From a virus (Duplodnaviria > Caudoviricetes), in the IMG/VR virus record IMGVR_UViG_3300021400_001327, positions 1 to 64,000 of that record: DNA of 64,000 nt. The stretch is one strand, 5' to 3'. The notes beneath the pieces were generated by a model, which was not told the DNA's origin, ran no database searches, and was given only the letters and a program-made list of their open reading frames with translations. Below are positions 1 through 64,000 of this stretch, piece by piece. The position numbers were made by a program, and so were the translations under genes. The first letter of the stretch is position 1; every line of letters starts with the position of its first letter.

Positions 1-315
1 GACCGCTACCTGATTCAGGATGGTGAGATCAGGCAAGTCCTGAAGGATGGCGACTACGCTTCGATTTACTCAACATCTCTGGCATACCAGCGCGGTGAGT
101 ACGAAAACTACCTGCGCTGCCGTATGAATACCGACGTTGAGCTCACGACCATTCTGATCCCGTTCATCGACGTGAATCAGAAGATCGAGTACACTTCGCC
201 GACGACGAAAGAGAAGCACCAGTACATCGTGAAGTCCGTGAACATGGATGTGTCCGGCTTCAAGATGACGATGAAGCTGGCACGGTTCTACAATTATTAT
301 CCGTTCTACGAATAA
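1..315 (+). CDS. 3' end of a putative tail/baseplate structural protein (truncated by the window edge)
   Basis: Open frame from base 1 (DRYLIQDGEIRQVL...IPFIDVNQKIEYT...YIVKSV...RFYNYYPFYE). The C-terminus resembles siphophage tail-tip/hub proteins. Confidence 0.6.
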   Translation, partial: DRYLIQDGEIRQVLKDGDYASIYSTSLAYQRGEYENYLRCRMNTDVELTTILIPFIDVNQKIEYTSPTTKEKHQYIVKSVNMDVSGFKMTMKLARFYNYYPFYE

Positions 316-326
316 GGAGAAGAATT

Positions 327-593
327 ATGGATAGAGTAGCTATGGCATTGGTAAGAGAGTATCTTGAAAATGTCCTGAAAGAGGCTGGCCTTGAAATCCC
401 GTTCGAGGTGTTCACAGTGTGGAAGTGCAAGACGCTCCAGAACTGGAAGTTCATGATTTCCAGCACAATCCCGTCCAGCGAGATTGGCGGCATGTACTTT
501 GAGATGACCTACAATGGTGATAAGAAAGAGTGGTATCTCGACGCGTACAGGAAAGTCGAGAACCGCGTGATTCAGGGCGACAAGAGATGGTAA
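327..593 (+). CDS. DUF6275-family phage protein
   Basis: Motif VW.CKTLQNWK...MYFEMTYNGDKKEWYLDAYRK.EN; AGGAG RBS upstream. Confidence 0.75.
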   Translation: MDRVAMALVREYLENVLKEAGLEIPFEVFTVWKCKTLQNWKFMISSTIPSSEIGGMYFEMTYNGDKKEWYLDAYRKVENRVIQGDKRW

Positions 594-621
594 TGTTATG
601 AACTACGCAGACGCATGAGTT

Positions 622-662
622 AAAAATAGGGCTACCGCCAATCACGGTAGCCCGCTATTTTT
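622..662 (+). terminator. Intrinsic (probably bidirectional) terminator
   Basis: GGGCTACCG-loop-CGGTAGCCC stem with an A-tract before and a T-tract after. Confidence 0.7.
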
Positions 663-704
663 GTTTTAGGAGGTGTTATTATCGGTACCGATCAGTCCAT
701 TGAC

Positions 705-1880
705 ATGGAATTTCTGAAATCATATACTGATACCGTCGTTCAGAGCGTATTGAGTTCTCTGAGCCGAGAGCATTTTGACAACTGCATAGACAGTGCATGT
801 ATTCATTCTCTTTCGGAGGATGACATGAAAGATTATTACCCGACGATCAACGGGAAAACAGTACACATCAGGGCAAAATCCCAGCAGGAGATGGCCGGGA
901 AGGTAGCTCAGATGCTTGGCAAAACTGCCGAAGGGCAGATAACGCTATCAAGCTATGCTGATAAATGGCTTGAAAGAAAGAAATCAAAACCGGCTGGTAA
1001 ACGCATCAGAGAAACGACTGTCGTAGAGTACAGCCGACAAATCATTATGATTAAACGCTTCTTTGGTGATACCACATTGGATAGCCTGTCAACAGCGCAC
1101 GTCCAACAGTTTGCCGACTGGCTCGCTCACGGCAAATCCAACGGCCTGAAGAACGACATTGCGGAGCAGACCATTGCGCGAACACTGGCCACGCTCAGGC
1201 AAATCGTGGAAGACGCTGTCGAGGTCACAGAGGTCTTGCCTCGCATGCCATACAAGCCGAAGCTGATAGAGAACAACGGCAGAAAGTCTGCTCACCACAA
1301 AGCCCTCCCACCAAAGCTGTTCGACACAGTGAGACGGGCGATACCGACGCTGGATAAACCACAAGAGCGCATACTGATGGCGCTCCTGGCCACAACAGGT
1401 ATGCGACCAGAGGAGATATATGGCCTGAGATGGGAAGACATATCGCCAGACTGGCACTATATACAAATCAAACGAGCCGTTACATATCCAGAGCGTAGCA
1501 AGCCAGTCGTGGGCAAGCCTAAGACAAACAATTCAAACCGCTTCGTTAATCTGGTCGGCTGGGTGGCTGATAGCTTGAAGCCCTATGCCCAAGAGTCCGG
1601 CTATATCTTCGGTGGTGACAACCCGCTGTGCTATTCATCAGTCAAAAGATTACAGCGCGGCGCCTGGGCAAACGTCGGTCTGAAGGGCACCGGCGTCACA
1701 CCGTATGATTTCCGCGCAAATTTTGCTACGATGTTATGCGAGAGCGGCAAGACAGATAAACAGGTCGCCGACCTGATGGGACATGCCGACACACGCATGG
1801 TCAACACTGTGTACGCGCCAGCCCGGAAAGACGGCATATTAATGCATAATTATGCATGTGAGCAGCTCTTCGGTATGTAA
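705..1880 (+). CDS. int: Tyrosine recombinase / phage integrase (start uncertain: 678/681, 705 or 825)
   Basis: TGMRPEE (Arg I), KPKT (Lys), YDFR in place of HxxR, LMGH, VY (catalytic Tyr); lies next to a tRNA-derived att core. Confidence 0.92.
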   Translation: MEFLKSYTDTVVQSVLSSLSREHFDNCIDSACIHSLSEDDMKDYYPTINGKTVHIRAKSQQEMAGKVAQMLGKTAEGQITLSSYADKWLERKKSKPAGKRIRETTVVEYSRQIIMIKRFFGDTTLDSLSTAHVQQFADWLAHGKSNGLKNDIAEQTIARTLATLRQIVEDAVEVTEVLPRMPYKPKLIENNGRKSAHHKALPPKLFDTVRRAIPTLDKPQERILMALLATTGMRPEEIYGLRWEDISPDWHYIQIKRAVTYPERSKPVVGKPKTNNSNRFVNLVGWVADSLKPYAQESGYIFGGDNPLCYSSVKRLQRGAWANVGLKGTGVTPYDFRANFATMLCESGKTDKQVADLMGHADTRMVNTVYAPARKDGILMHNYACEQLFGM

Positions 1881-1882
1881 AC

Positions 1883-2167
1883 CCACCAAAAAATCCACAC
1901 AAAAATCGTATCAATAGTCCAGTGAAATGAACAGTTTTAGTAACTCAGTCCCACCAAAAAACCCACCAAAATCCATTTATGCACCCAAAATTTCACGCCA
2001 AAAAGCGCAAAAAGAAAAGCGCTAATCTCGTTGTGAAATCAGCACTTTTCGTAGGTGGTGGGATTAGTAGGGCTCGAACCTATGACCTCCACGATGTCAA
2101 CTGAGGATTTTATACATTACTAATGAATATTATGCATTGTTTATGCAGTTGTCAGATCGCCACCAAA
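1883..2167. repeat. Candidate integrase arm-type binding sites (CCACCAAA x4)
   Basis: CCACCAAA at 1883, 1951, 1963 and 2160, on both sides of the att core. Confidence 0.55.
2056..2100 (-). other. attP core: 3' half of tRNA-Val(GAC), anticodon loop to CCA
   Basis: Minus strand reads TTGACATCGTGGAGGTCATAGGTTCGAGCCCTACTAATCCCACCA (anticodon GAC, T-loop GGTTCGA, CCA end). No D-arm or 5' acceptor strand upstream. Confidence 0.85.
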
Positions 2168-2362
2168 GCACCATCATGGGTGATGTTTTGTTGACCATCT
2201 GATCGCACTCTCTACAGATTATATGCACGATAATGCATATAATTTTACCCATTAATTGCACATTTGTATCTATTTATACGCAATAACTAAGAACTTTTCA
2301 AGCGGTTTACTTAGCGCTTTTCACAACTTTTCAATAGTTACGACACAAGTAAAATTAAAGTT

Positions 2363-2403
2363 AAAAATAGGGGCTACCGTTTTTGGCGGTAACCCCATTT
2401 TTT
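2363..2403 (-). terminator. Intrinsic terminator after the tape measure gene
   Basis: GGGGTTACCG-loop-CGGTAGCCCC followed by a T-tract on the minus strand, just downstream of the stop at 2420. Confidence 0.75.
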
Positions 2404-2419
2404 ACCGACTTATAGCCGG

Positions 2420-5400
2420 TTACGCCCCTTTGGAGTAGATGGCCTGTACGAGATAACCGGGAAGCTGAGCGATGATTGCATCGCCGAGTTCCTTCGCGTC
2501 GTTCACACCGTTGAGGACAATGTCACCGATGTCGATGGACACGTCTCCGCCAGTCGTACCCTCAAGAATCTCCGGCATATCAATACTCTTCAGCATGCTG
2601 GTCAGCAAAGACGACACCTCAGACCCACGGTTGATAGTATCGTAGTACCTCGTGAAGTCGATGCCGCTAAGCACGTCCGTCACGGGGAGTAGCTGATTGC
2701 CCATGTTGTCATAGATGTTATTGTTCGTCTTCTGTTTCTCAAGGCCGTCAATGACCATCTGATACATCTGATCGTTGATGGCGTCCTGCGCGTCTTCCAG
2801 CGCGTCCTCATCGGCCACGTAGTGGAAGCCTTGCTGGTTATCGTACAGGAGAACCCTGCGCTGTCTCGCGTCTTCGAGTTCGTTCAGCGCGTTCATCAGA
2901 TCGATTTGGCGCTGATACTCGTCATTCTGCTTTTCAAGGACCTCAATCTTCAGGTCGAGAATGGCATCGTTCCACTCCTCCTGATTGGCCTTGATGTCCA
3001 TGATTTTATCTTCGTTGTCCTGAAGCTGTTTATTCAGTTCCTGATACTTTTCAGACAGGACATCCAGCCCCTGCATCTGGTCACGAAGCTCATTGTTCTG
3101 CTCGCGCAGGTTGTCGATTTGCTTCATGCCAGCAGAGATGAGGTTCCTGTAGCTGTTGATTTCGGCGTTTCCGCCCTGCGCTTCACGCAGTCTCTGCAAG
3201 CCCTCAATCTTGTTCTGGAGATTATCCAGATAGTAAATGCTGGTTTGCAGATTGTTCATGGTGATGTTCCGCGCCTCGTCGTTTAGTTCAGACAGGTTGA
3301 CCTTTGCGTCGCTGATCGTCGAGTTGAGCTCTTCAATCTGCTTCGCGTAGTTGTACCAGTCGTCACTGCCAACCTTAATGATACCGGCGTTCACCTGATC
3401 AGTGAGCTCTGTCTGTAGCGCGTTCTGTTCCTCGCCGAGGTTCTTGATAACGCTCTCTGTCAGCTTAATGGCATCGAGATAGTCGTCTTTAGTCATTTCC
3501 TGACCATATGCTTCCTTTACCTCAATCAGCTTGTTGAACGTGTCTATTTGCTGGTTGAGCATTTCGTCAATGTTTCCGAAGCTGTTTACGATATTGTCCA
3601 GCTTCTGCTTTGACAGGTCATACAGCTGATCGTTCAGGGATTCGATGGTTTCCTCGCAACCCTTCGCTTTGTCCCACCATGTCTGGTAGGTCTGAATGGC
3701 TTTTCTGGTCTCCTCGTCGTACTCTTCGATGTCGATGGTGCCTTCCTGAATCTTCTTCACGACGTCAGCCGCAAGCCCAGCGCGGGACGCGAAGTCCTCC
3801 GCTTGCTTCTTGTAGCGGTTGACAGCCTGTGTGTTCAGATCGAGCTCGGCTCTGACGTTCTGGATGGCTTTGGTAAGCTCGCTGTTTTGCGCGAGATGAC
3901 CGATGCTCTTCTCAGAAGACTTGATGTAATCAGATGTCTTTTTCTTGAGGAGTTCGAGCGCAGTGGGAATCCAGTCGACGAGCTTCTCAGCCCATTCAAG
4001 AGCGGCTTTGATTCCGCCGCCTTTCTTGCCGCCACCGCCGCCTTTTTTCTTTGTGGTTCCAGCGGTCGTAAGAATATCGCCAGAGCCATCGACCCACGAC
4101 GCCAACGAACTCTTCCCAGACGTCTTAAATACAAACGCGTCCTCTCTCGCCCGCATGCTCGCGAACGCTCCGCCGCGTTTTACACCACCGTTTCTGAACG
4201 CGTCAAACACTCGACCGATCAAACCGCGCCGTTTGATTTTCTTCGTCTCTTCGGCGTTGTGAACAATGTCACCTTTGTTCAGGTTCGTAAACCTCGGACC
4301 GTTGTCGGTACCAAGCTCGTACGTCCCTTCGCTGACGTGCTCAATCAATTCGGCGCCCTGCTCGTCAACGAGCGACATGCCAGGGTCGGCGCTTGACGTA
4401 CCAGACGCGCTTGCTTTGCCGGACTTACGAGAGTCTGTGATATCAATTGGTTCGCCAGTGTCTCCCCCACGATAGCCGGGGTCGTTATACTGAATGTTGA
4501 CGGTGTACGTCCCGCTCTGCCCGTCAAGAGCGTTGATGCTCTGTTGCGCAGCGGCTGTATCGCCGTTTACGTCAACAGTAACGGGCTCCTCGGACACCTC
4601 TTGTACAGCGGCGGTCACCGGCTCGATGTTCGGTGCGGGCGCGTTCATCATTTCTTCCTGCGTGATATGCAGGGCCTCATCATAGGCGGACGCTTTCTCA
4701 AACGCGGCGTCCCAACCCTCTTGCACCTGCTGTAACCAGAGCAACAGACCTTTGCCGCCGTTCTCGGGCTTGTCTGCGTTTACAATACCTTGGATCGTGT
4801 CATTCTGAAGCAGTTCAGACACATAGTCATACATTGCGTCTTCGTCCAATACCTCTCCGTTGGAAAGGATTGGCGTCATGTGCAGGATAATGTCCTGATT
4901 ATACGGCTCTCCATCAGTACCGGCAGAGAACTCCATTGAATACAATGTGGCGATATCATCATCCCCGACGTCGTATCCGGCGGCTCTCATTTTCTCCGCG
5001 CCGACCTGCGGGCGCTTTCTGAGATTGACATTTTTAACAAGCTGGTCGAAGAAGTCGGCGAGACTTGCTGTTACGCCAGCAAACAGTTCCCTGTTGACAC
5101 CCATAGAACTGAGCACAGTGGCGATACTGTCGTCGTCAGCGTCCTTAAACGCGCCACCTTTATACTCCTGCCTGACCCTGTCGAAGTCATACATTGACTT
5201 CATCGTCATCATGGCCGCGTCATGCAGGTCGCCTTCGCTATCACTCAGAGATTCAAAGACTTCCTGGAATGCCTGTGCAGCCTTCTCCTCTTCTGTCGGC
5301 CCAAACTTTTCGGCATAGCCCTCCGGCGAGTAAAGCTGTGTACCTTTATACAGGGGTGCTGTTGGGAATTTGGGTTCAGGTACATCCGGCGCGTCTTCTG

Positions 5401-8400
5401 TGAATGCTTTGTATACAGACGTCGCTGTGTCCTCGGCGCCGTAAACGATTCCGGCAAAGAAGTCCGCTAACGCCTTACTCGCTCCATTAACAGCGTCGGT
5501 TCTGTTCTGACTGGCCTCTTCAGAAAACAGTTCACCAATTCCACCAAGCAAATCGCGTATCGGTGACAAGAAGAACGTCTCGGTGTCCTGAACGGCGAGT
5601 TTACGCAACGTGTCACCGATGCCGGTGAAGATGGCGTCTCCGTCAATGATTCCTTCTGCCGCGTTCGTTGCCTGAGCATTTTGTAGGTTCTCCTCAAACA
5701 TCTGATCAAGAAGAGCTTGCCGCTCTTCTGCCTCTTTCGCAAGTGCGGCAATTCTGGCAGCTTCAGCCTCGGCGGCTTCGCGTGCGGCTTCTTCAGCGGC
5801 AACCATTATTCTCTCTTGCTCAGCACGATACGCAGAGAGCGCATCATCGAACGTTGTTCCAGTTTCTAAATCTTTTGCGGCGAGATTATCGATGTTTTCT
5901 TGGTTTAATAAGAACCGCAGTACGTCTTTGCTGGACGGTTTTCTCGCTCCTGTATTTCCGGTGATTTCAGCAAATCTGGACGTCAGTTCATTAAAATCAA
6001 ACATGCTCTGCGCGACAGCCAACAATTCATCATCGTTGATATTTCCAGACTTATACTGCTCGGCGAGTCTGTATGCACTGGAGTTCTCAACTTCCTGACG
6101 GTGTTGTTCGCGCTCACGGAGCATCTGATTTGTTCGACGTGTCTCGTCTGTTAAACCAAAGCGGTCTGCGTATTCCTCCGCAAATTCATCGAACAATTCT
6201 CCGCTTTCCTGCATAGCTACGACGTCTCTGAATGCATCTACTATTGCTTTTGCCTCAGCGTCAGCACTGTCTCCAGCGGCATCCACATAGTCAAGCACCT
6301 GTCTGATAAGACTATAGTCACCAGTGCCAGGTGCACCGTTTTGAAGTGTTGCCAGTAGTTTGCCAGTCGCATCATACTCCGGCCTCTGAACAAGTCCGCC
6401 ATTAGTCGCACGAGCATACATGCCATATGTGCTTAGCAAGGCGTTGCCGTTTTTGTCCTCAAATGTCGTTGTGCCGTCTTTGGCTGTTACGCTTTCCACG
6501 TCGCCAAGCAACACCTCTGACCCATCGGCGTTAATGAAGAGTTTGCCGTTCCTGTAATCAAACTCGCTGTTGGCGATCCGATACGCATCATTCAGCGTGA
6601 GCATACCGCTCTCGTCGATTTTCGCGCTCGTGATTTTCCCGATGTCTTCTGTGTAAGTGCTGATGGCTTTGCCGTCCTCGCCGATTTTGCTCTTCGTGGC
6701 TGTGACATTGCCTTTTTCGTCCTGTTTGAGTTTCCACTCGTCATAGTCACCGAACATCATATTAAATGCATCTTCGGGGCTCTTGAAGATACCGGTGTTC
6801 CTACCCATCTCATCGAAGTACAGAATACTTCCATCTTTCCCGGCCATAAACGAGCCGCCGCGACCTTCCTGCGCGAGCATACCGTTCAGCGGGTTGACCG
6901 CGAGTGCCGCATTGAACGCAGACAGTGCGGAGGTGGCCGCTCTTACAGCCGAGGCGTTGTCGTTGAATGCCGTTGTGTCCTCACCGGCGGCGTCGGTAAA
7001 TGAGCCGAAGCTCTCTGCGGCGGCCTCGCTGGCATCTTGGACTTTTTTGTTGTACTCGGTAAAGACAGTCGAGTCCCAGCCGTCCTGCATCATCTTCACA
7101 AAGCTGTCATACACGTTACCATTGAACGTCAGCTTCCCGTTCTCATCAAGACCAGCGGCTGCACCCATGATGCTTCTGATGGTCTCAGTCACAGTCGAGC
7201 CAAGGATCGTCTGCATAGACTGATTGAGAGCACCAGTGAGATTAGACTGTATAAATTTTTGCCCATTTTCGCGGGTAAAGAATTTGCCGTTACCTTCGAT
7301 GCCGAAGTTGTCGTTCATCACTCTTGTGAGTGCGCCAAGCTGATCAGTGAGCCCACCAAACGTTGTGTCTGTCCAAACCTTCAGGGTATCACTGAAGTTA
7401 TCAAATGTCTGCGGTTGTCCATCGGCACCAAGAATAGCCTGTCCATTGCCGTCAACAAGTTTGAACTTGCCGTCCGCTGTTACATTAACATTGATTTCAG
7501 ATAGCGACGCGGCAACACTTTCCAGCGAAGCGAACGCGTTATTTGCACTCAGATTCAGTGCGGTATCTACCTGTGTGTATGTTTCCTGCGCACCGGTTAC
7601 AACGTTTGTAAGAACGCCTTGTCCCTTTTCAATAGAGAACTGAATGTTTTCACCAGCTGTGGCATATGCGTCATTGATAGCAACCACAAGACTAGCAAGC
7701 TCACTCATTGATCCGCTCGTAATTTCTGTCATCGCTTCCTGGGCAGAAGTATACACCTCGCCAGAAGACAGCCTGTACACACCATTGAGTGAATCGTAAC
7801 TGAACGACCTGTCGTCACCCATTTTCTCGAGAACGCCATTGAGTACATCAACAGACTTCTTTGGTGCTGTCATGATATCGCCGAACGCGGCGGCTATCAC
7901 TTCATCCAGTGTCTCAAACAATTTATCACCGAAGCTATACTGGCCGTCTGCCGTCATGCCGATTTTATCGAGAATGCCCTCTGCCGACAGCGCATCATTC
8001 AATGCATTGAGCCCTCTGGTAACCTCGGACGCACCTGTGCTCAGCGCCTCATTAAGGGTCTCTGTTGCGGCCTTGACTTCTGCCGCTTTGTCGGCGACGC
8101 CGGTATATTGACCGCCGATTTCGTTTATCCTATCAAGCGTACTCTGGATGCTGGTTACAGACGACGAGATAACGGCAGTGGCGCCCAACGTAAGAGTGCC
8201 GAACGTCTGCTTCTCACCCGTAGCGGTATCGGTTATCGTCTGTTGTCCCGCTTCTACAGTTGCCCTCAGGCTGGAGTCCGCCTCAGTGAGATAACTATTA
8301 ATACTCTCGATTGCGCTTGCGAGTGATGTTACAGCCTCGCCAGCAATGTCATTCAGGGCTGTCGCGGTAGACGTATACGACTTAACGAAGTTCCCCTGTT

Positions 8401-11400
8401 GGTCGAAGATGTCATACTGTTTTGTGTCCTTATTATATTTTGCCGTCTCTGTCCTGCCCATCGCCCTGAGTGTTGACTCAATAACATCAACAGAACCTGC
8501 TGTGCTTATTCCGCTAAATACGGTCTGAAGCATGCCAGCCAAATCATACTCTTCGCCGTCAACGGTAAACTTACCATTTTCGTTAATGCCAAGAGCTTTG
8601 TTGATGCCGAGGTCTGTCAGCGATTTCTGCCACGCGGCGAGTGCACTGTTTCCAAAGTCGGTACCGCTATCTGCCATCGCCTGAGCCAAACCGTCACCAA
8701 TCGGCTTCGCTTGTCCATCGGCAAGAATGATATTACCGTTAGACATATCGAGAGTGATTTTGCCGCCAGCAATGGTTTCCAGCGCGGCGGTCATTTTTGT
8801 GGCGTTGTCTCTCTCTGTTGTGATATAGTCACCGAACACGCCGGAGATAGCGGCAGCAAGGCTTTCTACTGGATTGCCGTTAACTGTCCACTGGCCATTA
8901 TCGTAGCCCATCGCGTTTTCAATACCCTTGCTTGCCGCGAGAGCATTGAAAGCCTCTACCATCGTTGATGCCTTTTGCGCGGTTTCGTTCCACATTTCGG
9001 CGACGGCGTCAATATTTTGCTCGTAACCGTCCTTCTTTCCAACGATATTACCGTTGGTGTCATAAATACGGTACCTGCCGTCATCGTCGAGCTTCAGCCT
9101 TGTCTTCAGCCCAGCCTGCGCGGCCTCTTTGTTGATTTGTATGACTTGTTTTTCAGCCTCGGTAACAATGTTTCCGTACTTCTCAGTCAGTCCATACAAA
9201 TAGTTCTGCACGTTCTCCAGCCCGACGACGGCGTTCCCGCTCGCGTCAGTAACAGGCGTACCATCATCGTAAACCAGCCGATGCTGTCCATCGCTATACG
9301 CGATTCGAGGTTTCCTCTCACCCTCTGGCATATTCAGACTCGCGATTAAAGCCGCGAGAGACATGAGCGCCGCCGTGTTGGCGTTAGTGGCCGACGTCAG
9401 GTCTGATGTTGAAGCCACGATTTGGCTGTTCATCAGGGTGGCGGCATCAATATTCTGCTCACCGGCCTTGCCCTGATAGTCATACCATGCTTTAATCAAG
9501 CCAGCCATGTCACCTTCGCCGCTGTTGTACTTCGCAACAGCTTCCTTGAAGGCGTTACTGCTCTTTACAAACTCTGTGTAGTCAGGCGCCTGCGCCTGTT
9601 CTTCGAGCGTCGGAGACTTGAGCTTGTACTTCTTACTTTCGTCAGCGATAAACTCATTGAGCTCGCCGAACATATGCTCGACCAGTTCAGAACTGATTCC
9701 CATCAGCCGCCCGATTTCTTCAGATGTGCGCTCGCCATTCAGTGTTCCATTCTTGTTCAGGATGCCAAGCTTAATAGCGTCCTCTTGGAAGTTCCTTGCG
9801 CCGTAGCCGGTGTCTTCGCTTTTCCCGGGAGCAGACTTAGTCAGGTAACGAGCCAGCAGCTTCCTCTGCTCTTCGCTCCCGTAATAGTTCCCACCAGCGC
9901 CAAGCAGGTATTCCTGTGCGGCCTTGTATTCAAGATTGCCGACACGGCCAGACTTATAGCCCTCCTCGAGTGCCTTGTATGCCTCGAGCGCTTCGTCGTA
10001 GTCGTCACCCTCCTGAGGTCCGCCCTTCGCCATCTGCCATTTGGAGTAAGCGGAGGTCGCGTCCTTGATTTGCGCAGCGAGACGATTATACAGGTCAATC
10101 TCCTGATTGATGAGGGTCATATTCTTTGTGATGTCAGCAATGCTTTCTTTCGCGAGCTTGAGCTGTTCCTCGCGGGTCTTACCAGCGACATCGGCAACGT
10201 TCTCGTTGCTGTACTTTGTGTACTCAGCAAGTGCATCCTGAAGCTTCTTGGCCTGCTGGACATACTCAGACTGCTTGCTGATCATATCAGCGTACATCTT
10301 CTCAGACGCGTCGTTCAGCTTCTTGACGACTTCTTTATTGAATGTGTCCTGATTAAACCAGATGGTCCCATGCGAGCTCTCGACTGCTTTCAGGAAATCG
10401 TAATCCCCCATGTCCACCAGAGACTGGTAGTCCTCTTCGCTGATGCCGCGAGTGCCGTAGCCGGTGTTTTTCCTGATGGTCGCGCCGGTCTGCCTGAAGC
10501 CAAGCAGGTCGGTGATTGTCTTAGACAACCCGGACGCCGTTGTCGTGCTGAGTTCGGGTGTGCCAGCAACATACAGTTCCTGCATCAGGCCAATGAAGTT
10601 TTCGATGTCAACATCGGCAGCTTTCAACTGAGCCCTGAATTTATCAAATTTCGCGTCATTCAGTACGTCCTCTGTGATTTTCACAGACTTCGCCATCTCA
10701 GTGATTTTATCATAGGTCGCCGCAAAGCCGCTGTCTGTCTTCCGAAGCTCGAGTAGTACTCTGTTGCTGTGAATGTCTGGGATGACGGTCGTGCCGATGG
10801 CGTCCCTGAACTCCCGCATGCGGGTATAAAGCTCGGTTGTCGTTTCTCCGCGAAGCTCCATCTGCTCCATACGGTCGTTCAGCGACTGATATTCCGTTAT
10901 CAGCTGTGCTTTGAGTTTCGCCGCAGACGTCCTTGTCGCTTCGCTGATATCTGCATAATTCTGATACACCATATCTGCGCTCAGACCAAGGAAGCGCATC
11001 TCATCACCGCTCGCGGCTTTGTTCTGCCAGTATGTGATTTGATCAGCGGCCTGATTCTGCATATCTCGCAGATAATTGAACATGGCAAGAGAGCCCTTGA
11101 TGTCGTTTCCGACAAAACCCTTCTCCATGTATTTGTTCGTCTGGTCAACAACCTCATCGACAGCGTTGAGCATATGCTCACTCATGACTGCGCTCATTTC
11201 CCTCTCGTCGAGTTCATAGAACGAGGCCATGTAGTCGTTAAGTTCTTCTTTTGTATCCTTTACATACTGTTCGCCGTCCGTCGTCGTGCCGAGATTAGAC
11301 AGCAGTGCTGGCAGCGACATGTTCATCTCATACTGCTTTTCCCACGCGGCCTTGTTCAGGTCATATGCAGTGTTGCCGCGCTCGGCCTCAAGCTGGCGGG

Positions 11401-14400
11401 CGATCATCAACTGTGTGCGAAGCTCTTCGGTCTGCTGTCTGAGGTCGTTCTTCGTCTGCTCGTCTGTGAAGTTCAGCGGTCCCTTGTCGACCAACGCCTG
11501 ATATTGTGCTTCGACATTGGCAAGCTCCTGTTCAAGAGACGCGACCTCATCCTTGGATTCCTTCCAAGACGCAGTGGCATCGTCTGCCGCTTGTGTAGCA
11601 ATCTGTTCAGCATTAGCCGCGTTGTTCCACGCTTCGCCGATTTTGCCAAGAGCCCACATGACAGCTGAAATAGCCGCCATCGCCCCGAGGTTGGCAAGCA
11701 ATCCTTTGAACACGCCGCCAAGCGCTTTGATTTTCATGCCAGCAACAGTGGCGCCGTCACCGACCTGAATCAAACCCTTGCTATATTTCAGAGCGAACTC
11801 GGTCGCTCCATTCATTGTATAGTTCGCACCACCCATCGACTCCTGCATTGCAGAGATAGCTTTCTGAGTGGCCACCGTTTTATCGAGCGTCTGTCCGTAG
11901 AACTTATTGTACTGCTCGACAAAATTGCCGTCTACTTTTCCAGAGCTTTTTGAGCCGAACGGGAGCAGTGATGCAAACCCTGTTAAGGCATTGCCGCCAC
12001 CGAGCTTGGCCAACCCAATCGTTCCAAGCGCACCGAACGCGGGACCGATTGCCCCGATTTTGCTGATGAGACTATCGAGCGCATTCAGGATATTGGCGCC
12101 GCCGCCATAGAACATTTTGATCATGTCGCTGTTGACGACCGTCTGCGAGAGGTTTTCCCACGACGCCGTCAACTGAGCCTGCTTGGCCGCGATAGAGTCG
12201 AGCCAGCGGGCGTGTACTTCTTCCATCGTGCCAGCAGAGTTCTCTGATGTCTTAAGGATCTCCTCTGCACGGCTCATGTTATTGAGCAACGCGGCTACTT
12301 GGTTCGATCTGACTTTACCGGCGAGCAGTTCAAGCAACGCGCTCTGCTTGATGTCCGTCATGTCGTTCCAGACTTTGGAGATACCAAGCATAATGTCATA
12401 CAGGTTCTTGTATGTGTCCTCATCCTGCATGATGTCAAAGCCGCCTTTGCCGTCAATATTCGTCAGCGCGGCGACCTGTGCGCGGAGTTTAGAAGTCGAC
12501 TCGGCCATATTTGAAGTGTCTTCTCCGGCCTCTTCTACATTTTTGTTACTCCATCCTTCTGGACGGGGGTGGGTCATTTCTGCCCACCTCTACGATTTCA
12601 TGTTGTTATATTCGTAGATCAGACCATACCTTCATCTCATGGAGATGTGTGGCATACGCATAGCTGTCACCAGCTACGCTGTGGTCGTTACGGGATTCTT
12701 GTATGAATAATTGATAAATACAAGCCTTACCCTCGGAGTTGCCCTCTTCAGGGTTTTCTCCGATTTGAGCCACATGTTTACCCGACTGTCACCAGTCGGG
12801 GGAGCAAGAAGTTTACTCTGTTTTTGCGCCACGGATACGCATAGACATCGTCCTAATAGCGTTACCGGCGCTACTCGCGTCACGCGTGACTTCCGTGATG
12901 GCCGTGATCATAGCCGTCGCCTGGTCAAGGTCGACTCCAGTCAGGTTCAGTGCGCTGGCAGAACGCTGAAGACCAGCCGCGATATCAGACGCCGTTACAG
13001 CATACGCGTTAGCTACGGCGGTCATCTTGTCGCTAACAGCTTCGGCATCGCCGACATCCAGTCCATCAAAACCACGGATGATAGCAATCAACGCGTCCGA
13101 CGCATCGTTCACGCTTTGGAAGTTACCGGTGTTCGCGAACTTCGTGGTGACTGTACCGAGCTCTTGGCTTTCAGCCAGCGAGTAGCCCATGCGGCCATAC
13201 TCGGTAGCGGTGTTGATAAGGTCTGCCACAGACGAGCCGATGGCCACAGCCGTCTTGCCGCTCTGTTTCTGGAAGCGCTCATACGCCGCCGCAGACTCGT
13301 CAGTAACTTTGCGGAGCTCAGTCATCGCCGTATCGATCTGGGTGACGTAGCCAGCCATCTTCCTGACGGTGCCCATTACCCTCTGCACAGCCATGAACGC
13401 AGAGCCAACACCGAGCACACGAGACGCGAGCTTAGACAGCTTCCCGTCATACACGCCGACCAACGCACCGCCAGACTCAAACGACTCGTTCAGCGCCTTG
13501 ACTTGGTTCTGCATGGTCGCGAACGACTCTTTCGCGGCTTCAAGGTTGCCGCCCCGGTACTGTGCTTCGTAATCTCGACGCATCTCCTGATACTGCTTGT
13601 CAAGAGCGAGTTGCGCAGGGCTCCACTTTCTACGGTCACCATTCTTGCTATTGATGGCATTGACCTGCTCTTCAAGACCTTTAGCCTGTTCGCGCAGTTT
13701 GCCAAATGCGTCAATGGTCGATATTTCCTTAAGCCTCGCCTCACACTGTTCGAGCGCCGCGTTCAGTGCCTTCAGGTTAGCTTCGCTCTGATCGGCCTGA
13801 TATGCTGAGTAAGCCCCCTCAAGCCTGTTTTTTATGGCTGTACTCTCAACCCTGTCTCCGTCTTCCCGCTCGTGTTCAAACCCGAGTAGGCCGTAGTTTT
13901 TGTCGCCTCTGACTTTCTGGTACTGCTGGACGGCTTCGACGTGCGCTCTCGCTTCATCTGAGATTTGTCCAAGCGTGGACAATTGCTGGTTAAACTCAGC
14001 CAGCCCGTTCGGCGCCCGGAGGTCAATAGCATTCAGGCTGGCCAACGCATCCCTAAGCTCCCGAATCTTCTGGAGCTTTGATGAGTCGACATCGAGCGAG
14101 TCCATCCAACCGTTCAGTGTATCATTGACATTGTTACGCTTGGTGTTTGCCCGGAAGATGTCCTGATCAATGGTCCGCTGGCCACGCATGCGCTTGATTT
14201 CTTCACCGATGCGAGCCTGAAGCTGTGTTACTGAGCCACGGTCATCGACGTTCGCGGTCTGGAAGGCGGCGAGCATATTATCGATCACAGTCGTGTCGAG
14301 CGTATGTCCCATCTTCTGATAGGCTTCGCGCAGGCCGTTGACCTGATTAACGTAGCCTTCATAGGCAGACGCACGTCTGGCTTCCAGTGTATCGTGGGTA

Positions 14401-17400
14401 TGCTCGGCATTATTGTAATTAGCGTCGGCTTTCTCGAACTCCTTCTGGGCTTCAGCCGCCGCTTTGATTTGCGCTGTCAGGTTAGCAAAGGCGTCAGCGC
14501 GGTCGCTCAGAGAACTATCATCCTTGAGCCCCGTTACCTGATTGATAGCGGCCTCAAGGTCGCTCCTTTGCTTCGCTACCATCGGGCTGTCTGTGCTCAT
14601 GCGGGACAACAGGTCGTTGGCCTCAACAAGCTGTTTATCTTCTTTGTCCCTGCGCTTCGCAGTATCCAGTAGTCCCTGAAGCCCTCTCATCTGCGTGATG
14701 CGGGATTCAAGGTCGCCGGTGCCCTTGAAACGAGACAGGGCATCGACCACTTTACGCAGGTAATCTGGCAGTTTCGGGGACGACATGCCGCCGTACGGCT
14801 GTGCCATCGTGGCAACCTGATTCCTGATGTTTTCAGCCTGTTTGTTCTGACCGGGCACCATCCTATACTGTCTGCGGTTCTGTTTGCCGAGCTTCTCGTT
14901 ACTCTGCTGGCGGCTTCTCCACTTCGGATACTTCACGTCGAGGTCATCGCGCATCGTCGCCATGTTTTCTTCGATTTCCCGCATGGCCGCATTGCGCTCA
15001 TCAGCGCTCTGCGCTTTGCGGTATCTTGCGATGGCCTTTCTCGCGGCGTCGAACTCCGGCGGCAGTCCGCCAGACCCACCGTTCATGGCGTTATATTTGT
15101 TTTTATACTGTCCCATCGTGACAGTGCTAATGCGGTTGACCTTGCGGTTCTCTTTTGCCAGACGGGTCTGTTCTTTCTGGGCTTTGTTCTGCTCTACCTG
15201 AACGCGATGTTGGTCACGGTATGCAGATGTCTGCTCACGATAAGAACGGGTAACAGCGTTCATGGCCTTTGCCATAGCGTTGTATGCGTCGACTCTGACC
15301 TGTGGGTTATCTTTGGCTGCCTGACTCTGGAAATCCTGATACGCCTTATCGAAATCACCGAAAAGCGAAGAACGACCAGCGCTATCGAACGTTTCATCTA
15401 TGCCGATTGCTCTGAACTGATTGATGAACAGTTTTCTCTGGGAAAGCATGTCCTCAACATATGTGTCCATCTTCTCGACAGCACTGCTCGCCCATTTCTT
15501 CTGCATCTGTTTATTCAGGGCGCCAACACTGATTTCTAAATCTTTTACGGCGCTTTTGGCTTCTTGCAGGGCGTTTACGTCTTCGACGTTAATAAGGTCT
15601 ATCTTCCCAGCGTCATCGACTGTGGCAATTTGCATCCACTGCTTAAGTAACTCGTTCTTGTTTGGATCGCCCTGCATGACCGGCAGTTCGTACATAGCCT
15701 TCATCTTGTTAACAAGAGCTAACCTTTGCCGCTCATACTCCCTTTGGAAAGAGTCGAGCTTGCTTTTGTTAGCCATTGTGGCGATGTTGTTGTATAGTGT
15801 AGAATACTCTATATTTCCATCGTCGCCTACATTTGCGTCAAACCTGTACTGTGCGCGAACCTGTTCGCCAGACCCATACTTTTTATCGGCACCAGAGATA
15901 TTGATGCCGCGAAGTATACCGTTGGCCCCAAACAAACCAGTAATGGTTTTCTCTATAGCGCCGCCATTGTCGCCCAGAGAATCAAAAATTCTCTGAATCT
16001 CTCCTCCAACCTCACCAAGATTCAGAGAATTCAAAACTGTTTTTAGTTGTTCGAGAGATTCAAAATACCTAATCGTTCCACCGGGTGGTAAGTCATCTCC
16101 GCCGCCGCCAGACCCGCCACCGGGTCCGCGTCCGCCGCCCCCAACGCCGCTCATCAACTGCTTGTGCTCATCGTTGGCTTTGTTCTTTTTGTCGATTTGT
16201 TCCTGAAGCTTGCCCGCGTTGCGCTGACTTTCCTGTAAGTCCTTCTGGGCAGCCTGTTCGCTCTTCTTCGCGTCTGCGGCTTCCTTCTTTGCGGTCTCGG
16301 CTTTCTGCTTCTCTTGATTGAATTTCGTTTCCGCCTTCTCAGCCTTCTTCTCCGCCTGCTCTACCTGCTTCTTCAGTCTCGCGTTTTCCTTCTGAAGGTC
16401 AGAGTTTTGCTTCGACAGGTCTTTATCTTTCTGCTTGTTCTCGCTGGCCTGCTTCTGCGCTTCCGCGTTTTTCTGCTCGAGATTAGCGACCTTCTTCTCT
16501 GCATTCTGCGCCCGCTTTTCAGCTTGCGCAACCTTCCGCTCTGCTTCCTGTCTGGCTTTGTCGCTATCTTTGGCCTGCTTCTGCGCTTCATCGAGTTTAG
16601 CCTGCGTGTCCTGATCGGTTGAGGTTTTGCCTTTTTTGCCGCTACCTTTCTTGCCGCCGCCAGAGCCGTCTTCGTTCTGCCTTGTGCTCTGTTTCTTTTG
16701 TTCTTGCTTTTGCGCGGCCTGCTTTTGTGCGTTAGCCAACTGAGCTTTTAGACTGGCAATTTCTTCGTCTTTCGCGGCAGACTCTTTGCGGGCTTGCTGA
16801 GCTTCCTGTTGGGCGTGAGCAACATCGGCTTTCGCCTTAACAGCCTCCTCTTGTGCCTTTTGCGCTTCACGCGTAGCGCGGTTTTTGGCCTGTGATTCAG
16901 CAAGTTTATCGGCGTCTTCCTTATCATATTTTGCTATATCGCTATACGCCCTTTCTATAGAATTGACAAGGCTTTCTACTTGGGATGAAAAACTGCCGAT
17001 ATCTTCAATCGCAGAGGCGGCATCACCACCGCGTAAATTCTTTATAGCTTGCCACTTATAAATATTGGCATACTCCACATTGTCGTAAATATTGGCAATA
17101 GACGCGTTGTCTCTGTGCTTTCTATAGGTTGTTCTGTCGATTGCGCCGAGAGCGTCAGTCATTTTGATTCTCTGAGCGGCGATGGCCGCATACGGGTTTG
17201 CCGCGATTTCTGCTCTTCTCTTAATATCGCTGGGATTGTTCCATATTGTTCCCTTGCCGTACGGCTTCTCGAGCGCTTCAAGAGTCTTTCTGATATCGCC
17301 GAATTCCTTCAGTGTTTGTCCATAATTGCTCATCTGAGAAGACAACTGGTCGAGCGCACTGACAAGCCTGTCTATACCTTTGTAGTTGGCATCTCCTTTT

Positions 17401-17648
17401 TCGTTATCGCCAAACCACGATTCATGGACTCTACCCCAGCCGTAGTAACGAAACTGGTCGCCGTTATTGCCGTCGCTTTTTTCATTAACTGTTTGATTGA
17501 TTGTTATGTTTGTGACGCCGCCGGACGCATTTCCACCCCTGCCATTATTTCCAAGCGCTGAATCGATCCGATCTAATATCTGGTTGAACTGCGCACCGGT
17601 TATCCCCGAATTCGGTATCTTTCCACCAATATTCACTTTTCTTGCCAT
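2420..17648 (-). CDS. Giant tail tape measure protein, spliced (exons 17648-12815 and 12537-2420; ~4,983 aa)
   Basis: TP901-type TMP motifs (IDTAMTELRKVT, ANAYAVTASDIAAGLQRSASAL, LLELLAGKVRSNQVAALL). Removing 12538-12814 gives ...MRIRGAKTE-L-EEAGEDT in frame. Confidence 0.9.
12538..12814 (-). ncRNA. Group I intron (277 nt, no homing endonuclease ORF) in the tape measure gene
   Basis: 5' exon ends in U and pairs GAGU/GCUC (P1, U-G). P4 UCGGAG/CUCCGA; R CGUAACGACCAC and S AAGGUAUGGUCU (P7 GACCA/UGGUC); ends in G. Splicing restores the frame. Confidence 0.9.
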
Positions 17649-17663
17649 GTATTTCCACCGCCT

Positions 17664-18287
17664 TTATTTCATAGATGATAATAGTTCTGAAACCGCTTCA
17701 TTGAGCGCGTTTTCATGTATCTCTGGTAGCACATCTTGTATCTCATTCAACACCATTTGCCATGCTCGTGTTTGGTCGTACTCTTCATCGTACACTTGAT
17801 AAAAATCACGCGGTGGATGGAAGTCTCCCCTGTACCGATGGTGCCTTGGCAGCGGATAACTATAGCCATAGCCACCAATGACCTGGGGCTCCAGCATACC
17901 GTCACCGCTACCCTTATCTGTTTGTCCGGGTGGTGTGATATTAATCATTTCACCGCTGAAGTTGATGTAATCGCCACTTATGGCTCCATCGGCAATATTG
18001 ATAACTACGTTGCTTGGGTCTCCAAGACCTCCACTACTTCCGCGTCTTACATAATAAGGCATCTCGTTATGATAAGCACCATAAACATACCGATGCACAC
18101 CCTGCACAACCAGACCTGATATATAATCCCATATATCTCCACCATCAGCACACAGTGTTTGTATGGCCTCCTGAAGTACGGGTAATAGCATTTCAGCAAA
18201 ATGCTTTTTGTATACGTTGTTAAAGTCTTCTAAACTAAACGCCACCCATATCACTCCAATCTTCCTATATTCAGTGCGTTTCTGCAC
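17664..18287 (-). CDS. Hypothetical protein upstream of the TMP, possibly a tail component (likely start GTG ~18245)
   Basis: ORF track and position; GGAGTG RBS precedes the internal GTG. Confidence 0.5.
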   Translation of the reverse strand: MQKRTEYRKIGVIWVAFSLEDFNNVYKKHFAEMLLPVLQEAIQTLCADGGDIWDYISGLVVQGVHRYVYGAYHNEMPYYVRRGSSGGLGDPSNVVINIADGAISGDYINFSGEMINITPPGQTDKGSGDGMLEPQVIGGYGYSYPLPRHHRYRGDFHPPRDFYQVYDEEYDQTRAWQMVLNEIQDVLPEIHENALNEAVSELLSSMK

Positions 18288-18301
18288 GTTATTTTCAATT
18301 C

Positions 18302-18336
18302 AAAAAAGCGGTCGCCAGATTTCTCCGACGACCGCG
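18302..18336 (-). terminator. Intrinsic terminator
   Basis: GCGGTCG...CGACCGC stem followed by T6 on the minus strand. Confidence 0.65.
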
Positions 18337-18342
18337 TACTGT

Positions 18343-18771
18343 TTACAGGTTTACATCCCACTGTGTCATTTCCTTCACAATGGTCTGCACATAACTGTTT
18401 CCGTGGTTCTTCTCATACGCTTCCGACATCTTGATCAGGTCTTCCTTCTCATACGCCGCAAGCTTCTTGTCATCCAAGTGTTTGTAATACATATCTGTTA
18501 TCTCGTGCCTGAGCATGGCCTGAAGCGCCAACTGTTGGTCGCCGTTCGTCTTTTTCTGCATTGACAAAAGCTCGCTGACCGCAGTCTTCAGCGATTCGAT
18601 TTCGCACTTCATATCATCCGCGTCTGTATTCCGGCGCACAAGGTTCTTAAACCGCTCACGCGCCTTCTTGCTGAGTCCGAGCACCGCGCCGGTGATAGCC
18701 GTGATGGCGCCGATCATCGACGCGAGCCAAGTGAGCAGAGATGCGATGTCAAAATTTTCCATTGAAAACAC
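18343..18771 (-). CDS. Holin-associated membrane protein
   Basis: N-terminal TM segment, coiled coil, and a C-terminal YEKNHGNSYV motif common in lysis modules of Firmicute phages. Confidence 0.55.
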   Translation of the reverse strand: MFSMENFDIASLLTWLASMIGAITAITGAVLGLSKKARERFKNLVRRNTDADDMKCEIESLKTAVSELLSMQKKTNGDQQLALQAMLRHEITDMYYKHLDDKKLAAYEKEDLIKMSEAYEKNHGNSYVQTIVKEMTQWDVNL

Positions 18772-18776
18772 TCCCT

Positions 18777-19280
18777 TTATTTGGGAGGCATCGCCTCCCC
18801 GTTTGATGCCATTTCTTTGATTGCTGTCAACACTCCAATGATTGGCGAGGTTCCGTCCTCGCCGGGTTTAATGAATTCAGTCATGTTGTCGCCAAGCGCG
18901 ATCAGGCTGTCCAGCAGTTTGTCGACAGGCTGTCTCTTGTCGGCGACCTTGTCGGCATTATCAAGCATGCGCGAGAACGCGTTGAAGTATTCCTGCCCGA
19001 GCGGCGAGTGGTCGCTCATGTATTTCAGATAGCGGGCATAGCCATACGCATACACCGCCGCCATAACCTCGTCGGCGTTGACGGTCTTATCTTTGATATC
19101 GCAGAACGTATACAGGTAAGCACTGATACGCATAAAGTCTTTGAACACAACGCCCTCATCCAGAGCCGCGTTGATCACGTTCTTGCTATACTGCATTGCT
19201 ACCATTGTCATTTCCGTATAGGAAATATTGCTCTTGAATTTCAACTCTCCGGGATTATACATATCTTTATACCTCTCCAC
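18777..19280 (-). CDS. Hypothetical protein
   Basis: 167-aa ORF co-oriented within the operon. Confidence 0.6.
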   Translation of the reverse strand: MERYKDMYNPGELKFKSNISYTEMTMVAMQYSKNVINAALDEGVVFKDFMRISAYLYTFCDIKDKTVNADEVMAAVYAYGYARYLKYMSDHSPLGQEYFNAFSRMLDNADKVADKRQPVDKLLDSLIALGDNMTEFIKPGEDGTSPIIGVLTAIKEMASNGEAMPPK

Positions 19281-19295
19281 TTAATTTATTGATGC

Positions 19296-19598
19296 TTACT
19301 CAGCCGACCCGCCGTATGCGTCCTTCTTACCGAACATTGTGTCCAACGCGTCATAGCCACCGTTCGCCGCCAGAGAGACGACCACAGCATTCAGTACATC
19401 CAGAACGACCGTGCTCCAGTTTGTCAGTGTTCCGGTCGCCAACTGAGACACGACAAGGATGACCAGCGCAAAGAAATAGCTGATCAGCTGAACGGGCACC
19501 TTGTAGCAAACCTTCTTCGTGAACTCTGTCAGGATGCCGGTAGCCAGCACACAGCCAGCAAACGTAGCGAGATATTCCCAAGTGAAAAACGTATCCAT
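19296..19598 (-). CDS. Putative holin
   Basis: 100 aa with three hydrophobic segments; GGAGG RBS; near the endolysin. Confidence 0.7.
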   Translation of the reverse strand: MDTFFTWEYLATFAGCVLATGILTEFTKKVCYKVPVQLISYFFALVILVVSQLATGTLTNWSTVVLDVLNAVVVSLAANGGYDALDTMFGKKDAYGGSAE

Positions 19599-19610
19599 AA
19601 TATTGCCTCC

Positions 19611-20834
19611 TTAATTCTTCAACTCTGGCTCACCGGCCAAAGCCTGAGCCACATAGTCCATGATCCATTCCTGCGAGACGGCGCCCATCGACCTCATCTC
19701 TGTCAGGATATCATTGCATTCCTGTGCAGCCGCAGTGCAGGCGTCAGCCGAGTCGTGAATACTCTGGGCATAGCCAGCCGCCTCCTGTGCAGAAGCCGCC
19801 GCCTCGTCCCTGTAATCGTCAACATACTCGATGTCCGCGTCCAGCACAGCGATCTGCTCGGTCAGCCGGTCGGCGATATCTTCGCACTCCCTCTGCGCCG
19901 TCTGTGCCGCAGTCGCCGCGCCACTGGCCGTGTTCATATATCCGTTCGCCGCGTTCTTCGCGTCGACCGCCAGCCCTGCCGCGACCTGAGCTTCTCGTCT
20001 TGCGTCACGCGCCATCTGAAGCTCTTCAAGATACTGGTCGGCGTAACTGCCAGACGTCTGCGCGTGCTGAAGTGAGAGGTCGGCGTAGCTTTGTGCCGCA
20101 GCGATAGAAGCATGTGCCGCGTCGACAGCCGCCTGTAAGTCCTCTGCGCTCTGAGCCGCCTCTTCAGCCGCCCGCTGTGCGTCATTGCGTTCGGTCTGCG
20201 CGACGGTAGCATGGCCGAGCGCCTGCGTGGCGTACGTCTGTGCCTGAGACGCGCTCTCCGCCGCATCGTCTTTGTAGGCACCGGCCTGCTCAGCCGCCGC
20301 CTCTGCCGCCTCCTGCGCCACGACCGCGCCGTCCTCTGCCTGTTCAGCCGCCGCCTGCGCCGCCTGGGCTGAAGCCCTCGCCTGATTGATAGCGTCATAG
20401 GTTTCTTCGTATGCCTGCTTGAGTTCCTCGACCTGCGCCAGCAAATCGAGCTCACGGTCTTTCGCCGCCTTGATAGCCGCTGCTGTCGTGAAGCTCTGAT
20501 GAATGCCGATCTTATACGTCGGGGACTTCTTCAGCCGCGTTCCGTCCAGCCACCAACCCTCGGCCTCAGCAAGTCCGCTCGGCTCAAGGTCAACGTCTGT
20601 CAACGTAGCCTTCAGCAAGCCGTTTTCTTCTGTAACGCTTTCGAGTAGGTAGACCTCGCCGTCTGCCCTGTGCCACCAGATTTCGCCGGTGCCGTCTGGG
20701 AATTTGTACTTCGCCTCAGACATGTCGATGACGATTTCGGTCGTCTCGTTCTCTGTGCTGATTGGCACATAGTTGACGATGTTTTCAACCAACTCCATCG
20801 TCTGCATCGTCAATCTCCTCCTCTCTGGTGACAT
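19611..20834 (-). CDS. BppU-like N-terminal domain plus Ala-rich coiled-coil structural protein (start probably ~20807)
   Basis: Beta-rich N-terminus (TEIVIDMS...LKATLTDVDL...KKSPTY) followed by a long Ala/Gln heptad region. Confidence 0.55.
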   Translation of the reverse strand: MSPERRRLTMQTMELVENIVNYVPISTENETTEIVIDMSEAKYKFPDGTGEIWWHRADGEVYLLESVTEENGLLKATLTDVDLEPSGLAEAEGWWLDGTRLKKSPTYKIGIHQSFTTAAAIKAAKDRELDLLAQVEELKQAYEETYDAINQARASAQAAQAAAEQAEDGAVVAQEAAEAAAEQAGAYKDDAAESASQAQTYATQALGHATVAQTERNDAQRAAEEAAQSAEDLQAAVDAAHASIAAAQSYADLSLQHAQTSGSYADQYLEELQMARDARREAQVAAGLAVDAKNAANGYMNTASGAATAAQTAQRECEDIADRLTEQIAVLDADIEYVDDYRDEAAASAQEAAGYAQSIHDSADACTAAAQECNDILTEMRSMGAVSQEWIMDYVAQALAGEPELKN

Positions 20835-21723
20835 GTTCGTATTGCTGTTCGAGCTCAGTCGCGTCGCTGTCGGTCAGGTGTTTGATGATCACCGTATACA
20901 GCTTGTCCGCGACATCCTCTTGCGGGGTGTCCTCTTCCTTGTAGTCGTCCACCGTTTCCGCGTACAGGGCGTTCCACGTCTTCGGTCCGACCACGCCGTC
21001 GACGGCCAGCTTGTAGTCCTTCTGGAAAGCCTTGACCTCCGCCTGGGTCTTTGCGTCGAAGATACCATTCTGCGTACCACAGTCATAGCCAAGCTTGCCG
21101 AGCATCTGCTGAAGCAGGAGCACACTGTCACCACGACTGCCCTTCTTGAGCAGCGTCTTAAGCTCTGGCGCGAGCGGTACGCCAAGCTCTTTGGCTACGT
21201 CCTGTCGCAGTGTATACATGTTGTAGTTCGCCCACGCTGTTCCGGGCTTGCCCCACCAATGCATCACGTCAGCGTGATTGCTGGCACAGCCTTCCGCGTG
21301 AAGCTCGCTGTGACACTTGATTTCAGACGGGCTGATATCGAACATCTTGCAGAGCTCTGTACATAAATAAACAACGCAGCCGTAGAGATACTCGACTGCG
21401 TATACTGTGTCTTTCGCCTTGGATGGCTCGCAGATTTCAAAACCCACGCACCAGTCATTGGCATTCCCTTTATTCCCGCTCCCGCTTAACCACGGGCGCT
21501 GGTCCCACGGGAGGGTCTGCATGATGCCGTTCAGGTCAATAAATGCGTTAGGGCACTTGTTGTAACTCGGGGTGTTCCATCGCCGCCAGCGGTCACGCGT
21601 TGTGCCCTTGCAACCAACGCTGTGCACCTGAATGCCGGTCGGCTTGATTTTGCGCCCCTTAGAATAGGCGCGGTTCTTCGTCATAATAAATTCCTCAATG
21701 GGATATTTACTGTTTGGCTCCAT
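20785..21723 (-). CDS. Endolysin: Amidase_2 N-acetylmuramoyl-L-alanine amidase plus PG_binding_1 domain
   Basis: GIQVHSVG, GFEICEP, HSE...SNHAD motifs; LKKGSRG..V..LQ..L...GY...FQ...L.VDGVVGPKTW. Confidence 0.9.
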   Translation of the reverse strand: MEPNSKYPIEEFIMTKNRAYSKGRKIKPTGIQVHSVGCKGTTRDRWRRWNTPSYNKCPNAFIDLNGIMQTLPWDQRPWLSGSGNKGNANDWCVGFEICEPSKAKDTVYAVEYLYGCVVYLCTELCKMFDISPSEIKCHSELHAEGCASNHADVMHWWGKPGTAWANYNMYTLRQDVAKELGVPLAPELKTLLKKGSRGDSVLLLQQMLGKLGYDCGTQNGIFDAKTQAEVKAFQKDYKLAVDGVVGPKTWNALYAETVDDYKEEDTPQEDVADKLYTVIIKHLTDSDATELEQQYEHVTREEEIDDADDGVG

Positions 21724-21739
21724 TGCTGTTCACCTCCCA

Positions 21740-23848
21740 TTATAATAGTTTGCGCATACGCAATTGCGCGTTTGCGGCCACACCGTGATTCGACCTGATA
21801 ATCAGTCTTGCTCCATCTGCTTGCTTCTCGACAACGAAGTCTGATATGGCATTGTCTCCACGCATCGACTGCCCTTCCATAATGACAGCGTTGGCGATAC
21901 GCGATATCGTAAATTTGATATGCGCCGTTCCAGACGCACTGGCAAAGCCGATGTAGTTCATCCCCGGCACCGTATTGTTCGCCCTATATCTCATATAACT
22001 ACGGTAGTGAGTGGCGTCTGTATCGTTATCGAACCATGCCAGTATATCAGTATCTGTAATGGCTCCGATCAGCAGACTGCCGACCCACACATCGCCATCT
22101 TGTAGGTTGATGTTTTCTGTGAATATGTCGCTTGTTTCTGGCACGGCGAATCGCTGCTCTCTTACTATAACACTGTCACTCGTTCCGATTCCAAGCGTCT
22201 GCTTTAGCGCGTCGACAGTTGTTTTATTCTCAAGAGCGACGACTTTGCCTCTGAGATCAGAGACGTCGCTATTGATTGTGCCGATGCTTCCATTAATACC
22301 GCTGATTTGACCGTTGATGTTCGCAATATCGCCGGACACCTGCTTGATGTTGTTTCCGCCGATATATACATTCCAACCACTGTTGATAGACACGGCTCCC
22401 GCCTCGCCCTGGTCAAGAGCTTTTGCCGCCATTCCGATACCGACCGACTTACCGCCGTTCAGGAAATGCAGAACGTACGCCGCTGTCGGCACGGCGACGG
22501 TGGCTGTCGCCTGATTGCCGATAACGTCCGTGATATAGACCGTTACGCTATGGCTGGCGTCCGCAGAGAACAACCCTCCGCCGATTTTCGATGGTGCTCC
22601 GTATGTAAACGCTGGGTCGGCCACAGTCCTGTCTGACGACTCACCGGCTATCCTGTATCTGATGACGTTGGCCGTCGAGTTTAGGTTGTTGACCATTGCG
22701 TATGTATACCACACCGTCACATTGACATATGTGCCAACGTCGCTCGTTCTTCCGTTCTCGTCACATCTCTGTGCCACGACAGATGAGATGCTTGGCGGCG
22801 CATATGGTGTCACTGTGATTTGACTCGGCGCCAACACAGTACACGTCCTCCCACGGCTGTCCGTTACGACCGCCTGTATCGCATAGTTTCCGCTTGCCGT
22901 CAGCAAGCCCGATGTTCCGACATATGCGTTGCCAGACGCGGAGCCGTTTGCACTCGAACCCCAGCCGGAGAACACAACGCTCCTGATGGTGCTGCCTCTC
23001 GCACCAGCCACGTTAGCCAGAGACAGGTTTATCCTGCTGAAGCCCTGTACATATATGTTTGACCACGACCGAGGTGCACCCGTTGTCAGCGGCGACACAG
23101 ACAGAGCGCCAGCCGTCGGGACGACATCGCTCGGTACATTGAATGTGAACGTATAGGTAACAGGAGCGCCGACCTGGGCGCCGCCGCTGTATGTTGTCAG
23201 CGTGACCGAGCCCTGTCCGCTCGCGCTGTTCGGCACATACTGGCACATATCGAGGTCGGTGACCAATGAAGACGAAGTCAGGCCAGCCGCCAGTGTCTCC
23301 GTCAGTACCGTGTGATCGCCGATTTTCCACTCGACACGGTGAGTATATGAGCTATCAACAGGCGCCACATTCAACGTGATAGTGCCGCCCGCTGTTACCG
23401 TTGTAACAGTTACGGTGCCCGTAGAGTTTGGCAGTTTATATGTGACAGTTAGCTCGATATCAGAGAATGCGCATCGCGTATACCCTACAGTTGTTCCACC
23501 GTCCGCGTGCCATGTGTATGATACCGGCAACACGCCAAACGTGCCGCCGCTCATAGAAGATAGCCACGATGTGACGTTCTTTACGTTGGCGCCGTTTCCA
23601 AGCGGCACACCGATGCCGTTCGCGATAGCATGAGCATCGCCGCCAGCCGCCTTACTAAGCGTTGTGTTCAGGGTGGCAGAGATGACAGTACTGCCTTTTG
23701 TAATAGCCGATAAATCAAAATTGACCGGCTGTGACGGAGTCGACGGCCAGCCATATATGATATCGATGGGGTCGGTGATGTACTTGACCGACCATGTTGA
23801 TTTCAGCGTAAAGCCTTCCGCTGTTCTTGTGATTACGGGATTCGCCAT
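21740..23848 (-). CDS. Minor tail protein (DUF859-like)
   Basis: YVQGFS, VTDSRGR, YAPPSI...QRCD..G, VGIG motifs typical of siphovirus DUF859 proteins. Confidence 0.75.
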   Translation of the reverse strand: MANPVITRTAEGFTLKSTWSVKYITDPIDIIYGWPSTPSQPVNFDLSAITKGSTVISATLNTTLSKAAGGDAHAIANGIGVPLGNGANVKNVTSWLSSMSGGTFGVLPVSYTWHADGGTTVGYTRCAFSDIELTVTYKLPNSTGTVTVTTVTAGGTITLNVAPVDSSYTHRVEWKIGDHTVLTETLAAGLTSSSLVTDLDMCQYVPNSASGQGSVTLTTYSGGAQVGAPVTYTFTFNVPSDVVPTAGALSVSPLTTGAPRSWSNIYVQGFSRINLSLANVAGARGSTIRSVVFSGWGSSANGSASGNAYVGTSGLLTASGNYAIQAVVTDSRGRTCTVLAPSQITVTPYAPPSISSVVAQRCDENGRTSDVGTYVNVTVWYTYAMVNNLNSTANVIRYRIAGESSDRTVADPAFTYGAPSKIGGGLFSADASHSVTVYITDVIGNQATATVAVPTAAYVLHFLNGGKSVGIGMAAKALDQGEAGAVSINSGWNVYIGGNNIKQVSGDIANINGQISGINGSIGTINSDVSDLRGKVVALENKTTVDALKQTLGIGTSDSVIVREQRFAVPETSDIFTENINLQDGDVWVGSLLIGAITDTDILAWFDNDTDATHYRSYMRYRANNTVPGMNYIGFASASGTAHIKFTISRIANAVIMEGQSMRGDNAISDFVVEKQADGARLIIRSNHGVAANAQLRMRKLL

Positions 23849-23860
23849 TTTCTCACCGCC

Positions 23861-24775
23861 TTACCCGACATATATCAGTGCCATGCCTGTATCCGTCGGG
23901 ATGAAGGCGAACTGGCCTATGGTCAGACGCGAGTTGATTTTCGCGTCAGTGATGTTCATTGTCTGATTGTTGATATATGCGACCTTCGATCCGTTGTCGT
24001 TGAACGCTAGCTCCTGATTAGACAAGTCGACCGTGAACTTATGGCCCTGAGCGTCCGGCTCGTCCTTACCGAGATGGATACCGTCAGCGTCGAATCTCTG
24101 CCACGCCGACGACTTCTTGATGTACTGGTCGTTCTCGGTTGTAATGGTCTCAACGGTCGTGAACCTGTTCTCGATTTCGTCCTGCCGCTGTGTGACAGTG
24201 GTCATTGTCTCGTTCTTGATTTGCTCAAGATCGCCCCTGTACGACTCACTGCTCCGCACAGTCGACACGATGTTGTCCGGGCTCAGCTTAATTTCTGTCT
24301 CAGTCACACGATCGGTCAGCTTGGCGATATCTTCCTCTGCATCTTCGGGCGCCGGTGTCCAGTCCGTCGGGAAAGTCCCCTGTTCCAGCATCGCCCGATG
24401 AAAGTAAAACGAACAGTCGCTGTCCAGAAAAACGTATATTGCGTCCATGTCTGGGTCGAGCTCTTCGCTGACGACGGTGATCCTCTGCCATTCATTCTTT
24501 GGCATCTCGAAGACCTCTGTCGTATCGTTCATCGTTACAATGACGCCAGCCGTCCGCGACGGCGAGATCGCACTGTTATTGTCCATATCGCTGATGGACA
24601 TGTCCACTGTAGATTCTGGGTCATCGAACGCATAAACCCACATAGAAAATGTATACGCCCCCGCTGGGTGCGGGAGCGCTTCTATTCTGTATGCCGATCC
24701 TAATGCGTCCTGTATCATGACTACTTTGTCGTTCTGGCCAGTCATGACCTCTGTCGTCAGGGTTGATATTGTCAC
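23861..24775 (-). CDS. Tail protein (Gp58-like C-terminal module)
   Basis: LEQGTFPTDWTPAPED; F.D.G.KVAYI.N..M.I.DA.I...L.IG.FAF.P. Confidence 0.7.
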   Translation of the reverse strand: MTISTLTTEVMTGQNDKVVMIQDALGSAYRIEALPHPAGAYTFSMWVYAFDDPESTVDMSISDMDNNSAISPSRTAGVIVTMNDTTEVFEMPKNEWQRITVVSEELDPDMDAIYVFLDSDCSFYFHRAMLEQGTFPTDWTPAPEDAEEDIAKLTDRVTETEIKLSPDNIVSTVRSSESYRGDLEQIKNETMTTVTQRQDEIENRFTTVETITTENDQYIKKSSAWQRFDADGIHLGKDEPDAQGHKFTVDLSNQELAFNDNGSKVAYINNQTMNITDAKINSRLTIGQFAFIPTDTGMALIYVG

Positions 24776-25197
24776 ATTGCTTCACTTCCTTTACATGACG
24801 CATAGGCGCGGTATGTGCTTACATTATAATATCCATACATTCCAAGAGCACCATTTTGGCAAGCCGCTTCTGGTACGCCTCCTGCGTGTACATAATGACC
24901 AGATACCACAACATCACTGCTTGAATACTCTGCGGCTTTTCCGTCTACTATGCGCCCGTTGTTATCTACAAACGCCAACGGTCTTCCTGCGGTTTTGCCC
25001 GTTGCATTTATAGTAAACTTGTCTCCTGCACTGCATGAAATCAAAGCACAGCGATATAATTGACTGTCACTTGGGGTTAAATCATTATCTTGATTATTCT
25101 GTATATATATAACCTTATGTTCTGTCATCGTTATGACGTTTTTCCCTGTGATGAACGTTAATGCGCTCGTTCTTTGCCTCAGAAACCTGGACAACAT
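24772..25197 (-). CDS. Hypothetical protein, fibre-domain-like fragment
   Basis: ORF track; more AT-rich than its neighbours. Confidence 0.4.
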   Translation of the reverse strand: MLSRFLRQRTSALTFITGKNVITMTEHKVIYIQNNQDNDLTPSDSQLYRCALISCSAGDKFTINATGKTAGRPLAFVDNNGRIVDGKAAEYSSSDVVVSGHYVHAGGVPEAACQNGALGMYGYYNVSTYRAYASCKGSEAM

Positions 25198-25263
25198 TGT
25201 CAGTAGCGCCGCTCATAACAACAGTGTCGAGGTTTATTACCTTCGCCATAACATCACCGCCTA

Positions 25264-25479
25264 TTACTCGATGACGTTGATCATATCGAGCAGCATCATT
25301 TTCGCCAACGCAAGCGTGATGTTGTCAGGCTCGCTATTCATAAAATCGATATCGTATAACGTTTTTTCGTCGAGAAAACTGAGATCGTAATCGTCAATAT
25401 CGTTCAGAGCGCCAAGGACTTTGGCTGTCGCCCAGCGTTTCAGAAGCCGTTTCAGCAATGTATATTCTACGACATCCAT
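25264..25479 (-). CDS. Hypothetical protein
   Basis: 71-aa ORF in the operon. Confidence 0.55.
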   Translation of the reverse strand: MDVVEYTLLKRLLKRWATAKVLGALNDIDDYDLSFLDEKTLYDIDFMNSEPDNITLALAKMMLLDMINVIE

Positions 25480-25484
25480 TTACA

Positions 25485-25703
25485 TCACACTTCTTCGCTG
25501 GCATCATGCCATTTATTGTCGTTACCGAGTATGAATATCACCTTCAGGTCTGGCGTATAAGCGACGGATCCAGGAGCGCAACGTTCAGAGGCCAGGACAC
25601 TCTGGTTGTCTGGCAGCGACGCGACATCAGATTTGCTGTCGATCAGATATGTTTTATGCATAGACGAATTATATGTCTGTCCGATTTTCAACAGTGTAAC
25701 CAC
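25485..25703 (-). CDS. Hypothetical protein (small fibre-associated family)
   Basis: AAGGAGG RBS; CAPGSVAY...ILGNDNKW motif. Confidence 0.6.
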   Translation of the reverse strand: MVTLLKIGQTYNSSMHKTYLIDSKSDVASLPDNQSVLASERCAPGSVAYTPDLKVIFILGNDNKWHDASEEV

Positions 25704-25738
25704 ACTATCGCCTCCTTATTTCATTTTCTGTATATAAT

Positions 25739-25885
25739 TTATTTTTCAAACTGTTCTCCTGTAATCTCTTCATATTCATCTTTTCTGATCCATCCCTTAA
25801 TCACAGCATTCTTAACAGCCTTCTTCTTCCAGAATCCGGCTTTATAATAACCTTTAACTAATTCAAACTTCTCACTATGTTCCAT
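25739..25885 (-). CDS. XkdX-family protein (48 aa; absent from the ORF track)
   Basis: MEHSEKFELVKGYYKAGFWKKKAVKNAVIKGWIRKDEYEEITGEQFEK; its ATG overlaps the upstream TGA. Confidence 0.85.
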   Translation of the reverse strand: MEHSEKFELVKGYYKAGFWKKKAVKNAVIKGWIRKDEYEEITGEQFEK

Positions 25886-26043
25886 CACTCTTCCTCCTCT
25901 TCATCTTCTTCTGCGTTAGGATCTTCGAGCAGACCCATCATGATATTGTAATCAGTGATCGCTTTCAGCTGCGCGGCCCTCGCCTGCGTGTTCTCACTCT
26001 CGTGCCGCTGCAGGATCGTTTCTGTCGGTCTGATAACTTTCAT
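25885..26043 (-). CDS. Small protein upstream of XkdX (52 aa; absent from the ORF track)
   Basis: MKVIRPTETILQRHESENTQARAAQLKAITDYNIMMGLLEDPNAEEDEEEE; GAGG RBS. Confidence 0.7.
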   Translation of the reverse strand: MKVIRPTETILQRHESENTQARAAQLKAITDYNIMMGLLEDPNAEEDEEEEE

Positions 26044-26108
26044 ATACCTCTTCCTTTCCGGCATTCAACAATGCCTTTACCTTCTTACAAGATTCGATAT
26101 CGATATTA

Positions 26109-26132
26109 CCCCTCCGGTGGTGGCCGGAGGGG
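26109..26132. promoter_or_regulatory. GC hairpin just downstream of the fibre gene (DGR-type target hairpin candidate)
   Basis: CCCCTCCGG-TGGTGG-CCGGAGGGG, 10 nt after the stop, with no U-tract in the sense direction. Confidence 0.5.
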
Positions 26133-26142
26133 ATGAAAAATG

Positions 26143-29100
26143 TTAAGATTTGGAAATTTTACAGGCGGGGCGCCCCCTCAGCGCCTCGGACGCGCCTGAG
26201 CCGCCGCCGACCATGCCTCCGAAGTTGACAAACCACACGTAGTGGGCGTGTGGGCGATTGCACGAACGCAAGCGCACAACGACAGGGGACGAGTGGTCGT
26301 CGAGCCTGTGGCTGATCAGGATTGGATACGTATTGCCCTGCAAGAACTTGCCGGAAAGCCCGGCCTCCTGTGCGAGCGTCTTATAATAATCCCAATCCTT
26401 ACCTTCGACATTGGCGAATTGCGGTGTGATGTAGGTCTCCTGCAGGCTCTTCAGGAAGATCCGATCCGTCGTCGTTTCGGTCGTGACAGAACCGGAAGAA
26501 TCAAAATTGTTCAATGCGGTTACAACCTCGACCGGCTCAAGGATATTCAGGAAGTCCTCGGAACACCCGGCCAGCCAGCCGCGCAGTGTCGCTGCCGCAG
26601 CAGGCGGCCTGTCCCAATCGTTCTGCGGTGTCCACCAGTCCCCGGCCGCCGCTGTAGAATTCAGGTACTGTCGCATCGCTGACTGGCTCCAGCGGTTATA
26701 TCCATACACGACACGGCTGACGGCGTTCAGCTGCCCGGACGGCGTGTGCGCGTTTGTCGCGCCGATCGTGCCAAGAGATGTTCCGCCTGTCCCGTTCGAC
26801 GTCGTACCGTGTTCCTTCGATACAGTTGAGCCCTTTGCGTATACGTTCCATGTTCTCCCGTTCGTCGGGTTGTTGGCGTTGTTCGTCCCGCAGTCAATGA
26901 CCAACTGATCACCCTCCACCATCGCGTTTGCCAGCGTGAACTTGATCGCCTTCCCGGCAACCCAGCCGCTACCGAAATTGACACCGATATCGATGTGATA
27001 CGTCCCGGCTGGCAGCCCGCCTGCCGCCGCGTAATAGATCGCCTCTGGCTCATCGAACGGTACACCGTCCGGCGTTGCGTAATGTTGCTCAAGATATGTC
27101 CCGTCAGCACCGTGATGTACCACATCCCAGGGTGCGTCGTAATTTGTACCGCCCGCAGCATTCTCCCAGGTATCAGAAATCTGTGAACCGACAGGTGCGT
27201 ACTCTTGAATCAACCCTGCTTTAACCAACTTTTTAAATGTACTCCAATTATCGATTTCATCATGGAATGCGGCTACCGTCTGAGCTAACTGTAAAACAGA
27301 AATTTCATCGCTTGTGCCGGCTTTGATTTTGAGATCGCCTGCGAGAGTCTCGTTGCCGTTCCAATCGAGAGTTCTGGCGTTAGATCTTGTATTATTTGTG
27401 CCGTTTCCAACAATCTCAACATAATTGCCTTTATGATAACTATCAGCTTCTGAATTATCCGGAACATTGAATTCACCAAAGACATGCTGCGACATATGGT
27501 TTGCAACAGTACCGGTACCTTCAGCATGAGCATTGAAGCCAGATGCGACAGTATCGCCACCTTCAGCGTGAGCATTTATGCCAGATGCGGTAGTACTGCC
27601 ACCTTCGGCGTGAGCTTGTGGACCAGATGCGGTAGTACCGCCACCTTCAGCGTGAGCGTTTACATTGGATGCGGTAGTAGTTCCGCCTTCAGCGTGAGCG
27701 TTTACACCAGACGCGGTAGCACTGTAGCCAATTGCAGAAGAATTATTACCAGACGCCAAACTGCCGTTTCCTGCAGCGATTGCGCTGGAACCAGTAGCAT
27801 CGCTGCTGCCAAGTTTTAATGAACCAGCTATCCATTCATTGCCGTTCCAGTCTAACATTCTGGCATTAGATCTTGCATTATAGGTGCCGTTTCCAACTAT
27901 CTCTACATAATTGCCTCTTTCATTACTCTCAGCTGATGAATCATCTGGAATATTATATTCGCCAAAGACATGCTGAGCATTATGGTTAGCTACAGTATTA
28001 CTTCCTTCAGCGTGAGCACATGAACCAGATGCGGTAGTACTGCCGCCTTCAGCATGAGCACATAAACCAGATGCGGTAGTACTGCCGCCTTCAGCATGAG
28101 CCTGTGCGCCAGATGCGGTAGTACTGCCGCCTTCAGCATGAGCATTTGCATCAGATGCTGTAGTGCCACTGCCTTCAGCGTGAGCACATGAACCAGATGC
28201 GGTGACGCTTCCACCCATTGCAGAAGAATAATCACCAGACGCCAGACTTCCGCCTCCCGTGGCGATTGCGCCGTACCCTGTTGCTCTTGATCCACCACCA
28301 ACAGCGAGAGCGCCGCTATTATGTGTCGCAGTGCTTCCATCACCTATAGCAATACCATGTCCAGATACAGTTTGCGACATATTGCTACTACCAAGTTTTA
28401 ATGAACCAGATATCCATTCGTTGCCGCTCCAATCAAGGGTGCGAGCGTTAGAACGACTTTGTTCAGTACCGTTACCGACGATTTCTGCATATAAACCTTC
28501 AGTGGTGGAGTTACCTGATTCTTGTATGTTGTATTTACCAAAAACATGTTGCGTTTTTCTCGAAGCAATAGTATGACCACCTTCAGCGTGAGAATTTTCA
28601 CCAATGGCTGCAGTATTATAGCCTTCAGCGTGAGAATTCATACCTGACGCTACAGTTTCATATCCTTCTGCGTGAGAATCGCTACCAGACGCTACTGTTT
28701 GATAGCCTTCGGCGTGAGAATAATAATTTGTAGCACAAGTGTTATATCCTTCGGAATGCGACGCTTGTGCTCTGGCACCAGTAAGATATTTATTTGATGA
28801 AATAGTAATTTCTTTATTATAACGGTATCCTTCTGCATGAGCTCCCTCTCCAGTTGCCTTTGTTTGGTATCCTTCTGCGTGAGATGTATTGGAAGCCTGC
28901 GTTTGACACCCTTCTGAATGACTACCTAAATCGGCAGCCATTGTTAAATATCCTTCTGAATGTGATGCATTTCCGTATGCTCCTGGTATATATGAATCAC
29001 CAGCTACATCAATACTGTTATTATTTGATCCATATCCTTCAGCATGAGCCTGAGGGCCTTTCGCGTATGTTGCGTGTCCTTCAGCATGAGAGTATGGACT

Positions 29101-30006
29101 ATCGGCCGTTGAGTATGCGCCTTCAGAGTGTGCGTATGAGCTATTCGCTTTTGTTTGGTATCCTTCTGCGTGAGAGTAAGAACCTAACGACTCTGAGTTA
29201 TATCCTTCTGCGTGTGAATTTTCACCAGAAGCAGTAGTAGCGCTACCTTCTGCATGTGATCCACTGCCGGAAGCAGTAGTGCCGCCGCCTTCTGCATGCG
29301 ATTGTGAACCTGAAGCGCTGGTACCGCCTCCTTCAGCGTGGGCATTTACACCAGACGCGGTGGTGCCAATGCCTTCAGCGTGTGAACAATTATTAGACGC
29401 TCTTGTACCGGAACCTTCAGCATGTGAGTTATCGCCGGAAGCAGTAGTACCGCCACCTTCTGCATGGGAGCCAGCTCCAGATGCTGTCGTCCCAGCACCT
29501 TCTGAGTGAGCGCCAAAAGCTGTTGCGTGAGTTGTCCCACCTTCTGCGTGAGAATAACCGCCTGTCGCTTGCGTATTATTTCCCTCTGCGTGAGACCACT
29601 CACCAGATGCAAGAGTGCCGTTGCCTTCGGCATGCGAAATTTCGCCAATGGCTGCAGTGTTATATCCCTCTGCATAGGACATATTTCCTGTTGCTGAAAC
29701 TTCGTCACCCAGCGCCACGCTCTTCGCTCCAACCGTAATCCCGGCTTTCCTTCCCATACTCAGCGTAGTATTCAGTACAGTATCTGTCTTATCAGCTTTA
29801 TCGTTCATCGCGCTCTCGACGTCCTGCATGACACCGTCAACAGACTCCTGCAGCTCCCCGACAGCGGCATCGATTATTTTCATATTACTGTCGTCCCCTG
29901 TCCCGGCGATCTTCGCACGCCAGGCAGAGAACTTCATTTGTTTGTCCTCAGCGCTATTCGAGATGAGGTTAAGTCCTAAATTTTCGGTTTGTTCCATTTT
30001 CTTCAC
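26143..30006 (-). CDS. Tail fibre/adhesin: YadA-head-like 14-aa HAEG repeats plus a DUF6273/C-lectin-like C-terminal domain
   Basis: Dozens of xSHAEGxxTxASG repeats; C-terminal YNRWSQSAMRQYLNS...DRIFL...RLRS...RPAC. Confidence 0.8.
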   Translation of the reverse strand: MKKMEQTENLGLNLISNSAEDKQMKFSAWRAKIAGTGDDSNMKIIDAAVGELQESVDGVMQDVESAMNDKADKTDTVLNTTLSMGRKAGITVGAKSVALGDEVSATGNMSYAEGYNTAAIGEISHAEGNGTLASGEWSHAEGNNTQATGGYSHAEGGTTHATAFGAHSEGAGTTASGAGSHAEGGGTTASGDNSHAEGSGTRASNNCSHAEGIGTTASGVNAHAEGGGTSASGSQSHAEGGGTTASGSGSHAEGSATTASGENSHAEGYNSESLGSYSHAEGYQTKANSSYAHSEGAYSTADSPYSHAEGHATYAKGPQAHAEGYGSNNNSIDVAGDSYIPGAYGNASHSEGYLTMAADLGSHSEGCQTQASNTSHAEGYQTKATGEGAHAEGYRYNKEITISSNKYLTGARAQASHSEGYNTCATNYYSHAEGYQTVASGSDSHAEGYETVASGMNSHAEGYNTAAIGENSHAEGGHTIASRKTQHVFGKYNIQESGNSTTEGLYAEIVGNGTEQSRSNARTLDWSGNEWISGSLKLGSSNMSQTVSGHGIAIGDGSTATHNSGALAVGGGSRATGYGAIATGGGSLASGDYSSAMGGSVTASGSCAHAEGSGTTASDANAHAEGGSTTASGAQAHAEGGSTTASGLCAHAEGGSTTASGSCAHAEGSNTVANHNAQHVFGEYNIPDDSSAESNERGNYVEIVGNGTYNARSNARMLDWNGNEWIAGSLKLGSSDATGSSAIAAGNGSLASGNNSSAIGYSATASGVNAHAEGGTTTASNVNAHAEGGGTTASGPQAHAEGGSTTASGINAHAEGGDTVASGFNAHAEGTGTVANHMSQHVFGEFNVPDNSEADSYHKGNYVEIVGNGTNNTRSNARTLDWNGNETLAGDLKIKAGTSDEISVLQLAQTVAAFHDEIDNWSTFKKLVKAGLIQEYAPVGSQISDTWENAAGGTNYDAPWDVVHHGADGTYLEQHYATPDGVPFDEPEAIYYAAAGGLPAGTYHIDIGVNFGSGWVAGKAIKFTLANAMVEGDQLVIDCGTNNANNPTNGRTWNVYAKGSTVSKEHGTTSNGTGGTSLGTIGATNAHTPSGQLNAVSRVVYGYNRWSQSAMRQYLNSTAAAGDWWTPQNDWDRPPAAAATLRGWLAGCSEDFLNILEPVEVVTALNNFDSSGSVTTETTTDRIFLKSLQETYITPQFANVEGKDWDYYKTLAQEAGLSGKFLQGNTYPILISHRLDDHSSPVVVRLRSCNRPHAHYVWFVNFGGMVGGGSGASEALRGRPACKISKS

Positions 30007-30021
30007 CTCGTGTTAAGTAGA

Positions 30022-30048
30022 CGGCTGCCGCCACAAAAGCGGCAGCCG
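30022..30048. terminator. Hairpin, possible terminator or processing stem
   Basis: CGGCTGCCGC-loop-GCGGCAGCCG. Confidence 0.4.
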
Positions 30049-30064
30049 GTGTAAAATTGTTACT

Positions 30065-30316
30065 TTATTCTAATGCAACGTTACAATTCAGATACGTCTT
30101 ATACGCATCATCACTACCCGTCGCTGTATTCGGATTGAGCGTGATCTTATTCGGATCGTTGTTCCATATGACACTCGGAGTCGTAGAGATCCAGGACTGG
30201 CTCTGCCGCCCGTCGCGGTATCCTTCGTCGTAAGCATCATTGATCAGTTTCTTGATCTCAGCTTCCGGGATCTCAATCTTGCCGTCTTTGTCTTTAACTA
30301 AGATAATAGGTTTCAT
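30065..30316 (-). CDS. Hypothetical protein
   Basis: AGGAGGT RBS; 83 aa. Confidence 0.65.
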   Translation of the reverse strand: MKPIILVKDKDGKIEIPEAEIKKLINDAYDEGYRDGRQSQSWISTTPSVIWNNDPNKITLNPNTATGSDDAYKTYLNCNVALE

Positions 30317-30354
30317 AATAATACCTCCTCTGTGTTGGTCATGCTGTCACATCA

Positions 30355-31221
30355 TCATGACAGGAGAGCAAGCAGCGCTTTCAGCTGGGCCGGGGTGATG
30401 GTCACTTCGTCATCGGTTCCCATGCCCAATGTCAGACCACCAGCCAGCTTCTCATTACCGGACCAATCAAGGGTACGGGCGTTGGAAAGTTTGTGAGAAT
30501 TAGCACCATTGCCAACGATTTCCGCGAAATTGCCGCGACTCGTTGCCGCAGCACTCGAATCGTCTACCACATTATATTCGCCAAATACATGCTGTGACGC
30601 ATGGTTAGCCACAGTACCCAAACCCTCAGCGTGGGCATAAGACCCGGAAGCCGTTGTCTCGCATCCCTCAGCGTGCGCGTAATCTTTTGATGCTGTTGTC
30701 GAATATCCTTCGGCATGCGAACAGGAACCACTTGCAACAGTGTTGCTACCTTCCGCATGAGAATAGTTTCCAGACGCCGCTGTGGAATTACCCTCAGCAT
30801 GAGAGGCGATTTTTGATGCCTGTGAAGACTTGCCCTCAGCATGCGAACCGGAGCCGCTTGCAACAGCGCCGTTGCCTTCTGCGTGAGAATTACCGGCAAT
30901 GGCTTGCGTGTCACTTCCTTCTGCGTGACTACACATACCAGACGCAAGTGTGTGAGAACCCTGTGCTGTGGCGCCAAATCCAGAAGCCGTCGTGCTGTTT
31001 CCGACGGCAGCAGCATAGTCCGCCGACACCGTGCAGATTCCAGTAACAAACCTCCCGGTCGCCGGGAAGTGCGCCTCAAGATCCCCCACCCTCGTTTTCG
31101 CATTGCCGACTTCAGTGTCGATTATTTCAAGGTTAGAATTGTAAGTGCCGTCATGACTATTCAACAGATCAAGACCCAAATTGTCTGTCTGGTGTACCTC
31201 TACAATGATTGTATCTGACAT
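30355..31221 (-). CDS. HAEG-repeat fibre protein, paralogue 2
   Basis: SHAEG repeats and the QHVFGEYN...EIVGNG...NARTLDWSGNE module. Confidence 0.75.
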   Translation of the reverse strand: MSDTIIVEVHQTDNLGLDLLNSHDGTYNSNLEIIDTEVGNAKTRVGDLEAHFPATGRFVTGICTVSADYAAAVGNSTTASGFGATAQGSHTLASGMCSHAEGSDTQAIAGNSHAEGNGAVASGSGSHAEGKSSQASKIASHAEGNSTAASGNYSHAEGSNTVASGSCSHAEGYSTTASKDYAHAEGCETTASGSYAHAEGLGTVANHASQHVFGEYNVVDDSSAAATSRGNFAEIVGNGANSHKLSNARTLDWSGNEKLAGGLTLGMGTDDEVTITPAQLKALLALLS

Positions 31222-31239
31222 ATATTTCCATCTCCTTTA

Positions 31240-32688
31240 TCAAGGTGTAACCGCAGGCTCTTCTGCTTCTTCGGCAGGCGGCTCAACTGTCGGGTCTTCG
31301 TTGTTGCCAGACCCACCGCCGGTTGTGGGCTCTTCGACCACAGCGGGCTCTTCATTGCCGCCAGACTCGCCGCCAGTAGCGGGCTCAACGGCTGGCTCCT
31401 CCTCCTGTTGCCACCCAGGTGTGCCAATCAATGTTCTGATGAGCGCGATCTCATCGGTCGATGGGACATTGTCTGCCTTACCAGACACTGTCTTCAGCGC
31501 CGCCAGTTCGCTGATAGACAGGTACGCGTCTCTGAAAGTGCTCTCTCCGCTGACGGGGTCTTCTTCCTCCCAGCCAATCTTGATACCGGCAGCCTGTCCG
31601 ATGTTGATATAGGGATAGTTGTTCCCGTCTGCGCCGTCCTGAATCAACGTCGTGTTGATGACGAGCGTCTTGTTTTTCTGGGTGTTCGGTATTTCAACGC
31701 CTGCCGTTTGTAATTTGCCAGCCAGCATCTCATTGCCGCTCCAGTCCAGTGTGCGTGCATTGGCTCTCGTCGTCGGGCCATTACCGCGGCCGACGATTTC
31801 AATGTAATCGCCCCTCGCCGTGTTCGCCGCGCTCGATCCGTCTTCGGCATTATACTCACCGAACACATGCTGGCTCTTGTGATTCGCGATAGTTCCGTAA
31901 CCCTCGGCGTGAGAATAATTGCCGGACGCCGTCGTACTGCCGCCCTCCGCATGGCTGGCCATAGCCGAGGCTGTTGCGTTGTTTGTTCCTTCAGCGTGAG
32001 CATAATTGCCAGTAGCCCTGGTTGTGCCGCCTTCGGCGTGGCTACCAGTACCAGTCGCCTGAGTAGAGGCGCCCTCAGCGTGGCTGTTTTCGCCAGTTGC
32101 CTGCGTTGAGCCGCCCTCAGCATGGCTCCCGTCGCTGGTTGCAAGTGTTGCTGATCCCTCCGCGTGGCTCGACTCAGCCGATGCCTCAGACAAACGCCCC
32201 TCTGCATGACTCGCATAGCCAGAAGCCGTCGTGCTCATTCCTTCTGCGTGACTATACGCGCCCGTCGCGGTGTTTCCGCCTGACGTATTGCCGTAATAGC
32301 CCTCGACATGAGAGCCAGAGCCACTCCCGACATCATACGTCGACATTGTGACAGCCAAGACCTGGCTGGCCAAGAATGAATATGTGCCAGTACCGCTCCT
32401 GTCAGGAGCTCTCCAGCGATACAGCGTGTTGTCACAGATAAACAGTTCGCCGTGCTTAATCGGTAAGTTGACCACGCCGCCGGTCGTTACGCGATTGGCG
32501 GGTACGAAATACGAGCCAAGATCACCGGTCTCTGTCTGTAGGTCGGTGATAGCGGCCTCGGCGCTTGTCGTTCTTGTTTGCAGGTCAGAGACGGCGGTGT
32601 CGCTGGCCGCGATGCCATCTTCCATCCTGTTGAGGTCGGCAGAGGTGATTTTATTCGCCTTCGCCCACGTCTTTTTATTGTATGACAT
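31240..32688 (-). CDS. HAEG-repeat fibre protein, paralogue 3
   Basis: N-terminal YNKKTW...ITSADLNRMEDGI anchor; HAEG repeats; acidic Pro/Glu-rich tail. Confidence 0.75.
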   Translation of the reverse strand: MSYNKKTWAKANKITSADLNRMEDGIAASDTAVSDLQTRTTSAEAAITDLQTETGDLGSYFVPANRVTTGGVVNLPIKHGELFICDNTLYRWRAPDRSGTGTYSFLASQVLAVTMSTYDVGSGSGSHVEGYYGNTSGGNTATGAYSHAEGMSTTASGYASHAEGRLSEASAESSHAEGSATLATSDGSHAEGGSTQATGENSHAEGASTQATGTGSHAEGGTTRATGNYAHAEGTNNATASAMASHAEGGSTTASGNYSHAEGYGTIANHKSQHVFGEYNAEDGSSAANTARGDYIEIVGRGNGPTTRANARTLDWSGNEMLAGKLQTAGVEIPNTQKNKTLVINTTLIQDGADGNNYPYINIGQAAGIKIGWEEEDPVSGESTFRDAYLSISELAALKTVSGKADNVPSTDEIALIRTLIGTPGWQQEEEPAVEPATGGESGGNEEPAVVEEPTTGGGSGNNEDPTVEPPAEEAEEPAVTP

Positions 32689-32698
32689 ACGATCACTC

Positions 32699-33904
32699 CT
32701 ATTCAGTTAATATTGAAACATCAGCGATAGCGAAGTCTGCCATCGGCGCGGGAGCGATTTCGCCATGATGTCCGTCCCACGTCACATCCCTCGAAAACCT
32801 GATGTAATTTCTGCTGCCGATTTTCATCGAATCCCTGAACGTTTCCGACCGCGTGACCTTGGCCGCGATCAGGTCGTCCGCCATATTGATGAACGCATTC
32901 TCGGCGATGCCGGTGATTTGTCCGTTGCCCTCGTTCTCGATATAGTCCTCGACGCCGAGCTTCAGGTATTGGTTGCCCCTGATATCCATCGTATTGATGG
33001 CCGCGATGGTGCCCTCTCTCGCAAACAGTGTGTCTACATCGATGTTTGCCGCGATCAGCTGTCTGATAATAGCACTGTCCGCGAAGATATCTTGCACGTT
33101 TAGCGTCCTCGCCGTGATACTGTTCTCGATCATCTTGACGTCGCCGTTAATGGTCTGGTCGGCGATTTTCCCGCCGGTGACTGCGAGGTCGTCGATATCA
33201 CTGGTGACAACATGTTTCTTCGTCGCAATGACTTTAGGGTTATCCCGGTCTGATTTTGGGTCGATACCAATAGAGTAGAACGCGCCGTCTGGCCCCTTGA
33301 CCATAAGCTCGCCGACAGACAGTGACACCATATTGGCTTCTGTAACGGCAAGGTCGGCCACATAAAGTTTTCCGTTGACGCCCTTGTGGATGATGCTGTT
33401 CTCGGCCACAAGGTCCTTCACGTTCGCCCATGTAATGTTCGCCCAGTCGATTTGCGTTGATCCGATTTTAGCGTTCGCGATTCGGGCGTCCGCAATATTG
33501 GCGGCATGTGCGTCGAGTTGGTCGACCTGCGCATAGTTGATAGTAGCATTTTCTATTTCTGCCTTCGCGATTCTGGCGACCTCGGCAGTCAGGTCTGTGA
33601 TTTGCGCCTTGTCTATTTGGGCGCTCCTGATAATCAGACCGACGTTCTCATCAAACCTGACGATTTGACTGATATCGATATTACTGTTAGCAATAGCGCT
33701 GACAATCACCTGATTGAGTCCGATGACGTCGCCTGCGTTCACGCTCGCCGCCATGCCGACGTTGATTTCGCCGCTGATTTGCGACGCGTCGATGGTGGCG
33801 TTCGATATCATGCTCTTCACGTTCGGGCTAATAATCTTCATACAGGTGGAGACGATTTGTTGGGCCAGCGCCTGTACGACGTCGCTGTAATTATCTGCCG
33901 CCAT
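32699..33904 (-). CDS. Minor tail protein
   Basis: A.I..A.I pentapeptide-like repeats, VGELMVKG.DG.FY, IGSRNYI motifs. Confidence 0.65.
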   Translation of the reverse strand: MAADNYSDVVQALAQQIVSTCMKIISPNVKSMISNATIDASQISGEINVGMAASVNAGDVIGLNQVIVSAIANSNIDISQIVRFDENVGLIIRSAQIDKAQITDLTAEVARIAKAEIENATINYAQVDQLDAHAANIADARIANAKIGSTQIDWANITWANVKDLVAENSIIHKGVNGKLYVADLAVTEANMVSLSVGELMVKGPDGAFYSIGIDPKSDRDNPKVIATKKHVVTSDIDDLAVTGGKIADQTINGDVKMIENSITARTLNVQDIFADSAIIRQLIAANIDVDTLFAREGTIAAINTMDIRGNQYLKLGVEDYIENEGNGQITGIAENAFINMADDLIAAKVTRSETFRDSMKIGSRNYIRFSRDVTWDGHHGEIAPAPMADFAIADVSILTE

Positions 33905-34448
33905 GCTCCATCGCCTCCGTCATTGCCCTGATATCGTACCGCTCGTTGACCTTTAGTAACCGCGTCGGTATCTTGTAGCCCATAAGTCTCGCGTCATCAT
34001 GGTTGATAGACTTTTTGTTTAGCGCATCGGTGTAGGTGATAAAGGCTGCGATGGGTATACACCACGTCTCTGCCGCGTTCCTGAAGTTGATGACAATACT
34101 TGGGTAAACACCCTTGAAGACCGCCGCCTCCTGCAATTCCTTTATCTGATGCTTCTTGATTTCAAAAGTGTGCTTTTTTCCGTCGTGCTCGAAGTCCTCG
34201 CGCCAAAACGTGATAGACATAGCTGTTGACTTGAGCTCGACGCAGTGCAGACCTGTTCCCGTATATATCAAACAGTCGAACGGGTTGGTCGGCGAATACT
34301 TGGATGCGCCGCCAGTCCACCCGACGGCTGGGTCTTTCAGTCTCAAATAATAGAAGTCGTCGGGGACGGACTTCTTGAAGTTCTGTTCAAATACTTTGCC
34401 TGTATTCACACAAGCCCATCTCCTCTCATGCGAAAAGGAGGACTGCAT
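33891..34448 (-). CDS. recU: Holliday junction resolvase, RecU-like (likely start GTG ~34409)
   Basis: NTGKVFEQNFKKS, NPFDCLIY, VELKST, IKKHQIKEL. Confidence 0.8.
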   Translation of the reverse strand: MQSSFSHERRWACVNTGKVFEQNFKKSVPDDFYYLRLKDPAVGWTGGASKYSPTNPFDCLIYTGTGLHCVELKSTAMSITFWREDFEHDGKKHTFEIKKHQIKELQEAAVFKGVYPSIVINFRNAAETWCIPIAAFITYTDALNKKSINHDDARLMGYKIPTRLLKVNERYDIRAMTEAMEHGGR

Positions 34449-34497
34449 TAGAACAGTCCTCCTCAGATATATCTTCCGTTACATCAGAGGGGTCCTC

Positions 34498-35031
34498 TCA
34501 ATGTCTCTTTTTATGCCTATTGCTTCCGTAATGTTTATAGTTGTCACTCGCGTATCTTTTCGGCTGGGTGTTATTCTCTGTCCTCGCCTCGGTCGTGACC
34601 GACTCGGGCTGTTCCGACTTAACGTCCTTCTCGACGGCGATATAACCACTCGTCACAGGATAACGCGTCTCACCGGTCTCGCCGTCAACAACGGTATATC
34701 CGGCGTCCAGCGCGTTCTGCGACAAGTCGTCCACAACGACAGGAGTAGCCTCTTCCTCTTCCTCTTCTGGCTCGCCGATCAATTCAATAATCAGGTCGTA
34801 GGATGGGGAATCCTTCCATTTGTTGGCCTCAGCCTCTTCAAGGATTATTTTGATCTCATCCTCGGCCAGCATGCCGTTAGAGTATTTCCACAACGCGAAA
34901 TAAACATCATAATGCTCTGCGGTACACGCTACGGTGCGCCACGTCTTTCCAATCTTTTTATCACATGTGTCACACGCGAAATACGGTTTTCCACAAATGC
35001 GGCAAATATGGTTTGGCTCACCGTGTTTCAT
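34498..35031 (-). CDS. Hypothetical protein with an N-terminal CxxC zinc-binding motif
   Basis: CRICGKPYFACDTC...WRTVAC; lies downstream of the tail tube gene. Confidence 0.65.
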   Translation of the reverse strand: MKHGEPNHICRICGKPYFACDTCDKKIGKTWRTVACTAEHYDVYFALWKYSNGMLAEDEIKIILEEAEANKWKDSPSYDLIIELIGEPEEEEEEATPVVVDDLSQNALDAGYTVVDGETGETRYPVTSGYIAVEKDVKSEQPESVTTEARTENNTQPKRYASDNYKHYGSNRHKKRH

Positions 35032-35094
35032 ATCGCAAATCCTCCAGATAAGACCCGCCGCAATGACGATCCATCACGGCGGGAATAATGTCGA

Positions 35095-36292
35095 TTACTG
35101 CTCGGGTACAGTGACGGTGAACAGCTTCTTCTCGTGGTCGCAGTAGTCCTGCATGCAGCGCAGCGTGAAGGGATGCTGACCATCGGTGGTGAAGTCAACG
35201 TCGAACTCAGAGCTCAGCTTCGCAGCCGGGAAGTCGACATAGGCATAGTACTTGGTGGTGATATCGCAGGTGTCGTGGCCGAGGACCTCAAGCAGGAAGC
35301 GGCCAGCATCCGGGAAGTTGATGGCGTCCGCCACAGCCTGCACAGCGCCGTTGCCATCAGTGCCATCGGCGGTGTAGGTGTAGAAGGCCAGCACCTTGGT
35401 GTCCACAGTCACATTGGTGGGCGGGGTGATGGTCTTGGTCGCCGCGTTCACAGAGAACACATTAGCACCGGCAGAAGCCGCAACTTCGTACTTGGTGCCG
35501 AGGGTGCCGTCGGGGTTCACGACGTACAGATAGGGAACTTCCGCACCGGCGGTGCCAATCGGGATATGCTTCAGCTGAACGGTCACGCCGTTCTTGATGG
35601 TGAGCTCTTCGGAGACGGTAACGTCAATGGTAGCATTGGCGGCAGCCGTCTTCTTCTGAGTACCAGACTGAGCGGCCAGCAGGCCAAGGTCAAACAGCGC
35701 GTTGGCGGCGCTGAACTCACACTGCTTATTGCGCTCAACTTTTTGTTGTGCCATGCTCGCTACACATGACAGGCTGATTACTCAGCGCCTTGTACTTTCG
35801 CACAAGAACAGACTATATCTTCTCCCGCTTTGGGAGTGCATTACTTCGACCGTCAATCGCTTACGGTCTACTCCATATAGGATAGTCGTTGAACCTTCCT
35901 GTTTCCAGACTCGGCTGCTGATTGTCCATTGTTTGGCGTTTAGGTTTTACCCATGCGTCATACATACACTTTTTTCTGCTTTCGCTCTATTACGTTTGCG
36001 TTTCTCTCTATCGCTCCGTTTTAGCAGTATGTCTTTAGGATGTCCCAGCAATTCTATGCATCAATTATTACGCCGCTTTCGCGACGCCGACGCTCTGTTG
36101 CGCGTTGGGTTACGCTAACCACGTCATGATCGGTACACCGATAGCGTCAACAGCATCTTCGGAGTCCGCAGTCATGCTGAGGGACGGGTCGGTGATCTGG
36201 GTCAGAGTCCAGAGCAGATCAAAGGTACCCTTCTTGAACATCGTGCCACGGATGGCGCGATCAATAACAAAAGAAGAAATATCAAATGCCAT
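35095..36292 (-). CDS. Major tail (tube) protein, spliced (exons 36292-36121 and 35738-35095; 271 aa)
   Basis: Splicing gives ...DAIGVPIMT-F-ERNKQCEFSAANALFDLGLLAAQSG...; codon usage looks highly expressed; lies after the neck genes. Confidence 0.85.
35739..36120 (-). ncRNA. Group I intron (382 nt, no ORF) in the tail tube gene
   Basis: P AAUUGCUGGGACA, Q AAUCAGCAGCC, R GUUCAACGACUA, S AAGAUAUAGUC; P1 GACGU/GCGUC; U before the 5' splice site and terminal G. Confidence 0.93.
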
Positions 36293-36361
36293 AGTGATTC
36301 ATCCTTTCTATAAATTTGCTAACAAAAAAGCGCCGGTATCCCAGCGCTGTTGTCGCCCTTA

Positions 36362-37141
36362 TCAGGCTTTGCCATCGTACAGGTCTCTCAGCCCGTCCAG
36401 ATACTTCTTCTGTATCTTGTCCGGGTTGAGCTTTCCGGCATAAATGCCGTTGAGCAACAGGTTCGACGAGTTGATCGTGCAGATACGTCTGACGCTGTCA
36501 AAGAACGGGAAGATATGCATGTCGTTCATCTCATTGACGCCGGTCTTGCTTCCTCCGCTGTTCGCGAGGAAGGAAGCCAGCGGCATCAGGGTAGACTTAT
36601 ACGGCTTATCTCTCATCCTTGTCTTCAGCATTCTGTCCTCTTCCACCATGAATCGACGTGTGGTCATATTGCCCGCGAACTCCGGCGTCTTCTTGATGCC
36701 GTGTATCGTCGATACATAGTTGAAGATGTGACTATACAGCCACACATCTATTTTCAGACCGGTGTCCGGGTCATACATACAGTAGGTATCATTGGTCACC
36801 TGCTTGTACCAGCCGAACTTCGTGAAGTCGATATCGCCAAACAGTATGCGTGTGCGCTCGACTGGCTGGCCGACCATGCACTGCTTGAACATCTCAAAGT
36901 CCTGCACGTCGCCCCAGTACACGCCGTTGTCGGCGAGCTCGCACTTCATGTCTGACGGGATGATGGTGACCATGTTCACAAGTCCCCAGTAATCCCGCTC
37001 GCCATAGTTGACGATTTCCCCCACAGTCGGTTGATGAATCGTTATCCGGTCGTTGACTTTATAATCCCGTCCAAAGTACGCGGCTGCATAATCGATAGGT
37101 TCAACGGGCAGTCTATCTGACGAGCGCGTCTCCATAGACAT
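36362..37141 (-). CDS. Conserved morphogenesis protein of SPbeta-like phages
   Basis: Synteny; ITIHQPTVGEIV.YGE..YW motif. Confidence 0.6.
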   Translation of the reverse strand: MSMETRSSDRLPVEPIDYAAAYFGRDYKVNDRITIHQPTVGEIVNYGERDYWGLVNMVTIIPSDMKCELADNGVYWGDVQDFEMFKQCMVGQPVERTRILFGDIDFTKFGWYKQVTNDTYCMYDPDTGLKIDVWLYSHIFNYVSTIHGIKKTPEFAGNMTTRRFMVEEDRMLKTRMRDKPYKSTLMPLASFLANSGGSKTGVNEMNDMHIFPFFDSVRRICTINSSNLLLNGIYAGKLNPDKIQKKYLDGLRDLYDGKA

Positions 37142-37619
37142 TCCATCCCTTTATCCTGTACACCATGTCCTTTGTCCGGTGATCAGATGAGAACACGATT
37201 CTGTACCCCTCCCTCGGCTCACATTTCTGAAAGCCCATATCGGTAGAGTTGTTGATCAGCGCGTCGATGCGCGAGCACAGAAGGTCGCGGCGTATTTGTC
37301 CGCGCCCGTCCTCGTCGATGAAGTTCATATAGTTTTTGTGTACGCTGACATAAATATGAAGATCAAAGTTTCTTGCCGTGGGACTCGTAGCATACTGCTC
37401 GTCGATCTCAATACAGATCATAGCCTTGGCTTCTTTGACCGTTTCATCAATGTAATCATACAGAAATACGTTCTTGCCAATAAGGTCTGCGGCGGGAAGC
37501 TTGTGTCCCTTCTCTCCAGTCAGGAGCTCGACACACATCTCATCCCTCACGATCAGATTAGCAAGCCGTCTCTTAAATTCCGTAAACTCGCTCAGAAAAG
37601 GCATATATCCTCCTGTCAA
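37113..37619 (-). CDS. Putative tail terminator/completion protein
   Basis: Synteny, size and a beta-rich pattern. Confidence 0.5.
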   Translation of the reverse strand: MTGGYMPFLSEFTEFKRRLANLIVRDEMCVELLTGEKGHKLPAADLIGKNVFLYDYIDETVKEAKAMICIEIDEQYATSPTARNFDLHIYVSVHKNYMNFIDEDGRGQIRRDLLCSRIDALINNSTDMGFQKCEPREGYRIVFSSDHRTKDMVYRIKGWNVYGDALVR

Positions 37620-38476
37620 GCCATGTCTATCCAGCCACCGCCATCACTCTCTGGGATATCCTCCGGCGAGTCATAGCCTTGGTTGATACCATGCTTCTCT
37701 ATCCATTTACTGTTATCCGCTATCATGTTTTCGACATCATCTGTCTGTAAAAGCTCGTCCTCAACCGCCATCAGGCGCACCAGCCCATATCCGTCCCAAT
37801 GGTCATTTTCTGTATCGACCTGGGACACCTTCCACGCCGTAGGGTGATAGGTGTTCCTGTCGTGCAGGAAACGGTAGTCATTATCAAAGAGGATAGTCTC
37901 CTCGTTCGCGGGGAAGTAGTACAGCCTCTGGGACGACACGTTGACCATATAGTCGGTCGACCGTTCGCCGGAGTTGTACTGCGTCGCGTTATGTACGACC
38001 ACGGGATAGCGCACGGGCTTGAACGTTTTGAGTGATGTGAAGTTCAGGAAGGAGTTGCAGTAGTACAGGATGCCCTTGCTGTACAGTCGGTTGTCGTCGA
38101 TCAATGAAATAACCAACCACCACCGCCCGTCGATCAGCAGGAGGTCGCCGCACTGTATCATCCCGATGGGTGTCAGTATCTGACGCTCCTTCATCTTGTT
38201 ATAACTGTTCTCCACCTGATCCAGCACCATCGCCCTGATGGCGTGAGGCTCATTGTACGGACTGTTCCCGTATACGTTCACCGTGCGGGCAAAATCTGTG
38301 CTCAGGATACTGTTTTCAAAGGCGTATCGCCAGTCCCTGAACTCATCATTCTCATACCCGCCCAGCACGTCTGCTTCCATTAGATACCATTCTGCGGCCA
38401 TCGGTATCACCTCAGTCCCCGTACCAAGACGTCTTCTGTTTGTTGATAAAGTCCGCCGCCGCGTTTCTGGCCTCAA
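37616..38476 (-). CDS. Putative head closure protein (likely start ~38401)
   Basis: Synteny; GAGGTGA RBS before MAAEW. Confidence 0.55.
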   Translation of the reverse strand: MRPETRRRTLSTNRRRLGTGTEVIPMAAEWYLMEADVLGGYENDEFRDWRYAFENSILSTDFARTVNVYGNSPYNEPHAIRAMVLDQVENSYNKMKERQILTPIGMIQCGDLLLIDGRWWLVISLIDDNRLYSKGILYYCNSFLNFTSLKTFKPVRYPVVVHNATQYNSGERSTDYMVNVSSQRLYYFPANEETILFDNDYRFLHDRNTYHPTAWKVSQVDTENDHWDGYGLVRLMAVEDELLQTDDVENMIADNSKWIEKHGINQGYDSPEDIPESDGGGWIDMA

Positions 38477-38810
38477 GAAGCTCGTTGTATGTGTACTTCT
38501 TTGTCTCGCCGTTACCGTTCAGCTTGATGTCGTTTGTGATGATATTGTTGATCTTATTCACACGGCTGAGTTCGCGCTCAACATACATCACCTGCATGAG
38601 CCGCGCCATCGTATGAAGCACCACGTACGGTGTCTCGTCGTCGAAGGCGCCGGTCCTCATATTGAAGTGATTATTACCGATTTCGAGCTCATACTGCGCG
38701 AGCGCCTGATTGAACCACATGTCCTCAAGCCCCTCCGGCAGTTTCGTCCTCTCGCGAATCAGCGTGTGGAATGACTCGATCACATCGGTCTTTGTGAACA
38801 AGATAACCAC
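38412..38810 (-). CDS. Putative head-tail adaptor
   Basis: Synteny; helical ~130-aa protein. Confidence 0.5.
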   Translation of the reverse strand: MVILFTKTDVIESFHTLIRERTKLPEGLEDMWFNQALAQYELEIGNNHFNMRTGAFDDETPYVVLHTMARLMQVMYVERELSRVNKINNIITNDIKLNGNGETKKYTYNELLEARNAAADFINKQKTSWYGD

Positions 38811-38819
38811 CTCTTAAGT

Positions 38820-39272
38820 TTAGTCGAGTCTGGCCGAAGCCATATTCTCAATATACCGAATCTTGGCGTAATCATTCACGCCTTTGCGCTTGATATAGTC
38901 CAGGATTCGATGTACCTCATGCGGGTACCTCAGGAAATCAGCAATGTGCTTCTCGAATGTGGTCTGCGTTTTGTACTCGAAGACCTTATCGAGAAAGGCG
39001 TCGGTCGGTACCTTCTGATCGTCTGGAATCTGAAACTGGTCTCGCAGTTCCTTGTCCTGAATGATGATCCTTGCGTGAGCGCCATGCCCGTCGTAGCCGA
39101 CGAACATCTCATTTTTGTTATAGCACTGCTGCTCGACTTCATCCCTTTCAAGGGAGATGGTCGCCCCGGCGGCGATACCAATATCGCCAGCGTTCAGCAG
39201 GCGCTTGAAATGTACAGGCCACGGTGCCAGATTTGTGACATTAACCCTCGTGGGTTTCTGATTCTCCGCCAT
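38820..39272 (-). CDS. Hypothetical virion-associated protein
   Basis: ORF downstream of the capsid gene, with RBS. Confidence 0.55.
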   Translation of the reverse strand: MAENQKPTRVNVTNLAPWPVHFKRLLNAGDIGIAAGATISLERDEVEQQCYNKNEMFVGYDGHGAHARIIIQDKELRDQFQIPDDQKVPTDAFLDKVFEYKTQTTFEKHIADFLRYPHEVHRILDYIKRKGVNDYAKIRYIENMASARLD

Positions 39273-39558
39273 TTGCTGTTTCCTCCATTACCTTATTTAC
39301 GGCGTGGTCAAGACGGTCGATGTTCTGCATGATGTAACGCAGCTTCTCCACGGGAGCCCATCTCGCCCACTTAAACAAACCCCATTCGACCAGCGCTTTT
39401 GTCAGCGCCTCGCCCTTCACGAACACCCAGTACGGTTTCCCGCTTACCTGATTCTTGCCCTTACTCTCGTAGTCTAGACCACAGGCTTTCAGGAAGTGCA
39501 TCATGACAGCCGAATAACAGTAGAACAGGGTTTCCTCTCTCACATTCTTCGGTTCCAT
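39241..39558 (-). CDS. DUF5659-like protein
   Basis: FYCYS....FL...G..Y...G.N..SGKPYWVF.KGE.L..AL.EW. Confidence 0.65.
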   Translation of the reverse strand: MEPKNVREETLFYCYSAVMMHFLKACGLDYESKGKNQVSGKPYWVFVKGEALTKALVEWGLFKWARWAPVEKLRYIMQNIDRLDHAVNKVMEETANGGESETHEG

Positions 39559-39611
39559 GTTTCATTAAAGGGGCGGGAAGCCCCGCCCCATCCTCCTCAT
39601 TCTATGTCAGA

Positions 39612-40724
39612 TTACAGTGCCATACTCGCAGCAGGAGTGATGCTGGTGTCGTTCAGCATACCAATCTTATACTCCTGGCCCTTGGCAACGTCAGCCGCGA
39701 TGGTCAGGTCGTAGCGGGTCATCAGACGACCGGTGCTCACATCGTTGCCGCTGAAGGAGGTGATGCCGCCGACCGTCCAGGTCGCGATCGGGGAATCGAC
39801 GCCATTCGGCAGGACATACACAATGCCCTCGGGAGACAGGACTTCAAAGTCCGTGCCAGCCGCGTTCATCTTGCCGAAGTCATAAGCCATCGGGATCTCA
39901 CGGATGATAGAGCCGTTGTAGTAGCCCAGCAGGCCGGTGCGACGGATCTCTTCCATCGCGGCGTCACTGATGTTCAGGAAGGGAGTCGCCTGGTTGTTGC
40001 TGTAGGGAGCGAAGTCATTAATCTGGGAGACAGTGGCGTACGCGCCCAGGATGGTGGTCTGACCGAACTTGCGGACAGCCTTCACAACACCGTCGAGACC
40101 GCTCTTGGTGATGCTGGAGTCTTCAGCGAAGTACTTCACGCCGTTCGCGTTCTTGATAGCGTTGTAGACCTTCTTGACGACATAGTCTGTCGCCTTGTTG
40201 ATCATTTCGCTGTGAATGCGCTGGATGGCCGCGTTCTCACGAGTCATGTCGCCCATCGACAGCGTGCGATAGTCCACCTGATAACCGGCGGAGATGTTGA
40301 TGGGCTGCACGAGGTAGCGCTCGGCAGTCGTCACGGGGAAGCGGACAGTGCCGTTCAGAGCCTGCACACGGGCGGTGTCAGTCGACACGCCCCAGACTTC
40401 GCGCTCGACGGTCTCGTTCGCGCCAAGAGACTGATAAGAGCCGAAGATGCTCAGAAGCTGCATTTCCTGCATCGCCACGGGGTTGATGACTTCGCGGCGA
40501 ATCTGGTTGAGTTCAGAGACAGAAGCGATGTCGCCTTCAGCGGCCTTGCTCGCGAGGTTCTTGATGTACTCAACAGCGCGATCGGCGACCTTGCTGTCGG
40601 CATAGCGGGGCAGTTCCCTGCCGTTGACCATCGCGGAGAACACTTCAACCACAGGGGAAGTGCTCTTGATCTTGGGATTCTCAACGTCACGATGGGCGTT
40701 GTTCATTTCAAAAGAGTAATTCAT
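39612..40724 (-). CDS. Major capsid protein
   Basis: 370 aa, strong codon bias, lies after the scaffold and decoration genes; hairpin at 39569-39589 downstream. Confidence 0.8.
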   Translation of the reverse strand: MNYSFEMNNAHRDVENPKIKSTSPVVEVFSAMVNGRELPRYADSKVADRAVEYIKNLASKAAEGDIASVSELNQIRREVINPVAMQEMQLLSIFGSYQSLGANETVEREVWGVSTDTARVQALNGTVRFPVTTAERYLVQPINISAGYQVDYRTLSMGDMTRENAAIQRIHSEMINKATDYVVKKVYNAIKNANGVKYFAEDSSITKSGLDGVVKAVRKFGQTTILGAYATVSQINDFAPYSNNQATPFLNISDAAMEEIRRTGLLGYYNGSIIREIPMAYDFGKMNAAGTDFEVLSPEGIVYVLPNGVDSPIATWTVGGITSFSGNDVSTGRLMTRYDLTIAADVAKGQEYKIGMLNDTSITPAASMAL

Positions 40725-40753
40725 AACTCATTCTCTCCTTTCTTCAGTAATCA

Positions 40754-41203
40754 TCAGTCCGCAGCCTTAACGACCTTGACACGGACGCCGGGGACAGCGC
40801 CGACCATGATCTTGTCGATGACCTTGAAGGTCACGGCGGTAGCCACGCCAGACTTGCTCAGCTTGCCATTGGCGTCAGCCTTCAGGGTGTCGCCAACAGC
40901 GATAGCGGACATGTCGCCAGCGATGTTGGACTTAGTCGCGAGCATTTCGCGGCCATTCCACGCGGCCAGGTCATACAGGTTCAGGGGAGAACCGGCGGGG
41001 ATAACAGCGCCCTCGAGATTCTGGTCATCGCCCAGAAGGTCATTGATGGCCACGTACAGTTCAGTGGCGGAGGCGCTGGGAGCGGCGATAGCGCCATCAT
41101 CGATAGTGCAGATGTACCCGTTCGGGACATCGTTCGCGGCTTTCAGCGTGGGGAAGTTACGAGCGCTATGCTCAATAGACTCGATTTCATGCCATACAAA
41201 CAT
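40754..41203 (-). CDS. Capsid decoration/cement protein
   Basis: 149 aa between scaffold and capsid; strong codon bias. Confidence 0.6.
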   Translation of the reverse strand: MFVWHEIESIEHSARNFPTLKAANDVPNGYICTIDDGAIAAPSASATELYVAINDLLGDDQNLEGAVIPAGSPLNLYDLAAWNGREMLATKSNIAGDMSAIAVGDTLKADANGKLSKSGVATAVTFKVIDKIMVGAVPGVRVKVVKAAD

Positions 41204-41228
41204 ATCGTTTCACCATTCCTTTCGTAGA

Positions 41229-42374
41229 TTAGAAGATGCTGGCTTCTCCGTCGCTGCCATTGCTGACAGGGGCAAAGATGTCGAGCTCATCATGATTGTC
41301 GTCATGCTCATTTTTGCGGTTAGCGACGATGCTGACGCAGATTTTGTTCACGACGCTATTGATTTCGCAGTTCATGGGGTCGGCCTTGAACGCGTCAATC
41401 TCATCTTTCGCGTAAGCCTGCTCGGCTTCGCTATAGTCCTTCAGAGCACTCTCCAGTTCGGCAACGCGCTCTTTCTTCGCGTACTCCTCGACCTTCTGTT
41501 CGAGCTCCGCGATTTTGGCTTCCTGTGCAGTCGCCTCTTCTTTCAGCTGATTAACCTCGGCTTCCAGAGCAGCAACCTTTTCGTTCGCGGCGTTCAATTC
41601 CGCGTCCTTGGCTTCGATGCTCTCGTTCAGCTGATTGATCTCGTTCGTGTGATTTGCAGTATCATCAAGCACGGCATGCAATTCCGTCTTAATTTCATCA
41701 ACAAATCCACGGAGCTTGGTTTCATCCATGCTACCATCCTCCTTGTTGTTTAGTTCGAGTACATGACAAGACGTATCGGCTGGCGGTACAGCGCCAGACA
41801 GAATTGCATAGCCAGAGTACTCATATTGCATCGGGACGCGGCCTTCATCTTTATACCCGTCCTCGTACACAATCACATTGTTATTTTCCGGTGTGCCGAC
41901 GATCTCGACACTGCCCATCACGTTGCCGTTCGGGATTTCCTTCTTCAGGTAATCCACCAGCCCAGGGCAGCGATGTTCATACAGGACGCCCTCCGCCAGC
42001 AGTACCTTCGTGGGTGTACCGTCGATATCGACCGTCGTGATCTCGCCGCCGGTAATACTGCCGACAACCTCGGACGTTGTGCTGAACAAAGGCATCGGCT
42101 TGCCGTCGTAATCCTCTGTTTCGCCAAGATGTCCGTGTCCCGCGATCTCGGTCTCGTCAGCAGTCAGTCCTTTCTCAAGATACTCGACGACGATTTCCGA
42201 TGGCGCGAGCCGCTTCATGGCCTCGCGGACATATTCCTCTTTCCACGAGATGCCGTTGTACTGGAAGTCTTCCGGCGAGTCCATGATCCTGTGCAGTATC
42301 ATTTTGATGGGGCGCTTTCCGCCTCTCACCTGAGCTTCACTGAGTTCGTAGATTCTGGTTTTGATCTGTTCCAT
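41229..42374 (-). CDS. Prohead protease/scaffold
   Basis: N-terminal protease-like domain (GSVEIVG...YSGYAIL) plus an acidic coiled-coil C-terminus. Confidence 0.7.
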   Translation of the reverse strand: MEQIKTRIYELSEAQVRGGKRPIKMILHRIMDSPEDFQYNGISWKEEYVREAMKRLAPSEIVVEYLEKGLTADETEIAGHGHLGETEDYDGKPMPLFSTTSEVVGSITGGEITTVDIDGTPTKVLLAEGVLYEHRCPGLVDYLKKEIPNGNVMGSVEIVGTPENNNVIVYEDGYKDEGRVPMQYEYSGYAILSGAVPPADTSCHVLELNNKEDGSMDETKLRGFVDEIKTELHAVLDDTANHTNEINQLNESIEAKDAELNAANEKVAALEAEVNQLKEEATAQEAKIAELEQKVEEYAKKERVAELESALKDYSEAEQAYAKDEIDAFKADPMNCEINSVVNKICVSIVANRKNEHDDNHDELDIFAPVSNGSDGEASIF

Positions 42375-42388
42375 GCAGAATCACCTCC

Positions 42389-43951
42389 TCAGTCGCTTGG
42401 GCTCGGCAGCGCATTGCCGCCATTGGCGCGGGTCGTCAAAGTCTTCGGGTTGTGGGTGTCCTCGTCTATGGGACGGCCACCCCCATTGCCGCCATTGTCA
42501 GCGCCAAACGTAAATGACGTCTGATGCACAGGATACTTATGTTCGACATCGTTCTCGAGCTCTTCATCGAGCATATCGAAGAACGCGTCGGCGCCGATGC
42601 CGACAGCGGTCGCCCACATCGACAGCGAGCCCTTGCCGTTCAGGTACAGGTCCTTCGACATCTCAACAAACTGCTTACGGTTCGTATAAGTGATCGGCAG
42701 GTACCGGATATCCACACGGTATTTGCTGTCCTGTACAATGTTGGCGTTGATGACTTTATTGAGCTCCTCGACAATCATGTCGATGACCTCGAACACCTCT
42801 GCTGTAATCAGCTGAAGGTTGTTCTCCTGAGCGCTGAAAGACGACGTGCCCTCGCCTGTCAGCAGGCTTCCGGCAAAGCCAAGACCGAGGGAAATATTCT
42901 TCCTCAGGTTCTGGCTGTTGTCTTCGTCGAGGATGCTCACGTCTGGCTTTAACACATCCAGCTTTGTTCCAGCCGCCACAGAAAAGAATGTTGTGGCGCC
43001 GGTAGAGCCGTTCGTGCCCTTAATGGCGTCACGCACCGTATCGTGCTGTAGCTTCTGCTGCTTATCGGTCAGTGCGCTCTCGCCCTTGTTCTTTCCCTCG
43101 GGGTATGTCTCATAAATGATGCGTTTGTTGATCTCATCGATAGCCAGCCGCTTCGACCGTGTCATCAGCGCGTCATACAGGATATCGTCGATAGCCGCCA
43201 GTGCCAGCGGCCTGCCGTATGGCTCAGACTTCTTCGCCCTGAACTTGATGGCGACGGTCTTGCTCGTATCGAGCACGCGCCACTGTTTGCCGTGCCCGGA
43301 CCGCCATTGCGCATAAGCATCCCTGATTTCCTTTGGATACCGGCGTAGCTTCTCCTCGGCTGGTTCATTACCGCTCAGCAGGAAGTATTCCAGATTGAAC
43401 GACAGCACATATGACCCGTTCCGTATGCCAACGATGCGTGTGTAGTCGGGATCAAGGTAGATAACAGCGGCGTTCAGCAGCGTGTTCTGTTCGTTGATCT
43501 CGACGATGTTATTGACCTGCCAGTCGCTCAGCGTGGTCTCCGTGCTCAGCGGGCGCTTCCGCGTTTCAAAGTACGCGAAATACACGCCGTCGATCAGCGT
43601 ATTGAAAAGCGCATCGCGAACGAGCTCCTTGTCCCGCACGATACGCAGTACGTCCTTGACGAGATTTTTATATTTCTGTTTCTTGTTCTTGCTGTCACCG
43701 TGCGCCACAAGCACATGATTGAGCGTCGGCAATGCCGTACAATAGTCTATGACGTTAGTGACGACGCCGTTACAGGAGTACAGCGTCCTGCTGAGCTCTC
43801 TGATCTCGCGGTTGAAAGTCATCGGCTCTTTGACGATTTCCTGTATCTTATCGATATCATACAGATCGAGGATATTGCATCCATACACCGGACGCCATGA
43901 TACATTATCCCATCGGGAACTGGCTTCATAGCTTGGGCTTTCCTCAGCCAT
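42389..43951 (-). CDS. Portal protein
   Basis: 520 aa directly after the terminase; C-terminal GGRP motif. Confidence 0.8.
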   Translation of the reverse strand: MAEESPSYEASSRWDNVSWRPVYGCNILDLYDIDKIQEIVKEPMTFNREIRELSRTLYSCNGVVTNVIDYCTALPTLNHVLVAHGDSKNKKQKYKNLVKDVLRIVRDKELVRDALFNTLIDGVYFAYFETRKRPLSTETTLSDWQVNNIVEINEQNTLLNAAVIYLDPDYTRIVGIRNGSYVLSFNLEYFLLSGNEPAEEKLRRYPKEIRDAYAQWRSGHGKQWRVLDTSKTVAIKFRAKKSEPYGRPLALAAIDDILYDALMTRSKRLAIDEINKRIIYETYPEGKNKGESALTDKQQKLQHDTVRDAIKGTNGSTGATTFFSVAAGTKLDVLKPDVSILDEDNSQNLRKNISLGLGFAGSLLTGEGTSSFSAQENNLQLITAEVFEVIDMIVEELNKVINANIVQDSKYRVDIRYLPITYTNRKQFVEMSKDLYLNGKGSLSMWATAVGIGADAFFDMLDEELENDVEHKYPVHQTSFTFGADNGGNGGGRPIDEDTHNPKTLTTRANGGNALPSPSD

Positions 43952-43965
43952 CGGCGCTCACCTCC

Positions 43966-45795
43966 TTAATTGACATATACATGGTATTCATACTGACTTG
44001 ATGTAGACAGAAAGTCGTGCTCAAGCAGGGATGCAAAGTAAACGCCATAGCTGACAGACGTGTATCTGTCCTTGGTGTTGTTCCCTTGCTCCGATATCCT
44101 GATGATACCGGTGTCCGGCATTCTGTCATAAGTCAGACTGATCATTTCATTGATAAGGGCTCGCGTCTCGATGAACGGTCCCTCATAGAACATCTGTGTA
44201 TCGAGGTCAATGGCGTCAGCGTATCCCTTGACCTTCGGTAATATATCGTCGACCGCTACGTCGTACTGAGCCAGCAGGTGCATCCTGTGCTCGACGAACT
44301 CACGCCGCGTGACCTGCGCAATCTCACTGTTGATCCTTGATGAGGCGTTGACGGCAAACAACACCTCCATCGCGCCCTCAACGCGGACACGATTGGCTGT
44401 GTTCTCGTCATTCATGCATTTGAAGGCAGGCATCTCGGTCTGTGAGCTCTCATCATAGGTCGGTCTGGCCAGCATGTCGTATACTGCCACGCCGCCGTTC
44501 CGCATATCCAGCACCACATAGTCACAGCCTGTATCAAAGAAGACAGTCTTGATCCTTTTGGCTTGCTCCATCGTGTCGCCGCCATGAATGTGCTCCATAT
44601 AGACGACATGCTTCTGATATGCCATACTCCCGTTCTCGAAGTATTCCGGTAATAGCCTGATAACAGAAAACACAGAGTTGTCGTTGTTCTTCTTGTCGAC
44701 GAACGCCATATCACACGACAGAATCCTGATCTCGCCGTCCTGATGCTTCAGCGTCTCGCCTCTCTTAATCTGGTTGTAGCTGTCCTTGCGCGGGTAGATG
44801 GGCGGCTGCTGTATCGTCTGCGCCGCCGCGAGCATCTCATAGTCGAAGTAGGCGTTCTCGTTCTCGCCGACCATGATATTTTCGCTCTCGATTAACCAGG
44901 TGGTCGGGTCGTCCCTGCGCTTGTCCTTAATCAGCTGATTCCGTGTTTTGATTTTATGGTACAGTGTGATGACGTAATCGAACGCCAGCAACGAGTACCG
45001 CATGTTTCCATGCGCTACCTGCTGGGCGGTATCCCTGATTGTCTTCCACATCCAGTGCGATCTGTACCACGCGGACGATATATAGATGGTCTTGCTCTCT
45101 TCTGGCTCGATGTCCTTATACTCTGGAAGGTCCTTGTACGGCGCGTTGCGCACATGCTGGAATTTACTCAAGACAGAGTCGATGATGAACTTTTTGATCA
45201 TGCGGCACTCTTCCAGTATCAGGATAGTCGAGCGGTAGCCACGGGCGTTATCGTTGCCGACGACGACTACAATAGAGCTCTCGTTTCTGAACAGCACCTC
45301 GATATCGTCGCCCCGCGTCTTGATCGATTTGATTTCAGCGCGGAGGTTAGGCGATACCGGCATAAGCTCCTTCTCTATCTTTTCAGACACGATGAGCTTC
45401 GCCTGCTTCAGCGTGCCAGATGCGATAACGATTTGGCTCTTCGGTCTGAGGATGGCTTCGCAACAGGCGAAGATAGCCAGTACATAAGACTTGGATGTGG
45501 CGCGGGCGGCAATACACATTGACTCGTCCGCGTTGCCGAGCTCGTACAGCATCATCCGCTGGTATGGGTACAGCTTGAGCCCGAGGTAGTGTTCAGCGAA
45601 CCGGTGGATATTATGCCGGTAGAAGTCACACCAATCGATCAGAGCGTTGACGTGCTCCTGATCGCTCAGCCACCCGTCCTCGAAACGCTCAGCCAAAGCC
45701 CTCTGGTTTTTATCGAGCAATCGTTCGTTAGCCATCGTCGTCGCCTCCGATGCTATCGAACGCCGCCGCCTCCTCGTCGGTGATAGAGAGCTCAT
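43966..45795 (-). CDS. terL: Terminase large subunit (likely start ~45736)
   Basis: LKLYPYQ, AARATSKS (Walker A variant), ARGYRSTILILEE (Walker B), YISSAW, ILSCDMA and KDRYTS nuclease motifs. Confidence 0.9.
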   Translation of the reverse strand: MSSLSPTRRRRRSIASEATTMANERLLDKNQRALAERFEDGWLSDQEHVNALIDWCDFYRHNIHRFAEHYLGLKLYPYQRMMLYELGNADESMCIAARATSKSYVLAIFACCEAILRPKSQIVIASGTLKQAKLIVSEKIEKELMPVSPNLRAEIKSIKTRGDDIEVLFRNESSIVVVVGNDNARGYRSTILILEECRMIKKFIIDSVLSKFQHVRNAPYKDLPEYKDIEPEESKTIYISSAWYRSHWMWKTIRDTAQQVAHGNMRYSLLAFDYVITLYHKIKTRNQLIKDKRRDDPTTWLIESENIMVGENENAYFDYEMLAAAQTIQQPPIYPRKDSYNQIKRGETLKHQDGEIRILSCDMAFVDKKNNDNSVFSVIRLLPEYFENGSMAYQKHVVYMEHIHGGDTMEQAKRIKTVFFDTGCDYVVLDMRNGGVAVYDMLARPTYDESSQTEMPAFKCMNDENTANRVRVEGAMEVLFAVNASSRINSEIAQVTRREFVEHRMHLLAQYDVAVDDILPKVKGYADAIDLDTQMFYEGPFIETRALINEMISLTYDRMPDTGIIRISEQGNNTKDRYTSVSYGVYFASLLEHDFLSTSSQYEYHVYVN

Positions 45796-46768
45796 CGTCC
45801 ACCTTCTGAGACGCCCTATTCAGCAGGTTCATCGTCGGGCGCCGCACGAAGCGGTCATAGTACGTTCCCTGCTTATCGACGTCCTTGTACGGCGTGTTCT
45901 TAACATACTGGGCTGGCGTATATTTCTCGATATATCCCAACAGTACACCGATCGGCGGGACGTCGTTGTCGTCCTTGGGGTTAACGACAGAGTCGAAGCC
46001 GCTCTCGGCGATAGACTTTCGCAGGGCGGAAGACAGCGCCGAAGCATTGGGCTTGTCATTCTTGATAGCCTCCATGCATCGGTATTCAAGTGCGGCCAGA
46101 AAGCGGGCGCTCTTCAACTGACCAGCGGTGGCCGTATCACCCAATGGGTCGATATAGCCACGGTAGATTCTGTACATATAGCCGTACGCCTTTTCCTCAA
46201 AGCCCTCGCCAAAAATATTGACAGCCCTGCTGAGGTCGTCCGTCGATAAACCGGCGTCGGCCAAAGTGACGACATTTCCGCCCCCAGAATACACACGGTC
46301 GCCCTCATCCTGAAGTGTGTCGTCAAAAGATTTATTGATAGAGGATACACTCATCCGAATACGGTGAAGGTATTCCTCCATCCCTTGTTTTTCCGGCAAT
46401 ATGCGGTCCATGATTTTCGGATCATAATACGCGTCGATCCACTCACAGGTTCGACGAACAGCCTTCTGCATATCACCAGAATACATCTCCATGTGGTCGT
46501 TGAAGAATTTTTCGATGCAGTCCATACACACGGCTGTGTAACTGTAATTGCCCGCGTATGTGCTCGATCCAACCTGCGGGAAATATGTCCTCTGCATGGG
46601 ATATGTTTTCCCGCACATCGGACATTTGGTCGGCACATCAGGGACTTTAGGTTTCTCTCGTGGCGGCGGAGACTTGTCTTTGTTCGCCGCCGCGCCTTGT
46701 CCCTTGTTGCGCGTCCTTTTCTCCTTCACGATCACCTGTTCTTTGATTACAACTGGTATCGCTGGCAT
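45728..46768 (-). CDS. Putative terminase small subunit / Zn-finger protein
   Basis: CPMC...VCMDC; immediately upstream of TerL. Confidence 0.5.
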   Translation of the reverse strand: MPAIPVVIKEQVIVKEKRTRNKGQGAAANKDKSPPPREKPKVPDVPTKCPMCGKTYPMQRTYFPQVGSSTYAGNYSYTAVCMDCIEKFFNDHMEMYSGDMQKAVRRTCEWIDAYYDPKIMDRILPEKQGMEEYLHRIRMSVSSINKSFDDTLQDEGDRVYSGGGNVVTLADAGLSTDDLSRAVNIFGEGFEEKAYGYMYRIYRGYIDPLGDTATAGQLKSARFLAALEYRCMEAIKNDKPNASALSSALRKSIAESGFDSVVNPKDDNDVPPIGVLLGYIEKYTPAQYVKNTPYKDVDKQGTYYDRFVRRPTMNLLNRASQKVDDELSITDEEAAAFDSIGGDDDG

Positions 46769-46796
46769 CTTTCAACATTCCTTTATTCCCAAAAAT

Positions 46797-46829
46797 ACAA
46801 AAACCCCGTGGGCGCAAAGACCCACGGGA
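46797..46829 (-). terminator. Intrinsic terminator within the late cluster
   Basis: CCCGTGGG-loop-CCCACGGG-GTTTTT on the minus strand. Confidence 0.6.
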
Positions 46830-46916
46830 CCCACTACAATCGCATTAAGGCAGCGAAACGCCATATGTTACGGCTCGCTGGCATAAGCCACCAACAGCGG
46901 CGCAGCCTGTAACTTC

Positions 46917-48173
46917 TTAGTCATCGTCTTCTTCCTCCGCGTACTCGTTGTGATCGAGCGTCACATTATATATACACTCCACTGTCCGACGGTTCGACGT
47001 GATGACCACCGTCTGCTCCACCGGCGCGAACAGACGCTTGTTGAAAGCGTAGCTGTCGGCGCCAGACAGGCATCCACACTGAATCACTCTCGTCTTTCCG
47101 ATAGTGTTATAAGCGCTGTGGTGCATATGCCCCATCAGGATAATATCGGGGATGCGTCCGTAAATCTGCGTCATGTTTCCGGCGACCTTATCCATGCTGT
47201 CGAGGTCACCATGCACGATGACCACGTCACGTCCGGCCTTCGTTTTGAATAGCTGGTTATAATGGTACGATGCGTCACCGCTCGGCATAACCAGTATACG
47301 GCTGTTGCTCGCAGTCGCGGCCTCCAGATAAAACGGGATCAGGTCATCAAGGTTGTCGCCAGGGATATTATCCTCTTTGTTCGAGTTGACCCTGCTGTGG
47401 TTGCCGCTGACGCTATAGATGTAGATTTGCCCGAAGACGCCGCTCAGTTGATAGAGAAACCAGCTGATCTCGCGGCATACGAACTTGATTTGCTGGACAG
47501 TGTTCATGTTGTTCGTAGCGGTGATTGAGGCATGGATACTGCCACTGATCTGGTCGCCCAGAAGGCAGAGATGACATACACCAATATGATGCCGCTCCTG
47601 TATCTCCTTGAGATTTTCGAGATACTCGGCCAGCCTGTTATGCAGTACACTGTGGTCATAGTCATTCATCAGATTGCTGGCCGTAACGCCGACATGCATG
47701 TCAGACAGACACACGATAGCTTCACAGTCCGTGTCGCCCTTATGTTTCGGCTCCATGACCTTTACAGGACACTGCTCTACCAGCACGTCTCTGAGCGCGT
47801 CCATGAATGACTCCTTGCGGGCTTCCTCGCGAAGCTGGCGGTTGAACTGGTTGCGCTCGTCTCTGAGGCGGGTGCGCTCCTTATACAGTTCCTGTTTTGC
47901 CTCGCGAAGCTCCCGGACGAGCTCATCCTCCCCTTTGTTGGCGAAGACCTCGTTATAGTATGTCATCGCCTGAGTATATGGTTTCCGGTACGTTGCGCTG
48001 TCGAAATGACAGCCAAGCTGGTCGTTCAGGACATCTGTGAGCTCATCCCATGTCATGTCGAGTTCGCCGTGGTCCTTCATGGTGGCCAGCCTGTAGATAT
48101 ATTGTATCCGGCTTTCCTCATCTCTTTTCTTCAATTCCTGTTCCAATCTCATCGCTCCTCGAATATATATCAT
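46917..48173 (-). CDS. Calcineurin-like metallophosphoesterase (YonJ-like)
   Basis: LSDMHVG, LGDQISG, SGNHSR, VHGD, MGHMHH. Confidence 0.85.
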   Translation of the reverse strand: MIYIRGAMRLEQELKKRDEESRIQYIYRLATMKDHGELDMTWDELTDVLNDQLGCHFDSATYRKPYTQAMTYYNEVFANKGEDELVRELREAKQELYKERTRLRDERNQFNRQLREEARKESFMDALRDVLVEQCPVKVMEPKHKGDTDCEAIVCLSDMHVGVTASNLMNDYDHSVLHNRLAEYLENLKEIQERHHIGVCHLCLLGDQISGSIHASITATNNMNTVQQIKFVCREISWFLYQLSGVFGQIYIYSVSGNHSRVNSNKEDNIPGDNLDDLIPFYLEAATASNSRILVMPSGDASYHYNQLFKTKAGRDVVIVHGDLDSMDKVAGNMTQIYGRIPDIILMGHMHHSAYNTIGKTRVIQCGCLSGADSYAFNKRLFAPVEQTVVITSNRRTVECIYNVTLDHNEYAEEEDDD

Positions 48174-48903
48174 CAGCCCACTCGGCGACCTGGCCGCGCC
48201 GCGACTTGGTCAACTGTGTATAATCACACAGGTCTGGCCGCTTCATAAAATGCTCTATATATGGCACAAAACCGCTGAGACGTTTGTTTGGCAGGTCGAT
48301 TTGCTCGCGATGGCCGATGACCACCACAAGGCTATTGTCGAACACACGCGTCAGCAAAAGCCGCATTTCGTCTACCGTGGCGTTCTGCGCCTCGTCGATG
48401 ATAACGATGGCCCTGTTGTCCGGGTCATTACTGCCGAGGTTGCACCCACGCATATACATCTGCCCACTACAATAGATAGGGTTGTCGATGGCTGTCTCTT
48501 CGTCGATGTCGCCATAGCATATCTTCCTGTCGGGGCTGAGACCGGCAGTGATAAGCGCTTGCTCCACAGGGATGAAGTACGGCTTCGTCTTCTCCAGAAG
48601 ACCCGGCCTGTATCCTACCTTTGATTCAGCAGAGCCGCCCATTGCGCGGATGTAATAGGTTTTGTTGGCAAGTCCGTAGTCCATAGCGATCACAGCCAGC
48701 AGTACTGCCAGCGTAGTCTTACCAGACCCGCTCTTGCCTTCAACAAAAACCACCTTCCCGTTTTTGGCGCCCCGCCACATCAGATCAACATAGTGGCGCT
48801 GCTCATCGTTCATGCTCTTTGCGAGCCCGAAGAATGGTGAGTCCTCGAGCGTTTCCGGCGGTGCCTCGCGTTCTGCGGGACGTGTACTCTTTCTTGTTGC
48901 CAA
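48118..48903 (-). CDS. phoH: PhoH-family ATPase
   Basis: GKSGSGKT, YMRGCNL, IIDEAQN, LLTRV...VVVIGH..QID. Confidence 0.88.
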   Translation of the reverse strand: MATRKSTRPAEREAPPETLEDSPFFGLAKSMNDEQRHYVDLMWRGAKNGKVVFVEGKSGSGKTTLAVLLAVIAMDYGLANKTYYIRAMGGSAESKVGYRPGLLEKTKPYFIPVEQALITAGLSPDRKICYGDIDEETAIDNPIYCSGQMYMRGCNLGSNDPDNRAIVIIDEAQNATVDEMRLLLTRVFDNSLVVVIGHREQIDLPNKRLSGFVPYIEHFMKRPDLCDYTQLTKSRRGQVAEWADDIYSRSDEIGTGIEEKR

Positions 48904-48930
48904 GCGGTCTCCACATCCTTTCGTAAAAGA

Positions 48931-49626
48931 TCAGAAGATAATATCTTCAACCTTTGTGATGATGGCATCAGCAATACCGCAGTCAACGGCCTCAGCAGAA
49001 CTCATATATGTATCTGTCTGCATAAACCGTTCCACATTAACACGCGGTATCTTCGTGCGGTCAACAACCATATCAACCATATCGACGACCTGCATATCCC
49101 ACTGCTTCATGCTGTTATGCGCAGACCTGTGGTCCATACTCATGCCATCCACAGACCCGCGATGCATCATGAACCAGCTATGCTTCGTCGCGAAGCGCTT
49201 GTGGCAGGCCAGATAGATAAAGAACGCCGCGCTGTAAGCGATACCGAAGTTGATACCATAGACAGGCGTGGTGCTCATTTGAATGGCGTCATACAACTGC
49301 ATACAGGCATCGAGCTCTCCGCCGTGTGAGTTGATCATGATACAGATAGGCAGGCGCTTGTCCACCGGCGTTTCTGTGTCATCACGATTCCACTGGATGA
49401 TGCGCCGCACGATTTTCGTGGCGCCCTCTACATCGATATCGTCGTCGATCCACACGATACGGTTCATGTCGTCCTGCATGGCTTGCAACTCATCAGGTCC
49501 CGGCACTGAGCCAAGATTGCCATCGCAGTCACAATCGTCGAGTACGATCCCCATCTCTTTGGCTTGTTCCTCAGTGATATACTGAATGTTTTCCTCACTT
49601 TTCATACTGCCGCTTCTCCTTCTCAA
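48931..49626 (-). CDS. clpP: ClpP-family protease
   Basis: INSHGG, AYSAA (Ser), MMHRG (His), TDTYMSSAEAV..GIAD. Confidence 0.85.
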   Translation of the reverse strand: MRRRSGSMKSEENIQYITEEQAKEMGIVLDDCDCDGNLGSVPGPDELQAMQDDMNRIVWIDDDIDVEGATKIVRRIIQWNRDDTETPVDKRLPICIMINSHGGELDACMQLYDAIQMSTTPVYGINFGIAYSAAFFIYLACHKRFATKHSWFMMHRGSVDGMSMDHRSAHNSMKQWDMQVVDMVDMVVDRTKIPRVNVERFMQTDTYMSSAEAVDCGIADAIITKVEDIIF

Positions 49627-49771
49627 AATTCTTCAGCGCGTTCAGCACCTTCATGCTCTCCTCCACATAATACCTGTGGCGTTGGCTATGGGCTTTCATC
49701 GTTCTGACAATGTTGAGATTGGGGAATCGACCTCTCAAATATTCCGCTTCTTCTTTGCCGATAAGTACCAT
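49595..49771 (-). CDS. Small hypothetical protein (MVLIGKEEAEYLR...RYYVEE)
   Basis: Internal ATG preceded by an AAGGAG RBS. Confidence 0.6.
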   Translation of the reverse strand: MVLIGKEEAEYLRGRFPNLNIVRTMKAHSQRHRYYVEESMKVLNALKNFEKEKRQYEK

Positions 49772-49798
49772 ACAAAGAACTCCTTCACGTAAATTCCC

Positions 49799-49864
49799 GA
49801 TACAGATCGGGTGATACAACTATGATGATACAAGTTGGCCGATACATAATTATATATCATAGTT
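49799..49864. promoter_or_regulatory. Phased GATACA x4 array upstream of the late operon
   Basis: GATACA at 49799, 49813, 49827 and 49841 (exact 14-bp period), plus the inverted pair AACTATGAT/ATCATAGTT. Confidence 0.55.
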
Positions 49865-49882
49865 TCCTATAACACGACGAAA

Positions 49883-50569
49883 TCAGCGAGAACCAAGACG
49901 CAGAGCCGCATACAGCGCCTCGATGTCGTTGTCGATAAGTTCGTGCTCTCCTGTATTTTTATATGGCACAAGCAGTTTGAAGCATGACACAGAGCGGCGA
50001 TATTTTGAGAAACGACCAGCGGCCTTGCCTTTGTCTGTATCTACCTTTGCGATGTATTGCCACTCGCACAGGCGGCGGATATTGCGCCCGCGAACGTTGG
50101 CGCCTTTCATATCCAGCCAATTAGCCAGTTGCTCGGTTGACGCCTGAAACACCCCACGCCTGTCAGCGAACGCCTTTGCATTGCACAACAGGGCAAGCGC
50201 CACCTTCCTGTCTGTCTCTGTCGGCGCATGGTCCACGATATTCTGGGCGTCTGTCTCTGATACGAACACACGACAGCCACTGTGAAGCTCGGCTTCATTG
50301 ATGTACGCAGCGTTGACGCACTGAAGGAGATTCAGCCCGTTCGTCTTGTGGCCATTCAGCCAATCACGAATAAAGGAGACGGCGTCCACTGGGGACTCGC
50401 CGTCTGCCTTCATCAGCTTGGATATCATATAACATGCCCGATACAGCCGACTCTGCTCCTCTGGCGGCTGTCCAGACATATACTTCTTAACTTCCGCGAC
50501 CTCGTCAATCATCGTCATCCTCCAGAAAATCAAAGATGCCCGGTTCAAGCGAGATGTCCATCTCGTCAC
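49883..50569 (-). CDS. Hypothetical protein with a possible winged-helix domain (likely start ~50512-50518)
   Basis: STEQLANWLDMKGANVRGRNIRRLCEWQYI resembles a wHTH; lies directly after the RNAP gene. Confidence 0.5.
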   Translation of the reverse strand: MTRWTSRLNRASLIFWRMTMIDEVAEVKKYMSGQPPEEQSRLYRACYMISKLMKADGESPVDAVSFIRDWLNGHKTNGLNLLQCVNAAYINEAELHSGCRVFVSETDAQNIVDHAPTETDRKVALALLCNAKAFADRRGVFQASTEQLANWLDMKGANVRGRNIRRLCEWQYIAKVDTDKGKAAGRFSKYRRSVSCFKLLVPYKNTGEHELIDNDIEALYAALRLGSR

Positions 50570-53330
50570 TGTTCATCGGGACCATCGTGTAGTGACGCCC
50601 AAGATAGCTGAGCTCGCCATCATCATCGCGCTTTGGCACCATGATGCCAGCCTGCGGCTTCACGTTCGCCACGACACCGTCCGGCGCCACGACCCAAGGG
50701 AACTTCCTTCCGCGCCCTTTGTACACCTCATGCACGAGCTTTGTAGCAATATTGGCCAGCACCCGCTGGTCATCACAAACCTCAGCGCACAGCTTCCTAT
50801 ACTTCTGATACAGCGCGTCCCAGTCGGCGATGAAGGTAGTCGCCTCGTACTTCGTAAACTGCTGTCTGATCTCACGGTCAGAGTACCGCCTGACTTTCGT
50901 CTGGTATTTCTGGAGCTCGTTCGTCTCCTTGCAGAAGTCTTTGAATATCTTGGCCACCGCGTCGAACTGCTCTTGTGTGTAGGCAATGCTCTCGTCGCAC
51001 ATCACACTGTAGTCGAATCGCTCCTTCCGCCGCCACTTAAGCTCACGTTCCCATTTCTCGAGCTCACGGCAGAGGCGGTTCATATTGCTCGGCGCTTTTG
51101 AAAGTTCCATCCTTGCGTAGTACGGCGACCGATACCGCATAAAATACGGGAGGGGTCTGCCCCACTTACTGATTACGCGGGGCATTGAATAAAGGACGCC
51201 GGTTTTTGCGTAATCGATGCTCTTCCCGACGATGGTACTGATAATGTCCTCATACTTCTCGTACCGCTCCTTCTGCTCATCTGTCTTCGGGCAGCGGTTC
51301 AGATATACACTCGCGTAGTTGCTGTACTCGCCAATCATATTCTTTGTTGTTCTGGTCAACAGCAGGACGCGACCGGCGGCGTCGTTGTTTTCCTTCAGGG
51401 CTGTGACCTTGTCTTCCATGTCGATAACGATAGTGGCGTTTTTGTCCGACCCGTCCAGGAAGAGCGGGTTGTCATTGACCAGTACGATATCACCCATAAC
51501 CCACCGGCTTTCGCCGATGGCCGGACTATTTCTTTACCCATTGCTGGGCAGCTGGCACTTCGCCGACTGGAGTTTCACCAGCCAGCTACTCCTTACGGAT
51601 AGTCTCTACACCTTCCTCTCACGAGGCTTGGCACGGCATTGTCCTGCGCTCATGCGTTTAGAGTTTTGCCGTTAGCCGACCCAAAAGTCCATATATTATT
51701 GATAGTGGTCATTTGGTCCGACACCCCAGTTGTCTGGGTTCACCAGCTTTTCATCATCACGTTACCGTGATGCGCGACAGTGTTACTTATCGAAATCCGC
51801 ACCGTTCAATCTCTGCGCCACTAAGCTCTTTATGTTCAGCATAGCCACATTTGTCAGGTGGCCGCACCATTTCCAAATCTCGTCCGCGTTATTCACTCGG
51901 AGCACTACGTTCTCGCTCCGGCAGATGTGCGGGTTTCTTGTCACGACGTATTCCCCGTCGTACGTGATGCCCTTGCCTTTCGTCCAGAACTCATCGGCGC
52001 CGAGACAGCCGACAACCGGAAGTCCGCCAATGTGTTCCGCAAACGCGATCAGGTCTGGGGCGATAAACTTGAAGCATGACTTAATGTACAGCTTACCGCA
52101 CTTCATATCGTTGATAAACTTGTCCAGCAGGGACATGATGTATTTGTTCACTGTTGGCTCTTTCATCATGGCGTCGTTCTTAGCAATCGCCGCCACGTAC
52201 GCGTTCAGCGCGTTGCACTTCCCGTCTACGATACCAAGGAAGCATTTGGTAAAAAGCTCGTCTCCGCTAACGATGCGCTCAATCCACCTCGCAGACTGGT
52301 GGGCCAAGGTCTTGAAGTCCTCATAGGGCAGGTCCAGCGTCTGCAAGACCTGATAATTGCTCCGTGTGTACACCGGCTCTTCCTCTTCGGTGAAGTTGGC
52401 GCGGGCAATAGAAATACAGTGTTCGTATTTATAGAACGCATCCCAGTACCGTTGCCAGTCCCTTGCGTCGCCGTACTGCTTGAAGTAGCCGAGCCCCTTG
52501 TACATGCTCTCGCTCAGGATGATCATCTCTTCGTGGATGCTGTGCTTCTGCCCCCACAGGTCCTCAATATACTCGACGCCGCGCTCCTCGTAGAAGCCCT
52601 CGTAGTCGAAGACGTGAAGACACCCTTTAATGAACGGCTGCCTGTAGATGACGGTGGTGATGGGCGTTGTGCTGTTGGTCAGCGTCTCCATCCAGTGAGC
52701 CACGTTCTTATGCATGATGCCAACACCATCGAACGCGTTGATCTCGTAGTCGAACACGCCCTCGGCGATGTCCTTCTGCGTAAAGTTGAACTCTTTGCCT
52801 TCAGAGTTCGTGTACGTGGTCACCTTATCAACAAGGTGTTTGATGCGCTGGTTCTTGATGGTCGTCATCATGTCCGGCACAACGATCATCTTCGGCACAT
52901 AGTTCTCGATGCAGTGTGCTGATGAAAGCGCGAGCCCGCGATAGGCGTACCACTTGCTCAGTACCGTCTTGTCGATTTTCAGCCCCATCGTCACGCGCTC
53001 TGTGAGCTCGTCCGCTATCGAGGCATCGACCATCGACAGTACGCCCTGGCGCACCATAGACGCGCTGCGCTCGCCGAGCACGAACGGTCGCCCGCGTATC
53101 TTGATACCCTCCAGCGCAAGCCGCGACAGTGTAACAGCGATATCCTTGTGGTAGTTAATGTCCACGAAGATGATATACGGGTTGTACTTCGACGTCACGC
53201 CGGTGATGCGCCTGATCTGTCTCAGGTACTGGCTGTCGGCCTGCTTGATGAAATACTTCTTCTCTTCCTCTGGCGAGATATCCAGACTGAAATCTGCCTT
53301 TACGATCGTACGCAGATCAATCGAGCGCAC
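50505..53330 (-). CDS. yonO: YonO-like single-subunit (cellular RdRP-fold) DNA-dependent RNA polymerase, spliced (exons 53330-51789 and 51494-50505; ~843 aa)
   Basis: SASMVRQG, AFDGVG, RQPFIKG, VTRNPHI..SE, RLNGADFD|GD, GKSIDYAKTG; heads an SPbeta-like late cluster. Confidence 0.88.
51495..51788 (-). ncRNA. Group I intron (294 nt, no ORF) inside the RNAP catalytic DFDGD motif
   Basis: P1 CGAU/GUCG; P UAACGGCAAAA; Q AAUGCCGUGC; R GUGUAGAGACUA; S AAGAAAUAGUCC; P9 GAAA hairpin; terminal G. Confidence 0.93.
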
Positions 53331-53372
53331 GATATACTGCTTAGGCGCCTGTATGTTGCAACACCGCCCTTC

Positions 53373-53573
53373 TTAATCTTCTTCGAGCTCCCGTATGCTG
53401 AAGCCCGCCTGAGCCCATGTCTCTTCCCTCGCTACCTCATAGGCGCGTTCTGGAGACTCGAACTCATCATCGTAGTCATTTGGGTAATAATAGCCGCAGT
53501 ACTGCTCGCCTTCCTTCCCGCAACCCGTCAGCCGCCAGTAACAGGTCGCGCATGAATACTTTGATTTGATCAA
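53373..53573 (-). CDS. Small Cys-rich hypothetical protein
   Basis: CATCYW...C...CGYY. Confidence 0.6.
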   Translation of the reverse strand: MIKSKYSCATCYWRLTGCGKEGEQYCGYYYPNDYDDEFESPERAYEVAREETWAQAGFSIRELEED

Positions 53574-54004
53574 CCCTCATCACCGGCCTCTGCGGCATCG
53601 CCGCCTTCTTCTATGAAAAGACTGGGATTGCTGGCCATGTACGCAGATTTCGCGCTTGGTACGACGTGATTGTTCAGATCCAGTACAAACTCCTGTAACC
53701 GCTGCAACGTGACCTCCGGCGGCAACAGTCCCTGAGCCATCGCATCCATCATAATGGCCACGACCTGCGCCGGTTCACACATCATGGGCTCCATAGCCAC
53801 CACCTTTGAGTGCTTCAGGATGAACGCCTTTACCTTCGGCGTGAACTTGGTCACCCCTACATTCACGAACACGTTGGCGAGGTCTACCATCACCGTATCC
53901 CCCATACCATCCACATACACGCGCTGAACACCGCACGTCTTCGGCGGCGCCCCCTCTTCTGTCTGTTCCATCAACGCCACCTTGAACCAATGCTTTACTT
54001 CCAT
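53570..54004 (-). CDS. Hypothetical protein
   Basis: AGGAGG RBS; chained with neighbouring genes. Confidence 0.6.
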   Translation of the reverse strand: MEVKHWFKVALMEQTEEGAPPKTCGVQRVYVDGMGDTVMVDLANVFVNVGVTKFTPKVKAFILKHSKVVAMEPMMCEPAQVVAIMMDAMAQGLLPPEVTLQRLQEFVLDLNNHVVPSAKSAYMASNPSLFIEEGGDAAEAGDEG

Positions 54005-54019
54005 GCTTCCCGCTACCTC

Positions 54020-54328
54020 CTATTTGATTTCTGCCTGTAAACCATATTTCTTGAACAGCGCCTCGACATGCTGCCTGATTGTCTCCTCACGCATAAGCTC
54101 CGGCTGTCTGTTCGCCAAAGACAAAGCTTCGAGCATTACAGACTGCACTTCCTGTATCGCGAAGACGACCAGCATCCCCTCCCTGTAGGCCACTGCCTTT
54201 CCAAGGTCAATGATCGGCTGTACGTCGTCCAGCACAGCCGACGGCGACCCGAACCTCGTCTTGCCGATAAACTCATTGACGAAATGGTCAATAGTAAGGG
54301 CGACCCACTCACCCGTCACGTCAGCCAT
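54020..54328 (-). CDS. Hypothetical protein
   Basis: Translationally coupled ORF. Confidence 0.6.
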   Translation of the reverse strand: MADVTGEWVALTIDHFVNEFIGKTRFGSPSAVLDDVQPIIDLGKAVAYREGMLVVFAIQEVQSVMLEALSLANRQPELMREETIRQHVEALFKKYGLQAEIK

Positions 54329-54686
54329 CGGCGCTCACCTTCAACTTCAGCTTCTCGACCATCTTGTCGTCGACCAGCTTGGCGCGGTCAATAAACTTCC
54401 GCATGTCGTCCCATACATCCTCAAGGGTTTTGGTCCCGCGCCGGTTGATCGACTCTCGCATCTGCGCCGATACGATAGCCTGGAGCACACCGCCAAGCGT
54501 CGTGTAATAACCGACAGCCACATAGTTCTCTTTGCCGATGTTCTCCTGCTTGGGCTGTTTGCCGGTGCCGCCGCCTTTGACCTTCGTTCGCCGGTACAAA
54601 ATCAAACAGTAGTTGTCCGCGCCGAGGAACCACTCATCAACGATCGGTATGACCTTCGGCTCCCTTTTCTCTTCTGCCAAACCCAC
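54321..54686 (-). CDS. Hypothetical protein (DUF5405-like)
   Basis: GADNYCLILY...VGYYTTLGGVLQAI; GGAGGTG RBS. Confidence 0.55.
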   Translation of the reverse strand: MGLAEEKREPKVIPIVDEWFLGADNYCLILYRRTKVKGGGTGKQPKQENIGKENYVAVGYYTTLGGVLQAIVSAQMRESINRRGTKTLEDVWDDMRKFIDRAKLVDDKMVEKLKLKVSADG

Positions 54687-54718
54687 TCACCTCCATAAAT
54701 ATCCTTAAAACTAATTTG

Positions 54719-54767
54719 AACAAATCGCCACGCGTTTCCACGAAGCGAGCCGATAACTTGTTAGGGT
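54719..54767 (+). repeat. Bipartite site, copy A (AACAAAtCGCCA-N20-CGATAACTTGTTAGGGT)
   Basis: An inverted copy lies at 58585-58633. Confidence 0.7.
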
Positions 54768-54815
54768 GTTTTTCCATCGGCCTTCACGATCTCTAAAATA
54801 TTGATTTCAGATTGC

Positions 54816-55211
54816 TTACTTCTTTTTTCTGCTCTGCTCGACCCTGTCCTCAATGATTTCGGCGATCCTCGGGTCTTTGACGATCTCTTCGGCGTCCGCG
54901 TCGGTCGGTACACGATAAGCGCTCTGCACGTAGTTGTAGAAAGCCCCTTTCATCTTTTGACCGAGACCGGCGACAGAGATCATGCCGCCGTTCCAAGCGT
55001 CGGCCAGTACGTTGATATCCGAGTACGCCGGGGTCGAAAGTTTACAGCAGGTACACTCGATCCAATATGCGTGAAGGTTTTTGAATATAGCCTTACTGCC
55101 GCAGAGGGGGCACGTCTTTATCTTCGGCTGTTGCTCGGGCAGCTCAACGTATGCCGTCTCGGTAAGGGACTGAACGCCATAACCAGTGTTCCAGAATGCA
55201 CCGCTTGCCAT
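54816..55211 (-). CDS. Lar-family (restriction alleviation-like) Zn-finger protein
   Basis: IKTCPLCGSKA...WIECTCC...AWN. Confidence 0.6.
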   Translation of the reverse strand: MASGAFWNTGYGVQSLTETAYVELPEQQPKIKTCPLCGSKAIFKNLHAYWIECTCCKLSTPAYSDINVLADAWNGGMISVAGLGQKMKGAFYNYVQSAYRVPTDADAEEIVKDPRIAEIIEDRVEQSRKKK

Positions 55212-55516
55212 TACGCATCCCGTTCCTTCCGGTACCAGTCATTGAATATCTCACAGGCGAGCCACAACTGATGCCATATCTGGCCAATATCGATCTCCGC
55301 GATCTCGGTGAACGGTCTGTCGCCCACGAAGTGAAGCTCTGGCGGTTCCTTGCCGGAGAAGTACCAGTAGGCCAGCGTGAAGCAGTAAGCTCTGCCGGAG
55401 CTCTCCCTGGTCCATTTGACGAGCTCTACGTAAGGCTGGCCGTCGCCGAGACTCTTTGTTGTTCGTATTTCAAACTCACCGTATTTCCAATTGAAGTCGA
55501 ATTGATTGGTCTCCAT
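55211..55516 (-). CDS. Hypothetical protein (METNQFDFNWKYGEFEIR...)
   Basis: Internal ATG of the 55211-55783 ORF, with an AAGGAG RBS. Confidence 0.6.
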   Translation of the reverse strand: METNQFDFNWKYGEFEIRTTKSLGDGQPYVELVKWTRESSGRAYCFTLAYWYFSGKEPPELHFVGDRPFTEIAEIDIGQIWHQLWLACEIFNDWYRKERDA

Positions 55517-55719
55517 GCATACTCTCCTTTGATGCCATCCATCCTCGCTCCGCACTCGGGGCAGAAGTTGGTCATTGCAAAATCTCCAGCCTTGTCCTCT
55601 ATCGCGAAGGTCAAACAGTTTGAGCAGAACGGCTCGACGCCGTGTTCGTTCGCCACCCATTCCGCATGAGGCTGGGATGGACACTTCCCGCACTGGTCTG
55701 TGGCATAAGTCCACGTCAT
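55426..55719 (-). CDS. Zn-ribbon protein
   Basis: AEW...FCSNC...NFCPECGARMD, a common phage early-gene motif. Confidence 0.6.
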   Translation of the reverse strand: MTWTYATDQCGKCPSQPHAEWVANEHGVEPFCSNCLTFAIEDKAGDFAMTNFCPECGARMDGIKGEYAWRPINSTSIGNTVSLKYEQQRVSATASLT

Positions 55720-56054
55720 TTCTTTCCGGCCTCCTCGGCTGCGGTCGCCGCGATGAAGCGGTCCCTGAACTCGATCGCCGCACGGCTCATGTAGGCAGCG
55801 CCGTCGGTGGCCTCGTCCAAAGTATCGGGCAGGCGTCCGGCCAGAAACTCACCGAATAGCAGGTGAACGCCGAGCGTGATCATGTCCCGCTTATGCCGGT
55901 TGCGGCCAGCGCCCTTGATGGCGACAGCGCAGACCTCTGCCAGGTACTGGTCCCAATGTTTATAGAAGCCGGTCTCAGGCGCGATCTTGAACCCGCAGAC
56001 TTCCATCATTTTCTTCAACACATCATCCATGCTTGATGGCCTCCTCAAATTCAT
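55716..56054 (-). CDS. Hypothetical protein (likely start 56030)
   Basis: GAGGAGG RBS before MDDVLKK. Confidence 0.55.
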   Translation of the reverse strand: MNLRRPSSMDDVLKKMMEVCGFKIAPETGFYKHWDQYLAEVCAVAIKGAGRNRHKRDMITLGVHLLFGEFLAGRLPDTLDEATDGAAYMSRAAIEFRDRFIAATAAEEAGKK

Positions 56055-56406
56055 CCAATAGCTTAGCCGCCCTCAACATCAGTGCGCCGGTGCAATCACC
56101 GAGGGACTTTCCGTGGTCGGTTCCCGTTACGCAGTCACTGCACGTCTCATCGTTATACGGCAGGCTGCACCGCTTGAGAGACATCGACGTCTGTTGTACC
56201 TCGCCGAGAAGGACGGCGTTCTGGATAACCTTCATCTCCTCGATCTCGTGACGATCGCGCTCAAGGGACAAGTCCTTCCTCAGCTGGCTGATCTCGTTCT
56301 CCGCGTCACGCATCCTGTGCGCGTCCGTGATGTGCATAATGACGAGCAGAAGGCATAGCGCCGTAAATAAAAAATAAATGACCCGAAGGTCAGTCTCAAT
56401 GTTCAT
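56023..56406 (-). CDS. Hypothetical membrane-anchored protein
   Basis: MNIETDLR start with GGAGGTG RBS; one TM segment. Confidence 0.55.
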   Translation of the reverse strand: MNIETDLRVIYFLFTALCLLLVIMHITDAHRMRDAENEISQLRKDLSLERDRHEIEEMKVIQNAVLLGEVQQTSMSLKRCSLPYNDETCSDCVTGTDHGKSLGDCTGALMLRAAKLLDEFEEAIKHG

Positions 56407-56656
56407 GGGGCACCTCCAATACTTCTGCCGGTACGCTCCAGCACTCCCATGTGACCCCGTACTCATTCAATGGCAACATGTACCTGTGCTTCGCGCTCTC
56501 GAACAGGTAAACACCGCTATCCTGCATAAGGAAGAACGTTGGCTCCTGGCACCACACTTCGTCTGGGTCACAGCAGGTGATAACGACGAGCTCGTTCTCC
56601 TCCAGACATTTAACGTCGAGGAGAGTCATCTTAGTTATCTTGCTCATCGAACTCAT
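56396..56656 (-). CDS. Hypothetical protein
   Basis: ORF with RBS; YGVTWECW motif. Confidence 0.55.
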   Translation of the reverse strand: MSSMSKITKMTLLDVKCLEENELVVITCCDPDEVWCQEPTFFLMQDSGVYLFESAKHRYMLPLNEYGVTWECWSVPAEVLEVPHEH

Positions 56657-56743
56657 TCCTTCCTCCTGCGCTCACCAGCGCCATACAAAAAATGCCAACC
56701 ATCGCTGACAGGGGAACGATCCAGAACAGATGCCATATACTAA

Positions 56744-57412
56744 TCATTGCTCCACCTTTCTGATCACGTACCGGTGATCCCTGAACTCAGATTCCTTATC
56801 CATCTTCTCAACGCTGCGCACAATAATGTTGCAGTCGCCCTTAGCTGTATTTACGAGCGCGATATCCCCAGGCTTCAGTTTCTCCGCCAGCGCCTTGTCC
56901 GCGTACCACTGGAAGTCCACTGTGTCGGTCGCGTGATGGACGCCGTGCACCACGTACAGATCCCTCTCATCGTCGTGCAAAGCATCGATATGGCAGAGCA
57001 CGTTCCACAGGCTTTGCTGTACCTGCTTCGCCTCAGCGCCGATACGCTCGATTTCGTCCTTGTACCGTTTCATGGTTTCGCCCAAGCCCTCAGCCTTTCG
57101 CTGAAGCTCTAGCTTTCGCGCCATGAGTGCGCTGTACTGGTGCTCCCTCTTCACATGCTCGACAGGCGGAGGCGTGAACTTGATTGAGGCCAGCATCTCC
57201 TCCGGCGTGAGCTCATGCTCGAGCACCCACTGCTTCTTCTTCACGTCCTTGCCGTTGTCTGTTACGACAGCAACATCATACATTTGCCAGGAGTCATCGG
57301 CCATGTCATAATAACCAACGGTCGAATACGGGTCCTTCCTTAACTTCCAGAGCCATTTGCCCTCGCCCGTGTCCTGATTGATAAAATATCCAATGCTTCC
57401 CTGATACATCAA
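56744..57412 (-). CDS. Hypothetical protein with a coiled coil
   Basis: GGGAGG RBS; 222 aa. Confidence 0.6.
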   Translation of the reverse strand: MMYQGSIGYFINQDTGEGKWLWKLRKDPYSTVGYYDMADDSWQMYDVAVVTDNGKDVKKKQWVLEHELTPEEMLASIKFTPPPVEHVKREHQYSALMARKLELQRKAEGLGETMKRYKDEIERIGAEAKQVQQSLWNVLCHIDALHDDERDLYVVHGVHHATDTVDFQWYADKALAEKLKPGDIALVNTAKGDCNIIVRSVEKMDKESEFRDHRYVIRKVEQ

Positions 57413-57507
57413 AACCTCCCGTTATCGTACCAGTCAGATAGTACAGCCATGATTAACACGATACAGAATAAACCGAGAATGATCGTCATGTCCGCTAAGT
57501 CCCCCAC
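57409..57507 (-). CDS. Small hydrophobic peptide (~26-32 aa)
   Basis: AAGGAGGTGA RBS at 57516-57525; ...MTIILGLFCIVLIMAVLSDWYDNGRF. Confidence 0.45.
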   Translation of the reverse strand: MGDLADMTIILGLFCIVLIMAVLSDWYDNGRF

Positions 57508-57605
57508 AATGAAGGTCACCTCCTTTGCGTAAATAAAAAACGGCGAGCCTTCGCGCCCGCTCAGAGATATGTAAAAGGCAGACACCTGGTCTGCCCTGTA
57601 AGAAT

Positions 57606-57634
57606 AATATAACACATCGTGGCCGCTGCGTCAA
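57606..57634 (-). promoter_or_regulatory. SigA-type promoter for the early minus-strand operon
   Basis: TTGACG-17 bp-TATATT with an extended -10 TG. Confidence 0.65.
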
Positions 57635-57659
57635 ATTAGGTTGGCGGCTCCGTTCTATC

Positions 57660-58450
57660 CATTGGATAAACTCTGGATGTATATTTTAAAATCGACGAAT
57701 CTTTTGTAATATCAGATTAATTAAATTATTTTTAATCTGTTTTTTGAAAAATTCTCTATCATTAGTATAGTATATATAATAAGACTAATAATCAGATTAG
57801 TACTCAGTTAGATGAGAACTACTGTACAGTAGAACTCAATCAGTTGAGAACTCCTGTAGATGAGTCCTAATTTTTTAAAAACTAATAAGACCGGTCTTAA
57901 TAGCTTATACTCTCTATGGACATAATGGTATACCATTCTCTCTATGAGGTACATGTAGAATAAGCTATTCTGTAACGATATAATATTATAAGCTTAGATG
58001 CAATATAATATAAACTATTACACTCAATAAACTTAGATGCAATATATAAGCTATTAAGCTCAAGTAACTTAGATACGTCTACTATGATACATAATAATAT
58101 AATCTATGACTTAACGGCTTATATAAGCTATTACCTAACGGCTTATACCAGATGTCACTTAATAGCTTATACTCTCCAGTCTTAAGGGCTTATATCTCAT
58201 AGAGTCCTTGATTCTAACTGCTGATATATTCATTTATAGCCATGAAGCAAATAAATGAATATATCAGCAGAGAGTAATAGAAGAATATAGAGAAGACTGT
58301 CCATAGAGTACATGTAGAGCGTAATAGCTTAGTAACGTATCAAGGACTCGTTACAGAATAGCTTATACCTCTCGGTGCTTATATGCTTACCATTATGTTC
58401 TAATCTCTTAATAGCTTTTAAGATAATGGGTCTCGGCAAAAAATTTTCTT
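57660..58450. repeat. AT-rich noncoding region with iteron-like repeats; putative replication origin
   Basis: AATAGCTTAT/ATAAGCTATT repeated in both orientations; CTTAGAT tandem units; perfect 20-bp inverted repeat at 58218-58270; no ORF. Confidence 0.55.
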
Positions 58451-58584
58451 GGGTCGGATGGCTTCGGGGCGCCGGTGACTGACGGCTGATGACGCAGCGG
58501 CTGGCGATTTATCGCCAGGAAGTTTTGCGGCGGGCGCGTATCTGTATTTTTAATTCTAACAAATCCCTGAACGTCTCCGGCTGG

Positions 58585-58633
58585 ACCCTAACAAGTTATC
58601 GACCTTTACGAAAGAATTGGCTGGCGGTTTGTT
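58585..58633 (-). repeat. Bipartite site, copy B (inverted relative to copy A)
   Basis: Minus strand reads AACAAAcCGCCA-N20-CGATAACTTGTTAGGGT. Confidence 0.7.
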
Positions 58634-58655
58634 AGAATTTAATATACGTGTATTT

Positions 58656-59492
58656 TCACTCGTCGTCGTCAGTGTCGAGCGCGTACTGGTAGCTGAGTTC
58701 CATGCTCTTCACGGCAGTTTTGCCTAGTACAAAATCAGAAACACCGCGCCGGAGACTGCTGGTACGCGGGAGCCGACATCCGATGTAAGCCATCGTGGTC
58801 GTCTGGTTCGCGTGACGAAGCATCAGGGATGTGTCCGCCATAGCGAGCGCCGCGTTCTGGATGTCTCGGGACGTAGAGGCTATCGTGTTGGCGATGGTGG
58901 CGAAGGTCTTACGCATCGTGTGTGTAGAGGTCCTGAGGTATGGAGCCGCTGCGCGTAAGCCGGTACGCAATAACCGGTTGGCGGCGTCGGTCGCCATCGG
59001 GGTTTTGCCCTTGCCTTTGTTCGAGGCGAAGAGGTAGTTGTCCTGGGTGAACGGCATGGTCCAGCGGCACTCGTTGATGTAGAGGCTGACGTACTGCTTG
59101 ATGGCGTCCGTGATCAGCATCTCGTCGTCCTGAGAGCAGGTGCGCTTGCCGGTCTTGATCTCGATGATGTCGATAGCCCGCCTGAACGTGATGGGGTTCG
59201 TGGAGATCAGAAGGTCGGATACCTTGAGAGCGCAGAGGTCAGAAATACGAAGGCCGGTACATACACCAGTCACGAACATAGCGGCTTCCCTGAACTTGCG
59301 CTGGGAGAGGAAGTGATCGATGACCGCCTTTACCTGAGCATAGGACTCAAGGGGCTGCGCGGCCTTGATGGCAGAGACGCCCTTCGCCAACTGCTTCTGG
59401 CGCGGGGTAAGATTTTCGTCCTCTACGGTATAAGCCAGAGAGGTCATGTTCACAGAGTCCGCGCCGGGGAACGCAATGATCTTACCGCTCAT
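58656..59492 (-). CDS. Second tyrosine recombinase (essentially the catalytic domain only)
   Basis: TGLRISDL, EIKTGK, HTMRKTF, LRH...TMAYIG. Confidence 0.88.
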   Translation of the reverse strand: MSGKIIAFPGADSVNMTSLAYTVEDENLTPRQKQLAKGVSAIKAAQPLESYAQVKAVIDHFLSQRKFREAAMFVTGVCTGLRISDLCALKVSDLLISTNPITFRRAIDIIEIKTGKRTCSQDDEMLITDAIKQYVSLYINECRWTMPFTQDNYLFASNKGKGKTPMATDAANRLLRTGLRAAAPYLRTSTHTMRKTFATIANTIASTSRDIQNAALAMADTSLMLRHANQTTTMAYIGCRLPRTSSLRRGVSDFVLGKTAVKSMELSYQYALDTDDDE

Positions 59493-59549
59493 AATAGCCT
59501 CCGATTAGATGTAGGATCTGGTACGGTGGACCTGACTTCCACCGAAATC

Positions 59550-59578
59550 AGTGTACCACAAAATGTCGGTTTTGTCAA
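59550..59578 (-). promoter_or_regulatory. SigA-type promoter of the recombinase, overlapped by an AAAATGTCGGT direct repeat
   Basis: TTGACA-17 bp-TACACT with TG; repeat copies at 59560 and 59582. Confidence 0.75.
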
Positions 59579-60171
59579 GAGAAAATGTCGGTCTCCCGGG
59601 CGTTTTCGCGAGGTCGATGTCGGCCTGTGCGATTGAATGCGGGGATGGCGGAAGTGGTCTGGCGACGATGAGGAGCTTGGTGTGCAGCGGCTACGGAAGA
59701 TCAGGCGGCGCCCACACGTTAAAAGAAGGGGACGTAAAGGCCACTACATCATCATGGAAAATGTTTTCCAATCCCCTTTCCCTGTGACTCCCTGGTCCCA
59801 TTTCTTTTGCTTTTCCCAGAGCTCAGAAATGGGACCAGACTACTGGGAGGGAAGGGGATAAGCCGGGAGGCGCAGAGGGTGGGTATACACTCTTTTCGGT
59901 GGTGATTGGTGTCGCGTTTGGGGTCGCAGGGGGAGGAGGTGGTTTTGGGGGTTGAGAGGGGGATTTTGGTGGATGGGAAATAAATTTTGGGGGTTGGGAG
60001 GAGAGGCAGCTTGGCCGGGCCAGGCTGGTCGCTCGGTGGGCTGAGATGTAAACGGGGCGGGGGATGTCGGGTTTCTGTCGAAAACCGATATTCTGCGGCG
60101 GTCGCGGTCGCGGCATAAAAAGAGCAGGGGCGGCGGCGCGTCCCTGCTTCTGTTGCGGTGGTGGTCAATGG

Positions 60172-61008
60172 TTAGTCGGTCACGAGTTCCAGCTTTCCGG
60201 CACTGGTTACTTTCAGCAGCCCAGCCTTTACAAGGACTTTTACAAGGTAGGGCTTGACGGATGAGGGATTTTTCACTTTTTCCCCGTGTCCCTCCACCAT
60301 CCTTTTCATATCCTGCGCCTGCTTCGCTGTGCACTTCCCCATTCGTTCCCGCTCTGCGATGGCTTCCAGCGCTCTCTCGGTCCAGTCCATGACGGCGCTT
60401 GTCTCGGCAAGGCGGCGTTCTGCGGCACTGGTGGCGCTTCGCTCGTGTACGTGCTCGACAGGCGTTCCCTCTTTCGCGCTTCTTGTGACAATCCGCTTCT
60501 CAAGCCTGCCGCAAGCCCTACACGCTTCGATGAATGCACTGTGATGGTCGGCGTAATAATCACCCTCAAGCTCGGCAGGTATCATGACGGTGTACTGTGC
60601 CGCCTCCGCTTCTGCTTCACTGATAGCGAGAGCGGCGGTCTGTATCATGTCGGCATAATGACGAATGTAGACGTTCTTGTCTGCGGTCGCGCCGCGCCTG
60701 ATAGCACCCTTGATTTTCGCGGCTACCACACGCCGCGCAAGGTCATATACAGGGCCTGAAAAAACGGCGCGTCCTGCGGCGGCTTCCTCTGCTCGGTGAT
60801 TGATGGGGGCTGTGGTGGTGGCCTTCCTATTAGTGGCGGCGGCGGTGGTGGTCGTGACGGCGGCGGCGGTGGGGATGGTGTAGGCGTTCATGCGCTCTAA
60901 CACCCTGATGATACGAGCGGTGAAGCTATGCGGTGTGCGGGGGTCTCTGATAGCCTTAACGGCGGCGGCGATACGGGCGGCGGCGGTGGTGGTGTTGGTG
61001 GTTTTCAT
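60172..61008 (-). CDS. Hypothetical protein with a Thr/Ala-rich N-terminus; weak sigma-region-2-like segment
   Basis: GAAAGGA RBS before MKTTNTT; HYADMIQTAALAI. Confidence 0.5.
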   Translation of the reverse strand: MKTTNTTTAAARIAAAVKAIRDPRTPHSFTARIIRVLERMNAYTIPTAAAVTTTTAAATNRKATTTAPINHRAEEAAAGRAVFSGPVYDLARRVVAAKIKGAIRRGATADKNVYIRHYADMIQTAALAISEAEAEAAQYTVMIPAELEGDYYADHHSAFIEACRACGRLEKRIVTRSAKEGTPVEHVHERSATSAAERRLAETSAVMDWTERALEAIAERERMGKCTAKQAQDMKRMVEGHGEKVKNPSSVKPYLVKVLVKAGLLKVTSAGKLELVTD

Positions 61009-61269
61009 AGTGGTGTTCCTTTCTGCCCTGTGGGCTGTCGGTGTAGTGTGTGTCTTACTGAATGACACTAAAGTAAGAATTCGACAAAAATTTCTGAATT
61101 CCTGCAAAAAATCTCGATTGCCATAATTTTGACATATTTCCTGGGCGCTCTCGGGTGCATGGTGGGTGTAATCGTTCATCGATGATGAATCGATGATGAT
61201 TCATCAATCAGTGTTTAATAATGATTGATGGTATCCAAACAAGTTGTATCTGTTCCATGCCAACCGTTG

Positions 61270-61692
61270 GATTCATCGGGCGCGAAAGTGCCCGAGATGG
61301 TACGAGCGGCGGACCTGGACGGGCGCTTGCCCGCTGGATAGCTGGAAGTCCAGACGTTGAGTCCCAGCGCAAAAGCTCGATTTGCAGGATGAAGAGCAAA
61401 CACAGAAACGACGCTGCTTAGCAGAAAGCGCGACGTGCGAAAGCACAGCGGCTTGCCTGATAGCCTTCGGCGATTCAGGATTTCCGGCAAAGCCTTCGGC
61501 GATGTCGGCTTGCTTAGTGCTGGGCTCACCCACCGCATTTGCATCTCTGAGCGCATGGTGCCGAGACTGTGACTGACAAAGCAATCAACAGCCGCAAGGC
61601 TGATTTTGCCCACGGTGCAAGCCCGTGGGCCTTATGCCAGCGCTGGCCGCATGAAGCTGGCGCGGTAATAAAATCGCTGGTTAAACCAGCAG
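61270..61692 (+). ncRNA. Candidate large structured noncoding RNA
   Basis: Dense GNRA/UUCG-capped hairpins on the + strand and a long-range helix; no credible ORF. Confidence 0.65.
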
Positions 61693-61704
61693 AAAGAGGT
61701 ACCT

Positions 61705-62631
61705 ATGTATAAGCAGAATGATTACACCGAGAAGAAGTCCGCTGCTCAGGCCAAGCTCGACGCCTACATCGAGAAGGTCAACGCTGACAAGCCGCAGGCC
61801 AACGAAATCACCGGCGCGAAGGAAGCGCTCGACAAGGCCGTCGCCGATTACAACACGCTCGTCGTGTCCGACGCCTACGAGCGCCTGTTCCTGCTGACCG
61901 CCGACGACGCTGAGGTCGGCTCCCTGCCTGATCCAGCCGCACACCTGAAGGCCACTGACCCGCTGGGGCGTGCCTTCCGTGGCTATCGCTTCTCCGGCCT
62001 GATGAAGGCCAGCATAAAGCGCGACAAGCAGACCGACCGTGTAGACACAGGCAAGACGTCGCTGGTCTGTGTCGCCGACGATGACGCCGACGAGAAAAAG
62101 CAGGTCTACCACCTGCGCGACATCGCCGCGAAGTGGGACGAGCTCCAGACTGCCGCAGGCGTGACCCAGAAGGCCGAGCTCATGGCTTCGCCAATGTGGG
62201 GCTCGCTGGTCCAGAAGGTCCGGCGGCTGTTCATCGCTCGCTCGCTGTCGCTGGGCGGCTACGCCATCCCTTCCGGCGTGACCAATGACTATATCGTCTA
62301 CACCGCTGACGGGCAGGCCGTGGCTGTCGCTGACCTGACCGCTGAGCAAAAGAAGGCGCTCGACGACAAGGTCACCGTCAAGGCGCTCAAGGCCGAGCTT
62401 CAGGCGCTCGTTGACGCTGTCTACTTCGACGCGACTGGCCGCAAGAACGGCTCCAACAAGTACCGTGTCAACGAGAAGGACGTGCACTGGCTCGTGGACA
62501 ACGCTCATCGGTTTGATGAGCGCTCCCACAAGACCGTCCTGATGAGTGACGCGAAGGCGTACGAGTTGGCCTTCTGCATGGTCGCCCACATCGTGACCGG
62601 CGAGTCCTACAGCGCTCTTCTGGGGGAGTAA
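61705..62631 (+). CDS. Hypothetical protein, probably highly expressed
   Basis: GAGGT RBS; strong codon bias; 308 aa. Confidence 0.8.
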   Translation: MYKQNDYTEKKSAAQAKLDAYIEKVNADKPQANEITGAKEALDKAVADYNTLVVSDAYERLFLLTADDAEVGSLPDPAAHLKATDPLGRAFRGYRFSGLMKASIKRDKQTDRVDTGKTSLVCVADDDADEKKQVYHLRDIAAKWDELQTAAGVTQKAELMASPMWGSLVQKVRRLFIARSLSLGGYAIPSGVTNDYIVYTADGQAVAVADLTAEQKKALDDKVTVKALKAELQALVDAVYFDATGRKNGSNKYRVNEKDVHWLVDNAHRFDERSHKTVLMSDAKAYELAFCMVAHIVTGESYSALLGE

Positions 62632-62740
62632 TTCCCCCCTTTGCCCCGCATGGCTCAAGCCTCCACGCGGCGCGGGGTGGGTAACGCCGATTGAGTCAGA
62701 CCTTGTCAACTGAGCGAGAACGTGATATATTTATACAGGG

Positions 62741-62971
62741 GTGGTGATATTGGCAAAAGAAAAAGATCGGCACAAGAATCCGAACTATAAGAACGAGTAT
62801 GCCCGCGCAAACTATGAACGTGTTACGTTTATGTACAAACATGACCAACGTTATAAAGAGCGCATCAAAGCGCAGGCTGAATACGATGGTATGTCCATCA
62901 ACGCCTGGATTCTTCGCGCAATTGATACACAGCTTCGCCGCGAGTCCGGCGAGCTTACAGGAGAGGAGTGA
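62741..62971 (+). CDS. Ribbon-helix-helix (Arc/HicB-like) DNA-binding protein
   Basis: YERVTF...KERIKAQAEYDGMSINAWILRAIDTQL. Confidence 0.7.
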   Translation: MVILAKEKDRHKNPNYKNEYARANYERVTFMYKHDQRYKERIKAQAEYDGMSINAWILRAIDTQLRRESGELTGEE

Positions 62972-62977
62972 TACACC

Positions 62978-63670
62978 CTGAAGTTTCTTGATGACCTTGA
63001 CCCGCGACTGATAACCGACGAGCAACGACAACAACTCCGTGAACTCTATGAACGCGACCCGTACGCGTTCTACAACCTGTGGCGCGATCCCGCCCAAGCT
63101 CAAATCTGGGCAGAAGGCGAGAACTTCAAGACAGAGCCCGCCAACGACCTGTATCAGAAAATCGGCGCTTTGAGGCTCGCCGGTGCGCCCGAGCATGTTA
63201 TTGACTTCTGGAAAGACACACTTACGCACAAGGGCAGAGACGAAAGGAGTGATTTACTGCCACCAGCAACAAAACCTGTTCCAGAGAAGCTTAAGCAAAT
63301 CGACGAGCTTTGCGCGTATCTCGACGGTTTATTGAACTGGGTCGAAGACAATCGGCTCGAACTCGATGACAATGCCGACGAGCTTCCAGACGTTCTGCCA
63401 ATTGCTGGCAAGTGGGAGCGTTTGATGCGGCGAGCGACGACGGGCAAAGACGTGATTGAACATCACAACGGCGCCGTGCGTCACTACAAAGCGACTGATG
63501 ACGTTGTAGAGGCCAACATGGGCGTCGAGGTCGTAGAAGTGATATTAAGAGAGGGCGCAGACATCGAGCTCGATATCGAAGACTGGGACAACAACTACAT
63601 CAAGCCCGGAAGCTGCCGCATAGACAGCAACGGCAACATCCTGTTATACTTCTATCACTGTTACGAATGA
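62978..63670 (+). CDS. Hypothetical protein (230 aa if started at CTG 62978)
   Basis: Frame is open from 62972 through the listed 63170-63670 ORF; GGAGTGA RBS 6 nt before the CTG. Confidence 0.6.
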   Translation: MKFLDDLDPRLITDEQRQQLRELYERDPYAFYNLWRDPAQAQIWAEGENFKTEPANDLYQKIGALRLAGAPEHVIDFWKDTLTHKGRDERSDLLPPATKPVPEKLKQIDELCAYLDGLLNWVEDNRLELDDNADELPDVLPIAGKWERLMRRATTGKDVIEHHNGAVRHYKATDDVVEANMGVEVVEVILREGADIELDIEDWDNNYIKPGSCRIDSNGNILLYFYHCYE

Positions 63671-63731
63671 AGCTGATATCACAAGCCTGTAAGTAAAACC
63701 GCATAACGACGCAATGAACCGACCACCAGCA

Positions 63732-63753
63732 ACCGCCTACGGGCGGTTTTTTT
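63732..63753 (+). terminator. Intrinsic terminator
   Basis: ACCGCC-TACG-GGCGGT followed by a T-run. Confidence 0.8.
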
Positions 63754-63856
63754 ATGCCCAAAAATCCTGCACGAGGGATTGATGAGCGAGCGTTTTTTTG
63801 CGACCACTGGTTAGTCGGAACCAGAAATGAAAACGGAATCAGAAAGGAGACCAAAA

Positions 63857-63991
63857 ATGCAGACATTCATTATCAGCAAGAAGCAGTTCAAGCGCCTCAT
63901 GAAAATTATCAGCAAGGGACGCACCATCCAGCGCAAAGCTGAACGGAAAAACAAGAGGCTCGAACGCCTTTTGGCCGAGGTGTTCGGATGA
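63857..63991 (+). CDS. Small basic hypothetical protein (MQTFIISKKQFKRLMKIISKG...)
   Basis: GAAAGGAG RBS; open frame to a TGA near 63991. Confidence 0.5.
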   Translation: MQTFIISKKQFKRLMKIISKGRTIQRKAERKNKRLERLLAEVFG

Positions 63992-64000
63992 TGATTCCAA

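Follow-up and report, generated by a model that had tools for sequence, protein, structure and literature searches.

The first rightward gene of a large phage, whose complete 107-kb genome has direct terminal repeats, codes for a 308-aa protein. The stretch in front of this gene raises the question of whether it acts as DNA, as coding sequence or as RNA and, if as RNA, of which kind and to what end. An earlier note, made from the letters of the window (the whole stretch of 64,000 nucleotides analysed here), had proposed an unannotated structured RNA on the + strand at this place.

Location, strand and general architecture

The hairpins on which that proposal was based, at 61276–61295, 61320–61333, 61435–61446, 61456–61479, 61484–61508, 61589–61602, 61608–61630 and 61676–61690, are all present. 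The segment 61264–61704 folds on the + strand with a minimum free energy (MFE) of −182 kcal/mol (z = −3.54), and none of 100 shuffled sequences was as stable, whereas the − strand of the same segment has a z-score of −1.78. In the well-aligned helices of the homologue alignment, G·U cells outnumber A·C cells (37 versus 12), which favours the + strand, as had been supposed from the sequence. A comparison with Rfam at gathering thresholds returned no family over the 64-kb window, in agreement with the description of the RNA as unannotated. Very probably, then, 61264–61704 represents a real and new structured RNA.

The RNA is a multi-domain leader of about 440 nt with 13 helices, and its architecture is bipartite. 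The 5′ domain, which varies between lineages, spans P1 to P8 and has an H-type pseudoknot as well as twin hairpins that are closed into a junction; it is followed by a 3′ cassette with strong sequence conservation. The cassette is made up of the hairpins P9 to P12 and ends 3 nt 5′ of the Shine-Dalgarno sequence; the P10 loop, of 9 nt, is like one of twister-sister, and the loop of P11 is GCAYGA. P3 (61334–61353), P5 with its pseudoknot (61369–61385 with 61394–61397) and P11 (61637–61665) are absent from the earlier list of hairpins.

Homologous loci and covariation

Related metagenomic phages carry this architecture too: it was recognised in 13 to 15 of their loci, where compensatory changes are abundant. 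Covariation, which the earlier note had named as a check, was found in an alignment of 13 homologous upstream regions on which a named structure of 60 pairs was scored. In this structure 86.9% of cells are paired, versus 30–39% when the 3′ partners are slid, and 28 of the 60 pairs are altered on both sides, versus 4–11 in the slid controls; none of 500 shuffles equalled it on any measure. When only the 3′ domain is scored and a more distant homologue is included, 95.5% of cells are paired and half of the pairs (11/22) are compensatory. The nucleotide identity of the 3′ cassette is 82–85% across loci whose proteins are 55–74% identical, and the remaining spacer is barely alignable. The RNA lies directly 5′ of the 308-aa gene, and the two are conserved together. 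In 14 loci no gene was called in the 680–1100-nt upstream spacer. The cassette lies 12–15 nt from the start codon in every locus, with P12 adjoining the Shine-Dalgarno sequence, and no + strand intrinsic terminator was found between the RNA and the 308-aa ORF.

It is extremely improbable that the region is not RNA and that conserved DNA sites (operators, an origin or attP) or an unannotated ORF account for its conservation. The region does lie in a divergent control region, with a tyrosine recombinase gene and repeat arrays nearby, and mechanical ORFs of 45–132 aa overlap it, but the compensatory changes preserve Watson-Crick and G·U pairs on one strand only, the indel lengths are not multiples of three and none of the assemblies has a gene call at this place. 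Moreover, a GC-skew turn and an AT-rich origin-like stretch are situated about 3 kb to the left. An origin of replication at the RNA was rejected, the GC-skew minimum being near 57–58 kb and not at the RNA.

Searching IMG/VR with two degenerate DNA patterns and metagenomes with one gave true matches only in L017, L022, L024 and L027, the other matches being due to chance; scans at the protein level, run against IMG/VR, GTDB genomes and INPHARED phages, yielded one contig or nothing. The family seems to be small, since these scans brought so few homologues. No prophage or host was found in the IMG/VR, GTDB, INPHARED and metagenome scans.

Structure of the 5′ domain

All elements of the RNA described below are on the + strand. 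The tentative helix P1 (61264–61269 with 61307–61312) encloses a GAAA hairpin (61276–61295) and the heptamer AUGGUAC (61297–61303). The P1 partners vary by lineage (CCGUUG/CGGCGG, GCGUUG/CGGCGC and GCGCGG/CCGCGC). The heptamer is invariant in the loci covering the region, except for AAGGUAC in L014, and is missing from the more distant L065 and L066. An upstream ORF starting from this heptamer was considered and dropped by eye, as it has no Shine-Dalgarno sequence and its length is not conserved. The short hairpin P2 (61320–61333) has the loop GCUU in the window and GCAA in most relatives; a hairpin occupies this position in 11 of 12 loci, with four distinct stem sequences, and its low score in the pair counts results from poor alignment of P2 by MAFFT. 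P3 (61334–61353) has the conserved loop UAGCUGGNNG; 98.2% of its cells are paired and four of its five pairs have changed on both sides.

The joining segment J3/4 (GACRUUGA) and segment A (CCCAGC) occupy 61354–61368 and were assessed by sequence and by per-sequence duplex energies. Segment A has two candidate partners, the 3′ strand 61519–61527 and the GCUGG of the P3 loop. The former corresponds to the long-range helix of the earlier note. The complementarity (61359–61368 with 61519–61527) is present; the 3′ strand, GCUGGGCUC, pairs with segment A at −18.0 kcal/mol in the window, and no other option is as stable in the subgroup to which the window belongs. The pairing is not conserved in L014. 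In the other subgroup, the equivalent of 61519–61527 sits in a better-supported local closure helix, which competes with the long-range helix.

An H-type pseudoknot is formed at 61369–61397. Its helix P5 (61369–61373 with 61381–61385) is 81.7% paired with two compensatory pairs, and the loop GCUC (61375–61378) pairs with GAGC (61394–61397). This second helix is 88.6% paired, and three of its four pairs are compensatory (GCUC/GAGC, GCC/GGC, CCUC/GGGG and UCACU/AGUGA). The variable region that follows (61414–61453) contains a lineage-specific hairpin (61414–61424) and P6 (61427–61453) with the GAAA-capped P6b (61435–61446). In the other subgroup it is replaced by a long closure helix of 13 pairs, which is 93.6% paired with four compensatory pairs.

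The twin hairpins P7 (61456–61479) and P8 (61484–61508) are each tipped by GCC-UUC-GGC over an internal loop, and their helices (helices 6–9 of the alignment) are 77–100% paired. The distant relatives keep the twins, with matching loops of different sequence (CCC-UUG-GGG in L065 and GUAG-CAUC-UAC in L066). A reading of the P7 internal loop as a K-turn was dropped by eye, the sequence rules being unmet. The inter-domain linker (61528–61588) is poorly conserved in the alignment.

Structure of the 3′ cassette and the ribosome-binding site

P9 (61589–61602) has a variable tetraloop (GCAA, GAAA, UAAG or UCCU) and is 95.4% paired, one pair being C-G in 6 loci and U-A in 5–6. P10 (61608–61630), with the 9-nt loop GYGCAAGCC, is 98.9% paired and has four compensatory pairs. 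The long hairpin P11 (61637–61665) has about 11 bp, an invariant bulged A at 61639, a 1×1 mismatch and the apical loop GCAYGA, and is followed by GGUAA; it is 93–95% paired with 3–5 compensatory pairs. The last part of the leader (61676–61704) consists of P12 (61676–61690), the Shine-Dalgarno sequence AAAGAGG (61693–61699), which is strong, and the spacer to the start codon at 61705. The P12 stem has six sequences among the loci, including GCUGGU/ACCAGC, CGCCC/GGGCG, GCUC/GAGC, GCCUG/CAGGC and AGGCC/GGCCU.

No sequestration of the Shine-Dalgarno sequence was seen in the consensus fold, and no conserved alternative, switch-like pairing was found. The MFE structure pairs GGUAC with GUACC as a candidate clamp between the 5′ and 3′ ends. 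The clamp complementarity amounts to 7–11 bp in L010 and L011, the only two of 10 scorable loci where it exceeds shuffles; the value for L009, which derives from a different motif copy, was not counted among the successes. The 5′ strand of the clamp never varies.

Likeness to twister-sister and to processing sites

Among Rfam matches at E ≤ 10 over 60950–61800, only that to the twister-sister family (RF02681) deserves mention. It covers 61587–61653 with 28.5 bits (E = 6e-4), the gathering score being 34. The Rfam comparison suggested in the earlier note has thus given no family at gathering and one sub-threshold match, which covariation shows to reflect a shared loop module and not membership. 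No RF02681 match at E ≤ 0.05 was obtained in 8 homologous loci, and no homologue outscores the window; an Rfam comparison at E ≤ 10 that took in the region and these 8 loci likewise brought up only this sub-threshold match. The P10 loop of the window, GUGCAAGCC, is identical at 9 of 9 positions to SL4, the consensus P4 loop of twister-sister (GUGCAAGYC), and 12 of 13 relatives have GYGCAAGCC there; it is this one shared 9-nt loop that brings about the match. The likeness thus consists of a GC-rich hairpin bearing the same SL4 loop, with the flanking CCGCAAGGC and GCGCU resembling the consensus. In the ribozyme, the SL4 loop forms a GNRA-like platform that takes an intercalating adenine of another strand, and the internal loop L1 consists of GCAAG opposite GCUCAU, with the C-A cleavage step inside (PMC5660989). 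Unlike twister-sister, the RNA described here is devoid of L1 and of the enclosing P1 and P2, and covariation supports three separate hairpins instead. When the sequences are forced into the twister-sister model, its P1 and P2 are 63.5% and 71.8% paired, with key columns broken in 6–7 of 13 sequences, while the rival hairpins P9 and P11 are 95% paired. The GCAAG of the window is the strand of a variable tetraloop (GCAA, GAAA, UAAG, UUUUA or UCCU), and in the model alignment the cleavage strand, the 3′ one, has lost its CAU. The P1-L1-P2 core was therefore rejected on pair counts and covariation.

With these data, it is very unlikely that the 3′ cassette is a diverged twister-sister or another self-cleaving or RNase-processed site, even if the sub-threshold score and the SL4 identity would fit such a role. 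The early genes of phage T7 are separated by RNase III processing hairpins, and P11-like irregular hairpins likewise recur here in early intergenic spacers. The likeness extends to the internal loops, to the repetition 5′ of successive early ORFs and to the place of the first hairpin, some 40 nt 5′ of the earliest gene of the series. However, the hairpins of the present phages are short for RNase III, carry a conserved apical hexaloop and, in the leader, are part of a much larger fold; their cleavage is hypothetical.

Promoter-like zone, terminators and cassette paralogues

A promoter-like zone on the + strand (61129–61174), conserved among 10 homologous upstream regions, begins with TTGACA (61129–61134) and includes a conserved box (61150–61174) ending in GGTGTAATCG; a sigma-70 consensus scan of this zone returned no full promoter. 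Between the box and the structured RNA are AT-rich, operator-like inverted and direct repeats (61176–61232), namely TCATCGATGA and TGAATC..GATTCA. Other repeat arrays are found at the same site in L010 (GGTTCC), L065 (GAAC/GTTC) and L066 (a long GAATCGGTTCT array).

The spacer between genes 1 and 2 contains a degenerate paralogue of the P10-P11 part of the cassette (62640–62684, + strand), recognisable by UUUG, the stem CCCCGC/GCGGGG, CAAGCC and GGGUAA. It is a weak R1 match, and the paralogous cassettes within the window are weak in general (E = 0.059 for this one and 0.84). Clear cassette paralogues are present in the same spacer of L065 (E ~1e-6 to 1e-8), L066 and L010, and the second copy of L065 retains the full order of a P11-like hairpin, UAA, a P12-like hairpin, a Shine-Dalgarno sequence and AUG. 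Further along the + strand, a conserved intrinsic terminator (63731–63755) is followed by a hairpin with a GCACGA loop (63763–63780), the stem of which covaries in L010 (UUGCC/GGCAA); five relatives have weak R1 matches here. Canonical terminators are located 3′ of gene 1 in L005 and L012, and a conserved TG-extended −10 promoter-like site is located 5′ of gene 2. To judge by these signals, the RNA and the 308-aa gene look like a self-contained transcription unit.

The 308-aa protein

The product of gene 1 (61705–62631, + strand), which is always 3′ of the RNA, has 16 close homologues and 28 by profile. It has no match in Pfam or PHROG, and with no domain in these collections it is outside the IscB/TnpB, IS110 and RT families. 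The AlphaFold2 model has a pLDDT of 86.5. No fold match was found by Foldseek in the PDB, a wide VIA-align search gave only Z ≤ 6.6, limited to the N-terminal helical hairpin, and the ESM Atlas search returned nothing usable. The only two matches in BFVD are uncharacterised Siphoviridae proteins. The protein is mildly acidic (pI 5.9), its invariant acidic residues include D56, E59, D237, D242, E257 and D259, and no RNA-binding, nuclease or recombinase domain is recognisable in it.

Possible function of the leader

The explanation preferred here, which is offered tentatively, is that the RNA is a cis-acting leader for post-transcriptional control, recognised by a shared factor. It would be transcribed with the 308-aa gene as one self-contained unit, and its effect, in cis, would be post-transcriptional. 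A trans-acting factor, either a protein (of the phage or of the host) or the machinery of translation or RNA decay, would dock on the conserved single-stranded loops of the 3′ cassette. This factor would govern the downstream ORF by way of translation initiation, processing or stability, and would also act through the related cassettes 5′ of genes 2 and 4. The large 5′ domain might fold as a compact tertiary body modulating access to the cassette and the ribosome-binding site, and the invariant AUGGUAC near the 5′ end may form pairs with the nucleotides that separate the Shine-Dalgarno sequence from the AUG. The recurrence of the cassette before other early ORFs speaks for a leader. Against the mechanism as outlined, about 440 nt and 13 helices far exceed the needs of known translational operators, the Shine-Dalgarno sequence is free in the consensus fold, the clamp is supported in 2 of 10 loci, the paralogues in the window are weak and the promoter of the leader is a candidate zone only.

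RNAs encoded in the 5′ UTR of their partner protein are known from IscB/omega RNA, IS110/bridge RNA and retron RT/msr-msd. It is unlikely that the present RNA likewise serves the 308-aa protein as scaffold or guide within a ribonucleoprotein (RNP). The two are passed on together as a unit in 15 of 15 loci, including distant homologues with a non-coding upstream region of 1.0–1.1 kb, the RNA is more elaborate than a simple operator would have to be, and the protein is confidently folded, has no recognised fold and retains invariant acidic residues. A cis leader, however, predicts the co-inheritance equally, the 3′ cassette is present before other genes as well, and the mild acidity of the protein and its lack of a recognisable RNA-binding, nuclease or recombinase domain do not suit this role. 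Nor was a hypervariable, guide-like segment that matches other parts of the phage genome found; the leader has only chance-level guide-like matches of 12–15 nt to the rest of it. In a bolder form, for which the chances are modest at best, the leader and the protein would be a new kind of phage RNP, with a scaffold or specificity RNA of about 440 nt and an early effector, or the 3′ cassette would be a new aptamer for a host signal. If P9–P11 were a ligand-binding aptamer, forming a riboswitch with the platform of P12 and the Shine-Dalgarno sequence, it might sense a host or immune metabolite early in infection. This is improbable: the 80-nt three-helix unit has invariant junction and loop nucleotides directly 5′ of the ribosome-binding site, but no riboswitch family matches it, no conserved pairing mutually exclusive with the Shine-Dalgarno sequence or P12 was found, and a metabolite sensor would not usually be confined to so narrow a phylogenetic range.

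The large RNAs conAn2 and canT are cis-acting antiterminators of Gram-positive mobile elements. Quite unlikely, too, is a role of the leader as an RNA of this kind (as HK022 put, EAR, conAn2 or canT), loading onto RNA polymerase for processive read-through of terminators. The RNA comes directly after the early promoter zone and heads the rightward gene arm, conserved intrinsic terminators stand downstream between co-directional genes (promoter-like sites come after them), and the high conservation of the 3′ cassette would suit contact with conserved host machinery. Its size also matches that of conAn2 of pLS20 (260–600 bp) and canT of Tn916 (341–452 nt) (PMC8191782, PMC11658703). The shared traits are those of a non-coding multi-hairpin RNA at the head of a long co-directional array in a mobile element with terminators 3′; likeness in sequence to known antiterminator RNAs, which are themselves poorly conserved between systems, is not apparent. 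Unlike conAn2 and canT, the present RNA is fused to a ribosome-binding site, and gene 1 seems to end its own unit; gene 2 has a promoter-like site, and read-through is therefore not obviously needed. Moreover, the repetition of the cassette beside ribosome-binding sites points to translation or mRNA rather than to polymerase loading, and one GCAYGA hairpin is 3′, not 5′, of a strong terminator. ROOL and GOLLD, one of which the earlier note had thought this RNA might be, are free-standing RNAs, often near tRNAs. The present RNA resembles them in being large, ornate, supported by covariation, phage-borne and not assigned a function. It differs in being a 5′ leader tied to one protein gene in about 15 closely related metagenomic phages. 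No covariance-model match was obtained for ROOL or GOLLD even at E ≤ 10, nor for T-box RNAs, riboswitches or group I and II introns. In keeping with the earlier note, the RNA has no group I or group II signature, and ARAGORN detected no tRNA or tmRNA. It is most improbable that a stand-alone trans-acting RNA of ROOL, GOLLD or OLE type is released from the leader, given the fixed distance of 12–15 nt to the start codon in every locus and the lack of a terminator or obvious processing signal before the ORF.

The RNA offers a defined architecture with a pseudoknot and a cassette repeated before several early genes, and could add a new class to Rfam. Large covariation-supported RNAs without a family are rare, and earlier examples proved to be ribozymes, scaffolds of RNPs or new regulators. 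The RNA stands at the very start of the early programme, beside a protein without a recognised fold, and its role, once worked out, would therefore bear on how a group of large uncultured phages begins infection. The SL4-type loop would be a tertiary module reused outside the twister-sister ribozyme. As to the other conserved loop, genome-wide GCAYGA hairpins with 3-bp stems occur at chance frequency (10 versus 5.7 expected), while the long-stemmed ones are P11, the hairpin at 63763–63780 and one on the − strand at about 34431.

Genome Setting and Locus Organisation

The window comprises the first 64 kb of a virus record that is complete at 107,314 bp and has direct terminal repeats. Between 2.4 and 57 kb, almost every gene is on the − strand and has a structural role (terminase, portal, tail and giant tape-measure-like proteins). 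Two giant − strand ORFs at 2420–17648 (3385 and 1611 aa) contain no Pfam domain, and their PHROG matches, all of partial length, are to 'tape measure' only. The structural genes are followed by a tyrosine recombinase (58656–59492, −), a 279-aa ORF (60172–61011, −), a 693-nt spacer devoid of called genes and a 308-aa ORF (gene 1, 61705–62631, +), which opens the rightward arm. The right two-thirds of the spacer is occupied by the leader RNA (61264–61704, +). In the interval 56000–60000, the cumulative GC skew has its minimum near 57–58 kb, about 3 kb left of the switch in gene orientation, which would fit an origin at that place and not within the leader.

The gene 1 protein has 16 close homologues (41–100% identity), and a profile search yielded 28. 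Metagenome assemblies supplied 14 distinct loci for comparison, and DNA patterns added two contigs, one from IMG/VR and one from a metagenome. The gene order is common to all loci: recombinase (−), an ORF of 270–315 aa (−), a spacer of 680–1100 nt and the gene 1 homologue (+); none of the assemblies has a called gene in this spacer. The segment 61589–61674 aligns by BLASTN at 82–85% identity in loci sharing only 55–74% protein identity, where the remaining spacer is mostly unalignable. The leader was seen in about 15 related metagenomic phages, with one copy in the present genome, and no homologue was found in the INPHARED phages and representative prokaryote genomes searched.

Upstream of the leader, a box CTCGGGTGC..GGGTGTAATCG (61150–61174) is common to most relatives and does not match a sigma-70 promoter. 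Between this promoter-like box and the structured RNA lie arrays of short repeats, inverted or in tandem (61176–61232; TCATCGATGA and GAATC/GATTC). The corresponding arrays in L010, L065 (1500–1560) and L066 (530–650) consist of GGTTCC, of GAAC/GTTC and of an extended GAATCGGTTCT array, respectively. These lineage-specific arrays look like operators or iterons.

Folding, Covariation and Strand

The + strand of 61264–61704 has an MFE of −182 kcal/mol (z = −3.54; none of 100 dinucleotide shuffles folded as well), versus z = −1.78 for the reverse complement. All hairpins listed in the earlier note from inspection of the window were located at the positions given there, but that list had overlooked P3, the pseudoknot and P11. 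Covariation among homologues, proposed there as a check, is strong. RNAalifold, applied to 13 upstream regions, predicted 55 pairs, 26 of them with compensatory change. A structure was then named that has 12 helices and 60 pairs; its cells are 86.9% paired, versus 30–39% in controls with the 3′ partners slid by 1–3 columns, and 28 pairs changed on both sides versus 4–11; none of 500 shuffles matched it on any of five measures. P2 and P6b score low in these counts, and MAFFT misaligns both; inspection of the individual sequences shows a hairpin at either site, with differing stems. R1, a covariance model built on the 3′ domain, also detects the leader of the more distant L065 (53 bits). The 13-sequence alignment based on R1 gives 95.5% paired cells and compensatory change in 11 of 22 pairs, values that lean toward the structure since the alignment was fitted to the model.

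In well-aligned helices, G·U cells outnumber A·C cells (37 versus 12), and GNRA or UUCG capping loops appear on the + strand only. This bears out the + strand preference suggested earlier and indicates that the RNA is read in the direction of gene 1.

Anatomy of the Leader

The 5′ domain begins with a tentative helix P1 (61264–69 with 61307–12) surrounding the GAAA hairpin and the motif AUGGUAC (61297–61303). This motif is identical at all loci covering the region, except for AAGGUAC in L014, and is missing from L065 and L066, which are more distant. P2 (61320–33) and P3 (61334–53), the latter with the conserved loop UAGCUGGNNG, precede P5 (61369–73 with 61381–85), the loop of which, GCUC, pairs with GAGC at 61394–97 as an H-type pseudoknot. 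Both stems of the pseudoknot covary, the loop partners being GCUC/GAGC, GCC/GGC, CCUC/GGGG and UCACU/AGUGA across loci. A variable P6 region separates it from the twin hairpins P7 (61456–79) and P8 (61484–61508), the loops of which match each other in distant relatives and vary by lineage (UUC, UUUG, UUG, CAUC).

The long-range helix of the earlier note (61359–68/61519–27) is energetically the most favourable choice in the window and in the two relatives nearest to it (−15 to −18 kcal/mol), but it is wholly absent from L014. The GCUGG of its 3′ strand belongs, in the other subgroup, to a long local helix by which P7 and P8 are closed into a three-way junction (13 pairs, 93.6% paired and four compensatory pairs in just six sequences). 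The CCCAGC strand on its 5′ side could pair instead with the conserved GCUGG of the P3 loop.

A poorly conserved linker (61528–88) leads to the 3′ cassette. It consists of P9 (61589–61602; variable tetraloop), P10 (61608–30; loop GYGCAAGCC), a CYUUAUG linker, P11 (61637–65; invariant bulged A, 1×1 mismatch and apical loop GCAYGA, followed by GGUAA) and P12 (61676–90), for which six different stem sequences occur. The Shine–Dalgarno sequence AAAGAGG (61693–99) and the AUG at 61705 follow. Read on the − strand, P12 (61675–61691) followed by AUUUUAUUAC scores as terminator-like and could halt leftward antisense transcription.

Comparison with Known RNA Families

The Rfam search found no family at the gathering score anywhere in the 64-kb window. 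The ROOL or GOLLD identity suggested earlier found no match; introns were likewise unmatched, in agreement with the lack of intron signatures noted at that time, as were T-boxes, riboswitches and tRNA-like elements. With the limit relaxed to E ≤ 10, a single noteworthy match appeared, twister-sister at 61587–61653 (28.5 bits, below the cut-off of 34; E = 6e-4), based on a 9/9 identical P10 loop, corresponding to ribozyme SL4, and the strings CCGCAAGGC and GCGCU. In the four-way-junction structure of twister-sister, the conserved residues lie in L1 (GCAAG opposite GCUCAU, with the C–A scissile step) and SL4 (PMC5660989). The L1 5′ strand is conserved in the ribozyme, whereas the corresponding stretch of the leader is a freely varying tetraloop, and the CAU of the 3′ strand GCUCAU is deleted in the alignment to the family model. 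The ribozyme P1/P2 helices are paired in 63.5%/71.8% of cells, with key columns broken in about half of the sequences, whereas P9 and P11, the hairpins that compete with them, reach about 95% and show compensatory changes. No homologue scores higher than the window. The leader therefore lacks the defining catalytic core and is no twister-sister ribozyme. The SL4-type loop seems to be reused in it; in the ribozyme an adenine intercalates into this loop, and a candidate for that part in the leader is the bulged A that is invariant in P11. The leader represents a new RNA family, one more among the large structured RNAs and leaders already known from phages.

Downstream Units and Cassette Copies

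The cassette ends 12–15 nt from the start codon at every locus, and no + strand terminator lies between the RNA and gene 1, which makes the RNA a leader and not a gene in its own right. Canonical intrinsic terminators directly follow gene 1 in L005 and L012, and a conserved TG-extended −10 promoter-like site (62703–62731; TTGTCA-17-TATATT with an upstream TG) precedes gene 2, the next rightward ORF. Gene 1 looks like a transcription unit of its own. The 76-aa gene 2 protein (region 62703–62971) has a weak HicB/ribbon-helix-helix-like C-terminus (E = 0.007, below the cut-off).

The spacer between genes 1 and 2 contains a clear cassette paralogue in L065 (2960–3053), L066 (1945–2010) and L010 (2880–2950), comprising a hairpin with the 9-nt loop GGCSUGAUA, YUAUAUG, a P11-like hairpin with GCAYGA, and GGGUAA; in L065 it continues into a P12-like hairpin, a Shine–Dalgarno sequence and AUG. 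The window carries a degenerate copy at 62640–84 (+). About 2 kb downstream, a strong intrinsic terminator (63731–55, +; CCGCC-UACG-GGCGG and U7), conserved in nine loci between co-directional early genes, is directly followed by a 6-bp hairpin with the P11 loop GCACGA (63763–80, +), the stem of which covaries in L010, and by a second U-run. The 5′ domain is unique to the leader. That the cassette is repeated beside several ribosome-binding sites of early genes suggests a trans-acting factor common to them, as well as a role in translation, stability or processing.

Possible Function

Tentatively, the leader is regarded as a cis-acting element of post-transcriptional control, in which the conserved loops of the 3′ cassette would bind a factor common to several early genes and the 5′ domain would modulate its access to them. 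A possible clamp would pair AUGGUAC with the stretch between the Shine–Dalgarno sequence and AUG; its 5′ strand is invariant, and the pairing amounts to 5 bp in the window MFE and 7–11 bp in L010 and L011, and is weak elsewhere.

Other explanations were considered. A riboswitch (no Rfam family matched), a free ncRNA (the distance to gene 1 is fixed) and a processing or ribozyme site (the twister-sister match is rejected) are very unlikely, and a non-RNA origin of the conserved stretch, with its paired changes in the helices, is most improbable. A ribonucleoprotein formed with the 308-aa protein seems unlikely, even with the strict co-inheritance of RNA and gene 1 and the sheer size of the RNA in its favour. 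The protein itself (pI 5.9) offers no clue to the function: it has no Pfam or PHROG match; its AlphaFold2 model is confident (pLDDT 86.5) and found no match in the PDB with Foldseek, the wide VIA-align search gave only Z ≤ 6.6, over the N-terminal helices alone, and its BFVD relatives are two uncharacterised Siphoviridae proteins. A processive antiterminator of the conAn2 or canT type would suit the size and position of the leader and the terminators lying downstream, but neither the promoter-like site ahead of gene 2 nor the tie of the cassette to ribosome-binding sites seems to fit; it is considered quite unlikely.

On the − strand, a hairpin with the P11 hexaloop (CUUUUC-GCAUGA-GAGGAG, ~34413–34436) immediately precedes the AUG of a structural gene, its 3′ arm GAGGAG being Shine–Dalgarno-like; this may be a coincidence.
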